From the NCBI GenBank assembly GCA_040005235.1, contig JBDTZG010000008.1, forward strand, positions 1-64,000: a DNA stretch of 64,000 bases, given 5' to 3'. Shown piece after piece: positions 1 through 64,000 of this stretch. Positions within the stretch are counted from its first letter, which is position 1. Every line of letters begins with the position of its first letter. Origin of the DNA: Acidobacteriota bacterium (lineage in GTDB: Bacteria; Acidobacteriota; Thermoanaerobaculia; Multivoradales; UBA5704). Both the position numbers and the translations under genes were made by a program. The notes under the pieces are model-generated. The model made no database searches. It saw nothing but the letters and a program-made list of their open reading frames with translations, and was not told the DNA's origin.

Positions 1-2452
1 CGAGACCGAAGGGCTGGTCGGCTTCTTCGTCAACTCGTTGGCGATCCGGATCTCGGCCGACGCGGAAGCCGGAAAGGCTCCCCGCTTGGGTGATTTGTTA
101 GAGCGGGCCCGAACGGCGGCGCTCGGCGCCTACGCCCATCAGGATTTTCCCTTCGACCGCCTAGTGGCGGAGCTGGGCGGCTCGCGCGGCGGCGGCATTC
201 CGCCGGTCTACCAGGTGGCGCTGGTGCTCCAGAACTTGGCCGAGCCGGTGCTGCTGCCGGGTCTTCGGACGACGGTCGAGGAGCTGGACGGCGGCCTCGC
301 GAAGCTCGACCTCGCCCTCGCGGTGGTGCCGTTCCACGAGGCGGGAGCGGATTCTTTCGCCGCCCTTCTGGAGCTGAACCTCGACCTGTTCGATCCGGCG
401 ACCGGTGCGCGGATGTTGCGCGGTTTCGAGGCGATGGCGCGGGAGATCGCGGCGCATCCGGACAGGCTGCTGGCCGAAGCGGAGCTGCTGGGGAGAGCGG
501 AACGGCATCAAATGCTCATCGAATGGAGGGGAGGGGACCGTTCGCCCGCGCCGGTGCTCCTGCAGGACTGGATCGCGAGGCATGCCTTGGAGCGGCCGTG
601 GGACTTGGCGCTCGAATCGGAGCACGAGCCCGGCCGGCGATATACCTGGTCGGAGCTGGCTGCGCACACGGACGCGTTGGCCCGGCGGCTCGCCGCTCTG
701 GGCGCCGGACCGGAGCGCGTGGTCGGCGTGTCGCTCGAAAGGTCAGTCGATCGACCGCTCGCGATGTTTGCGATCTGGAAGGCGGGCGCCTGCTATCTGC
801 CGGTCGATCCGGAGCTGCCGGTCGAGCGGCGGGCGCTGCTGCTGGCCGACGCGAACGCCGTGGTACTGATCGCACGGGAAGAGTTTTTCGTCGACCTGCC
901 GGCGGAGTTTTCCGGAAGGAATGGCAGGTTGGCGCCCCTTCTTCTCGGTCAGGAGAACGGATTGCCGGTGGACCTCGGGCCGGAGGCGGAACCGCTGAGG
1001 GCGTTGCCGGAAAACCTTGCGTACATCATCTACACCTCGGGATCGACGGGGACGCCGAAAGGGGTGGCGATTTCGCACCGCCATGCCGCGGGACATTTCG
1101 CGGCGGCGGCAGGTTTCTATCAAATGGATTCGACCGACCGCGTCGTGCAGTTCGCCGCGGCGAGCTTCGACGTCTCGATGGAGCAGGTCGGGGTGGCGCT
1201 CGCTTCGGGCGGCACACTCGTGGTGCGCGGCCCGGATTTGCCGCTCGATCTGTCGGCCTGGATGACGCGGCACAAGATCACCAACGCGAACCTACCGACG
1301 GCGGTCTGGACGGAATGGAGCCGGTCCGAGGCACCGTTGCCGCGCGATCTGCGGGTGCTGGTGACGGGGGGCGAGGCGATGACTCCCGCTGCCGCGGAGA
1401 GGTTTCGGTCGCGGCTCGCGGAGATGGAAAATCCGCCGGTCGTCTACAACGGCTATGGACCGACCGAGACGGTGGTGACGGCGACCTGCTATGACTTGAA
1501 GGTAGGGCGACTGCCGGAATCGGGCTCGGTGTCGATCGGCCGGGCGCTTCCGGGGCGGACGGCCCTGGTCGTCGATGCGGCGGGTCGCTTACAGACACTC
1601 GGCGGAATCGGCGAGCTGGTGCTCGGAGGGTTGATCGCGCGCGGCTATTTCGCTCGGCCGGAGTTGACGGCCGAGCGATTCCGCCCCGATCCCTTCGCCG
1701 AGAGAGCCGGCGCGAGGATCTATTGGACCGGGGATCGCGTCCGCCAGCGGGGCGATGGCTCGTTCGACTACCTCGGCCGCACCGATCAGCAGATCAAAGT
1801 CCGCGGCTTTCGCATCGAGCCGGGTGAGATCGAAGCGGCGCTCGCGCAACACCGGGCGGTTCACGATTCGATCGTGCTCGCCCGGGAAGTTCCAGGCGCG
1901 GGCCCGCGGCTGATCGCCTGGTACCGGCCCGAGGAGCCCCGCCCGGAGAACACGGAGAACGTCTCTTCGGCCGAATTGCGCGCCCATCTCGCTGCGCTCC
2001 TGCCGGACTACATGGTGCCCGCGGCATTCGTCGAGGTGGCGGAGTGGCCCATCACGCCCACGGGCAAGATCGACCGCCGCGCCCTACCCGGGCCGCAGCG
2101 CACGACCGGTTTAGAGCGGACGCCGCCGGGAACGTCCGTGCAGCGCCTCATCGCCGACCTCTGGCGCGAGGCGTTGCCGGAGCTGGGCGAGGATCTCGCG
2201 ATCGAGGACAGCTTCTTCGAGCTGGGCGGGCATTCGCTGCTCGCGGTTCGCATTACCTCCAAAGTGGCGGCGAATTTTCAGGTGGAGCTGCCGCTCAAGC
2301 GCCTGTTCGAAGCGCCGACCATCGCCGGCCTCGAAGCCGCGGTCCTCGCTGCCGAAGCGCGTCCCGGCCAGAGCGAGAAGATTGCCGGCGTCCTGCTGCG
2401 GATGAAAAGCCTGTCGCCGGAGGCGAAGGAGAAGCTGCTCGCCGGGGGGTAG
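1..2452 (+). CDS. NRPS terminal module (C-terminal part of condensation domain, adenylation domain, PCP); 5' end lies outside the window
   Basis: C-domain tail (AYAHQDFPFDRLV), A-domain cores YIIYTSGSTGTPKG, FDVS, NGYGPTE, YWTGD, GRTDQQIKVRGFRIEPGEIE, LPDYMVP, GKIDRRAL; PCP FFELGGHSLL; no TE domain. Confidence 0.95.
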   Translation, partial: ETEGLVGFFVNSLAIRISADAEAGKAPRLGDLLERARTAALGAYAHQDFPFDRLVAELGGSRGGGIPPVYQVALVLQNLAEPVLLPGLRTTVEELDGGLAKLDLALAVVPFHEAGADSFAALLELNLDLFDPATGARMLRGFEAMAREIAAHPDRLLAEAELLGRAERHQMLIEWRGGDRSPAPVLLQDWIARHALERPWDLALESEHEPGRRYTWSELAAHTDALARRLAALGAGPERVVGVSLERSVDRPLAMFAIWKAGACYLPVDPELPVERRALLLADANAVVLIAREEFFVDLPAEFSGRNGRLAPLLLGQENGLPVDLGPEAEPLRALPENLAYIIYTSGSTGTPKGVAISHRHAAGHFAAAAGFYQMDSTDRVVQFAAASFDVSMEQVGVALASGGTLVVRGPDLPLDLSAWMTRHKITNANLPTAVWTEWSRSEAPLPRDLRVLVTGGEAMTPAAAERFRSRLAEMENPPVVYNGYGPTETVVTATCYDLKVGRLPESGSVSIGRALPGRTALVVDAAGRLQTLGGIGELVLGGLIARGYFARPELTAERFRPDPFAERAGARIYWTGDRVRQRGDGSFDYLGRTDQQIKVRGFRIEPGEIEAALAQHRAVHDSIVLAREVPGAGPRLIAWYRPEEPRPENTENVSSAELRAHLAALLPDYMVPAAFVEVAEWPITPTGKIDRRALPGPQRTTGLERTPPGTSVQRLIADLWREALPELGEDLAIEDSFFELGGHSLLAVRITSKVAANFQVELPLKRLFEAPTIAGLEAAVLAAEARPGQSEKIAGVLLRMKSLSPEAKEKLLAGG

Positions 2453-4486
2453 TCAGGGGTTGGGCGGCTGGGAAGCGCCCCGGTCCAAACACCTCGTCGG
2501 CACCGACTTTTCCAGCGCCTCGGTCGAGAAGCCGACGGCGATCAGGCCGATCGTCAAAGCGCGTGTGTCGTTTGAGTCCTTCATGTTTTCGCTCGGTCGC
2601 CAGATCTGGCTGGAAGCCAGGTCGATCACCACCGGCCGGCCATCTGGTGCGATGCGCCCGGCGATCGGGAAGCGGGCGATCTGTTCACCGCCGGCCGGGT
2701 CGAAGCGGAAAGTACCGAGCGGGGTGCCGCCGAGCCTCGCCTCGACCTCGAAAGGCTTGGCTCCGAAGTGGGCCAGGTCGGCGGCCGGCGGCGTCCAGGC
2801 CCTGACGACCAGATCGCCGGAGGCGGAGGCGAGGCGCAGGCGAGATCTCGGCCCCATCCAGCGGAAGGGCTGCTCCCACTCGTAGAGGCCGGAGACGACG
2901 GCGTCTTCGCGCATTGCGACGCGGAAGTCGACGACGCTTAAGGCGGCGGCCGGGGGACCGAGGCCGGTCGGGGTGGCGCAGATCGGCACGACGGCGTTGC
3001 CCATCGCGTCGGCCCAGCGGTCGAGCACCTCGTTTTGCCGGCGCCGATCTTCCACTGTGGCACCCGGAGCGAAGCGTTCGCCCGCGATCGGACGGGGAAA
3101 CGTCGTGCGGAGGATCGTGCGCAAGGCGAGGCTGCCGTCATGGATGCCCGGGTAAGGGACCAGTCCGTCGGTGAGCGTCCACGGGGGCGCCCCCGGTTTT
3201 CCTGCTTCGGCGGCCAGCAGGCGGGCGAGCAAGTCGGCGTGGCCCCAGAACTGGATCGTGGCGGCGTTGGGGACTGCGTTCAGGCTTGGCAGCAGGTTCC
3301 GCCTTTCGCCGAGCAGCAGAGCGGCGAGCAGGATGGCGGCACCGACCCTCCACAGCCGCCGCCGTCCGGGAAACGCGTCTATAAGCAGGCCCAGGGAAAT
3401 GCACAACGGGGCGGCGAACGAGTAGTAGTAGCGGTTCGACGCCGGCAGGGCCGCGAAAGTCAAGTTGGGACGATTGAGGCCGATCGCGAAAGCGAGGGCG
3501 ATGGCCCCTCCCCAAAGCGAGAGCAGCACGTCCCGCCCTTGGCGGCCGTTTCGAACCGCGCGCAGGAACGCCCATCCGGCGAGCAGCCAGCCGGCGACCG
3601 AAGCAACGATCTTCAGCGAATCGGCCGGCGATAATGCGCCTACGGCGGTGATGAGGAAATGCCCCGGCGCGGTGCCGAGGATCTTCAGGAACGCGGGGAG
3701 GCCCTGGAGCGACGGCGAAGGGAACTCTTGCCCGGAGTATCGGGCATAAGCGGTGCGCATCAGCACCAGAACGACGACGCCTCCCAGGGTGAGAGCGATG
3801 GCGGCGCGCCGGGCGCGTCGCCGCTCCGGTCCGGCAGGGCCGAAAGAGGCCAGGACGAAGGCGAGCCAGGGCGCCGCGAGGCCGGGTAGCGCCCCGGTTG
3901 TGGCGGCGAGCCCTGCGGCACTCCAGAGCGCAGCGCGGGCCGGAGAGCCGGGCGCGGGCGCCCGGAAGAATTGCGCGAGCCCGACCAGCACGGCCACCCA
4001 GGCGCCCATCACGACCGCGGCGGTGGGGTACCAGACGGCGGTACCGGCGAAGCCCGCGGTGGCGCCATAGGAGATCGCCGCGGCGAAGCGCCCGGTACGG
4101 CCCGCGCCGGCCGCGCCCGCCAGCCGGCCGACCGCCCAGGCGCCGACGGCGTGGAGCGCGAACAGCGCAAGATGGAAGAATCGCGTGTCGGTACCGAATT
4201 CCCAGGTGCTGGCCGAAAACGCCAGCCGGCAGGCCGGGATCAGATGTTCGTTGTGGGGGAGAAACAACAGGTCGACGAATCGGTACTCTCCGGTCCGCCA
4301 GAGCGCCACCACGTCGAGCACGTCGAGATCGTCATACGAGAACGGGATCGAAAGGGCGGGAGCAAACGCCAAAAGCGTCGTGGCGAAGGCGCAAAGATAG
4401 AGCCACCACCCCTCGCGCGATGGGGAGGACTCGGGGGCCGTACCCTCCTCGCGGGGAGCTCTGGGACCGGGCGAATCGGCGATCAT
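2453..4486 (-). CDS. Multi-pass membrane protein, putative GT-C-fold glycosyltransferase with C-terminal extracytoplasmic domain
   Basis: N-terminal TM followed by 'FSYDD' acidic motif, many hydrophobic segments, 'RYYY' motif, C-terminal 'FRWMGP' beta domain; divergent from sugar-nucleotide genes. Confidence 0.6.
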   Translation of the reverse strand: MIADSPGPRAPREEGTAPESSPSREGWWLYLCAFATTLLAFAPALSIPFSYDDLDVLDVVALWRTGEYRFVDLLFLPHNEHLIPACRLAFSASTWEFGTDTRFFHLALFALHAVGAWAVGRLAGAAGAGRTGRFAAAISYGATAGFAGTAVWYPTAAVVMGAWVAVLVGLAQFFRAPAPGSPARAALWSAAGLAATTGALPGLAAPWLAFVLASFGPAGPERRRARRAAIALTLGGVVVLVLMRTAYARYSGQEFPSPSLQGLPAFLKILGTAPGHFLITAVGALSPADSLKIVASVAGWLLAGWAFLRAVRNGRQGRDVLLSLWGGAIALAFAIGLNRPNLTFAALPASNRYYYSFAAPLCISLGLLIDAFPGRRRLWRVGAAILLAALLLGERRNLLPSLNAVPNAATIQFWGHADLLARLLAAEAGKPGAPPWTLTDGLVPYPGIHDGSLALRTILRTTFPRPIAGERFAPGATVEDRRRQNEVLDRWADAMGNAVVPICATPTGLGPPAAALSVVDFRVAMREDAVVSGLYEWEQPFRWMGPRSRLRLASASGDLVVRAWTPPAADLAHFGAKPFEVEARLGGTPLGTFRFDPAGGEQIARFPIAGRIAPDGRPVVIDLASSQIWRPSENMKDSNDTRALTIGLIAVGFSTEALEKSVPTRCLDRGASQPPNP

Positions 4487-4551
4487 CGCCGCCTAGGATA
4501 TCTTTCGCCCGGCTTCGAACACGATTCGGACGAATACGAGGGTCTCACTCC

Positions 4552-5802
4552 ATGGATCATTCACCCCACTCCGCGGCCGATTCGGCCCCCGCCCCCCCGG
4601 CGTTCGATCGGGACGTCTGCGTCATTGGCGGCGGCGGTCACGTCGGTCTGCCGTTCGCGATGATCTGCGCGGAGAGCGGCTTGAAGACCGTGATCTACGA
4701 CACCGACCGCGCGAAGGTGGCCCAGATCGCGGCGGGAAAGATGCCGTTCCTGGAAGACGGCGCCGACGAGCTGCTGCCGCGGGTGCTCGCGAGCGGCCGG
4801 CTGGAGGTGACGGCCGACCCGCAGATGGAGCGCTGCCGATTCCTCGTGATGATCATCGGTACCCCCGTCGACGCGCACTTGAATCCGAGCTTCTCGGCGC
4901 TCCAGCGGGCGATCGACGCCTGCCGCGACCACCTGCGCGACGGCCACGTGCTGATCGTCCGAAGCACCGTTTTCCCCGGCACTAGCGAACGGCTGGAGCG
5001 CCATCTGCGCGAAGAGCTGAAGCTCGACGTGCGGGTCGCCTGCTGCCCCGAGCGGGTAGCGCAGGGGAAAAGCCTGGAGGAGTTCCGCACCCTGCCGCAG
5101 CTCGTCTCGGCGTTCGATCCCGCGACGCTCGAAGCGGTCAAAGGGTTGTTCGGCCGGTTCTGCCCCGAGCTGGTCGAGATGGCGCCGCTCGAAGCCGAGC
5201 TGTGCAAGCTGATGACCAACTCGTGGCGCTATCTGCAGTTCGCCGCGGTCAACCAGTTCTACATGCTCGCTTCCGACCACGACGTCGATTTCGAGCGCAT
5301 CCTCCACGGCTGCCGCCACAATTATCCGCGGATGAGCGGCATGCCCGGGCCGGGGCTCACCGCCGGTCCCTGCCTGGTCAAAGACACCCTCCAGCTCGCC
5401 GCGTTCAGCAACAACCAGTTCGTGCTCGGCCACGCCGCGATGCTGATCAACGAGGGGTTGCCCGCCCACCTGGTCAAGCTCGCGCGCCATCAGACCGACC
5501 TGGCCGGCAAGACCGTCGGCATCTTGGGCATGGGGTTCAAGGCGGAGAGCGACGATCCGCGCGATTCGCTCTCCTACAAACTCAAGCACCTGCTGGCGCT
5601 CGAAGCCGGTCCCGTCCTCTGCCACGACCCGTATGTGCCGGACGCGCGCCTGGTGCCGCTTGAACGCCTGCTCGCCGAGGCGGAAGTGATCTTCGTGGGC
5701 ACGCCGCATCGAATGTACCGAACGCTCACGATTCCTCCGGGCAAAATCGTGATCGACGTCTGGAACTGCCTGCCTTCCCCCGCGTCCGCCGACCCCGCGT
5801 GA
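4552..5802 (+). CDS. UDP-glucose/GDP-mannose dehydrogenase family protein
   Basis: VIGGGGHVGLP Rossmann motif, IVRSTVFPGT, CPERV, GPCLVKD catalytic Cys, GMGFKAESDDPRDS; start reassigned to ATG at 4552 inside ORF 3898..5802. Confidence 0.92.
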   Translation: MDHSPHSAADSAPAPPAFDRDVCVIGGGGHVGLPFAMICAESGLKTVIYDTDRAKVAQIAAGKMPFLEDGADELLPRVLASGRLEVTADPQMERCRFLVMIIGTPVDAHLNPSFSALQRAIDACRDHLRDGHVLIVRSTVFPGTSERLERHLREELKLDVRVACCPERVAQGKSLEEFRTLPQLVSAFDPATLEAVKGLFGRFCPELVEMAPLEAELCKLMTNSWRYLQFAAVNQFYMLASDHDVDFERILHGCRHNYPRMSGMPGPGLTAGPCLVKDTLQLAAFSNNQFVLGHAAMLINEGLPAHLVKLARHQTDLAGKTVGILGMGFKAESDDPRDSLSYKLKHLLALEAGPVLCHDPYVPDARLVPLERLLAEAEVIFVGTPHRMYRTLTIPPGKIVIDVWNCLPSPASADPA

Positions 5803-5824
5803 CGCCGTTTCCAAGGAGCGACGA

Positions 5825-6847
5825 ATGAAAGTACTGGTCACCGGGGCCGCCGGGTTCATCGCCGGCTATCTGATCGAAGAGCTGCTCGCCCAGGGCTTCG
5901 ACGTCATCGGCCTCGACAACTTCTCGAAATACGGCCCGCTCGAAAAGAGCTACAGCGGCCATCCAAAATATCGCTTCGTCGAAGGGGACGCCAAGAACGT
6001 AGACCTGATGGCCGGCCTGCTCGAAGGGTGCGATCACTTCGTCGCGGGCGCCGCGATGATCGGCGGCATCGCCTACTTTCATACCTTCGCCTACGACCTG
6101 ATCGCCGAGAACGAGCGGATCACCGCGGCGAGCTTCGACGCCGCGATCCGCGCCCACAAGGCCGGGAGCTTGAAGAAGATCACCGTGCTGTCGAGCAGCA
6201 TGGTGTTTGAAAACGCGACGCTCTTTCCGACCCCGGAATCGCACCTCGCCGACTGCCCGCCGCCGACCTCCACCTACGGATTCCAAAAGCTCGCCTGCGA
6301 GTATTTTGCCCGCGGCGCCCAGATCCAGTACGGCCTGCCGTACACCATCTGCCGGCCGTTCAACTGCGTCGGAACGGGGGAGCGCCGCGCGCTGTCGGAC
6401 GAAGAGGTCATGTCCGGCAACGTCAAGCTCGCGATGAGCCACGTGCTGCCCGACCTGATCCAGAAAGTCTTGAAGGGCCAAGATCCGCTGCACATCCTCG
6501 GTGCCGGCGATCAGGTGCGCTGCTACACCTATGGCGGCGATCTCGCGAAGGGGATCATCACCGCGATGCTCCACCCGGCGGCGGAGAACCAAGATTTCAA
6601 CCTGTCGATCCCGCAGGCGACCACCGTGCTCGAATTGGCCGAGGCGGTGTGGAAGAAGATCCATGGGCTGGAGAAACCTTTCCGTTATGTCTCCGACGCC
6701 CCGTTCACCTACGACGTCCAGCTGCGCGTTCCCGACGTGACCAAGGCGAAAGAGGTGATCGGCTTCGAAGCGGCAACCTCGCTCGACACCGTGCTCGACG
6801 AGGTGATTCCCTGGATTCGCGAGGAGCTGAAGTGGGGCCGGATCTAG
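5825..6847 (+). CDS. NAD-dependent epimerase/dehydratase (extended SDR)
   Basis: VTGAAGFIAG, YGFQK (YxxxK), RPFN; AAGGAG RBS upstream. Confidence 0.92.
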   Translation: MKVLVTGAAGFIAGYLIEELLAQGFDVIGLDNFSKYGPLEKSYSGHPKYRFVEGDAKNVDLMAGLLEGCDHFVAGAAMIGGIAYFHTFAYDLIAENERITAASFDAAIRAHKAGSLKKITVLSSSMVFENATLFPTPESHLADCPPPTSTYGFQKLACEYFARGAQIQYGLPYTICRPFNCVGTGERRALSDEEVMSGNVKLAMSHVLPDLIQKVLKGQDPLHILGAGDQVRCYTYGGDLAKGIITAMLHPAAENQDFNLSIPQATTVLELAEAVWKKIHGLEKPFRYVSDAPFTYDVQLRVPDVTKAKEVIGFEAATSLDTVLDEVIPWIREELKWGRI

Positions 6848-6867
6848 ACCCGGAAAGTGCCGGTCAG

Positions 6868-7602
6868 GTGGCGCCGCGCGCTTCGATCGTCGTGCCGGTG
6901 TTCAATGAAGGCGCCAACATCGCCGCGTTCTGCCGTCGAGCGCTGGAGATCTTTCCGGCCGACGCCGAGATCCTGATCGCCTACGATTTCGACGGCGACG
7001 ACACGCTGCCGGCTCTCGCGGCTCTCTCGGATGAGGAGAAACCGCGCGGCCTGCGGCTGGTGAAGAACGATCTCGGCCGGGGAGTCCGCTACGCGATCGA
7101 AGCGGGCATGCGCGCGGCGCGCTCGTCTGTAGTCGTCGTCTCGATGGCGGACCTCTCGGACGACTACGCGAAGCTCGAAGAGATGATCCGCCGAGCGGCC
7201 GAAGGAGCCGCCGTGGTGGTCGCGAGCCGCTACACCCAAGGGGGCGCGCAGCACGGCGGCCCCTGGCTCAAAGGCCAGCTGAGCCGCGCCGCGGGCGTGT
7301 CGCTCCATTACCTCGCGGGCCTGCCGACGCGCGATCCGACCAACAGCTTCAAGGCCTACCGCAAGGATTTCCTCGACCGCACTCCGATTGAAAGTCCGGC
7401 CGGATTCTGCCTCGCCCTGGAGCTGACCGCCAAAGCGCACTTCGCCGGCGAACGGGTCGAAGAGATCCCCGCCGAGTGGTGGGACCGCACGGCCGGGGAG
7501 AGCCGCTTTCAGCTGCGCAAGTGGCTGCCGCTCTACCTGCGGTGGTACTTTTGGGCGATAAAGCAGCGGTGGGTAGGGCGGCGGTCCGGACGTTCCGATT
7601 AG
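6868..7602 (+). CDS. GT2 glycosyltransferase, polyprenol-phosphate glycosyltransferase (DPM1-like)
   Basis: SIVVPVFNEG, MADLSD (DxD-like), VVASRY, DPTNSFKAYR; start (GTG 6868) approximate. Confidence 0.85.
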   Translation: MAPRASIVVPVFNEGANIAAFCRRALEIFPADAEILIAYDFDGDDTLPALAALSDEEKPRGLRLVKNDLGRGVRYAIEAGMRAARSSVVVVSMADLSDDYAKLEEMIRRAAEGAAVVVASRYTQGGAQHGGPWLKGQLSRAAGVSLHYLAGLPTRDPTNSFKAYRKDFLDRTPIESPAGFCLALELTAKAHFAGERVEEIPAEWWDRTAGESRFQLRKWLPLYLRWYFWAIKQRWVGRRSGRSD

Positions 7603-7612
7603 TGCGCAACGA

Positions 7613-8116
7613 TTACTCACCATACTCCAAGCTCTTGTCGAAAGCTGCGAAGATCGCCTCGTCTTCCGACCGGGGGTCGACGACGGAGATGTGAACATCA
7701 ACCCATTTGGCCTGGAAAATAAAATAGTAGTTGACGTTTCGGTGCCTTATGGATTTGCCCTGGAACTCTACGCCCATGTCGTATTGGACGCGAACGTATT
7801 TGGGTGTCTCTGAGACGACCACCGTATCCGGGTCGATGTATGGATTGCGCCGGGCCTTGGGCCAATAGAATTCATAACAATCTTTGGAGGAGCTTCCTGC
7901 GGCTCCAGGACTCTCGACGAACAAAGAGAGGTTGAAGCGCCCCGCGTTGCCCTTGAACGCGAAGTCGTCGCCGCTCTTGGCTTCTTCCGGGTTCGACAAG
8001 GGCGGAGAATCGAAGTGAATCGACCACCCCGCATCGGGAACCTTGACGTTCATTTCCTTTGCGAAGGCGGATCCTGAGACCGCGAGTGCGGCGATGAGCA
8101 AAACGACTCGTTTCAT
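7613..8116 (-). CDS. Secreted hypothetical protein (possible immunity-type gene)
   Basis: Signal peptide MKRVVLLIAALAVSGSAFA, GGAGA RBS; visibly more AT-rich than neighbours. Confidence 0.75.
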   Translation of the reverse strand: MKRVVLLIAALAVSGSAFAKEMNVKVPDAGWSIHFDSPPLSNPEEAKSGDDFAFKGNAGRFNLSLFVESPGAAGSSSKDCYEFYWPKARRNPYIDPDTVVVSETPKYVRVQYDMGVEFQGKSIRHRNVNYYFIFQAKWVDVHISVVDPRSEDEAIFAAFDKSLEYGE

Positions 8117-8270
8117 GGGTTCTCCCAATGTTGGATGCGATCCTCAACGGTGGCTCCGCCTACATTGACACCGGTTTCGTCGCTCCGTTGAGTTCTCGCC
8201 CTCGGCCGTCCCCCATGTCACCGGTCTGAAGTGTTACTCATGTCCCCGGTTTGTCTTGTCGCCGATTCGT

Positions 8271-8666
8271 CTACAGCCTGCAGGGCCGGCCGCATCCTTC
8301 CGGTTCCGGCAGCGCGATCCGCTCGGAGCAGAAGTCGATCTGCTCCTGGAGCGAGAACAACTCCACTTTTAGGAAAATGTAGGAGCCGCCGTAGCAGGCG
8401 TAATCCAGAGCGTTGATTGCCCTCTGGCAGTCGGCGAGAAGTTGGCGCGTGCGGCGCAGGTTGAAACAGCCGGAAACGTCGAGACAAGAGAGACCATTGC
8501 TCCGGCCACACTTGGTCGCCACCTCCTCGTCCAACGGGAAAAACACCGCGTCGGAGCAGTCGCGGGGAGGTTCGCCATAGCCGTCGCTCGCGCGGGCCGG
8601 CGTGGCGGAGGCGCCGACGTTGAGCAGAAACAGGCAGAAGACGACGGCGATTCGTGTGCGCGGCAT
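8271..8666 (-). CDS. Secreted Cys-rich protein resembling the Ntox16 toxin domain
   Basis: GAGGAG RBS, signal peptide, Cys pattern PRDC...L..EV...C...C...C...C...CYGG...C matching my recollection of Ntox16. Confidence 0.6.
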   Translation of the reverse strand: MPRTRIAVVFCLFLLNVGASATPARASDGYGEPPRDCSDAVFFPLDEEVATKCGRSNGLSCLDVSGCFNLRRTRQLLADCQRAINALDYACYGGSYIFLKVELFSLQEQIDFCSERIALPEPEGCGRPCRL

Positions 8667-8710
8667 GAGTCCTCCTCGGGGATTTCGATCTCGCCGAATT
8701 TCTAGGGGCT

Positions 8711-11230
8711 TCATCGCGCGAGCTCCGCGGCGCCGACCGGCGCGAGGAATCGAAGCATCAGGATCAGGCGCGCGAACGCCTGGACGGCGTCGATAAGGGC
8801 TTCCAGGATTTGCGGGAAGTAGACGATCGTCACCGCCAGCAGGAGCGCGAGCGCGGCGGCGAATGCGATGACGTGGACCGGCAGCCAGGCCGGCACGAGG
8901 GACTTGACGCAGTTGACCAGCGCGCCTCCCGCCGTGCCGCCCGAAATGAGGTAGCCGGCCGCTCCGGAGACGGGATCTTCGATCACATAGCCCGCGCCGC
9001 GCCAGATCCCGAAGTCGACATTGCGTTCGGGCACGAGCGCGATCCGCCCTTGCTGAACCGCGTTGGCGACGTCGGTCTCGACCGCCGCTGAAAGCTCGAG
9101 GTGCGGCAGCACTGCGGCGAGGTTGTCTCGCGTCACGCGATAGAGCGGAATTCCCTGCACGGCAGCCGCGCCGAGCAGCGAGACCGCGGAGAGGCCGCCC
9201 GTTCCCGAGTCGGGATCGCGCGGCTCCTCCAGCCGCTCGAAGATCGCCCCCTCGAGATACGAGGCGATGAAACCGGCCTGACGGCGGGCGCCCGCCGCCG
9301 TCCTCGCGTCGGCCGCCGCGGCATCGACGCTCAACAGCTGCAGGTCCATGGCGTGGCTGCTGTACGTGCCGGAAAACGGCACGCCGTAGAGAGTCGAAAC
9401 CGAAAGCGGCGCCGAAAAGAGCCCCACCGACGGTTGGTGGACCAAGCGGGCACCGAGCGCCCGGGCCGCGGCGTCCGCGAACGTTGCGAACGCCGCGAAA
9501 TATTGCAGCTGGGCCTGGTGCAGGTACTCCGCGGCGTCGGCCACCGGATGGCTCGCCAGCCTTCGCTCGGCGCTCGCGGTTTGGATCTCGCCAGCTTGGG
9601 CGCCCACCACGATTTCGTCTCCGGCGGTGACGGTAAACGGCACGCGCTCCGAGCCCGACGGCCCGCGAAGGGTGGCGTCCAGCAGGTAGGCGCTCCCCAT
9701 CGGAAACGGCGCGCCGGAGGCCAAGAGGGCGCCGTCCAGCTCGACCCGAGGAACCACCCGCACGAGATAGATCGGCAGCGCCGCCGCTCCCGTCGCGCGC
9801 GCCGTGGCGAGGATCTGCTCGTCGAGGGGGCTCGCCGGGACGAAGCGGACGCTCAATCGGCGGCTGGCGAGCGCTGGAAACGAGATCGACGCGACGAACG
9901 CCCGCCGCCCCGCCGCCCGGTCGAACGCGGAGGCGAACCCCTCCAGGCTGAGCGTCTGCCGCAGCGAGGCCGGCAGAGCTGCGGCCCTGACGTCGGTGCG
10001 CACCACGCGGTAGGGGAGGGAGCCGGGCAGGATCGAGCGGTTCTCGGCCCGCACGGCCTGCCCTCCCACGAGCGCATCTACGCCCGCCGGCACCTGATGG
10101 CTCGCAAGAAACGTCAGCGTGTCCTTGAGCCAGGTTTCGATCCGCGGCGAGAGGGCGCGATCATCGAATTCGGTCGCCCGACCGAGCGACTCATCGACCG
10201 AAAAGAGGTGATCGCCCGGCTGGATGATGTCGGCGATGGGCGGCGCCCCTACCCAGGAAAGCGGCGGGGCGAAGGCGTGCACCTTCCACGCCGCGTCGAG
10301 CGGCAGCCAGGTGTCGCCCGCGCCATGCGCCGCGCCGCGGCCGGGAACGTAGTCCACGTAGGCCTCGATCCAGGTGTGCTCGAACTGCAGACGCTCCTCG
10401 CCGCCGAGGGTCTGGGCGCTCGCGGCGATCCCTCCGGCCTGGGCGAGCTGCTGCGCCATCAACGTTGAAGACATCCCGCCGAAGGCGTCGCGAGCCTCGG
10501 CGCCCGAAGTGTTGGCCACCCCCAAGACGTAGCGGGCGGGGACCCCGGCGGCGCGAAGCAGCGCGATCAAGAGGCTCGCCGTATCCATCGCGTTGCCGCG
10601 CCGCGATTCGAGCGTCGCCTGCGACCCCTGCACCGCGCCGAACGTCGGCACGAATTCCACTTCGTTCTTCACCCATTCGTAGATCCGGCGCGGATCGTTG
10701 CCGAGCGAAGCGGCAAGCGCGCGGATCTCGTCGGTGAGCTGCACCTCTTCGGTCGGCGCGAGGTCGGCCGGGGTGGGTGGGGCGGCGCGGAGCACCCCGG
10801 CGGCGGTCCCGGTGGCTCCGAGGGTGGCCGCAAGCGCCGCGAAACGCTCTCCCGGCGCGCGCTTCACCTGACGCAGCGAACGGAACGGCAGGCGTTGTGG
10901 ATCGAGCGAGCGTGCTAGAGGGGCGTCGGCGCTCAGCCGGCCTTCGGCCACCGAACGGATTTTCGCCACCGCCGCCGCGTGACGAGCAAACGCCGCGGGA
11001 GGAAGCTTCGCCCGCCGTGCCCACGCCTCGAACGTCGCCATCTCGGACATCGCCGTGCCCACGCTCTCGGCCTTGCCGTCTTTGCCTTCTTTTAAGTCCG
11101 CTGCCACCACCCCTCGCCGCGCCTCGGCGGCCCGAGCCATCGCCCAGCCTTCGCCGGCTGTCGCCCAGGTCAGGCATGCCGCCACCACGACCGCCGTCGA
11201 GCGGCGAAACGATCGATCTTTGCATCGCAT
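8711..11230 (-). CDS. Large secreted transglutaminase-like domain protein (catalytic Cys replaced by Ala)
   Basis: IYEWVKNEVEF, RRGNAMDTASLLIALLRAAGVPARYV, HTWIEAY, WLPLDA; late GYVIEDP..GAAGYLISGG motif; AAGGAG RBS before ATG 11230. Confidence 0.85.
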   Translation of the reverse strand: MRCKDRSFRRSTAVVVAACLTWATAGEGWAMARAAEARRGVVAADLKEGKDGKAESVGTAMSEMATFEAWARRAKLPPAAFARHAAAVAKIRSVAEGRLSADAPLARSLDPQRLPFRSLRQVKRAPGERFAALAATLGATGTAAGVLRAAPPTPADLAPTEEVQLTDEIRALAASLGNDPRRIYEWVKNEVEFVPTFGAVQGSQATLESRRGNAMDTASLLIALLRAAGVPARYVLGVANTSGAEARDAFGGMSSTLMAQQLAQAGGIAASAQTLGGEERLQFEHTWIEAYVDYVPGRGAAHGAGDTWLPLDAAWKVHAFAPPLSWVGAPPIADIIQPGDHLFSVDESLGRATEFDDRALSPRIETWLKDTLTFLASHQVPAGVDALVGGQAVRAENRSILPGSLPYRVVRTDVRAAALPASLRQTLSLEGFASAFDRAAGRRAFVASISFPALASRRLSVRFVPASPLDEQILATARATGAAALPIYLVRVVPRVELDGALLASGAPFPMGSAYLLDATLRGPSGSERVPFTVTAGDEIVVGAQAGEIQTASAERRLASHPVADAAEYLHQAQLQYFAAFATFADAAARALGARLVHQPSVGLFSAPLSVSTLYGVPFSGTYSSHAMDLQLLSVDAAAADARTAAGARRQAGFIASYLEGAIFERLEEPRDPDSGTGGLSAVSLLGAAAVQGIPLYRVTRDNLAAVLPHLELSAAVETDVANAVQQGRIALVPERNVDFGIWRGAGYVIEDPVSGAAGYLISGGTAGGALVNCVKSLVPAWLPVHVIAFAAALALLLAVTIVYFPQILEALIDAVQAFARLILMLRFLAPVGAAELAR

Positions 11231-11258
11231 ATCGGGTTCTCTCCTTGAGTGTCGCTCT

Positions 11259-14200
11259 CTAGTTGCAGGCGGTCGAATCGAACAGCGTGCCCTGGTCGAC
11301 GCATTCGCCGTGGCCGCCGTTCGAGTGGCGAACGCAGACGGTGACCTCGCCGTCGCAGGCGCCGCCTTTCGGGTCGAGCGCGCGGAAACGGATGTGGTAG
11401 ACCCGGCCGTCGCCATTGCCGCGTCGCTCGGAGCGCACCTGGGCCGTGGCCGTGCCGATGCCCCGGCCGTCCGGGCAGGTCGAGCCGTCCGAGGTCGGGT
11501 CGGTCGGCTCGTCCTGGCGGATCGACAGGACCCCCACGGTGAGGGAATCGCCGTCCGGGTCGGTCACGCCCTGGATTCCGATCGAATGGAAATCGTGGTT
11601 CGGCGGCCAGAGCGAGGCCTCGGACGGCCGGGCCGCGGCGCACTGCGGGTTCTGGTTGGGAACGGGCCGCACTTCGAGCGTGGCGCTCGCGAGCGTCTGC
11701 GCTGGAGAACCTCCCGCGAGCCGAGCGGAGAGGGTCGCGAGATAGACCTTCGGCGCGAGGCCCGTGGTCGGCAGCTGAAGCGCGTCCGTGCGGCTCGTCC
11801 CGGGAAGGATCGCGATCGTTTCTCCGACCCGCCGCGCCACCTCGCCGCTTTGCAGGTCGATCACCGCGACTTCGAGCGCGAGACCGGCGAGCGGGGCGTT
11901 GCCTTGATGGACGATTCCCACTTGGGCGACGGCGGGCGAACCCGCGAGCACGCTCGCCGGATTGATTGAGAGGCTTCCGTGGAGTCCGGCGCCGGTCGCC
12001 GCCGAGCTTTCGACCGCGAAGGCCCGGGAGCAGATCGCGATCGGCGCAGTGCCGGCCGGGCCGGTCGTGATCGCGATCTCGGCGAGATAGGTTCCTGGGT
12101 TGAATCCCGCGAGCGGCACCGAGTCGTCGATTTGGAGCGCGCTCTCGGGCGCCATCGCGGCGAGATTCTGAGCGGTCGAAAAGAGCGGCGTGCCGCCCGC
12201 CAAGGGCCGCACTTCAAACTTCGCGGAGAGCCCCGCGAGGGTCGAGCCCACGGTCAGGTTACGCACGGCGGTCGAGAAGCGCGCGAGGTCGGTCGGGGCA
12301 TAGCTCGGCCGGTCGGCGAACAGCGAGCAGGCGACCGAGGTGGCCGGGATCTCGTCCGGCGTCGCCGCGTTGCAGTCGTCGTTCTTGCCGTTGCCCGGAA
12401 TCTCCACGGCGGCCAAATTCACCGTCGGGTCGTGGTCGTCGCAGTCGATCCCTTCCGGATCGCCGTCGCCGTCGGCATCGACCGGCGGCACGGGCACCGC
12501 GAGGCATTGGAACGAAACCGGGATGGTGCCGAGAGATAGACCCGTGCCGGCGTCCGCGAACCGGAGGGTGAAGCTGCCGCTCTGCGGCTGGCCGGTCCCG
12601 TCGAACGTCACGTCGAAGCGAGCCTGGCCGCCGGGCAGCAGGCCCGGCCGGGACGCCGGGGCAAAGCTCACCGCCGTGCCCGCGGGCGCGCCGACCGCGG
12701 CGATCGAGACGTCGCGCGGATGCGGCTGGCCGCCTGCCCGCTGGACGGTCTGGCGGACCGCGTCGGCGATCATCGTCGAGCCGGGATCCGCACCGAAACG
12801 AAAGTTCGAGACCAGGGGCAATCCGGTCGAATCGACCGCGCCCGTGAGCTTGGAAATCGCCGACAGGAAATTGGAGGGGTTGTTGGTCCCGACCGTCGGG
12901 TTGGGAAACACGGTGAACGCCGGAAACATCAGGCCCAGCACGCTGATGCCGCGGGTTTGCAGCTCCGCCATGGCCGCCGGCACCGTCGCGGCGCGGCGCC
13001 ACGGCGGTAGCAACGGTGTTGCCGGTGAGCGAAAGCGAATTGCTGACGAAGCCGATCCGCCGCCGCGGTCCGAAGCTGACGTCGTCGATGCAGGTGAACG
13101 GCCGATTCGAGACCACCACGCCGCCGACGCCGGTCAGACTGTCGGGAATCGGCAGAGCCGGGTCATAGGCCGCGAGCGGGCACCAGTCGGAAAAGAGCAC
13201 CACGATCGAGAGCGCGCCGTCGCGGAAACCGACTCCGCCGCGCGTGCCGGAGGAGGGGGCGACGTTCGAGCTGAACGCGGGAATGTCGCCGCTCGATCCC
13301 GGCGAGCTGATCGTCAGCAGGGCGCCCGCGGGACCGCTGCCGAGCGTCGAGCCATTGCCGTCGCCGTCGAACCCGGCGCCCGTGGCAATCTGCCAGAGCG
13401 CTTCGTGAGCGCTGAGCGTCCGGGCGGAGGACGGGGGATCCCGCTGGATCGCCGCCGCGAGGAGCGACGAGAAGTTGGGAATCTCGGGGGTGATGATCGG
13501 CTGAAGCAGGGTGAAGGCTCGCCGGGTCGGCAGGTCGTCGGTGGAAAAGGCCGGTTGCGGCCCGCCGAAGTTGCCGTACTGACCGACGCCGAACCCGACC
13601 GACACGCCCGGCAGCGCGCTCTGCACCCGGGGGACCGTCTGGGTGAGTGTCGCGACCAACTCCGGATAGGTGCCGCCGACGGAGAAGTTGAGCCGGCTGG
13701 TGAGGAAGAAGACGTCGACCTTGTCGATCGCTGAACCGGTGGGCAGAGTGAGCGTCACCGGTACGGTCTGCGGCTGGCCGGCGCAGAACGCGGAGGTCGA
13801 ATCGAACGACAGCGTCGGAGGATCGACGACGCCGGTCGAGGCGCACTCATTGGTATTGAGCCCGCAGGTGGCGGTGCAGCCGAGGCTGCCGCCGCCGAGC
13901 CCCAGGCTGTCGCAGCTCCGGCCGCCGAAGTCGGCTCCGTCGCACAACTCGCCCGGCCGATTGATCACCCCGTCGCCGCAGAACGGGGCCACCGTGCAAT
14001 GCGCGGTGTCGAAGCCGCAGGTGGCGGAACAGCCGAGGATGCCCGCGCCGAGCCCGAACGAGCCGCAGGTACGCCCGCGAAGGTCGAGCCCGTCGCAGGC
14101 CTCGATCGGCGGTTCGGCCACCCCATCGCCGCAGAACGGCGCCGCGGCCAAGGCGTGAAACGCCCGAAGCGCGAGGGCGGTCGTGAACGGATCGCGGCTC

Positions 14201-15060
14201 CAGCCGCCGTCAGGCTGCTGCGCGGTGGAGAGAAACGCCGAGATCGGCCGCGGATCGGCCCCGCCACCGTCGACCCGCAGAGCGCCCGCCGCCGCGAGAC
14301 CCAGCGCGGCGGAAGCGGTTCGCACAATCCGCGCCGAACCGGCCCCCGCGTCCGGTGCGCCGGGCGAGCCAAAGCCGCCGTCCGGGTTCTCCTGCGAGCG
14401 CAGGTAGGCGATCGCCCGGGCGATCTGCGGCTCGACGTAGAACTGCCCGCCGAAGCGGGCCAAAGCAGAGACCGCAAGTCCCGTGCAATAGATTTCGCTG
14501 TCGGCCGGCTGATCGGCCACGGTCACGCAGGGCCAACCGCCGTCGGCGTTCTGGAGCGACAGGAACGCGAGGAACGCCTCCGAAAGCTCCGGCAGGGCAA
14601 GAATAGGTTGCTGGGCGAAGGCTTCGAGAGCGAGCGCGGAGTCGAGCGGATCGTTCCCGTAGCGGGAGGCGAGCCCCCATCCCCCCTCGGAATCCGCCGC
14701 CGTCGCAAGGTCGGCCGCGAGCGAAGCGACGTTTCGCCCTTCGAGCCCGAGCGCCACGATCCGCCGCGCCCGGTCGTCGCTGTCCTCGATCGGAGCGAGC
14801 GAAAGAAAATCCCCCGCCGCCGCTCGCGCGCCCGACGGGATCCCCAGATCCTGAAGCGCCCGAAGGGCCTCCGTCGTCGCCTGCGTCGGCCGGACCTCCG
14901 CGCTGTTCCATCGCCCGTCGCCCGCCTGGCCGGCGACCAGAAACGCCACCCCCCGCGCCTCGGTCTGAGCCGCCGCCGCCGCGGCGAGCATCACGCCGCC
15001 GAGAAACAACCCCCCTGTGATCCCCAGCGCCCGCCTTCGCTCCGTCGTTCCTGTACGCAT
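11259..15060 (-). pseudogene. Giant secreted multidomain surface protein (prenyltransferase/squalene-oxidase-type repeats, Cys-rich repeats, vWA-like, DxDGDG motif, Ig/CARDB-like, LWPPNH domain) with a frameshift near 12995
   Basis: ORF 12259..15060 reads well to '...GNTVATAVAP'; ORF 11259..13013 continues 'AATVPAAMAELQTRGISVLGL'; QNADGGW/QQPDGGW repeats, two CGDG...CDG repeats, DADGDGDPEGIDCDD. Confidence 0.75.
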
Positions 15061-15503
15061 TCTCCGAGCCTCCCGAGCCGATCGATCCTGCCGCTCGGGG
15101 GGAAAGGCGCAGATGGCTCAAAAAGGGGGCCAAGGGGCTGTCCTCCGAAACTCGGCGCAGCATCATCAACGGTGTCGGATCCGGTGGCCAACGCACAGGC
15201 GGCGATCAGAAGATCCATCGGCCCGATGCGTTGGCCGCGTCGGGTCAAGTCTTGCTTGATGGCTGCGAACTCCTTGGCAGCCTTAAGATCGAAGGCGAGT
15301 TTCTCCAAAGGAGACAGAAAGAACTCTAGCCGCTCGCGGTTGGCCTCGGGGCGCGAGGAGTGAAGCGCGCCGAAGCGAAGCTCCGCCTCGGTGATGGTTG
15401 AGATCGCGACCTCGCTTGCGGGCAACTCACGAAGCTGAGCAATGCCCCGAGGAAGCCGCCCATTCATCAGGTAGATGCATACGTCTGTATCGAGGACGAT
15501 CAC
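14991..15503 (-). pseudogene. vapC: VapC PIN-domain toxin with aberrant C-terminus
   Basis: IVLDTDVCIYL, AISTITEAELRFG, IGPMDLLIAACAL; the expected LVTxN..EF tail is absent and the frame runs into the next gene. Confidence 0.75.
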
Positions 15504-15507
15504 GATC

Positions 15508-15750
15508 CTAATCGAGGACTGGTCGGTCGCGCTCCGGACCTGCTGTTCTGATGTCGGCGAGAATTTCGTCCGGAGTACGCTCGTCTTCCCAGGTTCCCAA
15601 AACGGCGAAAAATGATTCGGGAAGAGATGAAGAGAATCGATCCCGCAGCGTCTCTCCGACGACTTGCGACGGCGAGACTCCCTTGGACCTCGCGGATCTC
15701 TCGATCCGGAGAGCCAGGTCGTCGTCAAGTTCGATGGCCAAGCGGGTCAT
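15508..15750 (-). CDS. vapB: VapB-type antitoxin (RHH/CopG-like)
   Basis: 80 aa, MTRLAIELDDDLALRIERSAR..GVSPSQVV, LGTWED; directly upstream of PIN toxin. Confidence 0.8.
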   Translation of the reverse strand: MTRLAIELDDDLALRIERSARSKGVSPSQVVGETLRDRFSSSLPESFFAVLGTWEDERTPDEILADIRTAGPERDRPVLD

Positions 15751-15808
15751 TTCATGGGAAGTATAACTCCTGCTGCCTCCTCGAGGGTCAGGCGCTGATC
15801 GCGATCCC

Positions 15809-17309
15809 CTACTGGAAGTATCCCAGCACATCCATCACCAGGTGGGTCGCACCGCCCGCTCCGATGCCGCAGAAGACGTCGAACTGGCCGGCCGGCGAGA
15901 GCGCGATGACCGCGTTGTTGGTGCGCACCTGGCCAGCCGAGAAGTTGATCGACGAGACCGTCGGTAGATCCTGGCCGGAAGGGAAGATGCGCAGGTCGCC
16001 GGGGGCCGTGGGAGACACGACGGTCAGATTGGTGGCGATCGCCGAGGCGCCGCTCGGGATTCCGCATCGTCCCGGCGCGAGGTAGGAACGGGTCGAGGTT
16101 CCGGCCAGCGCCGGGCCGCCGAAAGGGCCGTTTGGATCGCGGGTGTCGAGCAGACGGCAGGGCATGACGCTGAAGTACGCCTTGGGCGGTCCGACGACCT
16201 CGATCTCGATCGCGTCCGGCGCGGAAAAGGCGAAGTTGTTGTCGCGAGTGCGCAGGCTCGCGCTGTAGGTGCCGGCCGTGGTGTAGGTGTGCATCGTCGT
16301 CGCCCCGGCCGTTGCGGTCTCGAGAGTCCCGTCGCCGAAGGTCCAGAAGTAAGTGAGCGTGTTGCCCGCGTCCGGGTCGCTCGATCCGGCGCCGGAGAAG
16401 TTGACCAACAGGGGCGCCACGCCCGCGGTCGGCACCGCGCCGATAGATGCGATCGGCGGGTTGTTGCCCGCAACCTCAGGCCGCCGCCGGTGAAAGTGGT
16501 GTAGTAGAGCGCCCGGGTGGTGCCGAACGGTCCGAAGCGGAGGTCGACCGCCGAGCCGCCGCCCAGATTCGTCGCGAAGTCGGCGGCGGAGGCGAACGGG
16601 CCGGGGCCGTTGGCACCCGCGAGGCGAAAGATCCGTTCGTATGGGCGCCCTCGCGGCAATTCCAGCCGAAATCGGCGCCCGACTGGCCGAGGTCGATCTC
16701 TTCCCAAGAGCCCTCGCCCACGTCGTTGATGAAGAAGCGCGTCCCCGCCGGATTCGGGTCGAACGCGAGGCGAAACGGGTTGCGGTGACCCCAGGAGTAG
16801 GTTTCCTGGCACTTGTTGCCCGCGGTCGTTCCGCCGGTCACGTTACAGCGCGTGGTGCCCGCGCCCTGGAATGGATTGCCGGTCGGAATGCCGCCGTCCT
16901 TGGTGATCCGCACCACCTTGCCGGTCAGGGTGAACTGATCGCGCGACGCGTTATTGGTCCCCTGGCAGCCGCCGCCCGCGTAGTTGCAGCCGCCGTCGCC
17001 GATCGTGATGTACAGGTTGCCGTCCTTGCCGAACTGGACGTCGCCCGCGTTGTGGTTGCCGGCGGTGGAAGGCATGTTGTCGACCAGCACGGTTTCGGTC
17101 GCCAAGTCGACCGTGTTGTTGTCGGCGAGCACGAAGCGCGAGACCCCCTGGCGTGTGACCAACAAGCGCCCGTCGGGCGTGAAATCGATCGCGGTTGGCC
17201 CGGCGGTCGCGGTGACCAACTCATCGACGAAGTTGGCGGGCAAGGCGGCGAAAGAGGCCGCGCCCGAGAGGCAGGAAGCGGCTGCCAGCAGTAGGATGGT
17301 CGGTCGCAT
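15809..17309 (-). pseudogene. Decayed tandem paralogue of the PQQ-dependent sugar dehydrogenase-PKD protein
   Basis: Near-identical blocks to 17394..19907 (DNMPSTAGNHNAGDVQFGKDG, SWGHRNPFR, SSDPDAGNTLTYFWTFGDGT) spread over three frames with missing segments. Confidence 0.85.
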
Positions 17310-17393
17310 CCACAACACCTCCGCGCGAGGGCGAACGACGCGCTTCCGCGTCGCCGTTCGCCGGTCATTCGAGATTCGCCTGGTGCCACCCCG

Positions 17394-19907
17394 CTATTGG
17401 AAGTACCCCAACACGTCGATCACCAGGTGCGTGGAACCGGAGGAGAGGCCGCCGAACACGTCGAAGTTGCCGTTGCCCGCAAGGGTCACGACGGCGTTGT
17501 TCGTGCGCACCTGGCCGGCGGAGAAATTGATCGCCGAGATGTTGGCGATCGGGGTTCCGGCCGGTCCGATGCTCACGGTGCCGGCGTTCGTCGGGCCGAC
17601 CACGGTCAGATTCGTGGCGATCGCCTTGGCCCCGGCCGGTACTCCGCACTGCCCGGCGCCCGCGAAGGTCCGCGTGACGCTGGCCCCGAGCGTAGGTCCG
17701 CCGAACGGGCCGTTGGCGTTCCGCGTGTCGACCAGCCGGCAGGGGGTGACCGTGAAGTAGTTGAGCGGCGGGGGCGGCAGCGCGGTGAAATTGGCGGTAA
17801 AGGTGGTCACCGATGCCGGAGTCACGATCGTGTGCGACTGGGCGCCTCCGTCGGACCAGGAGGTGAAGCCATAGTTCGTCGCCCCGAGAATCTGCGGCGA
17901 AGGGGCGTCCACGTTCAGCGTCCAGGCCTGCCAGGAGAGGATCGTCGTGGGACCGGAGAGCGTCGTGCCGTTCACCGTCGTCGAAAGGCCGACGGGCGAG
18001 GTGGCAAACGTCGTCGCCACCCGGTTCGGCTGGAAATCGAGATGCGCGGTGCCGGTGAGGCCACCCGAGTCGGTGTACGAGGCGTCGATCTCGACGAAGC
18101 TCGTGTCGAGCGCCGGGACGTTTTCCGGAGCGGGGGCGACGAACTGGACGTTGCTTCCCGATACGGGTCCGAGCAACGGGTGGGTGTGTTCGTTATGGTG
18201 CAGGCGCACGGTCCAAACGACCGAGCCAAACGGGATCGGCCCCTCCTCCGCGTCGGTGGCGAAGCCGACTAACGTAATGGTTTGGCCGACGAAGAATCGG
18301 TCGTCCGAAGTGGGGGAGGCGATCGACACCATCGGCGGCGTGTTGCCGACCTGGATCGTGTGGGTGACGGACGGGGAAAACGCGAAGTTGTTGTCGCGCA
18401 CCCTCAAGGAAGCGACGTAGTTGCCGTTGGCCGCATAACTGTGAGACGTCGTCGCGGTGGTCGTCGAAGTCTCCGGCGTGCCGTCGCCGAAGGTCCAGAA
18501 GTAGGTGAGGGTATTGCCCGCGTCCGGATCGGACGAGGCTGAGCCGTCGAAATTCACCATCAGCGGCGCCGGACCGCCGAGCGGGGTCGCGGTAAAGCTC
18601 GCCGTCGGCGGATTGTTGCCGGCGGCGGAGTAGCGTACCCGCCGCACCTGACCGCCGCCCGAGAACGTCGTGTAGTAGAGCGCCTGAGTCGTCAGATACG
18701 GCCCGAATCGCAGCGCCACGGCCGAGGAGCCTCCGAGGTTGGTGGCGAAGTCGCTGGTGGTGGTAAACGGCCCGTTGGTGTTGGCCCCGGCGACGCGGAA
18801 GATCCAGCCGCAGACGTAGTCGGAGAACAGGTAGGAGTTGTCGTAGGTGGCCGGCCAGATGCCGTTCGGCACGAAAGCGCCGCCGGTGATCGAATTGCAG
18901 CTCGTTCCACTGGTCGAACCGGGCACCTGGACGCCATGGCTGTATTCGAAGATGGGAGGCACCATATTCGGCGGCGTCGGGTTGCACGTTCCGCCCGTGT
19001 TGTTGACCCGCGTGCCCTCTCGGCAGTTCCAGCCGAAATCGGCGCCGGCGGTACCCAGGTCGAACTCCTCGCGCACGTCCTGGCCGACGTCGTTGATGAA
19101 GAAGCGGGTCCCCGCGACGTTCGGATCGAACGCAATGCGGAACGGGTTGCGGTGCCCCCAGGAGTAAGTCTCCTGGCATTTGTTGCCCGCAGTGGTCCCG
19201 CCGGTGACGTTGCACCTCGCGGTGCCTGCGCCCTGGAACGGGTTGTCGACCGGGATGCCGCCGTCCTTGGTGATCCGCAGGACCTTGCCGGTCAATTCGA
19301 ACTCGTCGCGCGCCGCGTCGTTGGTACCCGCGCTGCCGCCGCCCGCGTAGTCGGCCCCGCCGTCCCCGATCGTGACGTAGAGGTAACCGTCCTTGCCGAA
19401 CTGGACGTCGCCCGCGTTGTGGTTTCCGGCGGTCGAAGGCATGTTGTCTATCAGAATCAACTCGGTCGCGAGGTCTACCGTGTTCGTATCGGCGAGCACG
19501 AACCGCGAGACGCGGTTCACGGACGAGCCGGCGCTCGTGCAGGCCAGCGCCGGCATCTTGTGGAAGCTGTAGAACAGGTAGATGAAATGGTTCTGCCCGG
19601 CACTCGACCCGAAATTCGGATCGACCGCCACGCCGAGCAGGCCGCGCTCGAAGTTCGAGCAGAGCTGGCTCGTAGGAAACGTCACCGCGGAGGTGTTCGT
19701 GGTTCCCTGGCGGACGATTAGCTCCCCCTGCTGGCGGGTGATCAAAAGCCGGCCGTCGGGGGTGAACACGATCGCGGTCGGGCTGGTGGCCGCCGTGACC
19801 AGCTCGTCGATGAACCCGGCGGGAAGGGCGGCGGACGACGGAAAGGAGAAACCAAGACCCACGGCCCCCAGCAGGGCGGCGAGCGCAAAAGGCGCTAATC
19901 GCTTCAT
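17394..19907 (-). CDS. Secreted glucose/sorbosone (PQQ-dependent) dehydrogenase-family beta-propeller with PKD domain and C-terminal 'PCRLVDTR' domain
   Basis: Signal peptide, ERGLLGVAVDPNF, NHNAG..FGKDGYLYVTIGDGG, GHRNPFR, PKD (FDGSASSDPD..YFWTFGDG); GGAGG RBS. Confidence 0.9.
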   Translation of the reverse strand: MKRLAPFALAALLGAVGLGFSFPSSAALPAGFIDELVTAATSPTAIVFTPDGRLLITRQQGELIVRQGTTNTSAVTFPTSQLCSNFERGLLGVAVDPNFGSSAGQNHFIYLFYSFHKMPALACTSAGSSVNRVSRFVLADTNTVDLATELILIDNMPSTAGNHNAGDVQFGKDGYLYVTIGDGGADYAGGGSAGTNDAARDEFELTGKVLRITKDGGIPVDNPFQGAGTARCNVTGGTTAGNKCQETYSWGHRNPFRIAFDPNVAGTRFFINDVGQDVREEFDLGTAGADFGWNCREGTRVNNTGGTCNPTPPNMVPPIFEYSHGVQVPGSTSGTSCNSITGGAFVPNGIWPATYDNSYLFSDYVCGWIFRVAGANTNGPFTTTSDFATNLGGSSAVALRFGPYLTTQALYYTTFSGGGQVRRVRYSAAGNNPPTASFTATPLGGPAPLMVNFDGSASSDPDAGNTLTYFWTFGDGTPETSTTTATTSHSYAANGNYVASLRVRDNNFAFSPSVTHTIQVGNTPPMVSIASPTSDDRFFVGQTITLVGFATDAEEGPIPFGSVVWTVRLHHNEHTHPLLGPVSGSNVQFVAPAPENVPALDTSFVEIDASYTDSGGLTGTAHLDFQPNRVATTFATSPVGLSTTVNGTTLSGPTTILSWQAWTLNVDAPSPQILGATNYGFTSWSDGGAQSHTIVTPASVTTFTANFTALPPPPLNYFTVTPCRLVDTRNANGPFGGPTLGASVTRTFAGAGQCGVPAGAKAIATNLTVVGPTNAGTVSIGPAGTPIANISAINFSAGQVRTNNAVVTLAGNGNFDVFGGLSSGSTHLVIDVLGYFQ

Positions 19908-20020
19908 GTGACCCTCCGACATAGCAAGTCGTGCATATCCGAACCGAGGGTAACAGACTGCGGCGCCGGACGGGAGGGTATACTTCCTCGGCAAGCGGGG
20001 CAGCCCCCGAGGAGACCGGA

Positions 20021-21796
<1,776 letters not shown>

Positions 21797-21887
21797 TCCC
21801 TGACCTCTGGATCGACCGACTCCGTTGGATCGGCTCGGTTCGGTACGGCGTTTGCACTAAGAATAGGAAAAGGGGAGGACACCACGG

Positions 21888-22391
21888 ATGATTGGATCGG
21901 CCGCCATTGCGAGACAGATGTTGATCTACATGCTCTGGGCGGACCGGGTGATTTTTCGCGCGTTGCGCGAGGTGACGCCGGAAGATCTTCTGCGCGACAC
22001 GGGTTCGAGCTTCCCCGGGCTGCTCCAGACCGTCGCCCACATCGCGGGGGCTGAGAAGATCTGGCTCCATCGATTTCTGGGCACTGCGCTCGAACCGTTC
22101 CCGACCGAAAACGACTTCACCGAGCTGATCCCCCTGCTCATCTCCTGGGAGGAGACGGCGGCGGGCATCGAAGCATTTCTTGCCGGACTGACCGACGACC
22201 AGCTCGAAGCGATCCTCGCCTGGTCCAACTCCCGGGGCGAGACCTTCAACCGCCCGCTCTGGCAGCCGGTCTTCCACCTCGCCAACCATGCGACTTACCA
22301 CCGCGGACAAATCGTCACCATGCTCCGCCAGATGGGCTACGCCGCGCCGGGGACGGACCTGATCTACTTCTTGCAGGAGCCGATGGGGTAA
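21888..22391 (+). CDS. DinB family protein
   Basis: Y..WAD, HIAGAE..W, HLANHATYHRGQ...LRQMG..P.TD. Confidence 0.92.
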   Translation: MIGSAAIARQMLIYMLWADRVIFRALREVTPEDLLRDTGSSFPGLLQTVAHIAGAEKIWLHRFLGTALEPFPTENDFTELIPLLISWEETAAGIEAFLAGLTDDQLEAILAWSNSRGETFNRPLWQPVFHLANHATYHRGQIVTMLRQMGYAAPGTDLIYFLQEPMG

Positions 22392-22460
22392 GGGTTCGAG
22401 GCAGTCGAAAGCAGGACCGACAGAAGCGCCGGCCGAAGCCGGCGCCCTGGCTCGAAGAAC

Positions 22461-23081
22461 CTACGGCACCTTCGCCGCCCGGGCCGCGAGGCTGAGCGTT
22501 CCCGCGGTCGGGGAATAGCTGATCGTCGTCTGGATCGCCACCGGCAGCTGGGTGGAGGCCAGGCCGAAGAAGTACGAGCTGTTGCCATGCCCCGGGGACG
22601 AACCGGAGCAGACGGGGGTGGCGAAGTTGAAGGTGATCGCGTTACCGGTCTTGTCGACCGATGAGGGGCCTACCGTGCCGAGGCCGCCTGAGGTGGCGAC
22701 GAAAACCTGATCCGGCTGGCCGTCGCCGTTGTAATCGAGAGCGGTGACCGGGCCGAACGTCACTTTGAGTCTGTTCACGCACGGGGACGCCGTCAGGCCC
22801 ACCAAGTTCCGCAGGTCGAGACGGTAGAGGTACGCCGTTTTCCCCGCGCCGATCGTTCCCGCCTGGCCTGGGGGCCAGGTCCGTGACTGCAGGAAGGCAC
22901 TGCCCGAAGTCCCGGGAAGGGTGAAGTTGGCCGAGGTGTCGTTCACCGTGATCTTGCAGTCGGTATCGAACTTGCAGTTGATCGCCGGAAAGCCCACCGT
23001 GACAACGGTCAAAGGAGCCGCCGGCCCGCAAGCCGCGAAAGCGAAAAGACAAAGAGTGAAACACAACGAAATTCCGCGCAT
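22461..23081 (-). CDS. Secreted or lipoprotein hypothetical protein (beta-rich)
   Basis: GGAGG RBS, signal peptide with FAAC lipobox-like end, DYNGDG motif. Confidence 0.75.
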   Translation of the reverse strand: MRGISLCFTLCLFAFAACGPAAPLTVVTVGFPAINCKFDTDCKITVNDTSANFTLPGTSGSAFLQSRTWPPGQAGTIGAGKTAYLYRLDLRNLVGLTASPCVNRLKVTFGPVTALDYNGDGQPDQVFVATSGGLGTVGPSSVDKTGNAITFNFATPVCSGSSPGHGNSSYFFGLASTQLPVAIQTTISYSPTAGTLSLAARAAKVP

Positions 23082-23318
23082 CGGTAAATCCTCCTGTTAC
23101 CCATGGGCGGGGAAAACGGGCGGAACGTTACTTCGTGATTTCGTGGAACGGTCGGCCCTATCAGCAAGACCTTGACGGACGCTTCCAAGGCGAATAGATT
23201 TCTCCCAAGTCTCTGATAATCATAGATTTGCGCCGATGCTTGGAGGCTTCTTCCTCGACCCGTCGCGGGCGGGGGTGTGCTTTCGGATCGGGGCGGCAAG
23301 ACCCCGGGGGAACCTTGG

Positions 23319-23951
23319 ATGAACGGTGAAGCGACCCTTTGCGGACAGGCGGCTCGAACCAAGACGCGATTGGCTGTGAGCCGCCTGTTCGGGCTCGCGG
23401 TTTTCGCCCTGCTGATCGGTGGCTCCACCTATTGGAACACCCCCGAAAATCACATGTTCGGCTCGGTTCTGTTCTTTTTGGGGGTGATGCTCGCCTGCCT
23501 CGGCTTCTTCGGCCGGGTCTGGTGCCTGTCGTTCATCAAGGGGCGGAAGAAAAGGGTGCTGATCCAGGAAGGCCCCTATTCACTCTGCCGGCACCCGCTC
23601 TACCTTTTCAGTTTGATCGGCGGCGTAGGGGTAGGGCTCTGCACGCGGACGCTCACCATCCCGCTGATCTTCCTCGCCGCGTTCGCCCTCTACTATCCGA
23701 TCGTCATCCGTAGGGAAGAGGAGTTCCTCCGCGACAATTTCGCCGGTTACGAGGCGTATCGGCAGGAGAGCAACGCCCTCTTTCCGCGCTGGTCGAAGTT
23801 CGTGGAGGGGGAGACCGTGACCATGTGCTCGCGGTCGTTCCGCAAAGAGCTTACCGAGGCCGCCGGTTCCGTAGCGTTCATCGGATTGATCGGCCTGGTG
23901 CAGGGGCTCCAGCGCGCGGCGATCCTGCCGACGTTTTTCTTGCTGCCCTAA
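23319..23951 (+). CDS. Isoprenylcysteine carboxyl methyltransferase/PEMT family membrane protein
   Basis: LIQEGPYSLCRHPLY, EEEFL...F..YEAY, FPR motifs. Confidence 0.88.
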   Translation: MNGEATLCGQAARTKTRLAVSRLFGLAVFALLIGGSTYWNTPENHMFGSVLFFLGVMLACLGFFGRVWCLSFIKGRKKRVLIQEGPYSLCRHPLYLFSLIGGVGVGLCTRTLTIPLIFLAAFALYYPIVIRREEEFLRDNFAGYEAYRQESNALFPRWSKFVEGETVTMCSRSFRKELTEAAGSVAFIGLIGLVQGLQRAAILPTFFLLP

Positions 23952-25219
23952 AGCCGCTGGGTAGATTCGGGGGAGATCGTCTCGGCGATCCGCCCGGCAA
24001 CGCCTGCCGCCCCTTCGGCGAGCGGTAGGACCGCGCCTCCCAAGCCGGCCGCCCGCTCGGCTTGCGCGCCGAGGTCGAAAGTCAGGAACGGCACCCGAGC
24101 GAGGGCGCATTCGTCGAGCGTCAGACCGTACGACTCAGGAACGATCGAGAGCAACAGAGCCAGGTCGATCCGGTGGCGGGCGAGCTGGGCGGGAAGCGTT
24201 CCGGCACGGTAATACCCGTGGACTTCAACACCCGCGGCGCGAAGCTTCTTCTGCAGCTCGGCCTCGCCGCCACCAAATGCGTGCCATTCGATCTCCGGAT
24301 GGCGGGGGACGAGATCCACCACGATCTCGGCGAACAGGTCCGCCCCCTTGAACGCTTTGGCGGCGCCGACGAACGCGATCCGGCGCGGCGGCTTTTGAGG
24401 ACGGTAGCCCGGAATCGGCCGGGCGAGCAGCGGTGGGGCCTCGATCCGGCAGCGCACGGCGTCGAGGGTGGAAAAAAGCTCCAGATGGGAATGGAGGAGG
24501 AACGAGGACGGGAAGACCGCGTGTTCGCAGCCGCGCAGCAGACGGGACGCGAGAGTCCGGCGCAGTGCCTGGTAGTCCGGCGCCACCGGCCAGCTCTGGG
24601 TGAGGCAAATGGTGCAGCGAAGGAGATCGCGCGACCACCGGCAGAATCCACCGTCCGGCTCTTCGACCAGATGGGGGCGCGGGCAGAACAGGGCGAAGTC
24701 GTGAATCGCGAGGGTAAGAGGCAGGACCGCCGACAGCTCGAGAAGGCCGGTGAGCGGCAGGCCCGCCGCTCCTTCGATTCGTAAGCTCTCGGCGCCGCAC
24801 CGGGCGAAGGCGTCGCGGATCGCGCGCACCCAGGGCCCCGGTTCCGGTTCGGCGGGAGCCTCGATCGGGCCGACCGGCGCGGGGGCAAGATCGAGCGCCG
24901 CGCGGTCCCCGCCGTGCTCCAGCTCCAGCCGATATCGGCCGGCCCAGGGATAGAACAGCGCGAACGGCCGGCCGGCAGCCCGCTCTCGGGCGCGGCGGGC
25001 GACGAGCTGTGCCTGGACCCCGCCGAGCCGCGGCGACGGAGGAGTCGCGAGGACATAGAGAGTAGGGATCGCCGCTTCGCGCGGCCACTCTTGCCTGGAG
25101 GTGAAGGAGTTTCGATCGGCTTGTTCGATCAGGCGGTCGACCGCGCGCCGCGCCAGGGCCGCCGGCCCTTCAGCGGTCAGGAGATCGAACGCGAGGCGCG
25201 CGGAACGGAGCGGATTCAA
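23948..25219 (-). CDS. GT4 family glycosyltransferase
   Basis: IHDFALFCPR, FVGAAKAFKG, ESYGLTLDEC. Confidence 0.85.
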   Translation of the reverse strand: MNPLRSARLAFDLLTAEGPAALARRAVDRLIEQADRNSFTSRQEWPREAAIPTLYVLATPPSPRLGGVQAQLVARRARERAAGRPFALFYPWAGRYRLELEHGGDRAALDLAPAPVGPIEAPAEPEPGPWVRAIRDAFARCGAESLRIEGAAGLPLTGLLELSAVLPLTLAIHDFALFCPRPHLVEEPDGGFCRWSRDLLRCTICLTQSWPVAPDYQALRRTLASRLLRGCEHAVFPSSFLLHSHLELFSTLDAVRCRIEAPPLLARPIPGYRPQKPPRRIAFVGAAKAFKGADLFAEIVVDLVPRHPEIEWHAFGGGEAELQKKLRAAGVEVHGYYRAGTLPAQLARHRIDLALLLSIVPESYGLTLDECALARVPFLTFDLGAQAERAAGLGGAVLPLAEGAAGVAGRIAETISPESTQRL

Positions 25220-27540
25220 TCGGTACCTTTCCTAGCGAGGATGCGTTCGTAGATCGCCTCGATCGCCTCGGAGTGCTCGTCCATGCCGGTGACTTCCGGA
25301 AGACGTGCCCGCCAGCCGTCGAGGATCTCCGGCTCGGCGAGCAGCCGCTCGATCCAGCCGCGCAGCTCCTTGGGATGATCGGGGTCGAAGAACGCGCCGC
25401 AATCGAGCGCTTCGAGCGGCAGCTCGGCGAGGGCGCCGCGGCGGGCGGCGAGCACGGGAGTACCGGCCGCCATCGCTTCGCGGGCCGCGAGGCCGAACGA
25501 TTCAAGGCCGACCGATGGGACGATCACCGCGTCAAGCCCGCTCAGCACGGCGGCCTTGTCCTCTTCGGCGAAGCGCCCGCGCCATTCGAAGGGGGCAAGG
25601 GCGGCGCCGCCGATCCGCCGGACCTCCTCCGCGTAGGGGGGGGCTGCCGCCGGATCGCCATGGATTTCAAGGCGCACCCGATCCGGATCGAGGCCCGCGA
25701 AGGCTTGTGCCGCCACGTGCAATCCCTTGTGCGGCAGGATCGATCCGAGGAAGCCGAAGCGGAGCGGGAATCGATCGGCGCGAACGGCGCGGGCGGGATC
25801 GCGCTCCGGATCGAGTTCCGGACGGGGCGCGTCGGCGAGCGCCACGCCATAGGGGACCACTTCGATCGGCAGATCCGGCTCGCCGAGCAGCGCGCGCAGG
25901 CTGTCGGCGAGGAATTGCGACCCCGCAACCCGGACATCGGCCGTGCGCAGTGCGCCGCGCAGCAGCCGGCCGCGTTCGGCATAGAGCAGCGGGTTCAACA
26001 GCGCGGCGCCGGGCAGGCGGGTGAGCGGCAGACAGCGGGAGCATTTGCCAAGCCCCGGGCCAGAGCAGGCGTGGCGGTTCCGATCGAGCAGGTTTGCTCG
26101 GGAGCAGACCGTCCACCAGTCCTGCACCTGGTAGAGCACGGGAATGCCCCGCCGCCGCGCTTCGCGCGGCAGCGTCGCCGCATGGCCGGCGAGATGGTGG
26201 ACGTGCAGCAGATCAGGGCGCTCCTCATCGAGAAAACGCGCGAAGTCTCGGTCAAGAGTGTCGTCGGAGAGCGCGTTTCTCGATCGCGGATCGCGCTGGA
26301 CGAAGTTGTTGACCATCAGGCGCACGCGGGCGCCGGCATCGAGCAGCTCGATCGCGTCGCCCAGGCTTCGTGCCGGGTCGGCGATCCGCGCGTAGACCGA
26401 GACCGCCCGGTGCGCCGTTTGGCGGCGGACGAGCCAGGCGGCATACATCTCGGTGCCCGCAACGCTCCAGGGCGGCCAGCCGTGAACTAGGTGGACGATC
26501 CGCTCCGGCGGGCGCTTGCCGATCGATGAGCGCTTGAGGGTCCGATCCGGCACGAGGCCGGCGAGCGCGCGTTCGCGGATCGGGGCGATCGGGTCTTCGC
26601 GGACGAAGCGGGCGATCGTCGCCAGATAGTCGGGGTGGAGCTTCGCGAGCGCCCGGTGGGCGCCTCTCACTCTGGCGACGCGCGTGGTGCCGAAGCTCTG
26701 GTGCCCCTCGTGATAGACGAAGGTCGCGTCGTCCAGCACGTGGCGCCAGCCGGCTTTGAGCGCCCGCTGGCACCACTCGCTCTCCTCGCCGTAGCCGAGT
26801 CCGAACGCTCGCTCATCGAACAGCCCCAGCTCGGAAAGCGCGCGGCGCTTCAAGAAAAGACAGACGCCCACGCCCGTGGGCAGGCGAGGATAGACCCGCG
26901 CCGAGCGCTCTTCGATCCGCCGGGCGAAGCTCTCGAGCGTCTCGCCGGCCGGCAGGGCGTTCGCCGCGAGGAAGCGGGGGAGCGAGCAGATCGTCGCGGT
27001 GTTCGAGAAGGGAGTAACGGTCGCGATCTCGGGAGAGGAATAGGCGGCGGCGCGGAGCTTGTCGAGCCAACCGGCGGTGACGATCGCGTCGCTGTTGAGC
27101 AAGACTACGTCGCGCTCCGGCCCCCGCGCCATGCCCCAAGTCATGCCCCATTTCATGCCGAGATTCACGCTCGCGACGAAGCCGCGGCGTTCGGGGTTGC
27201 GGAGAATCTCGACCCCCGAGATCTGCTCTTCGAGCAACCCCTCGGTCGCCGCGGGCTGCGGGCCATCGAGGACCAGCAGGGCGCGATGGCGAGAGAGGTC
27301 GGTGTGCGCGAGCAGCGCGGCCCAGCAGCGCGCGAACGCCTCGGGCGCCTGGTAGACCGGGATCACGATGTCGATCCGTTCCGGCGCTCCGCGGTCGTCG
27401 TGCGGGCGATCAGAGGGAGCCGCCCAATCGAGCGCCACGCGACCGCTCCCGGCGCGTAGCCAGGTCCGGAGCCGGGAGGGGAGAAAGTCTCGGATCACGA
27501 GGTCTTTAAGGGGTGATGCAAATTTTGGCAAACTTATCAC
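25216..27540 (-). CDS. Bifunctional GT2 + GT4 glycosyltransferase
   Basis: IDIVIPVY, LLNSD, GLFDE..FG.GYGEE (GT2); HLVHGWPP, FLGSILPHKG, ESFGLAAREA (GT4). Confidence 0.9.
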   Translation of the reverse strand: MISLPKFASPLKDLVIRDFLPSRLRTWLRAGSGRVALDWAAPSDRPHDDRGAPERIDIVIPVYQAPEAFARCWAALLAHTDLSRHRALLVLDGPQPAATEGLLEEQISGVEILRNPERRGFVASVNLGMKWGMTWGMARGPERDVVLLNSDAIVTAGWLDKLRAAAYSSPEIATVTPFSNTATICSLPRFLAANALPAGETLESFARRIEERSARVYPRLPTGVGVCLFLKRRALSELGLFDERAFGLGYGEESEWCQRALKAGWRHVLDDATFVYHEGHQSFGTTRVARVRGAHRALAKLHPDYLATIARFVREDPIAPIRERALAGLVPDRTLKRSSIGKRPPERIVHLVHGWPPWSVAGTEMYAAWLVRRQTAHRAVSVYARIADPARSLGDAIELLDAGARVRLMVNNFVQRDPRSRNALSDDTLDRDFARFLDEERPDLLHVHHLAGHAATLPREARRRGIPVLYQVQDWWTVCSRANLLDRNRHACSGPGLGKCSRCLPLTRLPGAALLNPLLYAERGRLLRGALRTADVRVAGSQFLADSLRALLGEPDLPIEVVPYGVALADAPRPELDPERDPARAVRADRFPLRFGFLGSILPHKGLHVAAQAFAGLDPDRVRLEIHGDPAAAPPYAEEVRRIGGAALAPFEWRGRFAEEDKAAVLSGLDAVIVPSVGLESFGLAAREAMAAGTPVLAARRGALAELPLEALDCGAFFDPDHPKELRGWIERLLAEPEILDGWRARLPEVTGMDEHSEAIEAIYERILARKGTD

Positions 27541-27598
27541 GGCGTCGTCTGGCGCATCGTTTGGCTCAGGTGGCCGGTTCCGCTACTCTTCCCCGGCC

Positions 27599-28537
27599 AT
27601 GACGAACGAGTCGCCTAAGACGGTTTGTATCACCGGCGGAGCCGGGTTTATCGGGTCGCACGTAGCGGACGGGTTTCTCGCCGCGGGCGACCGGGTGCTG
27701 ATCCTCGACGACCTGTCGGGCGGCAAGCGCGAGAACGTACCCGAGGGCGCAGAGCTGCACGTCTTGGACATCCGTTCGGCCGAGGCGGCGCGGCTGGTGG
27801 CGGAGGGTAAAGTCGATCTGCTCATCCACCACGCGGCGCAGATGGACGTTCGCCGCTCGGTCGAAAATCCGATCTTCGATGCCGACGTGAACATCCTCGG
27901 CACCTTGAACCTGCTCGAAGCCTGCCGGCGGGGAGGCGTGCGCCAGGTGCTGTTCGCTTCGACCGGCGGCGCGATCTACGGCGAGCAGGATGCCTTTCCC
28001 GCGACCGAAGAGCACCCGACACGGCCGGTCTCCCCCTATGGGGTGAGCAAGCTCGCGGTCGAACGCTATCTCTATTTCTTCCACGTCGCCTACGGCTTCG
28101 ACGTCGCCTGCTTGCGCTACGCCAACGTCTACGGCGAACGGCAGAATCCGCACGGCGAGGCGGGGGTGGTGGCGATCTTCCTCGAACGACTGCTCGCCGG
28201 AGGCAAGGCGACGATCAACGGCTCCGGCCGCCAGACCCGCGATTACGTCCACGTGTCGGACATCGTCCGCGCGAACCTTGCGGCGGCGGGCCGGCCGGGC
28301 TTCTTCACCTTGAACGTCGGTACGGGAAAAGAGACCGACGTGGTCGAGCTCTATGGCCACATCGTCGCGGCCTTGGGGCTCGATCGCCCGGCGGAGCACG
28401 GACCTGGCAAGGCGGGCGAGCAGCTCCGCTCGGTGATCGACGGCTCCCGCGCACGCGTCGAGCTGAAGCTGCCCGCGCCTCTGCCGCTCGACCAAGGGCT
28501 CGCGCGGACGGCGGCCTGGTTCCAGGCGCGGGTTTGA
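27599..28537 (+). CDS. NAD-dependent epimerase (UDP-glucose 4-epimerase-like)
   Basis: ITGGAGFIGSH, ASTGGAIYG, PYGVSK, LRYANVYG, TRDYVHV. Confidence 0.93.
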   Translation: MTNESPKTVCITGGAGFIGSHVADGFLAAGDRVLILDDLSGGKRENVPEGAELHVLDIRSAEAARLVAEGKVDLLIHHAAQMDVRRSVENPIFDADVNILGTLNLLEACRRGGVRQVLFASTGGAIYGEQDAFPATEEHPTRPVSPYGVSKLAVERYLYFFHVAYGFDVACLRYANVYGERQNPHGEAGVVAIFLERLLAGGKATINGSGRQTRDYVHVSDIVRANLAAAGRPGFFTLNVGTGKETDVVELYGHIVAALGLDRPAEHGPGKAGEQLRSVIDGSRARVELKLPAPLPLDQGLARTAAWFQARV

Positions 28538-28540
28538 TGC

Positions 28541-28846
28541 CTACGGCACGACCGCTTCGACCTTGAGCAGGTGCGCCCACTTGGCGCGCAGGTTGTCGGG
28601 CAGATCGAGCATCGGCAGCAGCTCGCGAACTTCGTCGCGCCCGATCCATTTCCAGATGTCTTCCCACTGCGCGTAGCGGAGCAGGTGCGAGACCACCACG
28701 GCCCGTTCGGCGAGAGTGCCGACGAACAGGGCCCGCGCCTCGGCGAGGGTCACCGGCTTTTCGGGAAAGAAGTACAGCGGATCGGTAGACTCGATCTGGG
28801 GAACCTGAGGAAAACTTCCCGTGCGCGCTCGTCCGGTACCGGTCAT
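28541..28846 (-). CDS. Small hypothetical protein
   Basis: 101 aa globular-looking ORF (LLRYAQWEDIWKWI); TATACT hexamer 9 nt upstream of ATG. Confidence 0.7.
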   Translation of the reverse strand: MTGTGRARTGSFPQVPQIESTDPLYFFPEKPVTLAEARALFVGTLAERAVVVSHLLRYAQWEDIWKWIGRDEVRELLPMLDLPDNLRAKWAHLLKVEAVVP

Positions 28847-28944
28847 CGCGCGGTCAGTATAGTCACGATGGTGCGGCGTGCAAGGTGCTTTGTGGTGGGA
28901 AATCGCTCCGCCGGGGGCGGAAGAGGTTCCCGTCGGGTTGGGCC

Positions 28945-28974
28945 TTGACCCCAAGTGCGCGCGTCGTCTACATT
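28945..28974 (+). promoter_or_regulatory. Sigma70-type promoter of tRNA-Gly
   Basis: TTGACC-N18-TACATT ending 24 nt upstream of the tRNA. Confidence 0.7.
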
Positions 28975-28998
28975 TTCGACCGTTCGAGATCAGCTCGA

Positions 28999-29074
28999 GC
29001 GGGCATAACTCAGTTGGTAGAGTGCAAGCTTCCCAAGCTTGATGTCGCGGGTTCGAGTCCCGTTGCCCGCTCCA
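28999..29074 (+). tRNA. tRNA-Gly (anticodon CCC)
   Basis: GCGGGCA/TGCCCGC acceptor stem, D arm, CAAGC-TTCCCAA-GCTTG anticodon arm, GTTCGAG T loop, encoded CCA. Confidence 0.97.
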
Positions 29075-29104
29075 TTTCTCTCCCTCCGCGGGGACTCATC
29101 CGCC

Positions 29105-29602
29105 ATGGCGCTCTTCCGACGCGATTCCCCCGCCCCCGCCCATTCCGTCACATTTACCGGTCCGTCCGGGGAACCGGGCGGCGGAACGCGGATTGCGCCG
29201 GGGGCGCGGTTCGAAGGGAAGATTACCGGGACGGTGGATTTAGTCGTCGACGGCGAGGTGATCGGTGAGATCGCGGTCTCCGCGGTCGTCCTGATCGGGC
29301 CTCAAGGGAGCGTCACCGGGCCGATCTCGGCGCGCGTCGTGCGCGTAGCCGGCCGGGTTGCCGGCGATCTGCGCGGCGCCGAAAGGGTGGAGATAACAGC
29401 CACCGCCAACCTCGAAGGGGACATTGCCGCGCCGCGGGTGACGATCGCCGAAGGCGCGTTTTTCAAAGGGCGGGTCGAAATGAAACCCGCTCCGGGGTCC
29501 GAGCCGGCCGCCGGAGGCAAGACCCCGCCAACCCCCAACTCAACCGACCGGGCGCACGACGGGCGCCCCACCAAGCCCCCCGAGGGGCCGAGGAACGGAT
29601 AG
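29105..29602 (+). CDS. Bactofilin (polymer-forming cytoskeletal protein)
   Basis: TRIAPGARFEGKI, VDGEVIGEI, GSVTGPI, IAEGAFFKGRVEM. Confidence 0.92.
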   Translation: MALFRRDSPAPAHSVTFTGPSGEPGGGTRIAPGARFEGKITGTVDLVVDGEVIGEIAVSAVVLIGPQGSVTGPISARVVRVAGRVAGDLRGAERVEITATANLEGDIAAPRVTIAEGAFFKGRVEMKPAPGSEPAAGGKTPPTPNSTDRAHDGRPTKPPEGPRNG

Positions 29603-30715
29603 ATGCGCATCGGAATTCCGACCGAGATCAAGAATCACGAGTACCGCGTCGGCATGACCCCGGCCGGCGTGCACGCCCTGGTCGAGCGCGATCACGCGGT
29701 CGTGGTGCAAGCGGGCGCGGGGCTCGGCAGCGGCTTCGGAGACGAGCAGTACGCCGAGGCTGGTGCGCGCATCGAGGCCGATGTCGAGAAGGTCTGGGCC
29801 GAGTCCGAGATGATCATCAAAGTGAAGGAGCCGGTGGCGCCCGAGTACCCCAGGATGCAGCGCGGCCAGCTCCTGTTCACCTACCTGCACCTTGCGCCGC
29901 TGCCGGAGCTGACCGACGTGCTGGTCGAGCGCGAGGTCGCGGGCGTCGCTTACGAGACGATCACCGACGCCGAAGGGAGGCTGCCGCTGCTCACCCCGAT
30001 GTCCGAGGTCGCCGGCCGGATGTCGGTGGTGGTCGGAGCGAGCTACCTTCAGAAGACTCACGGCGGACGCGGCACACTGCTCGCGGGTATCCCCGGAGTG
30101 CCGCCGGGCGACGTGGTGATCATAGGCGGCGGCATCGTCGGCATCAACGCGCTCAAAATGGCGATGGGGCTCGGCGCGAGCGTCACCGTGCTCGACACCA
30201 ACCTCGACCGCCTGCGCTACATCGACGACATGTTCCAGGGCCAGGTGATTACGGTGGCGAGCAATCGCCACAACCTGCTCGCCGCCTTGAAGCGCGCCGA
30301 TCTTTTGATCGGCGCGGTGCTGATCCCCGGCCGCGCGGCGCCGAAGCTGGTGACTCGCGAGATGATCGGGATGATGAAGCCGGGCTCGGTGGTGGTCGAC
30401 GTCGCGGTCGACCAGGGCGGCTGCTTTGAAACCACCCACGCGACCACCCATTCCGATCCGGTCTACACGGTCGACGGCGTGATCCATTACTGCGTCGCGA
30501 ACATGCCGGGAGCGGTGCCCCGCACCTCGACGTTCGGCCTGACCAACGCGACTTTGCCCTATGCGCTGGCGCTCGCGAACAAGGGGTTGAAGCAGGCGGC
30601 GCTCGACGATCCGGGGCTGCTCGAAGGGATCAACACGCTCAAGGGGTTCGTCACTTCGAAGCCGGTCGCGGATTCGCTCGGCCGGTCGTATCGCGAGGCG
30701 CGCGAGCTGTTGTGA
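29603..30715 (+). CDS. ald: Alanine dehydrogenase
   Basis: [60 protein letters not shown]. Confidence 0.97.
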
Positions 30716-30897
30716 CCCGGAGCCGTCGCGGAGACGTGCGTTTCGAGAATCTCGATACTCGAACCACGGCGTTCAGAGAGAAAATCCATCAGCGCCTCGC
30801 AAAAGGACCCGCGACGCCGATGGATTTCTCCGTGGTGAAAAGACTGATCCGGGAAGTGGTTGAAGCCAGGAAGAGTGAATAGGGCAGGTTCTCTTCT

Positions 30898-32032
30898 GTG
30901 ACGCCAAGTGCAGGTTTGCCTTCCCTCCTCGTCGGCTGCCTCGTCGCCGCGGTGGGAGGGCTCGCCCTCGTCTTGTCCTTCTTTCGCCGCCATCGGATCG
31001 CCGATCCGCTGCTCGCGTCGTTTGGCGGGTTCACGCTGCTCTACGGCGTTCGCCTTTTCTTTCAGAGCCCGCTCCTTCCGGGATTCGGCGTCAGCGAGCT
31101 GGCCTCCGATTGGGTGATCAGCCTCACGACCTATTTGATCAACGTCCCTGCCTGGGCCTTCTTCTGGCAGGTGCTGGGTGAAGGCCGGCGTTCGTTTCTG
31201 TTTAAATGGCTGATCGTGACCGGCGCGTTCTCGGTGGTCGGCGTCGCTTCCGATCTGAACCGCGGCTAACCGAACACGTTGAACGGGTGGCCGAACAATC
31301 TCCTCGTGGTCACCGGTCTGGTCGTCGCGATCGCCGCCCAGCTGTTTGCCGCGCCGGCTGCCCGAAGTTCCCCGCCTCAAGGTTGCCGCGCGATTCAAGC
31401 CGTCCTCCGCGGTCGCGGGCGACCTGTATGACTTCCTGGTCGTCGAGGGTAAGCGCCTGGGCCTGGTGGTGGCCGACGTTTCCGGCCACGGCGTTCCGGC
31501 GGCGCTGATCGCCTCGATGGTCAAAGTGGCGGTCAGCTCTCGATCCGATTGCGCCGACGATCCGGCCCGCCTGTTGACGGAGGTGAACCGCACCCTATGC
31601 GGCAGCTTCGAGAGCGGATTCGTCACCGCGACCTACCTCTATTTCGATCCCGCGGCCGGCACGCTTGCCGCGGCGAATGCGGGTCACCCGTCGCCGCTTC
31701 TTCTCCGCGCCTCCGGCGTCCTCCAGGAGATCGGCGGGCGCGGGCCGATCCTCGGCCGTTTCGCAAAGGCAAGCTTCCAGGCGGAGAGCCTGGCCCTGGC
31801 CCCCGGAGATCGGCTCTTGCTCTATACCGACGGTCTCACCGAGGCCCGCGACGCAGCCGACGAGATGTTCGGCGAGGAGCGGCTCGGAGCCTTCGTCCGC
31901 GGCCATGGGCAACTGGAGATCGAGCCGTTCTGCGACGCCCTGCTCGACGAGCTGCGCCGGTTCACCTCGGGGCGTGGAGAGCTGGCCTTGGAAGATGATC
32001 TGACGATTGTGGTGGTGGACGTTCAAGGCTAG
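30898..32032 (+). pseudogene. Membrane-anchored SpoIIE/RsbU-type PP2C phosphatase, disrupted
   Basis: N-terminal TM region with in-frame TAA at 31267, frame change near 31345, then intact PP2C motifs GDLYD, ADVSGHG, NAGH, LYTDG, DDLT. Confidence 0.85.
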
Positions 32033-32093
32033 GAGCGTCGTTCGCCTTGAGATCGCGCTGGTATGCTTGGCCTCTCTTAATCGGAGGTGGCCC

Positions 32094-33014
32094 ATGGCCC
32101 GACGCTCGCGGTTCGCGCTCTTCCTCGTTTCGCTCCTGGGTTTTACTCTTCTTCCTGCCTACGGTGCGGCCGCCGCGCCCAAGAAACCCGCGAAGCCCGC
32201 GGCCAAGCCGGCGGCAAAGCCAAAGAAACCCACCGGTCCCTACTTCCGGCTCGACAAGGTGACCTCGACGTTTTCTCACTTCTGTGGGTTTCGGGCGGCG
32301 GGCGACAAGACCGGGGAGGTCAAAACGCTCCTGGTCTTCTCCGACGTGCCGGTCGATTGCGCCGCGGCCGATGCCGAGTTCGATCCCGAGGGAGCGATCG
32401 AGGTGCAGATCGACGGCCTAAAAGGGGCCTACGTCGAGCTGCATCTCGACCCGGATGGCAAACACGCGAACGGCAACTGGAAGTCCAACGAGCCGAACGA
32501 CGGCTTCAGCTTCGGCGGCCAGGGCGAGCTGGTCTTCGCGCGGCGTGATGAGGCGCGGGTCGAAGGGCGCTACCGCACGCTGACGCCCGAGAGTTTCTTC
32601 CAGCAGACGTTCGAATTCGACCTGCCGTTCGCGGTCGATCTCCTCGCCGGCTCGATGGCCGGCACCCCGTTGCCCAAGGGGGGCGGCGATCCGGGCAAGG
32701 CTTACCTCGCCTATTTGAAAGCGGTCGACAAGAAAGATCCGGCGGGGCTCCAGAAGTACTCGTCCGCGGCGCGCGCCTCGGAGATCAAGCAGCAGATCGC
32801 CGATGAGATCTTCGAAGGGATGTTCGACAGCGCGCGGACCCAGGAGCTCAAGACCGCAGCGGTCACCGGCGGTCTGATCCGCGGCAATCGCGCGAAGATC
32901 GACGTCTCCGGGGTCAACTACGACGGGGACAAAGTGGGCGGCCAGATCTTCCTGCTGCAAGAAAACGGCACCTGGAAGGTCGATTCGAAAGCCATCGGCA
33001 TTCGTTTCGACTAG
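32094..33014 (+). CDS. Secreted hypothetical protein (C-terminal NTF2-like signature)
   Basis: GGAGG RBS, signal peptide, Lys/Ala/Pro linker, C-terminal 'LLQENGTWKV'. Confidence 0.8.
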   Translation: MARRSRFALFLVSLLGFTLLPAYGAAAAPKKPAKPAAKPAAKPKKPTGPYFRLDKVTSTFSHFCGFRAAGDKTGEVKTLLVFSDVPVDCAAADAEFDPEGAIEVQIDGLKGAYVELHLDPDGKHANGNWKSNEPNDGFSFGGQGELVFARRDEARVEGRYRTLTPESFFQQTFEFDLPFAVDLLAGSMAGTPLPKGGGDPGKAYLAYLKAVDKKDPAGLQKYSSAARASEIKQQIADEIFEGMFDSARTQELKTAAVTGGLIRGNRAKIDVSGVNYDGDKVGGQIFLLQENGTWKVDSKAIGIRFD

Positions 33015-33064
33015 GCACGGGCGCGGCCGGCGGCGGATCTCACCCGTACGCTACACTTCCGAGC

Positions 33065-33883
33065 ATGCCGGAGCCACCTGCCGCACCGTCCCCTTCGACC
33101 CCCGACGCCCAATGGGGCAAAGCGACGGCCGACCGCGAAGAGATCCATTTCCTCGCCGGGCCGCGCTCGCGCAGCTCGGAGCTTGCGCGGGTCTTCCGCA
33201 TCATGCTCGAGTTGATTCGCGGGCTTCGCGGTCTCCATTTCGTCGGCCCCTGCGTCACCGTGTTCGGCTCAGCTCGCTTTCCCGAGACGCACCCCTGGTA
33301 CGCGCTCGCCCGCGAGGTCGGTGCCCGGCTTGCGCAGGCGGGCTTTACGGTCATGACCGGCGGGGGACCGGGGATCATGGAGGCCGCGAACCGCGGCGCC
33401 AAAGACGTCCGCGGTCGGTCGATCGGCTGCAACATCGTCCTGCCGCGCGAGCAGCAGCCGAATCCCTATCTCGACCGGTTCCTTGAATTCCGCTACTTCT
33501 TCGTCCGCAAGGTCATGCTGGTCAAGTACTCGTACGCGTTCGTGGCGCTGCCGGGCGGCTTCGGCACGATGGACGAGATGTTCGAATGCCTGACTCTGAT
33601 CCAGACGGGCAAGATTCAAAACTTCCCCGTGGTGCTGATGGGGGTCGACTATTGGCGGCCGCTGATCGAATTCCTGCGCGACACGATGGTGCCCAAGGGG
33701 ACGATCGCGCCTGAGGATCTGGAGCGGGTGACGGTCACCGATTCAGTCGAGGAAGCGGTCGCCGAGATCGTCAAGGCGGGGACCGAGGAATTCGGCCTCG
33801 CCCCCGAGAAGAAGTCGCCGCGCCGCCGCTGGTTCTTGGGCGAGCGCCCCATCGAGGAGGCCGGGGCAGGATCGCTCGATTGA
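33065..33883 (+). CDS. LOG family nucleotide phosphoribohydrolase (TIGR00730-type)
   Basis: VTVFGSAR, TGGGPGIMEAANRGA, FFVRKVM, PGGFGTMDE. Confidence 0.95.
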   Translation: MPEPPAAPSPSTPDAQWGKATADREEIHFLAGPRSRSSELARVFRIMLELIRGLRGLHFVGPCVTVFGSARFPETHPWYALAREVGARLAQAGFTVMTGGGPGIMEAANRGAKDVRGRSIGCNIVLPREQQPNPYLDRFLEFRYFFVRKVMLVKYSYAFVALPGGFGTMDEMFECLTLIQTGKIQNFPVVLMGVDYWRPLIEFLRDTMVPKGTIAPEDLERVTVTDSVEEAVAEIVKAGTEEFGLAPEKKSPRRRWFLGERPIEEAGAGSLD

Positions 33884-33905
33884 GGTCCCGGCTACCGAGC
33901 TCCTT

Positions 33906-35234
33906 TTACAGCATCTTGCTCGCCAGGTTCGCCAGCTCCGACCGCTCGCCCTTGTCCAGATTGATGTGGGCGTAGAGCGACTGGCCTTTGATCCGGTCGA
34001 TCAGGTACGAGAGCCCGTTCGAATGCGCGTCCAAGTACGGCGTGTCGATCTGGTAGATGTCGCCGGTCAAGATGATCTTGGTGTTCTCGCCTGCGCGGGT
34101 GATGATCGTCTTCACCTCGTGGGGAGTGAGGTTCTGCGCCTCGTCGACGACGAAGATGACGTTCGAAAAGCTCCGCCCGCGGATGTAGGCGAGGGGGACC
34201 ACGTGAAGCTTCTCCTGCTCGACCAGCTCGTCCACCCGTTTGAAATCGCGCTCGCGCTCGCCGAACTGGTTCTTGATGATCCCCAGGTTGTCCCAGAGCG
34301 GCTGCATGTAGGGGTCGATCTTCGACTTGATGTCGCCCGGGAGGAATCCCAGGTCGCGGTTCGACAGCGGTACCACCGGCCGCGCGACGTAGATCTGGCG
34401 GAACTGGCGCCGCTGTTCGAGCGCGCCCGCCAGAGCGATCAAGGTCTTCCCCGTGCCGGCCGGGCCGCTGATCGTCACCAAGGGCACGTCGGGATTCAAG
34501 ACGGCGTGGAGCGCAAAGGTCTGCTCGGCGTTCCGCGGCGAAACGCCGTAGGCCTGGGTCTTATGGACCCGCTCCAGCCGGTCGGTCTTCGGGTTGTAGG
34601 TCGCGAGCGCCGAGTTCGAGCTGGACCGGAGGATGAAGTACTGGTGGGCGATGGGGGCATCGGACAGAACCTCGCGCGCCGGGAGCGAATCGGTCTGATA
34701 GAGCCGGTCGATCAGTCCCGAATCGCCGACCTCGATCTCCTGCTTGCCGGTGTAGAGGTGGGCGAGATCTTTGATCCGGACCGTCTCGTAATCCTCGGCT
34801 TCGAGGTTGAGCGCCCGGGCCTTCAATCGAAGGTTGATGTCCTTGCTGACCAGGATCACCCGCCGGCCCGGCTCGCTCTTCGAGAGGGCGAGAACCGTGT
34901 TCAAGATCCGATGATCGGCCTTGCGCGAGCCGAAGACCGCCCCCGCATCCACGTCGACATCCTCTTCAGTGATCACCCGGAAGCGCCCGCGCGAGGTGCC
35001 ATCAAGCGGAATCCAAGATTGGAGCAGGTTGTGCTCGGACAATCGGTCCAGCTCGCGGATGAACTCGCGCGCCTGAAGGTTCAGGACCGAGTTGCCCTTC
35101 TTGAAGCCGTCCAGCTCTTCGAGAACGGCGATCGGCAGCGCGACGTCGTGCTCCTGGAAGTTCTGGAGGGCGGTGAAATCGTAGAGGACGACGGAGGTAT
35201 CGAGAACGAAGATCTTGCGCGCGACGTCGGACAT
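33906..35234 (-). CDS. PIN-PhoH (PhoH2/YlaK-like) ATPase
   Basis: FVLDTSV PIN start, VSKDINLR, GPAGTGKT, RGRS, VDEAQN, GDIYQID. Confidence 0.93.
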   Translation of the reverse strand: MSDVARKIFVLDTSVVLYDFTALQNFQEHDVALPIAVLEELDGFKKGNSVLNLQAREFIRELDRLSEHNLLQSWIPLDGTSRGRFRVITEEDVDVDAGAVFGSRKADHRILNTVLALSKSEPGRRVILVSKDINLRLKARALNLEAEDYETVRIKDLAHLYTGKQEIEVGDSGLIDRLYQTDSLPAREVLSDAPIAHQYFILRSSSNSALATYNPKTDRLERVHKTQAYGVSPRNAEQTFALHAVLNPDVPLVTISGPAGTGKTLIALAGALEQRRQFRQIYVARPVVPLSNRDLGFLPGDIKSKIDPYMQPLWDNLGIIKNQFGERERDFKRVDELVEQEKLHVVPLAYIRGRSFSNVIFVVDEAQNLTPHEVKTIITRAGENTKIILTGDIYQIDTPYLDAHSNGLSYLIDRIKGQSLYAHINLDKGERSELANLASKML

Positions 35235-35339
35235 GGGGTGAGGGGTTCCTCCAAAAAATACCGACCCCAAGGCTAACGCACGGCGATCGATCGGACCAGG
35301 GGGAGGGGCTTTCCGAACGCAGCCGACCTGGATGTGATT

Positions 35340-38300
35340 TCAGTTCGCACGGAATTCGCGCTGCCATCGCGAAGCGAGCGCCGCGCGAAGCGGCAGCGCG
35401 AGCGGCAGCAACATCCCGCCGAAAGGGAGCGCGGCGGTCGCCTGGAGGAACCCACCCGCGAGGCGTAGGGGAAGTGGGATCGAGCGGTCGAAGAGGTGCC
35501 CGGGGCGCCAGGGTCGCAGGAACCAGACCGCTCGAACGCGGTGGAGCGCGAGGTGCGCGAGGGGAGAAGCGAACGCCACGGCGACCAGAAGCACCGGGCC
35601 GGCACCGGGAGTCGTGAGAGGGCGGCCGAGCGGGATTAGGGCCGCGGCGAGGGCCAGGTAGAGGAAGAGCCAGCGGAAACGGCGGAGCCCCTCGGGTACG
35701 GGAGCGGATCCCAGGATCACCAGGAAACCGCCGACCGCAGCGAAGGCCAGCACCAAAGACAGGGTGATGACGAAGTCACGCATCCGGCCGGCGCCGGCGA
35801 TCGGGCCGAGGACGAGCCCGAACGCGGTCGCCGCCTGGGTGAGGAAGAGCGCGCGGGCCGCGCCGGGAAGGTCGTTCCGCTCCGTCACAGTGCCGCGTCC
35901 GAGCGCACGGGTCGCCCGCGCGGCGCCGAGGGCCGCGAGACCCGCGACGGCTCCACCGGCGGCCAGCGCCCAGAGGTCGAATCGACCCGCCGCGAGGAGG
36001 CGCAGCCCATCCCACTCGCGCAGGCGGAGGCCGGCTGCCAGCTCCAGGCGACCCGCAAGCCAGGAGACGAGGCCCGCGAGCGCGAGCGCATCGAACGCCG
36101 TAAGAAGGCACTTCCAGCGCAGGAACGAGAGCCTTCCCTTCTCAGCGCGGCTCTCGTGGGTCGGCGCGGAAGGTGAACGAGCGAGTGCCACTTCGAGCGG
36201 TTCATTGGTGTCCGAAGTCCGCCGCCCGTAGGCCGACCCAACGAGGGTCTCGCTTCGTCGCTCGGCGGGCAGGAAGATGCGCAGCACGACCGGCAAGATC
36301 GAAAACGGGGCCGGGAGGAGCACGAGCAGCGGAAAGAGGTCGCGCTCGCGGCGCGGGCCGGGCCGAGCCGGCTCGGTGGCGACTTTTTCAGCCAACTCTT
36401 GGCGCAAGAGGAGCGCCGCGCCGACATGCAGGGCGGCGAGCACTACGACCGCCACGGGGAACGGCGCCTGTACGGCGAGCCAGATCGAGAGCCCGATGAG
36501 CGGCAGCACCGAGAGCGCCGCGGCGACGGCGGGCACGCCGAGCCGCAGCCCCGAGTCGGAGCGCGGTGTTTGCCGCGCAGCGGCGCCGAGATCGAGCGGT
36601 GGGATCGCCGACATGCGACGCTCGACGAACCGGCGCCAGGCGGGGATCAGCACCAAGCCGAGGCCGGGGATCGCGGAAGCGATGCGGCGCGCGGCGATCC
36701 AGAGCCGAGGAAGCGTGCGCGGAAACGGCGTCTTGGCCTCGAGGTAGCCGTCGGCGATCCAGGCTTGGAGCGGCAAGAAGGCGAGCGAGGCGGCGCCGAG
36801 CAAGTTGGCGATCTGGGGCTCGATCGTGATCGGTGCGTAGCCGCGAGGCCAGAGCTGCGATTCGCCCACGAGACCGCCGACCAGGAGCAGCATCGAGCTG
36901 ACGAACGCCGAATCGCCGAGCTCGAAGTGACGCCAGGGGCCGCCGCCGCGCAGATCGATCCGCGCCCGGAAACGGCGTCGCGCGATCCGTTGGGCGCGCT
37001 CCTTCGTGCTCCCGGCCGATGGGGAAGCAACGTCGATCTCTCTCGGGAGTGCCTCGGCGCGGGCGCGCAGCAGGCGCCGGGCGAGGCGCGTCCTCCAACC
37101 GCGAGGCAGCAGCGCGAGGGCAGGAAGGGCCAGCCCGCCGAACGGCAGGGCGACCGCCGCGACCAGCGCCGCGATCGAGAGGCGGGTCGAGCGCGGCAGG
37201 TGCCGATCCGCCAGGTCGGCGAGGCGCACCGGTTTGAGGGCGTTGGAACCGAGGGTCGCGAGCAGCACCACGCGGGCGGCGAGCGCTTCAGGCAGCAGGG
37301 GAGGAAGGAGGTCCGACCGTGTCCTGGCGAGCAGAGCGATGCCGACCGCGAGCGCAAACCCGCCGATCATGCCGATCAAGAGCGTGCCGACTCTCAACCC
37401 ACCCCCTTCGGGATCGGGGAGGCGGAGGGTGTAGTCGAGTAGGGCGGTGAGCAGCAGGACCAGCGCTCCGAGCGCACCCGAGTAGACCGCGAGGGAAATC
37501 ATCGCGGGAACGGCGTGGCTCGCCCAAAGGGCTCCGCCTTCTAGACCGATGAGCGCGAGGCCCGGCGCCACCGAGAGCAGGATCGCACGCGGCAGGGCGC
37601 GGATCAGCGCTCCTCGCCGAGCCATCGGTCCCGCCTGGATGACGTCTTTCACCACGTACGCCGCCGCGACGGCCATCGAGAGGACGAGCCAGATTGCCAT
37701 CGCGAGGCGCGCCCCCTCGATCTCTCCGCTCTTGGCGAGCAGAGCGCCGACCGGCGCCGTCTCGAACGGCAGGAGCACCACGGCGATCCCGGTGTAGAGG
37801 TCGCGCCGCCGCTCGGCCCGGTTCGGTTCCAGCGGGATTGGAGCGGTGCGCCGCCGGTTCTGCCAGAGCGCGAAGACGAACGTCGTCTCCTCGCGCCCTT
37901 CCCGCGCGGCGAGCACCCAAGGCCCGAGGGCGGCGAGCGGCCAGGCGCCGGGCAAGAAGAAGGTGAACGGCAACGCCTGATGGAACGCGCGGCGGAGTCG
38001 GCTCGCTGGGAGGCTTGGAGCGTAGATCCAGGTGGAGACGAAGCCGGCGATCTGCAAGAGCACGTGCGCCGCCGTGGCGAACCGGGTGCCTGCAAGCCCC
38101 GCCGGGGGTGGTGCTGCGAGCGCTGCGAGCAGAGCGAGGAACGGCACGACCTGGCCAGCGACCGTCCAGGCGACGAGGAATCCCAAGTCAGTGCGCAGCC
38201 TCGCCAGCAGGCGGTCGAGGCGCACCAGCGGCGGTCCTCTGCGCGCTACCCCGAGATCGAGCCGCGGTATGCCTTCGTCGGTGTCGCGTCCGAGCCGGCG

Positions 38301-38681
38301 CCAGGCGGGCCAGGCGTGCAGGCCGACCACCGGCAGAGCGGCGAGGGCCGCCAGGAGCGCCCGCAAAACGACCGGCAACGCACGGGCACCTGGTGTACGT
38401 GCGGCGAGCGAGCGGTGCAAGACGATCGCGTTCGCAACGAGCAGCAGGGCGAGAACCGGCCGCCACGCGGGATCGAGGGCCAAGCGATCGACGGGAACGA
38501 ACGAGCTCTCCAGGCCCCCTCTCCTTTCTGCGAATCGCAGGAACAGCAGCCCGCCGAGGCAGGCGAGCCCGACCAGCCTGGCGAAATACGAATCGTCCCA
38601 GGCGTGCCAGCGGGAGGTGCCCTGGGCGGTCCACGGTCCAGCGTTGGGGGAGCGCCTCATGGCCAAGCTCATTGCGGTCAT
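35340..38681 (-). CDS. Large polytopic membrane protein made of two homologous halves; third gene of CHAT-STAND operon
   Basis: Many hydrophobic segments; paired motifs ARTP..R.LP/AKTP..RTLP, PAWRR, IP.LDLG, ALPFGG; ATGA overlap with upstream gene. Confidence 0.75.
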   Translation of the reverse strand: MTAMSLAMRRSPNAGPWTAQGTSRWHAWDDSYFARLVGLACLGGLLFLRFAERRGGLESSFVPVDRLALDPAWRPVLALLLVANAIVLHRSLAARTPGARALPVVLRALLAALAALPVVGLHAWPAWRRLGRDTDEGIPRLDLGVARRGPPLVRLDRLLARLRTDLGFLVAWTVAGQVVPFLALLAALAAPPPAGLAGTRFATAAHVLLQIAGFVSTWIYAPSLPASRLRRAFHQALPFTFFLPGAWPLAALGPWVLAAREGREETTFVFALWQNRRRTAPIPLEPNRAERRRDLYTGIAVVLLPFETAPVGALLAKSGEIEGARLAMAIWLVLSMAVAAAYVVKDVIQAGPMARRGALIRALPRAILLSVAPGLALIGLEGGALWASHAVPAMISLAVYSGALGALVLLLTALLDYTLRLPDPEGGGLRVGTLLIGMIGGFALAVGIALLARTRSDLLPPLLPEALAARVVLLATLGSNALKPVRLADLADRHLPRSTRLSIAALVAAVALPFGGLALPALALLPRGWRTRLARRLLRARAEALPREIDVASPSAGSTKERAQRIARRRFRARIDLRGGGPWRHFELGDSAFVSSMLLLVGGLVGESQLWPRGYAPITIEPQIANLLGAASLAFLPLQAWIADGYLEAKTPFPRTLPRLWIAARRIASAIPGLGLVLIPAWRRFVERRMSAIPPLDLGAAARQTPRSDSGLRLGVPAVAAALSVLPLIGLSIWLAVQAPFPVAVVVLAALHVGAALLLRQELAEKVATEPARPGPRRERDLFPLLVLLPAPFSILPVVLRIFLPAERRSETLVGSAYGRRTSDTNEPLEVALARSPSAPTHESRAEKGRLSFLRWKCLLTAFDALALAGLVSWLAGRLELAAGLRLREWDGLRLLAAGRFDLWALAAGGAVAGLAALGAARATRALGRGTVTERNDLPGAARALFLTQAATAFGLVLGPIAGAGRMRDFVITLSLVLAFAAVGGFLVILGSAPVPEGLRRFRWLFLYLALAAALIPLGRPLTTPGAGPVLLVAVAFASPLAHLALHRVRAVWFLRPWRPGHLFDRSIPLPLRLAGGFLQATAALPFGGMLLPLALPLRAALASRWQREFRAN

Positions 38682-41600
38682 GGCAGCGACGCCACGGCCG
38701 GGGCGGAAGGCAGGTGGAGCGCGCGGGCGAACGCTTCGCGCACGACCGGGATCTCGACGGCCGCCCTGGGATTCTCGTCGCCGAGCCGAGAGGGAAGATG
38801 GGCGTTGAGAAACCAGAGGAGCGCCACTACGGCAGCCGGCCGCTTACCCGTGCGGAACGCGTCGGCGAATCGGTGGGCGAGCGCCGGGCGGCTCACGGTC
38901 GAATCGGCGCGCCAGAGCCGGCGACGCAGCTCGGTGAGGCCTGGGTCGTCCGGTCGCGCGGCCCCTTCGCCGAGCCAAGCCCCCAAGGTTTCGAGCCACT
39001 CCGAATCGGCCGCGTCGAGGCTCGCCCACACCTGCGCTTCGGCTCGCGCCTCGCTCCCGGTGACCGCTTCGGCCAAGGCGTTCGGAAAGGCGCCGCCCTG
39101 CCACAGCCAACGCTCGCGAAGCAGGAGCCGGCAGGCGGCATCTCGTGGCTCGCCCGGCGGGCAGAGGCGGGCGAGGTCCACCGCGCGCTCCGGGCGGAGC
39201 GGCGCGAGGAGGATCAAGGTCGCCGGTTCGCCCAGAGCGTCGGTCGAGAGGGCGCGCTCGATCCATGAGGTCCGTTCGGCCGCGGTGGCCAGGCAGAGCT
39301 CGAGAATCTTCCGCTCGCGCTCGGAGCGCAATTCACCGAACCCGGATTCGAGCGCCTTGGGGAAGCCTCGCGGCGCCTCTCCCGGCAAGGTTCCAAGGCG
39401 CTCGACCGCGGCGGTGAGGATCGGTGCGAGCGTTGGCCATCCGGCGCGCAGCTCCTCTTTCGCCGGACAGACGCCGAGGCTCTCGGGCAGGAGCGCGAGG
39501 CTGGAAGCCACCCTTTCGTTCCTCCGGGTCCTGCCGCGCGCGTCGCTCCGAAGCGTCTCCGGCAGGTTCGCGAACAGGCGGGCGAGCGCGGCGCGACGAT
39601 CGGGCCAGGGCACCTCCGCCAGAGTGGCGAGCCGGCGCGCCGCCTCGTCGATCTCCAGGTCCGCCCGTGCAGGCTCGCCGGCCGAGCCCAGTGCCGCGAT
39701 CTCGGGTGTCGCGGCGGCGAGCGCGCGGTCCGAATCGAAGCGGAGCGCCGAGCGGAGCAGGCCGAGCGCCGTGCCGCGGTCGGCGGCCTCGCCATGGGCG
39801 GCCTGTTCGAACGCGATCGCGTGACGGGCGAGTGCGAGGAGCGCTGCCGCCCGACCGGGCCCCTGCAGGTCCATCAGATGCCGTGCCGCGATCTCCGGCG
39901 GGTCGAGCGGTAGCTCAGCGAGCGCCGCCAGCGTGCAGATTTCGCCGGTGAGCTCACCGTCTTCGGCGAGCGCTGCGTAGAGCGCCGCCGGCGCGAGGTC
40001 CTCGGTGGGGAACCGCTCGGGCGGCAGCGCGGCGATCCGTGCCAGAAGGAGTCGCCGACGGTCGACCATGCCGTCGCACACCGACCGGGCGCGCCCCATC
40101 CGTTCTTCCGCGTCCTGCGCCGTGGAAGCCCAGCGGCGGGCGAGTTGCTCGCGCAGCTCATCCTCTTCCTCCGGCAAGAGGAGCGGCGCGGCGAGCGCGA
40201 GGCCCCGGAGGTCGCCGCGGATCGCGCACAGGCGAACGGCGGTTTCGATCCTTATCTCCGCACGCAGGGCAAAGCCGGCTCCGGCGTGCGGTGCGACGGC
40301 CGAGGCGTAGGTTTCCGCCTGGGCGATCAACCGTTCGAGCAGCGGCTCGGCGGTGAGCGAGCGGGCGAAGTGCAGCAGATCGGCGGGTGTCCTGCCGGGG
40401 GCGAACGCCGCGCCGTCGAGCAGGCCCGCCGCGCGGCGCGGCAGATCGTTCGCCGCAAGGTCGAGGAAACGGCATACCGACTCGGGCGAGGCGAGGGCCG
40501 GCGCAAAACGACCGTCTTCGAGCCAGACGGCCACGGCCTCCAGCCGGCGCTTGCGCTCGGAGCAAGCCGGCCGCGCCGCAAGGGAGCGCAGCGCGGCGAG
40601 GAGGCGCTCCGGCGGCACTTCGAGCCGTTCGAAGGCGTCTTCCGCTGCGGCGATGCGCCGTTCGCTCGGCTCCACTTCAAGAGCCAGGGCCGTGAGCGCC
40701 GCCCGGGCACCTCGGGAGGGAGCCACGGAGGCCAGCCGGTCGATTTCGGCCGCCGGCAGGCAAGCGAGCAGATCGCGCGCCGAATCGACCCGCTCGGCGT
40801 CGGGAAAATCCGTCCCGTCCAGGCCGATCTCCTCACAGTGCGCGCGCGCCGAAGCGGCGTCTTGAACCGCACGGCCGGTGAGAAACTCGATCTCCAGCCG
40901 CCGCCCGGGTGCCTTCTCTCGGAGGAGCGACAGGATTGCACGCTCCTCGGAGCCGGAGATCTCGCCGAGCCGCCGTGCGAGGGCGGGCCGGTCGTCGTCC
41001 GCCGTTTTGGAGAACGCCCGCCAAAGCCCCTCGGCGGCCGGATCGCCCCGGTCGAGCCAGGCCTCGGCCAACTCGCGGCGGATCGCGCGAGAATCCTCGG
41101 CCGGCAGGCGCGCCAGCCAGGCGCTCCAACGCTCGCCGATCTCCGGGCCGGCACGGCGCGCGGCGCCGCGCAGGCGGCCGAGGGCCGCGGACCGGCCCGG
41201 ATCGCGCGGCGGCAGCTGGGTGCTCTCGACCGTCTCGCGCAGCACCGCGAGCGTGGGCTCGCGGAGGGTTTCGCTCGCCAGTCCCGACGCCACCGCGGCG
41301 AGCGCCTCGACCCGCTGCCAGGGATCGGGCAGCCGCTTGGAGGCATCGATTGCGAGATTCCCCCGGCCGCTCCGCGCGAGCGCCGCGAGCAGCTCCGGCT
41401 CCGCCAGGCCGTCGGCGAGGCCCGAGAGGTGGAGGGCGGTCGCGGCGAAGCGGAGGAAGCGAGGCCAATCGGCCGCCGTGATGGCGAGCGGCAGCGCGTG
41501 CTCCAGCAGGTCGAAGACGCTCGGCTCGAAGCCGCCGAACCGCTCCGCCTGGCGCGCTAGCTGGTCGGTCTCTTCGAGGAGCCGGAACAGCCGAGTGCGA

Positions 41601-41725
41601 TCGCCCGCCGCGGCGAGATGGGCGGCGAGATGGCGCAGCGAATAGTCGGCGCGGAAAGCTTCGAGGTCGGTCGTTTCGGCCTCGTCCGGGCTCTCGTCGG
41701 CCGATGGGGGTGGAGCGAGGCTCAT
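38678..41725 (-). CDS. Alpha-helical repeat protein beginning with a STAND post-WHD helical domain
   Basis: N-terminal 'YSLRHLAAHLAAAGDRTRLFRLL', Ala/Leu/Arg-rich helical repeats; ATGA overlaps at both ends. Confidence 0.7.
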   Translation of the reverse strand: MSLAPPPSADESPDEAETTDLEAFRADYSLRHLAAHLAAAGDRTRLFRLLEETDQLARQAERFGGFEPSVFDLLEHALPLAITAADWPRFLRFAATALHLSGLADGLAEPELLAALARSGRGNLAIDASKRLPDPWQRVEALAAVASGLASETLREPTLAVLRETVESTQLPPRDPGRSAALGRLRGAARRAGPEIGERWSAWLARLPAEDSRAIRRELAEAWLDRGDPAAEGLWRAFSKTADDDRPALARRLGEISGSEERAILSLLREKAPGRRLEIEFLTGRAVQDAASARAHCEEIGLDGTDFPDAERVDSARDLLACLPAAEIDRLASVAPSRGARAALTALALEVEPSERRIAAAEDAFERLEVPPERLLAALRSLAARPACSERKRRLEAVAVWLEDGRFAPALASPESVCRFLDLAANDLPRRAAGLLDGAAFAPGRTPADLLHFARSLTAEPLLERLIAQAETYASAVAPHAGAGFALRAEIRIETAVRLCAIRGDLRGLALAAPLLLPEEEDELREQLARRWASTAQDAEERMGRARSVCDGMVDRRRLLLARIAALPPERFPTEDLAPAALYAALAEDGELTGEICTLAALAELPLDPPEIAARHLMDLQGPGRAAALLALARHAIAFEQAAHGEAADRGTALGLLRSALRFDSDRALAAATPEIAALGSAGEPARADLEIDEAARRLATLAEVPWPDRRAALARLFANLPETLRSDARGRTRRNERVASSLALLPESLGVCPAKEELRAGWPTLAPILTAAVERLGTLPGEAPRGFPKALESGFGELRSERERKILELCLATAAERTSWIERALSTDALGEPATLILLAPLRPERAVDLARLCPPGEPRDAACRLLLRERWLWQGGAFPNALAEAVTGSEARAEAQVWASLDAADSEWLETLGAWLGEGAARPDDPGLTELRRRLWRADSTVSRPALAHRFADAFRTGKRPAAVVALLWFLNAHLPSRLGDENPRAAVEIPVVREAFARALHLPSAPAVASLP

Positions 41726-44004
41726 CGGGCGCCGAAAAGAAACTCTGCGAACCGCTGGTTCATCTCGGCGAGGCGTACCCGCTCGTCCTCGATCTGGTCC
41801 TTGCCCGCGATGAAATCGTGGAAGCTCGCATGGTAGAGCCGGTAGCGCTTGCCCCCTTCCGGAGAGCGAACGACGGAAAGGAAGGGCGCCCAGTCATCGA
41901 GCACCCGCCGTACCCGGTGCCGGTCCGAGACCCCGGCGAGCGCGCCGATCCACTCGAACGGCAGCGGTTCACGCGCCGCGGAGAGCGCCGCGAGCACCGG
42001 CAGGCGCTCCCCGTACCAAGTGGCCTCGTCGGCGGTCTTCATTCGCCGCCAGAGGTTGTCGTAGTAGTTCGCGAGGCCCTGCGGCAGCTCGTCGAGCGAG
42101 CCCCCGCCTCTCGCCTCGGCGGCCTCGATCTCGGGCAGGACGTAGCGAAGGTACATGAAGTTTCCTTCGCTCTTCTCCGCAAGGTCGGCGACGAACCGCT
42201 CGATCGAAAGGCCGCGTCGCTCGCGATAGGCGGCGATTCCGGGGCGTTCTGCGGCGCGCTCCAGATACTCGGTCACGTCCGCCCGGTTTTCCAGCGAGGA
42301 CGCGACGATCTCATCGGTCTCGATCCGCTCGGCGCGGAGCGGAATCTCGCCGCGCCGGGCGGTGACCAGAGCGAACACGCCGGCCGGCAAAATCGGCGGC
42401 AGATAGAGCAGGTTGGATCCGCCGGACTGGGCGCCGGTGTCCGCCTCGTCGAGCGCGTCGACCAAAAAGAACGCCCGCTCGCCGGGAGCCAGACGGCCGG
42501 AAACCTGGTCCAGGATCGACATCAGGAACTGGCCGCTATCGCCGCCCTCGGGCGGAAGTGAGCGAGCGAGGCCATAGGCGGCGATCAGCTGGGTGCATAA
42601 CGAACGGAGAAACTGGCCCGGGGTCTGGTTACCGCTCTGACGCTGGTTGAAATATCGAGGGTAGCCTCTCGCCTGGGCGAGCTTCGCGACGACCGCCGTC
42701 TTGCCGATCCCCGGATCGCCCCGAAGGAGAAAATAGCCGCTCTCGGACTTTTCCGCGAACGCATCGATCCGGTCGAACAGCCAGCGACGCCCGGCGAAGT
42801 CGCGGGTCTTCTCGGCGATCAGGCCGCGAAAGTCGGAGAGCGCCTTGCGCGCCCCCGCCCCCGGTCCGGTTCCTACCCCCGCGAGCGGCTCGACGAGCGC
42901 CATGTCCCCCTGCCGGAGGAAGAGGACCGGCACCGCAAACTCGGCGCTCTTGGGTTTCGCCGTATGCACCGCGAGGCGGGCCTCGCCCATCGCGGCTTCG
43001 AGCGGCAGCCCCAACGCCAGCTGGGTATAGAGAGCATGGGTGAAGGCGATGGCGTTTGAATCGCGCACCGACATCTGCATCGCGATCACCGCCGGAACCC
43101 CCGCGAGCACCAGAGCGGCGCCGACGCTCTGAAACGCGTCGCGCTCAATGGCGGCGGCGACGCGCCCCCCTTCGCAGGCGGAGAGAACGACCAGGCGCAA
43201 CTCGTCGCAGTCCTGAAGATGGTCGGCGAGGACTCGCCCCGAGACCGTCACTGGCGCCCGGCGGTCGGAGGAAAAGATGAGCATCCCCTCGCCAGTCTGC
43301 TCGTCGAGCTTGCCATGGCCGATCCAGTGGAGCATATGGACGGCGTCTTCACCCCAGGTCCGAAGCTCCGCGCGCAGGCCGGCGGGCTCGGGATCGGCCA
43401 GAAAGGAAAGCGACAGGCCGGGCACCTTGGAGAGGACCTGTTCGATCGTCAGAAATTCGCCCGCCACGTCGAGCCTCGGCTCCATCTTGGCGTCGCTCCA
43501 GGCGGTCAGAAGCCGAAGCGGGGTGGCGAGCGGTGGGCGGACGCCCCTTGGGACGAAGATCCGCCGCACCACCGGAGTCTTGGCCCCGAGCGCAAGAAAC
43601 TGACGCCGCTCTCGCCGATAGAGCAGCTCCCAGGGAAGGGCCGCGAGCGGAGCCAGCTCCGGCCGTTCGAGATCGAACCCGAGCTCGATCCGCAGACCCG
43701 CCTCGGCATCCCCTTCGATCTTCTCAGCCGCCGCGGCGAAGCGCTCGCCGACCTTCCCCGCGAACAGCCCGTCGAAGAGCCGCGCACCGATCTCTTCCGC
43801 AGCCATCGGCTCCGGTGCTGCAGGCTCCTCGCCACGAGCGGAGCCGGGGGGAACCAGCGCCGCGAGCACCGAAGGCAGCTCGGCCGGCTCGAACGGCATC
43901 CGCAGCGTGCCTTCGGCATCCCCCACCAGGCGCGAGCGAAGGCGAACGGCGAAGTCTCCGCCGTTCACCGGCTCGAAAGTGAGCTGAAGCTCCTCATAGC
44001 GCAC
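41722..44004 (-). CDS. CHAT (caspase-like) protease fused to STAND/NACHT-like NTPase
   Basis: CHAT: LPWELL, HWIGHG, VLSACEG, VIAMQ; NTPase: FAGRRW, GDPGIGKT, LVDALDE, VTAR, EGNFMY, YRLYHASF; GGAGG RBS before GTG. Confidence 0.9.
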   Translation of the reverse strand: MRYEELQLTFEPVNGGDFAVRLRSRLVGDAEGTLRMPFEPAELPSVLAALVPPGSARGEEPAAPEPMAAEEIGARLFDGLFAGKVGERFAAAAEKIEGDAEAGLRIELGFDLERPELAPLAALPWELLYRRERRQFLALGAKTPVVRRIFVPRGVRPPLATPLRLLTAWSDAKMEPRLDVAGEFLTIEQVLSKVPGLSLSFLADPEPAGLRAELRTWGEDAVHMLHWIGHGKLDEQTGEGMLIFSSDRRAPVTVSGRVLADHLQDCDELRLVVLSACEGGRVAAAIERDAFQSVGAALVLAGVPAVIAMQMSVRDSNAIAFTHALYTQLALGLPLEAAMGEARLAVHTAKPKSAEFAVPVLFLRQGDMALVEPLAGVGTGPGAGARKALSDFRGLIAEKTRDFAGRRWLFDRIDAFAEKSESGYFLLRGDPGIGKTAVVAKLAQARGYPRYFNQRQSGNQTPGQFLRSLCTQLIAAYGLARSLPPEGGDSGQFLMSILDQVSGRLAPGERAFFLVDALDEADTGAQSGGSNLLYLPPILPAGVFALVTARRGEIPLRAERIETDEIVASSLENRADVTEYLERAAERPGIAAYRERRGLSIERFVADLAEKSEGNFMYLRYVLPEIEAAEARGGGSLDELPQGLANYYDNLWRRMKTADEATWYGERLPVLAALSAAREPLPFEWIGALAGVSDRHRVRRVLDDWAPFLSVVRSPEGGKRYRLYHASFHDFIAGKDQIEDERVRLAEMNQRFAEFLFGAR

Positions 44005-44204
44005 CGGGCACCTCCCCTCGCTTTGGTGTCGCGCGATTACCGCTCGGGCTTGCGCGAATAGTAATCCTGCGGGCCGGTTCGTTGGGGCGATCGATTCTGG
44101 TATTGAACGCGAGAAATTGCAGAACCGCGGCTCTTATCGGAACAGATCTTGCAGCTCCTTCTCAACCACGCTCGCTTGGAACGTGGTCGAAAGAGGAGTC
44201 CTGC

Positions 44205-45374
44205 ATGACGAAGATTTTCCTGTTGAACCGTCTGTGCGGCCTGGGTTTCGTGGCCGCGCTTGGCCTTTTGGGCATGGCCTTGCCGGCCACGGCCCAGACT
44301 TGCGATGGCTCGGGGGATGGCACCTGGAACGGCTGTCGCGGCACGGGTTGCCATGTCTGCTCGGAAAAGGTTTCCGCCTATGGCTGCTACTTTCTCAACC
44401 ACCCGTCCTGCATTCAGAACACCACGTGCGCCGGCCAGTTCTTCGATTGCGACGCGGGTTGCCCGCCGCCCACGGAAGCCGATCTCTGCGGCGCGACCAG
44501 CAAAGATGGCGACACTTTGTCCGACGTGCTGGAAGACCAGCTGGTTTGGCGCTTTGCCCCGGTCGTCCGCCTGCATCCGAGCGATTCGTACCGGCCGAGC
44601 AGCGCGGACTGGTACATGGCGCGGACCCAGATGAGGTTCGATCATTCCGGTTGCTCGGATGATCAGATTCTCAACAAAGGGCAGGTCACGACCAACAACA
44701 TCGACCTGCAGGCGCACCAGAACAAGAACGGCTGGCCGAGCTGCAGCCACAACAGCTCGGTGCAGTACTCCGACATGAGGACGTCCAACAGTCGGTTCTT
44801 CCTACAGATCCCGAACGACTCCGCCGAGCTGACCACCCGCCTCGGGGCTTCCTCGACCGACTGGACCTGCTATGCGCACGTGCGCTTCGCGCCGGGTTCG
44901 ACTACCCAGTACGACATTCAGTATTGGTTCTTCTTTCCCTACAACGGCGCTCTCGCGGTGGGCCAGGGCGGTCACGAGGGGGACTGGGAGCACATCACCG
45001 TCCGCGTCCAGAGCGACGGGACGACGCTCTCCCAGGTCTACTTCTCGGCGCATGACAACGAGGGGCAGTGGTACCTGCCCGGGCAGATCTCTTACACCAC
45101 CGACGGCCGGCCGGTCGCCTATTCGGCGATCAACAGCCACGCGAGCTACCCTTCGGCGGGCACCTGGAGCCGCGGCATCTTGCCGGCCGACCAAACCGCC
45201 GACGGCGGTCCGGCCTGGGACTGCCGCCGTAGCGTCTGGAACGTCGGCGAGGGCGGATTGCCGCTCAACAAAGGTCGCTACTGGCTGAATTACAGCGGAC
45301 GCTGGGGCGAGATCGGCGAGATCTTCAGCGGCCCGTGGGGCCCCGCATACCAGGCGTACTGGACCGTAAACTAG
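44205..45374 (+). CDS. Secreted Vps62-like protein with Cys-rich N-terminal domain
   Basis: Signal peptide; CDG..WNGCRGTGC..C..YFLNHPSC domain; FAPVVRLHPSD, QYWFFFPYNG, HEGDWEH, YFSAH, SHASY. Confidence 0.8.
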   Translation: MTKIFLLNRLCGLGFVAALGLLGMALPATAQTCDGSGDGTWNGCRGTGCHVCSEKVSAYGCYFLNHPSCIQNTTCAGQFFDCDAGCPPPTEADLCGATSKDGDTLSDVLEDQLVWRFAPVVRLHPSDSYRPSSADWYMARTQMRFDHSGCSDDQILNKGQVTTNNIDLQAHQNKNGWPSCSHNSSVQYSDMRTSNSRFFLQIPNDSAELTTRLGASSTDWTCYAHVRFAPGSTTQYDIQYWFFFPYNGALAVGQGGHEGDWEHITVRVQSDGTTLSQVYFSAHDNEGQWYLPGQISYTTDGRPVAYSAINSHASYPSAGTWSRGILPADQTADGGPAWDCRRSVWNVGEGGLPLNKGRYWLNYSGRWGEIGEIFSGPWGPAYQAYWTVN

Positions 45375-45421
45375 ATTCCGCCTCGCTGGGAGGGGAGGGG
45401 GCCGAACCCCTGAAGGGCAGC

Positions 45422-45820
45422 CTACGGCTCGTTCTCCACCCCTTCGGCCGGCGGCGGACCCACATCGGCGTCTTCGGAGAGCGGCGCCGCCGAGGTGAGT
45501 CCTTCTTCCAACAGCTCGCGCGCTTCTTCCAGGCGTTCGGAGGGGACTTCGATCTGCACCGGGGTCATGGGATTGAAGCCCGGCGCGAAAGCGAACAGGT
45601 CGCTTCCGTCTTCGCCATCGGTTGCGAAGGGAATGCCCGCCTCGGTGAGCATCTCTTCGGCTGCAGCGATGGCGTTGGGATCGGTGGTTTCGAACGCGAC
45701 GTCGAGGTCGGAATTGGGGGTCTCTTCGTTCGGAGGAAGCTCGGGGAGGAGCGTAATTCCGCAATCAGTGCAGGTGGTGAATCCCTCGCGATATTCAGTA
45801 CGGCAGCTCGGGCAGAACAT
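45422..45820 (-). CDS. Zinc-ribbon + DUF2007-like small protein
   Basis: MFCPSCRTEYREGFTTCTDCG; L.EAGIP, I.VP....EEARELL. Confidence 0.85.
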   Translation of the reverse strand: MFCPSCRTEYREGFTTCTDCGITLLPELPPNEETPNSDLDVAFETTDPNAIAAAEEMLTEAGIPFATDGEDGSDLFAFAPGFNPMTPVQIEVPSERLEEARELLEEGLTSAAPLSEDADVGPPPAEGVENEP

Positions 45821-45890
45821 GGAGATCTCCTTTCACAGGCTGGCAGGAAAAGATTCAAGAACGAGATGATCCTAGCAGGTGCGCCGCGCT

Positions 45891-47537
45891 TCACGGCTTG
45901 CCGCAAAGCCGGCTGAGAAAATCGCCGGGCCGCTGTCCTAAGGGCGAATCCCCGATCAGAACCGAGTAGCTCGGCGGAAAGAACGTCACCTCGCCGGTGA
46001 CGCCCGCGCGCGCCGCCTGGGCTTTCACCTCATCGGGCCAATAGGCGAGGAGGGCGAAGCGCTGGGGGACCTGGCGGAGTCCTTCGCCGTAATGGTAGAG
46101 ATCGGCGTGGGTGTCGCAGGGCACGCCCCGAATCCACTCTTGCGAGGCGAAGTTGAGGGGATAGACCAGCCAATAGTCGCCGGCCACGAGGGTCACCCCT
46201 TGCCGACGGAGCAGGCCGAGCACCTGCCACTCTCCGGAAGCCGCGGCGTGCAGACGCTGGCGCATTAGGGTATTCGGCCAGAAATAGACGCTCGCCGAGT
46301 AGAGGGCCACGAGCGCCGCGAGCACGCCGGCCAGGACCGGACCCCAGGTGCGGCGCCAGGTGCTCAATGCGGCGAGGAAGATTCCCAAGGCGAGCGGTGC
46401 GAGAAGGTAGATCGGCAGCACGTAGCGCACGGTGAGGCCGCGGCTCCCTCCGGCTGCGGAAAGGACGTTGATCGCGACGGTGGCACCGATCAACAGCAGG
46501 GCGAGCACGCGCCGGTGTGGGTTGGCCTCGGTGTTCTTTTTCTTGGCCGGAATGGCGCCGGCTTCGGAAATTGCGCTCCGGTCGCCCCAGATGAAGAAGA
46601 AGGCGAAGGCCAGGAAGTAGACCGCGGCGGCGGGGAAGCGGAGCGCGCGGGTGAGGGGACCGGGAGGGCTAGGGCCCCCCTCCGGATCGGTCGACACGAA
46701 CAGCTCGGGCAGCTTGTAGGTGGAGAGGAAGTCGAGGTTGTCGATCACGCTCGCCCGATCGAGCGCCGGCCGGGCGACCGAGTTGGCGCCGTTGAACGAG
46801 GCGAGCGGATGCACGACGTTGTAGCCGATCCAGGGGGAGGCGCCGACCAGAAACCCCGCGAGCGCGAGCAGGCCGATCCGGGCGAGACGCAGAAGGCTCG
46901 ATCGTAAGGTCTCGGACCCGGGCCGTCGGAAGTGCAAGCGGAGGACCAGCCAGGCGATCACCGGCAAGGTCACGCAGAGGGTCTGGAGTGATGCCCACCA
47001 GGAGAGCCCGACGACTCCGCCGAATGCGAGCCAGAGGCCGCGCCGTTCCGGCTCGTCGGCCACCCACGCGGCGAGCCAGAGGGTGGCCGCTGCGAGCGCG
47101 AGCGTCACCGAATAGCCGTTCGGCTGATCCGTCCAGTAGAGGAACGCGGGGGAGGGGAGCGCCGCCGCGACCAGCCCCCATCGCGCGGCGGCAGGCCCGG
47201 CGAGACGGCGCACGAACAGCCAGGAAAAGAGCATTCCGAGCGAGCTGGCGAGCCAGGGCGCGTAGCCCATCGCCTGGCGCGTCGGACCGAGGATCAGAAA
47301 TGCGAGCGCGTGAAGGTACGACTCGATCGCGCCGATCCGGACGCCGTTGTAAAACACCTGAAGATCGCCGGCCAGGATGCGCAGCGCGCACAGACCGGTC
47401 TGGATGCAGTCCGCATCGGCCTGGAACTTGGTGACCGGAAAGATGATGACGAACCGCAAGGCGACCCCCGCAGCGAACAGCGCCGCGGTCGCGAGTCCGG
47501 CGATTGTGATCGAGTGGGAGAGCGACGGCCGCTTCAT
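45891..47537 (-). CDS. GT-C-like (ArnT/PMT-type) membrane glycosyltransferase
   Basis: N-terminal TM followed by 'ADAD', multiple TMs, GVVGLSWW, RYVLP, GDYW. Confidence 0.65.
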   Translation of the reverse strand: MKRPSLSHSITIAGLATAALFAAGVALRFVIIFPVTKFQADADCIQTGLCALRILAGDLQVFYNGVRIGAIESYLHALAFLILGPTRQAMGYAPWLASSLGMLFSWLFVRRLAGPAAARWGLVAAALPSPAFLYWTDQPNGYSVTLALAAATLWLAAWVADEPERRGLWLAFGGVVGLSWWASLQTLCVTLPVIAWLVLRLHFRRPGSETLRSSLLRLARIGLLALAGFLVGASPWIGYNVVHPLASFNGANSVARPALDRASVIDNLDFLSTYKLPELFVSTDPEGGPSPPGPLTRALRFPAAAVYFLAFAFFFIWGDRSAISEAGAIPAKKKNTEANPHRRVLALLLIGATVAINVLSAAGGSRGLTVRYVLPIYLLAPLALGIFLAALSTWRRTWGPVLAGVLAALVALYSASVYFWPNTLMRQRLHAAASGEWQVLGLLRRQGVTLVAGDYWLVYPLNFASQEWIRGVPCDTHADLYHYGEGLRQVPQRFALLAYWPDEVKAQAARAGVTGEVTFFPPSYSVLIGDSPLGQRPGDFLSRLCGKP

Positions 47538-47562
47538 GCCGGCTTTGCGGCCTTCACGCAAT

Positions 47563-48291
47563 TCAAAGGGGGCGCCGGGCCACGAGAAGGAGCTCGGCGC
47601 CGAGTGCGGGGAGAACGCGGCGTTCGAGCTCGAGCAGCCCGGCCGCGAGCCGGCGCGAGAGGGGAGCCACGAACGGCGCGGCGACGAAGAAGGTCTCGGC
47701 GCTCACCGGTTCGAAGCCCGCTTCGGCGACCGCGCGCGTCAGACTCTTCCGGTTGAACAGGCCGAGATGCTGCTGGCGGTAGTCGACCGGGCCGACGAGG
47801 CTCACCAACCATTCGAGCAGCGGCCAGAGGCTCTTGGCGTTCGGAGTCGAGAGGATCAAATGACCGCCCGGGCGGAGCACGGCGTAGGCGTCGCGCAGGA
47901 ACCCGCCGACCTCGGCCGGGGGCAGGTGCTCGATCACCTCGACGCTCACCACGGCGTCAAATCGCCTTTCGAGCGCGGCGTCGCGCACGTCGGCGACGCG
48001 GAACTCGAATCCCGGGCGGGAGTAATGTTCCTGCGCGTAGGCGATCTGGGGCTCGGCGAGATCGATGCCGAGCGCGGTCTCGACCGGCCGCTTCAGGTTG
48101 CCGAGAAACGTCCCCGGGCCGCAGCCGAGATCGAGCAGGCTTTTGCAATCCACCGGCAGCTTCGACTCGACCAGGCGCAGGCGGTGGTGGTGCCAGAACC
48201 ACTGGACCCCGCGGCCGCGTCGGTACACCTTGTCGTAATAGCCTGGTTCGATCTCCAGGTAATGGTCGAGTCGGAACGTCGTATCACGCAC
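47563..48291 (-). CDS. Class I SAM-dependent methyltransferase
   Basis: LLDLGCGPG, GID, FDAVVSVEVIEH, LRPGGHLILSTPN; start approximate. Confidence 0.88.
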   Translation of the reverse strand: MRDTTFRLDHYLEIEPGYYDKVYRRGRGVQWFWHHHRLRLVESKLPVDCKSLLDLGCGPGTFLGNLKRPVETALGIDLAEPQIAYAQEHYSRPGFEFRVADVRDAALERRFDAVVSVEVIEHLPPAEVGGFLRDAYAVLRPGGHLILSTPNAKSLWPLLEWLVSLVGPVDYRQQHLGLFNRKSLTRAVAEAGFEPVSAETFFVAAPFVAPLSRRLAAGLLELERRVLPALGAELLLVARRPL

Positions 48292-48465
48292 GCAGGATCT
48301 CGGGCTCCTGCCGGGTCGGCGGGGTACGAGGGCGAGGGTGCGGAACCTTTGCGGGTGGCGACATTCCGATATTTTATCCGGAACTCCCACTTGGATGCAT
48401 GGAACCACCCCCGGAAGGCCGCCGCTCGGGCCAATCCCGCCGACGACCTCTCCGCGGGAGCCGCA

Positions 48466-48727
48466 GAAAGTCGCACAAGAATCTTCGTCGGGCGCACAAG
48501 AATCCGCGTTGGGGACGAGAGAATCGCCGCCGGGATCGAGCCCATCTTCGTTGGGATCGAGACAATCGCCGAAAGTCGCACAAGAATCCCCGATGGGCGC
48601 ACAAGAATCTGCGCCGGGGTGGAGCCCATCGCCGTCGGGATCGAGCCCAACGATGCCGGGGGCGAGAGAATCGCCGGAAGTCGCACAAGAATCTTCGGCG
48701 GTCGCACAAGAATCCGCGCCGGGGATC
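48466..48727. repeat. Degenerate 21-bp tandem repeat (12 full units plus a partial) with a 105-bp higher-order period
   Basis: Units such as gaaagtcgcacaagaatcttc, gtcgggcgcacaagaatccgc, gttggggacgagagaatcgcc; cgcacaagaatc recurs in units 1, 2, 6, 7, 11, 12. Confidence 0.93.
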
Positions 48728-48816
48728 GGGGAGGCTAAGGCGGCCGTGAGAGTTCGCCCGGCGCTCTGACCCTCGCCGTCCTCGCCTATGATCCCCAGCC
48801 GGAGATCTTATTCGGC

Positions 48817-49875
48817 ATGAGCGACCCGTTGTTCTGGCACCGAGTGCAATTCGGTTTCACGATCGCCTATCACTACCTGTTTCCGCAGCTCACGATGGGG
48901 CTCGCCCTGCTGATCGTGGTGCTGAAGATCCAGGCGGTGCGGACGGGTGCGGCGCGCTATGCCGACGCGGCGCGGTTTTGGGTGCGGGTCTTCGGCCTCA
49001 ATTTCGCGATGGGGGTGGTGACCGGTCTGCCGATGGAGTTTCAATTCGGTACCAACTGGGCGCGCTTTTCGCATTTTGCCGGTGGCGTGATCGGCCAAAC
49101 GCTCGCGATGGAGGGGATCTTCGCGTTCTTCTTGGAATCGAGCGTCCTTGCCCTGCTGGTGTTCGGCGAGCGACGGCTCGGGCCAAAACGCCATCTTGCG
49201 GCGGCCGTCGCGCTGTTCGTCGGCAGCTGGCTCTCCGGCTACTTCATCGTGACGACCAATGCCTTTATGCAGAACCCGGTGGGGTATTCGACCGCTCCTG
49301 ACGGCACGCTCCAGATCGCGGACCTCGCGGCTTTCTTGGGCAACCCCTGGGCGCTCGCGCAATACGCCCACACCATGATGGCTGCCTTGGTGACCGCCTC
49401 TTTCGTGATGGCCGCGGTGGGGGCGTTCTGGCTCCTCCAAGGAAAACACCAAGACGCCGCCCGCGTGTCGCTACGAACCGGAGTGGTCACCGGCCTGTTC
49501 TCTTCGCTCCTGGTCGCGATGCCCACCGGTCACCTCCAAGGGCAACTGGCGGCGACCCACCAGAAGGTGGCGCTCGCGGCGATGGAAGGGCGATTCGAAA
49601 GCGGCCCGATGGCGCCGATCGCGATGATCGGCCAGCCGAACGTCGCGGAGCGCCGGCTGGACAACCCGATCGCGATCCCGGGCGTGCTCTCCTATATCGC
49701 CTACGGCGACTTCTCGAAAAACGTCCGAGGGCTGAACGAATTCCCCGAGGATCTCTGGCCCACCAACGTCGAGCTGCTCTATTACGCGTTCCACATCATG
49801 GTGGGCCTGATCGCGCGCGAGGTCGGCCATGGGCCGCGTTCGCTCGAACGTTCCGGCGTTCCCGTCGTTATATAA
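48817..49875 (+). pseudogene. cydA: Cytochrome bd oxidase subunit I with in-frame internal deletion near the C-terminus
   Basis: HYLFPQ, GVVTG..MEFQFGTNW, FFLES, NAFMQNP, KVALAAMEG, FHIMVG present; GRQPW region absent. Confidence 0.85.
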
Positions 49876-49891
49876 GGGCCTGGCGACGACG

Positions 49892-50938
49892 ATGAACGCG
49901 CTCTGGTACGCCTTCGCCTCGGTGCTATTGGCCGGCTATGTGATCCTCGACGGTTTTGATTTCGGCGCCGGAGCGCTCCATCTGTTTGTGGCGAAGACCG
50001 ACCGCCAACGCCGCGAGGTGCTCGCCGCGATCGGCCCGTTCTGGGACGGCAACGAGGTCTGGCTGCTCGCCGCGGGCGGCCTCCTGTTCCTCGCTTTCCC
50101 CAAAGTACTCGGCGCGGGCCTTTCGGGCCTTTACCTGCCGGTCTTCTTCCTGCTCTGGGCGCTGATCCTGCGCGGCATCGCCATGGAATTCCGGTCGCAC
50201 GTCGAGGATGCGATGTGGCGCGGCCTTTGGGACATCGTCTTTTCGCTCGCGAGCGCGCTGCCGCCGGTCCTCCTTGGAGCGGCGCTCGGCAACCTCCTGC
50301 GGGGGGTGCCGCTCGACGGCACGGGCTATTTCGCCCTGCCGCTCTGGACCGATTTCACCGCTCGGGCGCCGTACGGCGTGCTCGACGGTTACACGACTCT
50401 GGCGGGTGTCCTGGCGCTCGTGGCGCTCGCCCATCACGGCGCGCTGTTTCTCGCCTGGAAGACGGAAGGCGAGGTTCACGAACGATGCCAAAACGCGGCG
50501 GCGCGGCTGTTCGTGCCGCTCGTCGCGCTCTGGCTCGCCGCCACCTGGGCCACCTATGCGCTCCGCCCCGATCTGTTCGAAAACCTGGCGGACCGGCCGC
50601 TGGCGCTCGTCGCCGCGCTGCTCGGCGTCGCGGGGATCATCGGTGCGCTTCTAAGTCGCCGCCGCGGGCAGCCCTTGCTCGCATTCGTCGGATCTTCGGC
50701 GTTCCTGCTCGGCATTCTCGTCGCGACCGTCACCTCGTCCTACCCGGTGATGATCCGCTCGACCCTCGATCCCAGCTTCTCGCTCACCGCCTTGAACGCC
50801 GCTTCGAGCGCGGAGAGCCTGAAGACCGGGCTCCTCTGGTGGCCGTTCGGATTTGCCCTCGCGCTCGCCTATCTGGCGCTGCTGCTTCATATCCACCGGG
50901 GAAAGGTCCGCTCGCCCGCCGAAGGGGAAGGGTACTGA
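49892..50938 (+). CDS. cydB: Cytochrome bd oxidase subunit II
   Basis: YVILDGFDFGAG, IGPFWDGNEVW, LILRGIAMEFR. Confidence 0.95.
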   Translation: MNALWYAFASVLLAGYVILDGFDFGAGALHLFVAKTDRQRREVLAAIGPFWDGNEVWLLAAGGLLFLAFPKVLGAGLSGLYLPVFFLLWALILRGIAMEFRSHVEDAMWRGLWDIVFSLASALPPVLLGAALGNLLRGVPLDGTGYFALPLWTDFTARAPYGVLDGYTTLAGVLALVALAHHGALFLAWKTEGEVHERCQNAAARLFVPLVALWLAATWATYALRPDLFENLADRPLALVAALLGVAGIIGALLSRRRGQPLLAFVGSSAFLLGILVATVTSSYPVMIRSTLDPSFSLTALNAASSAESLKTGLLWWPFGFALALAYLALLLHIHRGKVRSPAEGEGY

Positions 50939-51909
50939 CCACGCCATCGCTCGAAACCCGCACCTTTCGCGCCGACCGCGGCGACGCGGGCGAGCGGCTC
51001 GACCTCGTTCTGGTGCGGCATCTGGCTGATCGGCCGGAGATCTCGCGCAACCGGATCCAGCATTGGATCGAAGCCGGGAGCGTCGAGATCGACGGTGCGC
51101 CCGTGGGCAAGCCTTCCGATCGCGTTCTGGCCGGGGCGCAGATCTCGGTTCTTCTTCCTGTTCTCGCCCCGCGGCTTGCGCCCGAGGCGGAAGAAATGGC
51201 GCTCGAGATCCTCTACGAGGACGAGTATTTTTTGGCGCTCAACAAACCGCCGGGCCTGGTCGTCCATCCCAACCGGAGCGAAGCGAAGGGCACTCTGCTC
51301 AACGCGTTGGTCTGGCGCTTCAAGACGGCGGGGGAGCCGGGGAACCCCCATCTGGTACAGCGGCTCGATCGCGGTACCTCCGGCCTGCTGCTGGTCGCCA
51401 AGCGCCCGGCGATGCACGCGGCGCTCGCGAAGGCGCTCCGCGCCGAGCGGGCGGAGAAGGAATACCTCGCGATCTGCTACGGCCGGCCGCCGCGAGCGAG
51501 CGGCAAGATCCACCTGCGGATCGATCGCCATCCGACCGCCCGCGGCCTGCGCATCGCCCTTCCGGCCGATTCCAATTTGGGCCAGGAGAGCCTCACCCTA
51601 TTCGACACGGTGGCCCGGGGCGGCGGGCTCTCCGTCGTGCGCTGCATCCTGCGCACCGGCCGGACCCATCAGATCCGCGTTCACCTCGCGGCGCTCGGGA
51701 TGCCGATCGTCGGCGATCCGCTCTACGGCATCCCAGGATGGAATGCGCTTCGCGATCCGGAGCTGTCGGTGCTCTGTCGGGAGCTTCCGCGTCAGGCGCT
51801 TCACGCCTTTCGCCTGCGCTTTGTCCACCCCGTCACTCGGGTTCCGCTGACGCTCGAAGCGCCGCTGCCGGACGACCTCCAAGCGCTGGTCGATCGCATC
51901 GGCGAGTGA
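50935..51909 (+). CDS. RluA/RluD family RNA pseudouridine synthase with S4 domain
   Basis: RLD..L..SRNRIQ S4 domain, NKPPGLVVHP, QRLDRGTSGLL, TGRTHQIRVH, GDPLYG, QALHA; start codon uncertain (CTG). Confidence 0.9.
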   Translation: MTTPSLETRTFRADRGDAGERLDLVLVRHLADRPEISRNRIQHWIEAGSVEIDGAPVGKPSDRVLAGAQISVLLPVLAPRLAPEAEEMALEILYEDEYFLALNKPPGLVVHPNRSEAKGTLLNALVWRFKTAGEPGNPHLVQRLDRGTSGLLLVAKRPAMHAALAKALRAERAEKEYLAICYGRPPRASGKIHLRIDRHPTARGLRIALPADSNLGQESLTLFDTVARGGGLSVVRCILRTGRTHQIRVHLAALGMPIVGDPLYGIPGWNALRDPELSVLCRELPRQALHAFRLRFVHPVTRVPLTLEAPLPDDLQALVDRIGE

Positions 51910-51994
51910 AACACCCCCGGGTTTCGTCGGATTTTTGGCGAAACACCCTCTTGTTTCAGCTCCATTTGACGAGAAACAAGGGGGTGTTTAAGAT
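51908..51994 (+). promoter_or_regulatory. Sigma70 promoter overlapped by three GAAAC-N8-GTTT(C/A) operator-like sites
   Basis: TTGACG (51966)-N17-TAAGAT (51989), 6 nt before GTG; sites at 51908, 51940, 51973. Confidence 0.75.
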
Positions 51995-52000
51995 CTCAGA

Positions 52001-53371
52001 GTGTATTTTCCCCGGCATATCGATACGACGCTGAGGTCCTGGGCGGCTGAAAACGACCGCAAGCCGCTCGTGCTTCGCGGAGCGCGGCAAACCGGCAAGA
52101 CCGCCGCAGTTCGGCGCCTCGGCGAGCATTTCGACCTCTTTCTTGAGCTGAATCTGGAGCGTTTCGAGGATCTGTCGCTGGTGCGCTCCTGCCGCTCGGC
52201 CGAAGAGCTTTTGACCGCGCTTGCCGCCCGGCACAACCTGGAGCGCTTTCCGCCGCGGACGCTGCTGTTACTCGACGAGATTCAGGATAGCCCCGAGGCG
52301 GTCGGCTGGCTGCGCTTCTTATACGAGGACCATCCCGAGCTGTTTGTCGTGGCGGCCGGCTCGCTTCTCGAAGTCCGGCTTCAGGAGCGGGGGTTTTCGT
52401 TTCCGGTCGGCCGGGTCACGTTTCGCGTGCTGCGGCCGTTCACCTATTTCGAGTTTCTCGCGGCAAACGGGCGAGAGGTGCTCGCGGGCCATCTGGCCGC
52501 CTCGGTGTCCGAAGGGAGACCGATCGGCCCCGCGCTCCACGAGCAGGCGCTCGATCTGCTTCGGGACTACCTTCTGGTCGGCGGTATGCCCGAGGCGGTG
52601 GCGCGTTGGGTAGCCGAGCGTAACCCGGTCGCCGTCCGCGGCGTTCATCGCGATCTCGTCCAAGCGCTCGCCGAAGACCTTCAACGCTTCGGCAACCTGC
52701 GCGAGGCGGGCTACCTCGAAGCCGCGTTCGAGAATCTTCGCCACCACGTCGGCTTGCGATTCCGGTACGAGAATTTCGCTCCGGGGTACAAGAGCCAACT
52801 GATGAAGGACGCCCTCGCAAAGCTCGAGGCGGCGCTCCTAATCCATCGGGTCATCCCCACCAGTTCTTTGGCTCTTCCCTTGCGCGAGCGAACCCGTTCG
52901 GCGGCGAAGCTGCTGCCGTTGGACGTGGGTCTCGCGCTCTACACCTTCGGCTCGGGTTTCGAAACGGCTCGCGCTCTGCCGCTTTCCCAGATTCTGGACG
53001 GGCGAGCGGCAGAGATCTTCGTCGGCCAGCAGTTGCTCGCCGCGGCTCCGGGATTTCCCGGCGATCTTTTCTTTTGGGTGAGCGAGTCGGCGAGCAGCAA
53101 CGCCGAGGTCGACTATCTCGTGCCTATCGCTGGCCGGCCGGTGCCGGTGGAAGTCAAATCGACGGCGGCGGGCGCGCTCAAATCGCTGCATCAATTTCTC
53201 TCGCGAGCGGGCCTTTCGACCGGCGTTCGGCTGCACACCGGCTTGCCGGCCGACGAGCGCCTTCTAGTCCGCATGCCGGAGGGGCATTTGTCGTATCGGC
53301 TCCTTTCGCTGCCCGTCTACCTCGCCGAAAAGGTTCCACTTTTCAAGTTCAATGAAACGGAGTCCGGTTAG
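52001..53371 (+). CDS. AAA_14 + DUF4143 ATP-binding protein
   Basis: RKPLVLRGARQTGKT, LLDEIQ, AAGS, VGGMPEAV, EVDY..PVEVKS nuclease-like tail. Confidence 0.92.
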   Translation: MYFPRHIDTTLRSWAAENDRKPLVLRGARQTGKTAAVRRLGEHFDLFLELNLERFEDLSLVRSCRSAEELLTALAARHNLERFPPRTLLLLDEIQDSPEAVGWLRFLYEDHPELFVVAAGSLLEVRLQERGFSFPVGRVTFRVLRPFTYFEFLAANGREVLAGHLAASVSEGRPIGPALHEQALDLLRDYLLVGGMPEAVARWVAERNPVAVRGVHRDLVQALAEDLQRFGNLREAGYLEAAFENLRHHVGLRFRYENFAPGYKSQLMKDALAKLEAALLIHRVIPTSSLALPLRERTRSAAKLLPLDVGLALYTFGSGFETARALPLSQILDGRAAEIFVGQQLLAAAPGFPGDLFFWVSESASSNAEVDYLVPIAGRPVPVEVKSTAAGALKSLHQFLSRAGLSTGVRLHTGLPADERLLVRMPEGHLSYRLLSLPVYLAEKVPLFKFNETESG

Positions 53372-53500
53372 AGGCCGAGACACGCACCTTGCCTCCGGCG
53401 CGCGGAGGTGAAACCTTTCCCCCCTTCGATTCGTTCAGAGGAAGCAATTCTGCCGAGTGGCGCTAGCTTGCGCCCGACGGCAACCGGGGAGGTTGGGCCG

Positions 53501-54633
53501 ATGCGCGCGCTCCGTTCGTTGATTCTGATCTTGGCGGTGCCGGTTCTGTTGGGAGGTACCCTTGGCGCGGCCGAGCCTGCTTCCGCGGTTCCTGCGACTC
53601 CTGGGGACAGCGCTCCGGCGGCGGTTGCCGCGCCGTCGGCGTCGGAGTCGGCCGCCGCGGATTTCGACGTGGAAGCCGCCACCCGGGTCTATCTTTCGCG
53701 GGTCTCGCCCGCCGACAAGGAGCGTTCCGACTCCTATTTCGAAGGGGGCTACTGGCTCCAGCTTTGGAGCTTCCTGTACGGCCTGGGGGTATCCTGGCTC
53801 TTGCTCTCGCGGGGAATCTCCAGCCGCTTGCGCGACGCGGTGGAGCGGGCAGTTGGCAATCGAGCGATCCAGACGTTCCTCTACGCGGCGGCTTATTTCA
53901 TCGCTGCGGCGGTCCTTACGCTGCCGCTCACGATCTACTCCGATTACTGGCGCGAGCACTCCTACGGCCTCTCGAATATGACTTTCGGCGGGTGGTTCCG
54001 CGATGCCGCAGTCGGCCTGGGCGTTTCGGTGATCCTCGGTGGCCTGTTCATGGTTCTTCTCTACTGGGTCTTCCGCAAGGCGCCGCGCTCTTGGTGGATC
54101 TGGGGAACCGCGGTCTCCCTGGTCGGCCTGGTCGTCATGGCGTTGATCAGCCCGGTTTACATCGCGCCGCTGTTCAACGAGTACAAGCCACTCGGCGAGG
54201 GGCCGATCAAGGCTGAAATCTTGTCGCTCGCGCGGGCAAACGGAATCCCTGCCGACAACGTCTACGAGTTCGATGCGAGCAAGCAATCGAAGCGGGTGAG
54301 CGCGAACGTCAGCGGCCTTGGCTCGACGCTCCGGATTTCGCTCAACGACAACCTGCTCGCGCGGGTGAAACCCGAGGGCATCCAGGCCGTTATGGGGCAC
54401 GAGATGGGCATTACGTGCTCAACCACATCTATGAATTCATTCCGATATTCGCACTCATCATCCTGGTCGGCTTCGGGTTCCTGCGCTGGAGCTTCTATGG
54501 GGTCCTGTACCGCTACGGCGCTCGCTGGGGCGTGCGGGGGATCTTCTTCGACCACCCGAGCGGCCGGAGCCGCATCCTGATGGCGATGCGTTGGAAGAAG
54601 GAGCACTTGAAGGATCTGCCGGCGGTGCCGTAG
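53501..54633 (+). pseudogene. M48 (Ste24-like) metallopeptidase, frameshifted and internally deleted
   Basis: PLFN..PL, ANVSGLG, GHEMG followed by a frameshift at about 54410; other frame gives HYVLNHIY...DHPSGRSRI; the E..AD segment is missing. Confidence 0.85.
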
Positions 54634-54745
54634 TAAGGGGGCGCGCCGAATCGCTGACAGGGGCGGGAAGTCGCCCCGTCGACGGCCGGAGTGTCGCGGT
54701 AAAAAGTCGGTGAATGGGGCCCGATTCGAATACCATCCGCCGTCC

Positions 54746-55948
54746 ATGCGCCGCATTTTTTCTGCCTACCGCGCCGCGTTCGTCGGCCTGCCGCGACCGG
54801 TCTGGCTGCTCGCGATCTCGGCGTTGATCAATCGATGCGGCACCATGGTGCTGCCGTTTGCGACGCTCTATTTGACCAAAGAGCTGGGCTGGACGGTGCC
54901 CGAGGCGGGGCTGGCGCTGTCGTTCTATGGCGCGGGGGCGATGATCGGTTCGTTCTCCGGCGGCTGGCTCGCCGACCGGATCTCGGTCCGGCTCGTGCTG
55001 GTGACCAGTTTGGTTTGCAACGGCGTCGGCTTCCTGGCGCTCGAGCATCTGATGTCGCGAAGTGCGATCTGTTGGTTTCTCGTCGCACTCGGAATGTTTT
55101 CCGAGGCGTTCCGACCGGCGAACGCGACCGCGCTCTCGACGATCGCCGGCCCGGCGAACCGGGTGCGCGCGTTCACCCTCTATCGCCTGGCGATCAACCT
55201 CGGTATGAGCATCGGCCCGGTGATCGGCGGCTTCCTTGCCGAGCACGACTACCGCTGGCTGTTCCGGGTCGACGGCGGGACCTGTCTAGCGGCGGCGGCG
55301 ATGCTCGGGCTCCTGTTCCACGACCCGGTGACGCACGGCGGCCCGGCCGAGGATTCGGACGGAAGCGCGAGGGGCGGCCGCTCGCCCTGGCGCGACGGGC
55401 CGTTCGTCGCCCTGTTGGGCCTCGCGGTGCTGCTTGCGATGGTGTTCTTCCAGATCCAAAGCACCTACCCGCTCGCGCTCAACCGGGTCTACGGGTTCTC
55501 CGAGGCGGCGATCGGTCTGGCGCTCGCGGTGAACACGGTGGTCATCGTGCTGTTCGAGATGGTTCTCGCCCACGCACTACGCGACGCGCCCCATCTGCGC
55601 CTGGTCGCTTGGGGCTCGCTGCTGTTCGGCGTCGGCCTCGCGCTGCTGCCGCTCGGCCGGAGCTTCGCCTATGTTTGCGTGACGATTTTCGTCTGGACGA
55701 TCGGCGAGATGCTGTCGTTGCCGTTCCTTCAAGGAGTCGTCGCGGAGCGAGCCGACGCGAAGCGGCGGGGAACCTATCTGGGCCTGCTCAGCTTCGCGTT
55801 CTCGATCGCCTATATGAGCGGCCCGCCGATCGGAGCGTGGGTTTACGAGCGCTTCGGCCCGGACACCCTCTGGTACGCCTGCGGCGTCGCGGGGGTGGTT
55901 CTCTGGCTCGGGTTTGAGGCGCTCTCGCGGCGGGTGGCCCGGGCCTGA
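54746..55948 (+). CDS. MFS transporter
   Basis: About 12 TMs, GGWLADRI motif A, INLGMSIGPVIGG. Confidence 0.93.
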   Translation: MRRIFSAYRAAFVGLPRPVWLLAISALINRCGTMVLPFATLYLTKELGWTVPEAGLALSFYGAGAMIGSFSGGWLADRISVRLVLVTSLVCNGVGFLALEHLMSRSAICWFLVALGMFSEAFRPANATALSTIAGPANRVRAFTLYRLAINLGMSIGPVIGGFLAEHDYRWLFRVDGGTCLAAAAMLGLLFHDPVTHGGPAEDSDGSARGGRSPWRDGPFVALLGLAVLLAMVFFQIQSTYPLALNRVYGFSEAAIGLALAVNTVVIVLFEMVLAHALRDAPHLRLVAWGSLLFGVGLALLPLGRSFAYVCVTIFVWTIGEMLSLPFLQGVVAERADAKRRGTYLGLLSFAFSIAYMSGPPIGAWVYERFGPDTLWYACGVAGVVLWLGFEALSRRVARA

Positions 55949-55951
55949 TCC

Positions 55952-56467
55952 TTAATCTCCGTCCTCCCCCTCTCCTCCCTCGTGCAGCCGTAGCTTTCTG
56001 TACCCGCGGTGCCAGTAGATCAGGGGGGGCTTAGTCGCGTTGGGAACGCCACTCGCCTGGACCAGGCCGAGGTAGATGCGGTGGGTTCCCGCTTCGTGGC
56101 GGGCTTCGATCGAGCAGTCGAGCCATGAGAGGGCGTCCAGGAGGACCGGCGCGCCGGTTTCCGCGGTGCCCCAGTTGCCTTGGGCGAAGCGGTCCTCGTC
56201 TTTCACCCAGGCGAAGCGGTTGGACAGCTCGGACTGTTCTTCCGACAGGATGTTGACCGCGAAGCTCGCGTCGGGCGCATTGAACATCTCCGCCGCCCGA
56301 TGGCGCTGGTCGATGATCACGGCGACCAGCGGAGGATCGGTCGAGACCGAGTTGAACGCCGAGACGGTGAGACCGTGGGTCCGATCGCCCGAACGGACGG
56401 TGACGATCGTGACGCCGGCCGGGAAGTGGGCGAGGGCCTGCCGAAACTGTTCGGAGCTAACTGGCAT
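55952..56467 (-). CDS. Flavin reductase family protein
   Basis: FRQALAHFPAGVTIVT, GLTVSAFNSVS.DPPL, FAVNIL, GTHRI. Confidence 0.93.
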   Translation of the reverse strand: MPVSSEQFRQALAHFPAGVTIVTVRSGDRTHGLTVSAFNSVSTDPPLVAVIIDQRHRAAEMFNAPDASFAVNILSEEQSELSNRFAWVKDEDRFAQGNWGTAETGAPVLLDALSWLDCSIEARHEAGTHRIYLGLVQASGVPNATKPPLIYWHRGYRKLRLHEGGEGEDGD

Positions 56468-56623
56468 GGGGTTCTCCCGAAGCGCATTTGCGCGATGGTT
56501 CAATCGTACCAAGCCGGGCGCCAAGAGTCGAAAAAAGCGTGGCCGGGTCGCCGTTTACACGAGCGTCCATTCTCATCTACTCTTCCCGTGCCGACGTAGC
56601 TTCCGCGGGAGGATTTTTAAACG

Positions 56624-58033
56624 ATGACCATTCAGGGTCGTGCGTGGGTGGGAACCCTGCTAGCCGTCGCATTCTCCGCGCTGCCGCTCCTGGCTCAGGC
56701 CGACGAGGCCGACAAGAACCCGAGAACCGATCCGGAGGGGGAGCCGGCCGAAGAGGCTTCCTCCTTACGTCCAAAGCTCGAATTTGGGCTGGAGGCTAAG
56801 GCTAACTTCCGCCAGAGCGACGAGAACCGGTTTCCGATCCGGACGTTCCAGCCGCCGTTCCAGCCGCCGATGCCGCAGCGCTTCCTGGAAACGGTCAATT
56901 CCGGCAGCCATTTCGAGCTGTCGAACCTGACCCTGTTCGCCGACGCGACCTGGAGCGAAAGTCTGGTCGTCCACGCGAAGATCGATTTCATCGACCTGTA
57001 CGAGCGCAACCCGACCTCCAGCGCCGACAAGGTGGACGTCGACGAGCTCTGGCTGCGGTTCGGCCACGATTCGCAACCGGCCGCGCTCTCCGCAGGGACC
57101 GGCGGCTATTTCAAGATCGGCAAGTTCGCGAAGTTCGAGCGCCAGAACGACCGCCACCTGGAGAGCTACGGCCTGGTTTCGACCGCCTTCAACCGGATCG
57201 AGGACGTCGGGGTAGAGCTGGGGCTCGATCTCGGCCGCCATGCCTATTTGAAGGGCTCGTTCACTCAGGGCAACCCGGTGTTCCTGCGCGATCCGAACGC
57301 TCTCGCGGGCGACAACGGCACCCCGGCGTTTCGCGAGACCAATCCGAATCCGGACTTGAAGAGCGGCATCGTGATCCCCTACGACGCGGCGACCCAGGAC
57401 GTCGATGCCGACGGCAACCTACAAAAGGGGCTGGGACTGGGGATCCGCTTCGCTAGCGAGGACGGCGCGAACGGCGTCGACGTGCTGGTGTTCGGCCGGC
57501 GCCGCACCCTCGCGGACCACGTCGATTTCAAAGGCAGCTTCTACGGCGCCGACATCGACCTGTTGAACGGTCCGGAGTCCCCTTTCCTCACCCGAGCGGA
57601 AGTCACGTTCCCGCTCACCTCCGATCGCAAGCAGGAGGTCGGCGGCAACGTCTGGATCTACTGGGGCGGAGCCTCGTTCTTCGGCCAGTACGTCGATCAG
57701 GATCTCGGCGGCCTTGGGCGGATCGGCTACGAAGGGGAGCTCGCCTGGCGCTTCGACCTGCCGCTCGTCGCGTCGCTCGATGGGCGCCAGTTGTTCCCAT
57801 CGATTCAGCCGGTGGTGCGCTATTCGAAGCTCGATCCCGACTTTCGTCCCGCGCCCAAGTCGCCGAGCCCGAGCTTTGCGTGGCAGTGGGAGAAGCTGGA
57901 TTTCGGCGTGCGCCTGACGGTCATTTCCGGCCTCGACCTGACCGCCGAGTACGCGAAGAACGATTTCCTCCTCCTGTCGGGCGCCAAGCGCGACAACAAC
58001 GAGACCTTGATTACCTTGAGGTGGCGCATTTGA
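56624..58033 (+). CDS. Outer-membrane beta-barrel (porin-like) protein
   Basis: Signal peptide, alternating amphipathic strands, C-terminal 'ITLRWRI'. Confidence 0.7.
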   Translation: MTIQGRAWVGTLLAVAFSALPLLAQADEADKNPRTDPEGEPAEEASSLRPKLEFGLEAKANFRQSDENRFPIRTFQPPFQPPMPQRFLETVNSGSHFELSNLTLFADATWSESLVVHAKIDFIDLYERNPTSSADKVDVDELWLRFGHDSQPAALSAGTGGYFKIGKFAKFERQNDRHLESYGLVSTAFNRIEDVGVELGLDLGRHAYLKGSFTQGNPVFLRDPNALAGDNGTPAFRETNPNPDLKSGIVIPYDAATQDVDADGNLQKGLGLGIRFASEDGANGVDVLVFGRRRTLADHVDFKGSFYGADIDLLNGPESPFLTRAEVTFPLTSDRKQEVGGNVWIYWGGASFFGQYVDQDLGGLGRIGYEGELAWRFDLPLVASLDGRQLFPSIQPVVRYSKLDPDFRPAPKSPSPSFAWQWEKLDFGVRLTVISGLDLTAEYAKNDFLLLSGAKRDNNETLITLRWRI

Positions 58034-58038
58034 CCGGG

Positions 58039-58755
58039 ATGGGCAAAGCCGGCTCCGGGGTCCTTAGCAAGATCCTCGGACCGCTGCTCGCCGCGCTGTG
58101 GATCTATGCGGGCGGCGCCGCGGCGGCCGTGGCGGACGACCTGCGCGGCAAGATCGAGCTGCTCGCCCGCGGCGGCAAGGGGTTGGCCAAAGGGAGCGAC
58201 GTGCGTCAGGCGGTGGTCTTTTTCGAGCCGAAGGAGCAGCGGTCGACCCGGGCGCCCGAAAAGCCGTTCGAGATCGTCACCGAGGACAAGGAGTTCCTCC
58301 CCCGCGTGCTCGCCATCCCGCGCGGCAGCAAGGTCCGATTTCCGAATTCCGATCCGATCCTGCACAACGTCTTTTCGGTCTCGGGTGCCAACAGCTTCGA
58401 TTTCGGGCTCAGCCGCAAAGGACCGGGCCAGACGCGCCGGTTCGACGCGCCCGGCCTAGTGCGGGTGTTCTGTAACGTCCACCACTCGATGGTGGCCTAC
58501 ATCTGGGTGCTCGGCACCCCCTACTCGGCGTCCCCCGCGGACGACGGATCGTTCACGCTCTCGGGGCTGCCCAAAGGGCCGGGCAAGCTGACCGTCTGGC
58601 ACGAGCAGGCGGAGCCCTGGTCGATCGATCTTTCCGTCCCCGCCCCCGGTAAGGTCGCCGCGCGCCTGGAAGTCACCCGGCCGCGCATTCCGCCCCACGT
58701 CGACAAGACCGGGCGCTCCTACTTCCGCAACAGCCGTGAAAAATACGGGGGATAG
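58039..58755 (+). CDS. Periplasmic cupredoxin-like (MauL-like) protein with carboxypeptidase-regulatory-like fold
   Basis: F.PRVL, V.FPNSDPILHNVFS, VFCNVHHSM, G.FTL.GLP.G..LTVWH. Confidence 0.85.
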   Translation: MGKAGSGVLSKILGPLLAALWIYAGGAAAAVADDLRGKIELLARGGKGLAKGSDVRQAVVFFEPKEQRSTRAPEKPFEIVTEDKEFLPRVLAIPRGSKVRFPNSDPILHNVFSVSGANSFDFGLSRKGPGQTRRFDAPGLVRVFCNVHHSMVAYIWVLGTPYSASPADDGSFTLSGLPKGPGKLTVWHEQAEPWSIDLSVPAPGKVAARLEVTRPRIPPHVDKTGRSYFRNSREKYGG

Positions 58756-61366
58756 GCTCAAGGGCCTGCCGCTGGGGGTCAAGATCTTTCTCGCGACCTC
58801 CCTGCTGATCGCTCTGGCGGTCGGCGCCGCGGTCGCCGTGACGACGATCCTGGTGCGGCGCATCGCGCTCCAGGCGATCGACGAGACGCTCGCGCAGACC
58901 TCGGCGGCGCAGACCGCCTTTCAAGACGAGCGCGGCAAGAGGCTGCTCGCGACCGCGCGTCTGTTCGCGAGCGATCCGTCGCTCAACGCCTATGTCGCCG
59001 AGGCGGCGGCGACCCGCGACAGCTCGTCGATTCTCGATCTGCTCAACGAACGGCAGCGCGACGTGGGATTCGATTTCGCGATCGTGCTCGACTCGACGGG
59101 CAAGGTGCTCGCGCGCACCGACCGGCCGAACGGCGCGGGCGAGGATCTGGCGAACCGACCGCTGATCGCCAAGTCGATCACCGACTTCGAGGCGGCCGGC
59201 GTGTGGATCGAGGACGGCAGGCTCTACGACGCGGTCGCGGTGCCGCTCCAGCGCGAATTCAACCTGCTCGGTTTTTTCGTCGCCGGGTTCGCGATCACCG
59301 ACGCCTCGGCGCTCGAAGTGCAGAAGGTGAGCGGCAGCGAGGTGGCCTACGTCACGGCCGGTGCCAAAGGTCCGGTGGTCGTCGCCTCGACGATGCCGCA
59401 GCTCGCCCCCGTTCTTGCGCAGGCGCTCGCCGCCTCGCAGCACACGATGGGCGAGGTGATGGAAGAGGGGCGCGAGGTCACCCGCGTCCAGCTCTCCCTG
59501 CGCGACGAGCCCTGGATCGCGTCGGTGGTGCCGCTCAAGGACGCCGGGGGTAAGGCGGTCGGCGCCACGGTGGGGTTCGCCTCGCTGGCGCGCGAGCTGA
59601 CCAGCTATCGGGAGATTCAAAACGCGTTGATCGCCTCCGGCCTGGTCGCCGCCCTTCTCGCGCTGTTCCTGTCGTTCGGTCTGGCGCGGCGGATGCTCGC
59701 GCCGGTGCGACAACTGGCTGTGGCGGCCGGGGCGGCAAGGCAGGGCAACTACGATCAGAAGATCGACACCGGGCGACGCGACGAGGTGGGGGAGCTGGCC
59801 CGCTCGTTCGATCAGCTGCTCACCGATCTCCGCGAGAAGCGCGACATGGAGGTCTACGTCGCCGAGCTGTCGCGCAGTCTGCCGGAACCGGCGTCGGCGC
59901 GGCCGATGATCGGCACGGCCAAGGCGCGCGATCTGATCGTCTTCGCGATCGAGCTCAAGCGCTACGCGCGGACGGACGGCGACCCGGAGCAGGTGTTGGA
60001 GCGCCTGGCCTCGGACTGGAAGCGGATCGCCGGGGCGATCTCCTCCCGCCGCGGATTGGTCGAATCGGTCTCGGGACACCGACTGCTCGCGCGCTTCGAC
60101 GGCGAAGGACGTGGGCCGCGCGCGCTCGCCGCGGCGGCCGACATCTTGGGGTTGGAGCCGGACGGCAGCTCGGACGCACCCTCGCTCGCCCTCGCCTCGG
60201 GGGCGGCGGTGACCGGGCCGATCAGCTGGCGCGAGGGGGCCGACAACGCTCTGATCGGCCTGCCGGTGCAGCGTCTGGAAGGATTGTTGCGCGAGGCGGC
60301 GCCGGGTGACCTACTGCTCACGCGCGAGGTCCACGACGAGCTGGCAGCGACGCTGGAGGCGGCCGGCTACCGCCTCGCGCCGCGGAAGGGAGTGCTCTCG
60401 ACCCAGCCGTTCTATGCGCTCAGCGCCAACGTTGCGGCCCGAGTCACCGGCGCGCGCGGGGTGGCGTTGATCGAGGCCGCAGCGGCGGCTGGCGGCGCTA
60501 GGACCGGCGCGTATTCCAACGCCGCTCCGACGCTTTCGGGAATCTCGCCGGGCAGCCTGCTCGGGGCTCGGTTCGAGATCCTCGCGGTGCTCGGGGCAGG
60601 CGGAATGGGCGTCGTCTACAAGGCGCGCGACCGCGAGCTGGACGACCTGGTGGCGCTCAAAATGCTCAAGCGCGAGCTGTGGGGCGATCGCACCCAGCTC
60701 GATCGGCTGAAGAGCGAGATCAAGCTGGCGCGGAAGATCACCCACCCCAACGTCCTACGCACCCACGACTTCGGCGAGATCGACGGCGTGCCCTACATCT
60801 CGATGGAGTTCGTACGCGGCGTCACCCTGCGCTACCTGCTCGACCAGACCCAGTCGCTGCCGTATTCGGCCGCCCTGCGCCTGGCCCGTCAATTGTGCGC
60901 GGGCTTGAGCGCGGCGCACGCCCAAGGGGTGCTCCATCGCGACATCAAGCCGGAGAACCTGATCATCGAGGCGGCCGGCAACGCCAAGCTGATGGATTTC
61001 GGTATCGCCCGGCCGATCGACCGGATGGCGCCGGGGGAGACCCAAGCCGGCTGGGTGGTCGGCACCCCCATGTACATGGCGCCTGAAGTGCTCCAAGGGC
61101 GCGAGGCCGACGTGCGCGGCGACCTCTACGCCGTGGGCATACTGCTGTACGAAATCTTCACCGGCAAACCGCCGTTTTCCGGATCGACGCCCATCGAGAT
61201 CATGCTCAAACAGATCAAGGACGAGCCTCTGCCGCCGCGCGGTCCGAACGGCGATCTCGATCCGGCGCTCGCGGCCGCGATCCTTCGCTGCCTCAAAAAA
61301 GACCCGGCGGAGCGGTTCCCGAACGTCGACGGCCTGGCCCGGGTGCTCGAAGGGCTTACCGCATGA
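58736..61366 (+). CDS. Membrane sensor: periplasmic Cache-like domain, HAMP, degenerate class III cyclase-like domain, Ser/Thr protein kinase
   Basis: Two TMs, DEVGELARSF HAMP; kinase LGAGGMGVVY, VALK, HRDIKPEN, DFG, GTPMYMAPE. Confidence 0.9.
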   Translation: MKNTGDRLKGLPLGVKIFLATSLLIALAVGAAVAVTTILVRRIALQAIDETLAQTSAAQTAFQDERGKRLLATARLFASDPSLNAYVAEAAATRDSSSILDLLNERQRDVGFDFAIVLDSTGKVLARTDRPNGAGEDLANRPLIAKSITDFEAAGVWIEDGRLYDAVAVPLQREFNLLGFFVAGFAITDASALEVQKVSGSEVAYVTAGAKGPVVVASTMPQLAPVLAQALAASQHTMGEVMEEGREVTRVQLSLRDEPWIASVVPLKDAGGKAVGATVGFASLARELTSYREIQNALIASGLVAALLALFLSFGLARRMLAPVRQLAVAAGAARQGNYDQKIDTGRRDEVGELARSFDQLLTDLREKRDMEVYVAELSRSLPEPASARPMIGTAKARDLIVFAIELKRYARTDGDPEQVLERLASDWKRIAGAISSRRGLVESVSGHRLLARFDGEGRGPRALAAAADILGLEPDGSSDAPSLALASGAAVTGPISWREGADNALIGLPVQRLEGLLREAAPGDLLLTREVHDELAATLEAAGYRLAPRKGVLSTQPFYALSANVAARVTGARGVALIEAAAAAGGARTGAYSNAAPTLSGISPGSLLGARFEILAVLGAGGMGVVYKARDRELDDLVALKMLKRELWGDRTQLDRLKSEIKLARKITHPNVLRTHDFGEIDGVPYISMEFVRGVTLRYLLDQTQSLPYSAALRLARQLCAGLSAAHAQGVLHRDIKPENLIIEAAGNAKLMDFGIARPIDRMAPGETQAGWVVGTPMYMAPEVLQGREADVRGDLYAVGILLYEIFTGKPPFSGSTPIEIMLKQIKDEPLPPRGPNGDLDPALAAAILRCLKKDPAERFPNVDGLARVLEGLTA

Positions 61367-62571
61367 GCTCGCGAATAGCATATGGACCGATGGCAACCGA
61401 GAGTCTTGCGGCAGCCGATCCGGCGGCCGACGCCGGAATCGACCTACTGCGCAAACTGCAGGAATACGAGACTCTGCTCGGCATCGCCCACGCGCTGTCG
61501 AGCACGCTCGATCTGTCGCGGGTGATCGATCTCGCGCTGGTCCAGGCCGAAGTGATTTGCAGCGCCGAAACCAGCTCGATCTGGGAGCTGGACGAAGGGA
61601 AGAACGAGCTGTTTTTCCGCGTCGTGAGAGGTACGGCCGCGCGAAGGATTCGCGATCTGCGCGTCGCGGTGGGCGAGGGGATCGCGGGCAGCGTCGCCGC
61701 TTCGGGTCGCGCGGAAGTGGTCAACGACGTGCTCGCCGATCCGCGTTGGAAGGGAGACCCCAATGACTCGTTCCATGCCCGGGCGATCCTCGCCGTGCCG
61801 CTCAAGGCGCATGGCCGGGTGGTCGGCGTCCTTCAGCTCTTGAACCCGCTCGATGGGCCAAGCTTTTCGGACGAGGACCTGCGGCGGATGGAGCAGTTCG
61901 CCGGGGTGCTCGCGCCCGCGATCGAAAATGCCCGCCTCTACGCGCTCCAGAGGCGCCAGTTCCTCGACACCGTGACGGCGATCGCCGAGGCGATCGAAAA
62001 GCGCGATCCTTATACCGGCGGTCACGTCCGCCGGGTGGTCGCGTACTCGGTGCTGCTCGGCACCGAATTGGGACTCGACCCGGCGGAGCTGGAAGAGATC
62101 TACCTCGCCGCCACGCTCCACGACGTGGGCAAGATCGCCACCCCCGACGCGGTGCTCAGGAAGCCCGCACCGCTGGACGAGCAGGAGGCCGCCGTCATGC
62201 GCCGCCACGCGGCGGACGGGGCGGACATCGTCGGGCGTATCCGCGAGCTGCGCCCGGTGCTCCCCGGGGTCCGCCACCATCACGAGCGGCTCGACGGCCA
62301 GGGCTATCCGGACGGCCTGGCGGGCGACGAGATCGCCCGCGTGGCGAAGATCATTGCGGTGGCCGACACGTTCGACGCGATCACCACCTCGCGACCGTAC
62401 CGGCAGGCTCTCGACTCGGCGCGCGCCGCGGCCGAAATCGAGGCGGGAGCGGGCACCCAGTTCTGTCCGCACGTCGTTGCGGCATTCCGTGCCCTCTACG
62501 CCCGCGAAGAGTTCTACCTCGACCGGGCGCTCGCCCTGGTTGCGGCGAAGTTCCCTGACCACGGCGAGTAG
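61363..62571 (+). CDS. GAF + HD-GYP cyclic-dinucleotide phosphodiesterase
   Basis: GAF (GEGIAG.VA, LAVPL, GVLQLLN); RDPYTGGH, LHDVGK, HHERLDGQGYP, VADTFDA; may start at ATG 61390. Confidence 0.93.
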   Translation: MSSRIAYGPMATESLAAADPAADAGIDLLRKLQEYETLLGIAHALSSTLDLSRVIDLALVQAEVICSAETSSIWELDEGKNELFFRVVRGTAARRIRDLRVAVGEGIAGSVAASGRAEVVNDVLADPRWKGDPNDSFHARAILAVPLKAHGRVVGVLQLLNPLDGPSFSDEDLRRMEQFAGVLAPAIENARLYALQRRQFLDTVTAIAEAIEKRDPYTGGHVRRVVAYSVLLGTELGLDPAELEEIYLAATLHDVGKIATPDAVLRKPAPLDEQEAAVMRRHAADGADIVGRIRELRPVLPGVRHHHERLDGQGYPDGLAGDEIARVAKIIAVADTFDAITTSRPYRQALDSARAAAEIEAGAGTQFCPHVVAAFRALYAREEFYLDRALALVAAKFPDHGE

Positions 62572-62613
62572 GCGTCCCGAGCCCGGGGTATCATGCCCCC
62601 CGGGAGCCGGGCG

Positions 62614-64000
62614 ATGCTGCGACTGCGTTATTCGATCGAAAACCAGGAACGGACGTTGCCGTTGTCGGGCACGCGCCTACGCATCGGACGCGAGGTCGAC
62701 AACGACATCGTGCTGCCCGACTCGTCGGTCTCGCGCCAGCACGCCGAGCTGGTCCACCAGGGGGGGGCGTGGATCGCCCGCGACCTCAAGAGCACGAACG
62801 GCATCCAGCTCAATCGTGCGCCGGTGCTCGAAGCTCGCCTCCAGGCGGGGGACCGGCTGACGATCGGCCTGTTCGAGATCGAGGTCGAGGCCCCACTTCC
62901 TGAGCCCGAGCTTCCCTCCGGCTCGATCGGCAAGCTGCCGGACGCGACGATTCTGCGGCCGATCTCGGACTTCGTCGCCGATTATGGGCTCGAAGGGGAC
63001 CGACGCCCCTCGGCGGACGGCGAAGGGCGATTCGCCAAAGTGATGTTCGGCTCGCTCGCCCGGCTTGCGCGCGAGCTGATCTCGGCCGAATCGGTCGACC
63101 AGGTGCTCGAACGGGTGGTGGCGATCGCCTTCGACGCCCTGCCGATCGACCGCGGGTTCCTTTTGCTTTCCGACGAGGAAGGGCACCTCGCCTGCGAGAT
63201 CGCGCGCTTCGGCGACCGGGTGGAACTGCGGCCGAGCGCGGAGGTGCCGGTCTCCAAAACCATGCTGGAAGCGGTGATGCGCGAGCGGGTCGCCCTGGTC
63301 ACTTACGACGCGATGTCGGACGGCCGACTGGCCGGGGGAGAGTCGATCCGCATGCACCAGATCCGCGCCGCGATGTGCGCGCCGCTCTGGTCCTCCGAGC
63401 GGATCGTCGGCGTCATGCAGGTCGATTCGCCGTCTCAGGTCGGCTCGTTCGCCGAGCGCGACCTCGATTTCCTGACCACCCTCTCGAACTTCGCCGCGGT
63501 GGCGATCGAAAGTGCGCGGAACGCCGAGCGCGCCCAGCACGAGCGCGCGATGCGGAATCGCCTGGAGCGCTACCACAGCCCGAGCGTGATCGAAGAGGTC
63601 TTGCGCGCCGAAGAGGGCGCCGGGCGGCGTGTCCGCACGGCCGAGGCGTCGGTGCTGTTCGCCGACCTGGTCGGTTTCACCCCGATCGCCGAAAGCTCAC
63701 CGCCGGAGGAGGTCGTCTACCTGCTCGACGCCTTTCTGGACCTCGCGGTCGAGGCGGTGTTCGACGCCGGAGGAACCCTCGACAAGTTCATCGGCGACTG
63801 CGTGATGGCGTTCTTCGGCGCGCCGGTCGCACAGGAAGATCATGCACTCCGCGCGGTAAAGGCGGGCATCGACATCCAGCGCCGCCTCGCCGAATGGAAC
63901 TCCGAGCGCACCCGCTCGAACCTGCCGACGCTCGCGGTGCGCATCGCGGTCAACAGCGGTTTGGTCCTGGTGGGCGACATCGGCAGCCGGAGGCGGGTCG
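62614..64000 (+). CDS. FHA + GAF + class III adenylate/guanylate cyclase (runs off the window; absent from ORF track)
   Basis: Own translation: IGREVDNDIVLPDSSVSRQHA..DLKSTNG (FHA); AMCAPL..VGVMQVD (GAF); VLFADLVGFT, DKFIGDCVMAFFGAP, IAVNSG (cyclase). Confidence 0.92.
   Translation, partial: MLRLRYSIENQERTLPLSGTRLRIGREVDNDIVLPDSSVSRQHAELVHQGGAWIARDLKSTNGIQLNRAPVLEARLQAGDRLTIGLFEIEVEAPLPEPELPSGSIGKLPDATILRPISDFVADYGLEGDRRPSADGEGRFAKVMFGSLARLARELISAESVDQVLERVVAIAFDALPIDRGFLLLSDEEGHLACEIARFGDRVELRPSAEVPVSKTMLEAVMRERVALVTYDAMSDGRLAGGESIRMHQIRAAMCAPLWSSERIVGVMQVDSPSQVGSFAERDLDFLTTLSNFAAVAIESARNAERAQHERAMRNRLERYHSPSVIEEVLRAEEGAGRRVRTAEASVLFADLVGFTPIAESSPPEEVVYLLDAFLDLAVEAVFDAGGTLDKFIGDCVMAFFGAPVAQEDHALRAVKAGIDIQRRLAEWNSERTRSNLPTLAVRIAVNSGLVLVGDIGSRRRV

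What the first reader, a model, noticed from the sequence alone, without database searches (positions are those of the whole stretch)
35340..44004. Candidate new defence/cell-death system: CHAT protease-STAND NTPase + separate helical-repeat protein + large duplicated membrane protein
Seen: three co-oriented genes joined by ATGA overlaps (41722-41725, 38678-38681). Gene 1 has an intact caspase-like His/Cys dyad (HWIGHG, LSAC) and intact Walker A/B (GDPGIGKT, LVDALDE). Established: STAND NTPases (Avs, bacterial NACHT) sense phage proteins and activate N-terminal effectors, and bacterial CHAT/caspase-like proteases can cleave co-encoded substrates (gasdermins, Csx30). Inference: gene 2 is the sensor, and the 1113-aa multi-TM protein is the protease substrate or membrane effector. 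It does not resemble gasdermin, and I do not recognise this combination as a described system.
Basis: partly seen in the sequence, partly recalled or inferred. Interest (0 to 1): 0.85.

Follow-up and report, generated by a model that had tools for sequence, protein, structure and literature searches.

The report
Membrane-tethered split CHAT–STAND conflict system
A caspase-like protease joined to an NLR-type ATP switch is encoded next to a detached helical arm and a pair of large membrane proteins of an undescribed family; this gene set recurs in a few Acidobacteria and is probably a membrane-linked immunity or cell-death switch, though no experiment has tested it.

Summary
Three co-oriented minus-strand genes are joined by ATGA overlaps.

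- **g1** is a CHAT-NACHT protein with an intact His/Cys dyad and Walker A/B motifs.
- **g2** is a 1015-aa alpha-solenoid with no Pfam family.
- **g3** is a tandem fusion of two homologous polytopic units, u1 and u2. It has no Pfam family and no PDB fold match.

The set is co-conserved at 28-44% identity. A u unit lies next to g2 in 14 of 14 informative loci, and g1 lies next to g2 in 12 of 17. In relatives u1 and u2 are separate genes. In 16 of 160 database proteins g2 is fused to a u unit.

A complex model docks the C-terminal helix of g1 on the first helix of g2, scoring 0.64 against 0.00 for the best control. That fits a split STAND. No PADLOC or NCBIfam system model matches g2 or g3. Five related loci sit beside GAP1-N2/DO-GTPase conflict genes.

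Best reading, at about 45%: a membrane-tethered split NLR-like protease switch. The idea that the membrane protein is the protease substrate is untested. I rate this a new variant of a known kind, and its phyletic range is narrow.

The parts
41722..44004 (-). g1: CHAT-NACHT protein, 760 aa (N-terminal region 1-118, CHAT, STAND NTPase, helical/winged-helix C-terminus)
   Evidence: ORF, translation, Pfam CHAT, AAA_16, NACHT and NPHP3_N. PDB sequence hits are CHAT proteins only: 8tl0 at E 2.6e-13 and 8rot.
42952..43650 (-). CHAT (caspase-like) protease domain, residues 119-351; dyad His230 and Cys277
   Evidence: Pfam PF12770 at E 2.2e-23. H230 and C277 are invariant in 8 of 8 aligned orthologues and in 9 of 9.
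42307..42798 (-). STAND/NACHT-type P-loop NTPase, residues 403-566; Walker A GDPGIGKT (429-436), Walker B LVDALDE (514-520)
   Evidence: Pfam AAA_16, NACHT and NPHP3_N. Walker A is kept in 9 of 9 orthologues and Walker B DALDE in 8 of 9, with one DALNE.
41725..42306 (-). g1 C-terminal helical and winged-helix-like region (567-760) ending in RLYHASFHDF; predicted docking surface for g2
   Evidence: The motif is conserved in 9 of 9 orthologues. The predicted interface uses residues 676-684, 714-718 and 745-760. There is a weak AAA_lid_TANC1 hit.
41722..41725 (-). ATGA overlap: g1 stop and g2 start
38678..41725 (-). g2: 1015-aa all-alpha solenoid, read as the detached arm of the STAND protein
   Evidence: No Pfam, NCBIfam or PADLOC family. 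AF2 model pLDDT 90.1 and pTM 0.86. Only generic HEAT/ARM-like matches: Foldseek E about 1e-4 with TMq 0.13-0.27, VIA Z up to 9.5. 9 homologues among 5.8 billion proteins by the word search. The first helix, residues 13-45, contacts g1 in the complex model.
38678..38681 (-). ATGA overlap: g2 stop and g3 start
37017..38681 (-). g3 unit u1 (residues 1-555): polytopic membrane unit
   Evidence: Profile match E 3.8e-155. Falls in the u1 clade, support 100/100. Hydrophobic segments.
35340..37016 (-). g3 unit u2 (residues 556-1113, plus stop): paralogous polytopic membrane unit
   Evidence: Profile match E 6.9e-156. AF2 model pLDDT 84.6 and pTM 0.84. No PDB or viral fold match: best Foldseek E 0.68 and 0.60, VIA best Z 7.7 over 63 residues.
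38536..45400 (.). Segment that is 93% identical in DNA to genome G006, while flanks are 75-86% identical. It covers the Vps62-like gene, g1, g2 and the 5' end of g3; its lower end is cut by a contig end in G006.
   Evidence: blastn, flank identities. dS is 0.175 for g1 and 0.115 for g2, against 0.37-0.77 for g3 and 0.52 for the flanking PhoH gene.

Best explanation
This is a membrane-tethered, split NLR-like (STAND) protease switch with four functional parts.

- g1 carries the output and the switch. The output is a caspase-like CHAT protease. The switch is a NACHT-type NTPase with its winged-helix end.
- g2 is the C-terminal alpha-solenoid arm that a STAND protein normally carries in the same chain. 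Here it is a separate, translationally coupled polypeptide. Its first helix docks on the last helix and winged-helix region of g1.
- At its other end g2 is bound to a heteromeric pair of polytopic membrane proteins, u1 and u2. These are fused into one 1113-aa protein in this genome.

My inferred mechanism follows. The u1/u2 pair holds the complex at the inner membrane and supplies or relays the trigger, which would be an event at the envelope such as phage entry or another attack. The change passes through the g2 solenoid to the g1 NTPase. The NTPase then oligomerises and brings the CHAT domains together. Proteolysis of still unknown targets then stops or kills the cell.

What is shown: the domain content, the conservation of the catalytic residues, the gene linkage and the g2-u fusions. 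What is only modelled: the g1-g2 contact. What is inferred: the direction of signalling, the trigger, the substrates and the immune role.
For: 1. Domains and motifs: CHAT plus a NACHT/AAA_16 P-loop. The His/Cys dyad and Walker A are kept in 9 of 9 orthologues and Walker B in 8 of 9, at 39-44% identity.
2. Linkage: ATGA overlaps at both junctions. The order g1-g2-u(-u) is found in 10 of 17 loci, and g1 is convergent with u-g2 in 2 more. A u unit is adjacent to g2 in 14 of 14 loci whose neighbouring DNA is present.
3. Fusions: among 160 database proteins mapped, 9 are g2 followed by u, 3 are partial forms of the same order, and 4 are u followed by g2. One fusion was confirmed as a continuous 1548-aa ORF in DNA (L048). 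Fusion at both ends of a unit requires its N- and C-termini to lie on the same side as g2. Both termini are Arg/Lys-rich.
4. g1 ends just after the winged-helix-like motif and has no repeat region of its own. g2 is a long solenoid.
5. Complex model of g1 395-760 with g2 1-600: score 0.64 (runs 0.64, 0.65, 0.64), best of 3 controls 0.00. This mark was reached by 58 of 80 solved complexes and 2 of 110 mismatched pairs. The runs share at least 54% of contacts and partner pLDDT is at least 83. The interface joins g1 745-760, 676-684 and 714-718 to g2 13-45. My own alignments were used, so these counts hold only roughly. Halves of a split gene can pass through likeness to solved single-chain STANDs.
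6. u1 and u2 are old paralogues with a fixed order. All 9 first-position units form one clade, support 100/100. That suggests a heteromer.
7. Conflict context: GAP1-N2 and/or DO-GTPase genes lie beside the system in L039, L049, L048, G013 and G003. Kaur et al. 2020 (PMC7159879, sections 27-29 read) predict these to be conflict systems. G003 and L042 also carry HSP70, with GrpE as well in G003.
8. Signs of exchange: the g1-g2 segment is 93% identical between two genomes whose flanks are 75-86% identical, and its dS is 3 to 5 times lower.
9. g2 and g3 evolve faster than g1 or the flanking PhoH gene: omega 0.49 and 0.34-0.48, against 0.18 and 0.07.
Against: - There is no experimental evidence of any kind.
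- The window's flanks are housekeeping genes: alanine dehydrogenase, PP2C, LOG, PhoH-PIN, a glycosyltransferase and cytochrome bd. This genome has no GAP1-N2.
- g1 is missing next to g2-u in 5 of 17 loci (L044, L045, L046, L048, the G013 array). In G322 the nearest g1-like gene is 1.9 Mb away and has no g2 or u beside it. The g2-u module can therefore work with other partners or alone.
- No g1-g2 fusion was found. The search for proteins longer than 1778 aa found nothing, which is weak evidence. Three larger CHAT paralogues show no homology to g2.
- The fold matches for g2 are generic. The Avs3 hit from Foldseek (TMq 0.27) is not among the top 50 by VIA-align.
- The units conserve mainly Pro, Gly, Trp and Leu, which says nothing about sensing.
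- Several MAG loci carry frameshifts, so some copies may be decaying or the assemblies may contain errors.
Confidence: 0.45

Rival explanations
1. Protease-gated membrane effector. g2 is the cytosolic sensor arm of the split STAND. Once activated, the CHAT protease cuts g2 or a cytosolic loop or linker of u1/u2. That converts a closed polytopic pair into a leak or pore that depolarises the cell. This is essentially the first reader's model.
For: - Protease-plus-effector modules released by site-specific cleavage are a widespread logic in defence (PMC12642450; abstract and section 4 read).
- The protease and the membrane protein share one operon.
- Each unit has three Pro/Gly-rich helical hairpins (IPxxGL, LLPxP, LPFGG) that could line a channel.
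- Arrays of several g2-u cassettes resemble variable effector cassettes.
Against: - The known protease-released pore formers named in that paper (Pepco, EACC1) are described as monomers or beta-barrels that assemble after cleavage. They are not constitutive 2 x 555-aa integral membrane proteins.
- No cleavage site can be named.
- A 1000-aa solenoid fused to the unit is large for an autoinhibitory piece.
- g2-u occurs without any adjacent protease in 5 of 17 loci.
- No gasdermin or other effector family is detected in g3.
Confidence: 0.25
2. Not immunity. The module is a lineage-specific regulatory protease complex for cell-envelope, division or differentiation control, comparable in logic to the CHAT protease HetF of cyanobacteria. 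It would be inherited vertically at a fixed chromosomal site.
For: - Housekeeping flanks surround the locus.
- Synteny: a PMT_2 glycosyltransferase lies upstream in the window and directly upstream of g2 in L044.
- There is a single copy of g2 and g3 in this genome.
- The best NCBIfam hit of g1 is HetF, though far below its cut-off.
- The distribution is narrow, within one family of Acidobacteriota.
Against: - The distribution is patchy even within the genus: 5 of 8 genomes, counting G000.
- The DNA identity pattern is mosaic and indicates recent exchange.
- Multi-copy arrays occur, and the system sits beside predicted conflict systems in 5 loci.
- The HetF score is 40.6 bits against a cut-off of 1200.
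Confidence: 0.15
3. The u1/u2 pair is an ordinary transporter, and the link to the CHAT-STAND gene is incidental or regulatory.
For: - Each unit has about a dozen membrane helices.
- The family profile gives a weak sequence hit to the MFS transporter LmrP (E 1.8e-4 over 119 residues).
- Foldseek's top rows, though insignificant, are MFS transporters.
Against: - TM-scores to MFS and other transporters are 0.11-0.15 at E of 0.68 or worse.
- No conserved charged or polar residues typical of transport sites are seen.
- The obligatory pairing with, and fusion to, a 1000-aa solenoid is not a transporter architecture that I know of (recalled).
- The LmrP hit is probably compositional.
Confidence: 0.05

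Closest known systems
Bacterial STAND/NLR-like defence proteins with an N-terminal protease (Avs/AVAST, bacterial NACHT, Apaf-1-like proteins with a caspase-like N-terminus)
   Same: An N-terminal effector protease, then a STAND P-loop NTPase, then a helical repeat arm. [quoted passage not shown]
   Different: The arm is a separate gene. It is fused or bound to a pair of polytopic membrane proteins. The Avs1b scores are 28.7 bits (PADLOC) and 22.4 bits against an NCBIfam cut-off of 1500, so g1 is not a member. No phage-protein sensing has been shown.
GAP1-N2 / DO-GTPase conflict systems (Kaur, Burroughs, Iyer & Aravind 2020, PMC7159879)
   Same: Both are predicted NTP-switch conflict systems that act close to the membrane and carry lineage-specific arrays of linked variable genes. 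GAP1-N2, DO-GTPase2, HSP70 and GrpE genes lie next to the g1/g2/u genes in five related loci.
   Different: The window's genome has no GAP1-N2. The three themes described in section 29 of the paper (tubulin, HSP70/GrpE, kinase/PP2C/vWA) do not include a CHAT-STAND, a solenoid or this membrane family. The paper's source-data tables could not be seen.
DdvA, the transmembrane anti-sigma factor with a periplasmic TPR-CHAT domain (Myxococcus xanthus, PMC11506125; abstract read)
   Same: A CHAT domain combined with helical repeats and membrane anchoring, in a defence-regulating protein.
   Different: DdvA is a single-pass protein whose TPR-CHAT domain is periplasmic and has an incomplete active site. 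It controls an ECF sigma factor. Here the CHAT domain is on a cytosolic STAND NTPase with an intact dyad, and the membrane part is a large polytopic pair.
Protease-effector defence modules (gasdermin, Pepco, EACC1, MBL and alpha/beta-hydrolase modules; PMC12642450, abstract and section 4 read)
   Same: A protease is encoded with a candidate membrane-acting partner and linked to STAND-type sensors.
   Different: g3 matches none of these families. It is a constitutive integral membrane protein rather than a soluble or single-TM latent toxin. Cleavage is untested.
HetF (cyanobacterial CHAT protease for heterocyst development and cell division)
   Same: A CHAT domain with a His/Cys dyad; HetF is the best NCBIfam hit of g1.
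   Different: The score is 40.6 bits against a cut-off of 1200. HetF has no STAND NTPase as far as I recall.

Membership tests
CHAT (PF12770) caspase-like proteases | Match to the family profile above the curated cut-off | tested here: met
   83.6 bits against 24, E 2.2e-23, residues 119-351. The PDB CHAT protein 8tl0 matches at E 2.6e-13.
CHAT (PF12770) caspase-like proteases | Catalytic His and Cys present | tested here: met
   H230 and C277 are invariant in orthologues. That these are the catalytic pair is taken from the motif positions (HG ... AC) as I recall them.
STAND NTPases (NACHT-like) | P-loop NTPase profile match with Walker A and Walker B | tested here: met
   AAA_16 36.8 bits against 32.6, NPHP3_N 30.5 against 24.8, NACHT 27.4 against 26.7. 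GxxGxGKT is present in 9 of 9 orthologues and DALDE in 8 of 9.
STAND NTPases (NACHT-like) | C-terminal repeat or sensor arm in the same polypeptide | tested here: not met
   g1 ends at residue 760, soon after the RLYHxSFxEF motif. The solenoid is the separate g2. No g1-g2 fusion was found (weak evidence).
Avs1b / AVAST type 1 | Score above the equivalog cut-off over the full-length model | tested here: not met
   NCBIfam NF041810 gives 22.4 bits against 1500. PADLOC Avs1b gives 28.7 bits over positions 309-540 of 1924.
SAVED-CHAT (CBASS / type III CRISPR) | SAVED sensor domain joined to CHAT | tested here: not met
   The PADLOC SAVED_CHAT hit covers only profile positions 102-276 of 498, which lie on the CHAT region of g1. 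No SAVED Pfam hit was found.
HetF | NCBIfam equivalog cut-off | tested here: not met
   40.6 bits against 1200.
Gasdermin or other named protease-released effectors | g3 or g2 matches a known effector family | tested here: not met
   No Pfam, NCBIfam or PADLOC family for g3 at E of 0.1 or better. g2 has only a 12-bit PADLOC hit at E 0.022. Distant relatives could still be missed.
GAP1-N2 / DO-GTPase system | GAP1-N2 and DO-GTPase genes in the same locus | tested here: not met
   No PF20013 match anywhere in G000, which is 100% complete. These genes are present beside related loci L039, L049, L048, G013 and G003.
Known membrane protein folds (MFS and others) | Significant structural match of the u unit | tested here: inconclusive
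   Foldseek against PDB: best E 0.68, TM 0.11-0.15. VIA-align against 48,161 chains: best Z 7.7 over 63 residues. BFVD: best E 0.60. A missing match does not prove a new fold.

The most novel reading that the evidence does not exclude
This may be a bacterial NLR-like machine whose sensor arm is hard-wired to a polytopic membrane heterodimer of a previously undescribed fold. On this reading the g2-u1/u2 module is a transferable 'membrane sentinel' cassette. It reports events at the cell envelope, such as phage genome entry or attack by neighbouring cells, to interchangeable NTP switches: the CHAT-NACHT protein here, and DO-GTPase/GAP1-N2 in relatives. That would be a membrane-surveillance branch of STAND immunity, distinct from the cytosolic sensing of phage proteins by Avs proteins.
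Probability: 0.3. Interest if true: 0.8.

Novelty: new variant of a known kind. Interest (0 to 1): 0.62.

Why it matters
STAND/NLR proteins with protease effectors are a known theme in bacterial immunity. The characterised ones are single cytosolic chains that bind phage proteins. This locus differs in three ways: the arm is split off, the arm is physically coupled to a large membrane-protein pair, and the same arm-plus-membrane cassette also sits next to GTPase-type conflict systems.

If the reading is right, it gives two things. First, a tractable example of how an NLR-like switch is coupled to the membrane. Second, two new protein families for defence-system catalogues: the g2 solenoid, and a roughly 560-aa membrane unit with about 292 representatives among 1.84 billion clusters and no Pfam model.

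Two limits apply. The range is narrow: every named record is from Acidobacteriota, mostly uncultured. And nothing has been tested at the bench.

Tried and rejected
- The search for related loci with the unit alignment A1 failed because no stretch was conserved enough. I used the g2 alignment A2 instead.
- The ESM Atlas gave no usable hit for g3. For g2 it gave unnamed clusters at 0.93-0.94 and an APAF1_C-bearing cluster at 0.85 (29% of members). I treat that as a lead only.
- The search for g1-g2 fusions (g2 query, proteins over 1778 aa) found none, which is weak evidence.
- Three large CHAT paralogues of 1462-1480 aa from G003, G004 and G006 show no homology to g2: best E 0.058 for the whole sequence, with filters off. 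The split reading therefore has no support from them.
- The Foldseek Avs3 hit (8dgc_A, TMq 0.27, rmsd 17.9) was not among the 50 best by VIA-align, where karyopherins, CAND1 and designed repeat proteins lead at Z 7-9.5. I call g2 a generic solenoid only.
- I regard the LmrP sequence hit of the unit profile (E 1.8e-4, 119 residues) as compositional, because the structural TM-scores to MFS proteins are about 0.13.
- No RNA holder was listed for the locus.
- The listing of cluster members gave no taxon names for the 20 representatives asked about. The taxonomic range of the 292 representatives therefore rests on 8 named records, all Acidobacteriota: 7 loci and the name of P0006.
- My first dN/dS figure for g3 residues 481-719 was wrong, because an in-frame stop shifted the codon index. 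It is corrected and only the corrected value is used.
- The class- and phylum-wide profile searches scored only 3-4 candidates per genome. Their negative results mean 'not found in those searched'. The one class hit outside family f1 (G282, E 6.1e-4, 76 positions, with a TAG inside) is probably spurious.
- No sigma-70-like promoter was found, and only 3 terminator-like sites against 8.2 expected from shuffles, in 33500-46000. This is uninformative.
DefenseFinder is not available. Only PADLOC-DB v2.0.0 HMMs were scanned, on the three window proteins.
- Supplementary tables of PMC7159879 could not be read and may list acidobacterial neighbourhoods.
Full report
**Observation**

The window has a high G+C content (63-73%). 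It lies on contig C83 of a 6.2-Mb, 100%-complete genome. Close homologues carry NCBI titles from Acidobacteriota: Thermoanaerobaculia, Thermoanaerobaculaceae and Holophagales.

Three minus-strand ORFs occupy the flagged region:

| Gene | Coordinates | Length |
|---|---|---|
| g1 | 41722-44004 | 760 aa |
| g2 | 38678-41725 | 1015 aa |
| g3 | 35340-38681 | 1113 aa |

All three have the GC3 bias of real genes in this genome (0.82-0.84). The minus strand reads ATGA at both junctions.

**g1**

Pfam finds CHAT at residues 119-351 (E 2.2e-23). It also finds a STAND-type P-loop at 403-566, with AAA_16, NPHP3_N and NACHT all just above their cut-offs.

PADLOC and NCBIfam give only domain-level hits far below the family cut-offs:
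- SAVED_CHAT, on the CHAT region only.
- Avs1b at 22-29 bits, against an NCBIfam cut-off of 1500.
- HetF at 40.6 bits, against a cut-off of 1200.

Motif conservation was checked in nine orthologues at 39-44% identity, plus one at 94%:
- The GH(G/S) histidine and the (N/S)AC cysteine are kept in all nine.
- The Walker A motif is kept in all nine.
- DALDE is kept in eight of nine; one has DALNE.
- The C-terminal RLYHxSFxEF motif is kept in all nine.

g1 ends about 30 residues after that motif and has no repeat region.

**g2**

g2 has no family in Pfam, NCBIfam or PADLOC. Its profile gives no PDB sequence match. The word-indexed search of 5.8 billion proteins found nine homologues.

An AlphaFold2 model built on 24 sequences is confident (pLDDT 90.1, pTM 0.86) and entirely helical. 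Fold searches return generic HEAT/ARM-type solenoids such as CAND, karyopherins and SF3b. Foldseek gives E of about 1e-4 with TMq 0.13-0.27, and VIA-align gives Z of at most 9.5. No specific family emerges.

**g3**

g3 has no family in any library and is hydrophobic throughout. It is a tandem of two homologous units, residues 1-555 and 556-1113.

In most relatives the two units are separate genes of 570-640 aa. Examples are G004, G003, G007 and L049. In G006, the closest relative, an in-frame TGA lies at the unit boundary. Fused forms also occur in L039 and in P0005.

A maximum-likelihood tree of 21 units puts all nine first-position units in one clade, with support 100/100. The second-position units and the array units fall on the other side. 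u1 and u2 are therefore old paralogues with a conserved order, which points to a heteromeric pair.

A full HMMER scan of 1.84 billion cluster representatives with the unit profile found 292 proteins at E of 1e-3 or better, and 70 at 1e-30 or better. Most are single units of 550-640 aa.

The AlphaFold2 model of unit 2, built on 96 sequences, is good (pLDDT 84.6, pTM 0.84) and all-helical. No structural match was found:
- PDB by Foldseek: best E 0.68, TM 0.11-0.15.
- 48,161 PDB representatives by VIA-align: best Z 7.7, over a 63-residue hairpin only.
- BFVD: best E 0.60.

This does not prove a new fold.

The most conserved columns are Pro, Gly, Trp and Leu, in three hairpin motifs (IPxxGL, LLPxP, LPFGG). 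One His, two Arg and one Lys are conserved at 82-88%. Both termini of the unit are rich in Arg and Lys.

**Linkage**

I mapped g1, g2 and u on 17 distinct loci. They come from relatives of the genome, from species-representative genomes and from metagenomes.

| Arrangement | Loci |
|---|---|
| g1 directly upstream of g2, same strand | 10: window, G006, G004, G003, G007 (two contigs), L039, L040, L041, L047, L049 |
| g1 convergent with u-g2 | 2: L042, G013 locus A |
| No g1 in the DNA held | 5: L044, L045, L046, L048, G013 array |

In the genome that holds L044, the nearest g1-like gene is 1.9 Mb away and has no g2 or u beside it. A u unit is adjacent to g2 in all 14 loci where the neighbouring DNA exists; three loci end at a contig edge. 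The constant core is therefore g2 plus u, and g1 is the usual but not obligatory partner.

**Fusions**

Of the 160 database proteins mapped with my g2 and unit profiles, the counts are as follows:
- Nine are g2 followed by a unit.
- Three are truncated versions of that order.
- Four are a unit followed by g2.
- None contains g1.

One fusion is confirmed as a continuous 1548-aa ORF in DNA (L048). Recurrent fusion in both orders is the strongest evidence here that g2 and the membrane unit act as one physical entity. It also indicates that both ends of a unit face the compartment that holds g2.

**g1-g2 contact**

I modelled g1 residues 395-760 together with g2 residues 1-600.
- The score was 0.64 in three runs (0.64, 0.65, 0.64). 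The best of three controls scored 0.00.
- That mark was reached by 58 of 80 solved complexes and by 2 of 110 mismatched pairs.
- The runs share at least 54% of their contacts, and partner pLDDT is at least 83.
- The interface joins the last helix of g1 (745-760) and parts of its winged-helix region (676-684, 714-718) to the first helix of g2 (13-45). This is what a chain break inside a continuous STAND protein would look like.

Two cautions apply. My own alignments were used, so the calibration holds only roughly. Halves of a split gene can also pass through likeness to solved single-chain structures. The model supports binding but does not show it.

**Context and evolution**

The window's flanks are ordinary genes: alanine dehydrogenase, a PP2C/SpoIIE phosphatase, LOG, PhoH-PIN, a Vps62-like protein, a PMT_2 glycosyltransferase, a methyltransferase and cytochrome bd.

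Related loci do adjoin predicted conflict genes:
- GAP1-N2 and/or DO-GTPase2 genes lie directly upstream of the system in L039 and L049.
- They lie directly upstream of a g1-less array of g2-u cassettes in L048.
- They lie about 6 kb upstream of the G013 array.
- They lie about 8 kb beyond the G003 trio, together with HSP70, GrpE and vWA genes.
- L042 has an HSP70 gene beside g1.

Kaur et al. 2020 (PMC7159879; sections 27-29 and other passages read) define DO-GTPase/GAP1 as membrane-proximal conflict systems with lineage-specific arrays of linked genes. One of their themes is HSP70/GrpE. None of the three themes they describe is this gene set. Their source-data tables could not be seen. The window's own genome has no GAP1-N2.

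Comparison with G006 shows a mosaic pattern:
- The segment from 45400 to at least 38536 covers the Vps62-like gene, g1, g2 and the start of g3. It is 93% identical in DNA, while flanking genes are 75-86% identical.
- Synonymous divergence is 0.175 for g1 and 0.115 for g2. It is 0.37-0.77 for g3 and 0.52 for the flanking PhoH gene.

This pattern indicates recent exchange of the g1-g2 segment between lineages. Omega is 0.18 for g1, 0.49 for g2, 0.34-0.48 for g3 and 0.07 for PhoH.

**Distribution**

| Search | Genomes with a match |
|---|---|
| g3 protein, 41 close genomes | 6 of 41, including G000; 2 of 26 genera |
| Unit profile, class sample | 3 of 301; one is a weak, probably spurious hit |
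| Unit profile, phylum sample | 1 of 401, G000 only |

Few candidates per genome were scored in the two profile searches. All eight named records are from Acidobacteriota: seven loci and P0006.

**Interpretation**

The anatomy is that of a STAND/NLR-type switch with an N-terminal protease. Its solenoid arm has been split off and coupled to a membrane heteromer.

I commit to the reading that u1/u2 anchor the complex and provide or relay the trigger, and that the CHAT protease is the output (confidence 0.45). It is not excluded, and cleavage and depolarisation assays would separate the two. A non-immune regulatory role (0.15) is kept alive by the housekeeping flanks and the narrow vertical range. 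It is weakened by the patchy presence within the genus, the mosaic identity, the arrays and the conflict-system neighbours.

**Novelty**

They returned no paper that describes a CHAT-NACHT protein with a separate solenoid and this membrane family. The searches combining NACHT, CHAT domain and membrane protein or Acidobacteria returned nothing. This covers only the open-access library that was searched.

I rate the finding as a new variant of a known kind. The STAND-protease logic is known. What I found undescribed is the split arm, the membrane pair, and the sharing of that cassette with GTPase-type systems.

Noticed in passing
window 44082-45374 (+): A 430-aa ORF with a Vps62 domain (PF06101, E 2.2e-24) lies divergent from g1. 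It falls inside the 93%-identical segment shared with G006. It does not appear next to g1 in the other loci I looked at. Its function here is unknown.
   Followed up: partly
window 38536-45400 against G006:C125: The DNA identity is mosaic: 93% over the Vps62-like gene, g1 and g2, against 75-86% in the flanks. dS is 3 to 5 times lower in g1 and g2. This suggests recent recombination or transfer of the segment between two species of the genus.
   Followed up: yes
window 45891-47561 (-) and L044 8388-10031 (+): A PMT_2-type glycosyltransferase lies upstream of the system in the window and directly upstream of g2 in L044, where g1 is missing and g2 carries frameshifts. This may be a syntenic site at which g1 was lost, or it may reflect long-read assembly errors.
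   Followed up: partly
G006:C226 (L003), codon 69 of the contig: An in-frame TGA lies at the u1/u2 boundary in the closest relative. The single 1113-aa g3 of this window is therefore a very recent fusion of two genes, or there is a sequencing difference.
   Followed up: partly
G013:C7 about 76000-93500 (L028, L029, L043) and L048, L046: These loci hold arrays of three or more g2 and u cassettes, many broken across frames, with no adjacent intact g1. Frameshifted g1-like fragments lie at G013:C7:55286-56777.
   Followed up: partly
L054 (G322:C4:470000-489999): The unlinked g1-like CHAT-NACHT gene (5879-8035) sits in a cluster with a NACHT-HEAT protein (607-3243) and a second CHAT protein (9353-11614, minus strand). 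This may be another STAND/CHAT island.
   Followed up: no
window 33906-35270 (-), 31346-32032 (+), 33065-33883 (+): A PhoH-PIN (PhoH2-like) gene lies directly downstream of g3. A PP2C/SpoIIE phosphatase and a LOG/SLOG-family gene lie nearby. They are ordinary genes and probably unrelated.
   Followed up: no
G000 and relatives, genome-wide: These genomes hold many CHAT paralogues: 7 matches to g1 in G000, and 10-19 in each of five relatives. Some matches lie in open frames of about 1300-1630 aa.
   Followed up: partly
g2 residues about 789-909: This stretch of the g2 profile is missing from the homologues in G004, G003, G007, L040 and L041. It is a variable insert within the solenoid.
   Followed up: no
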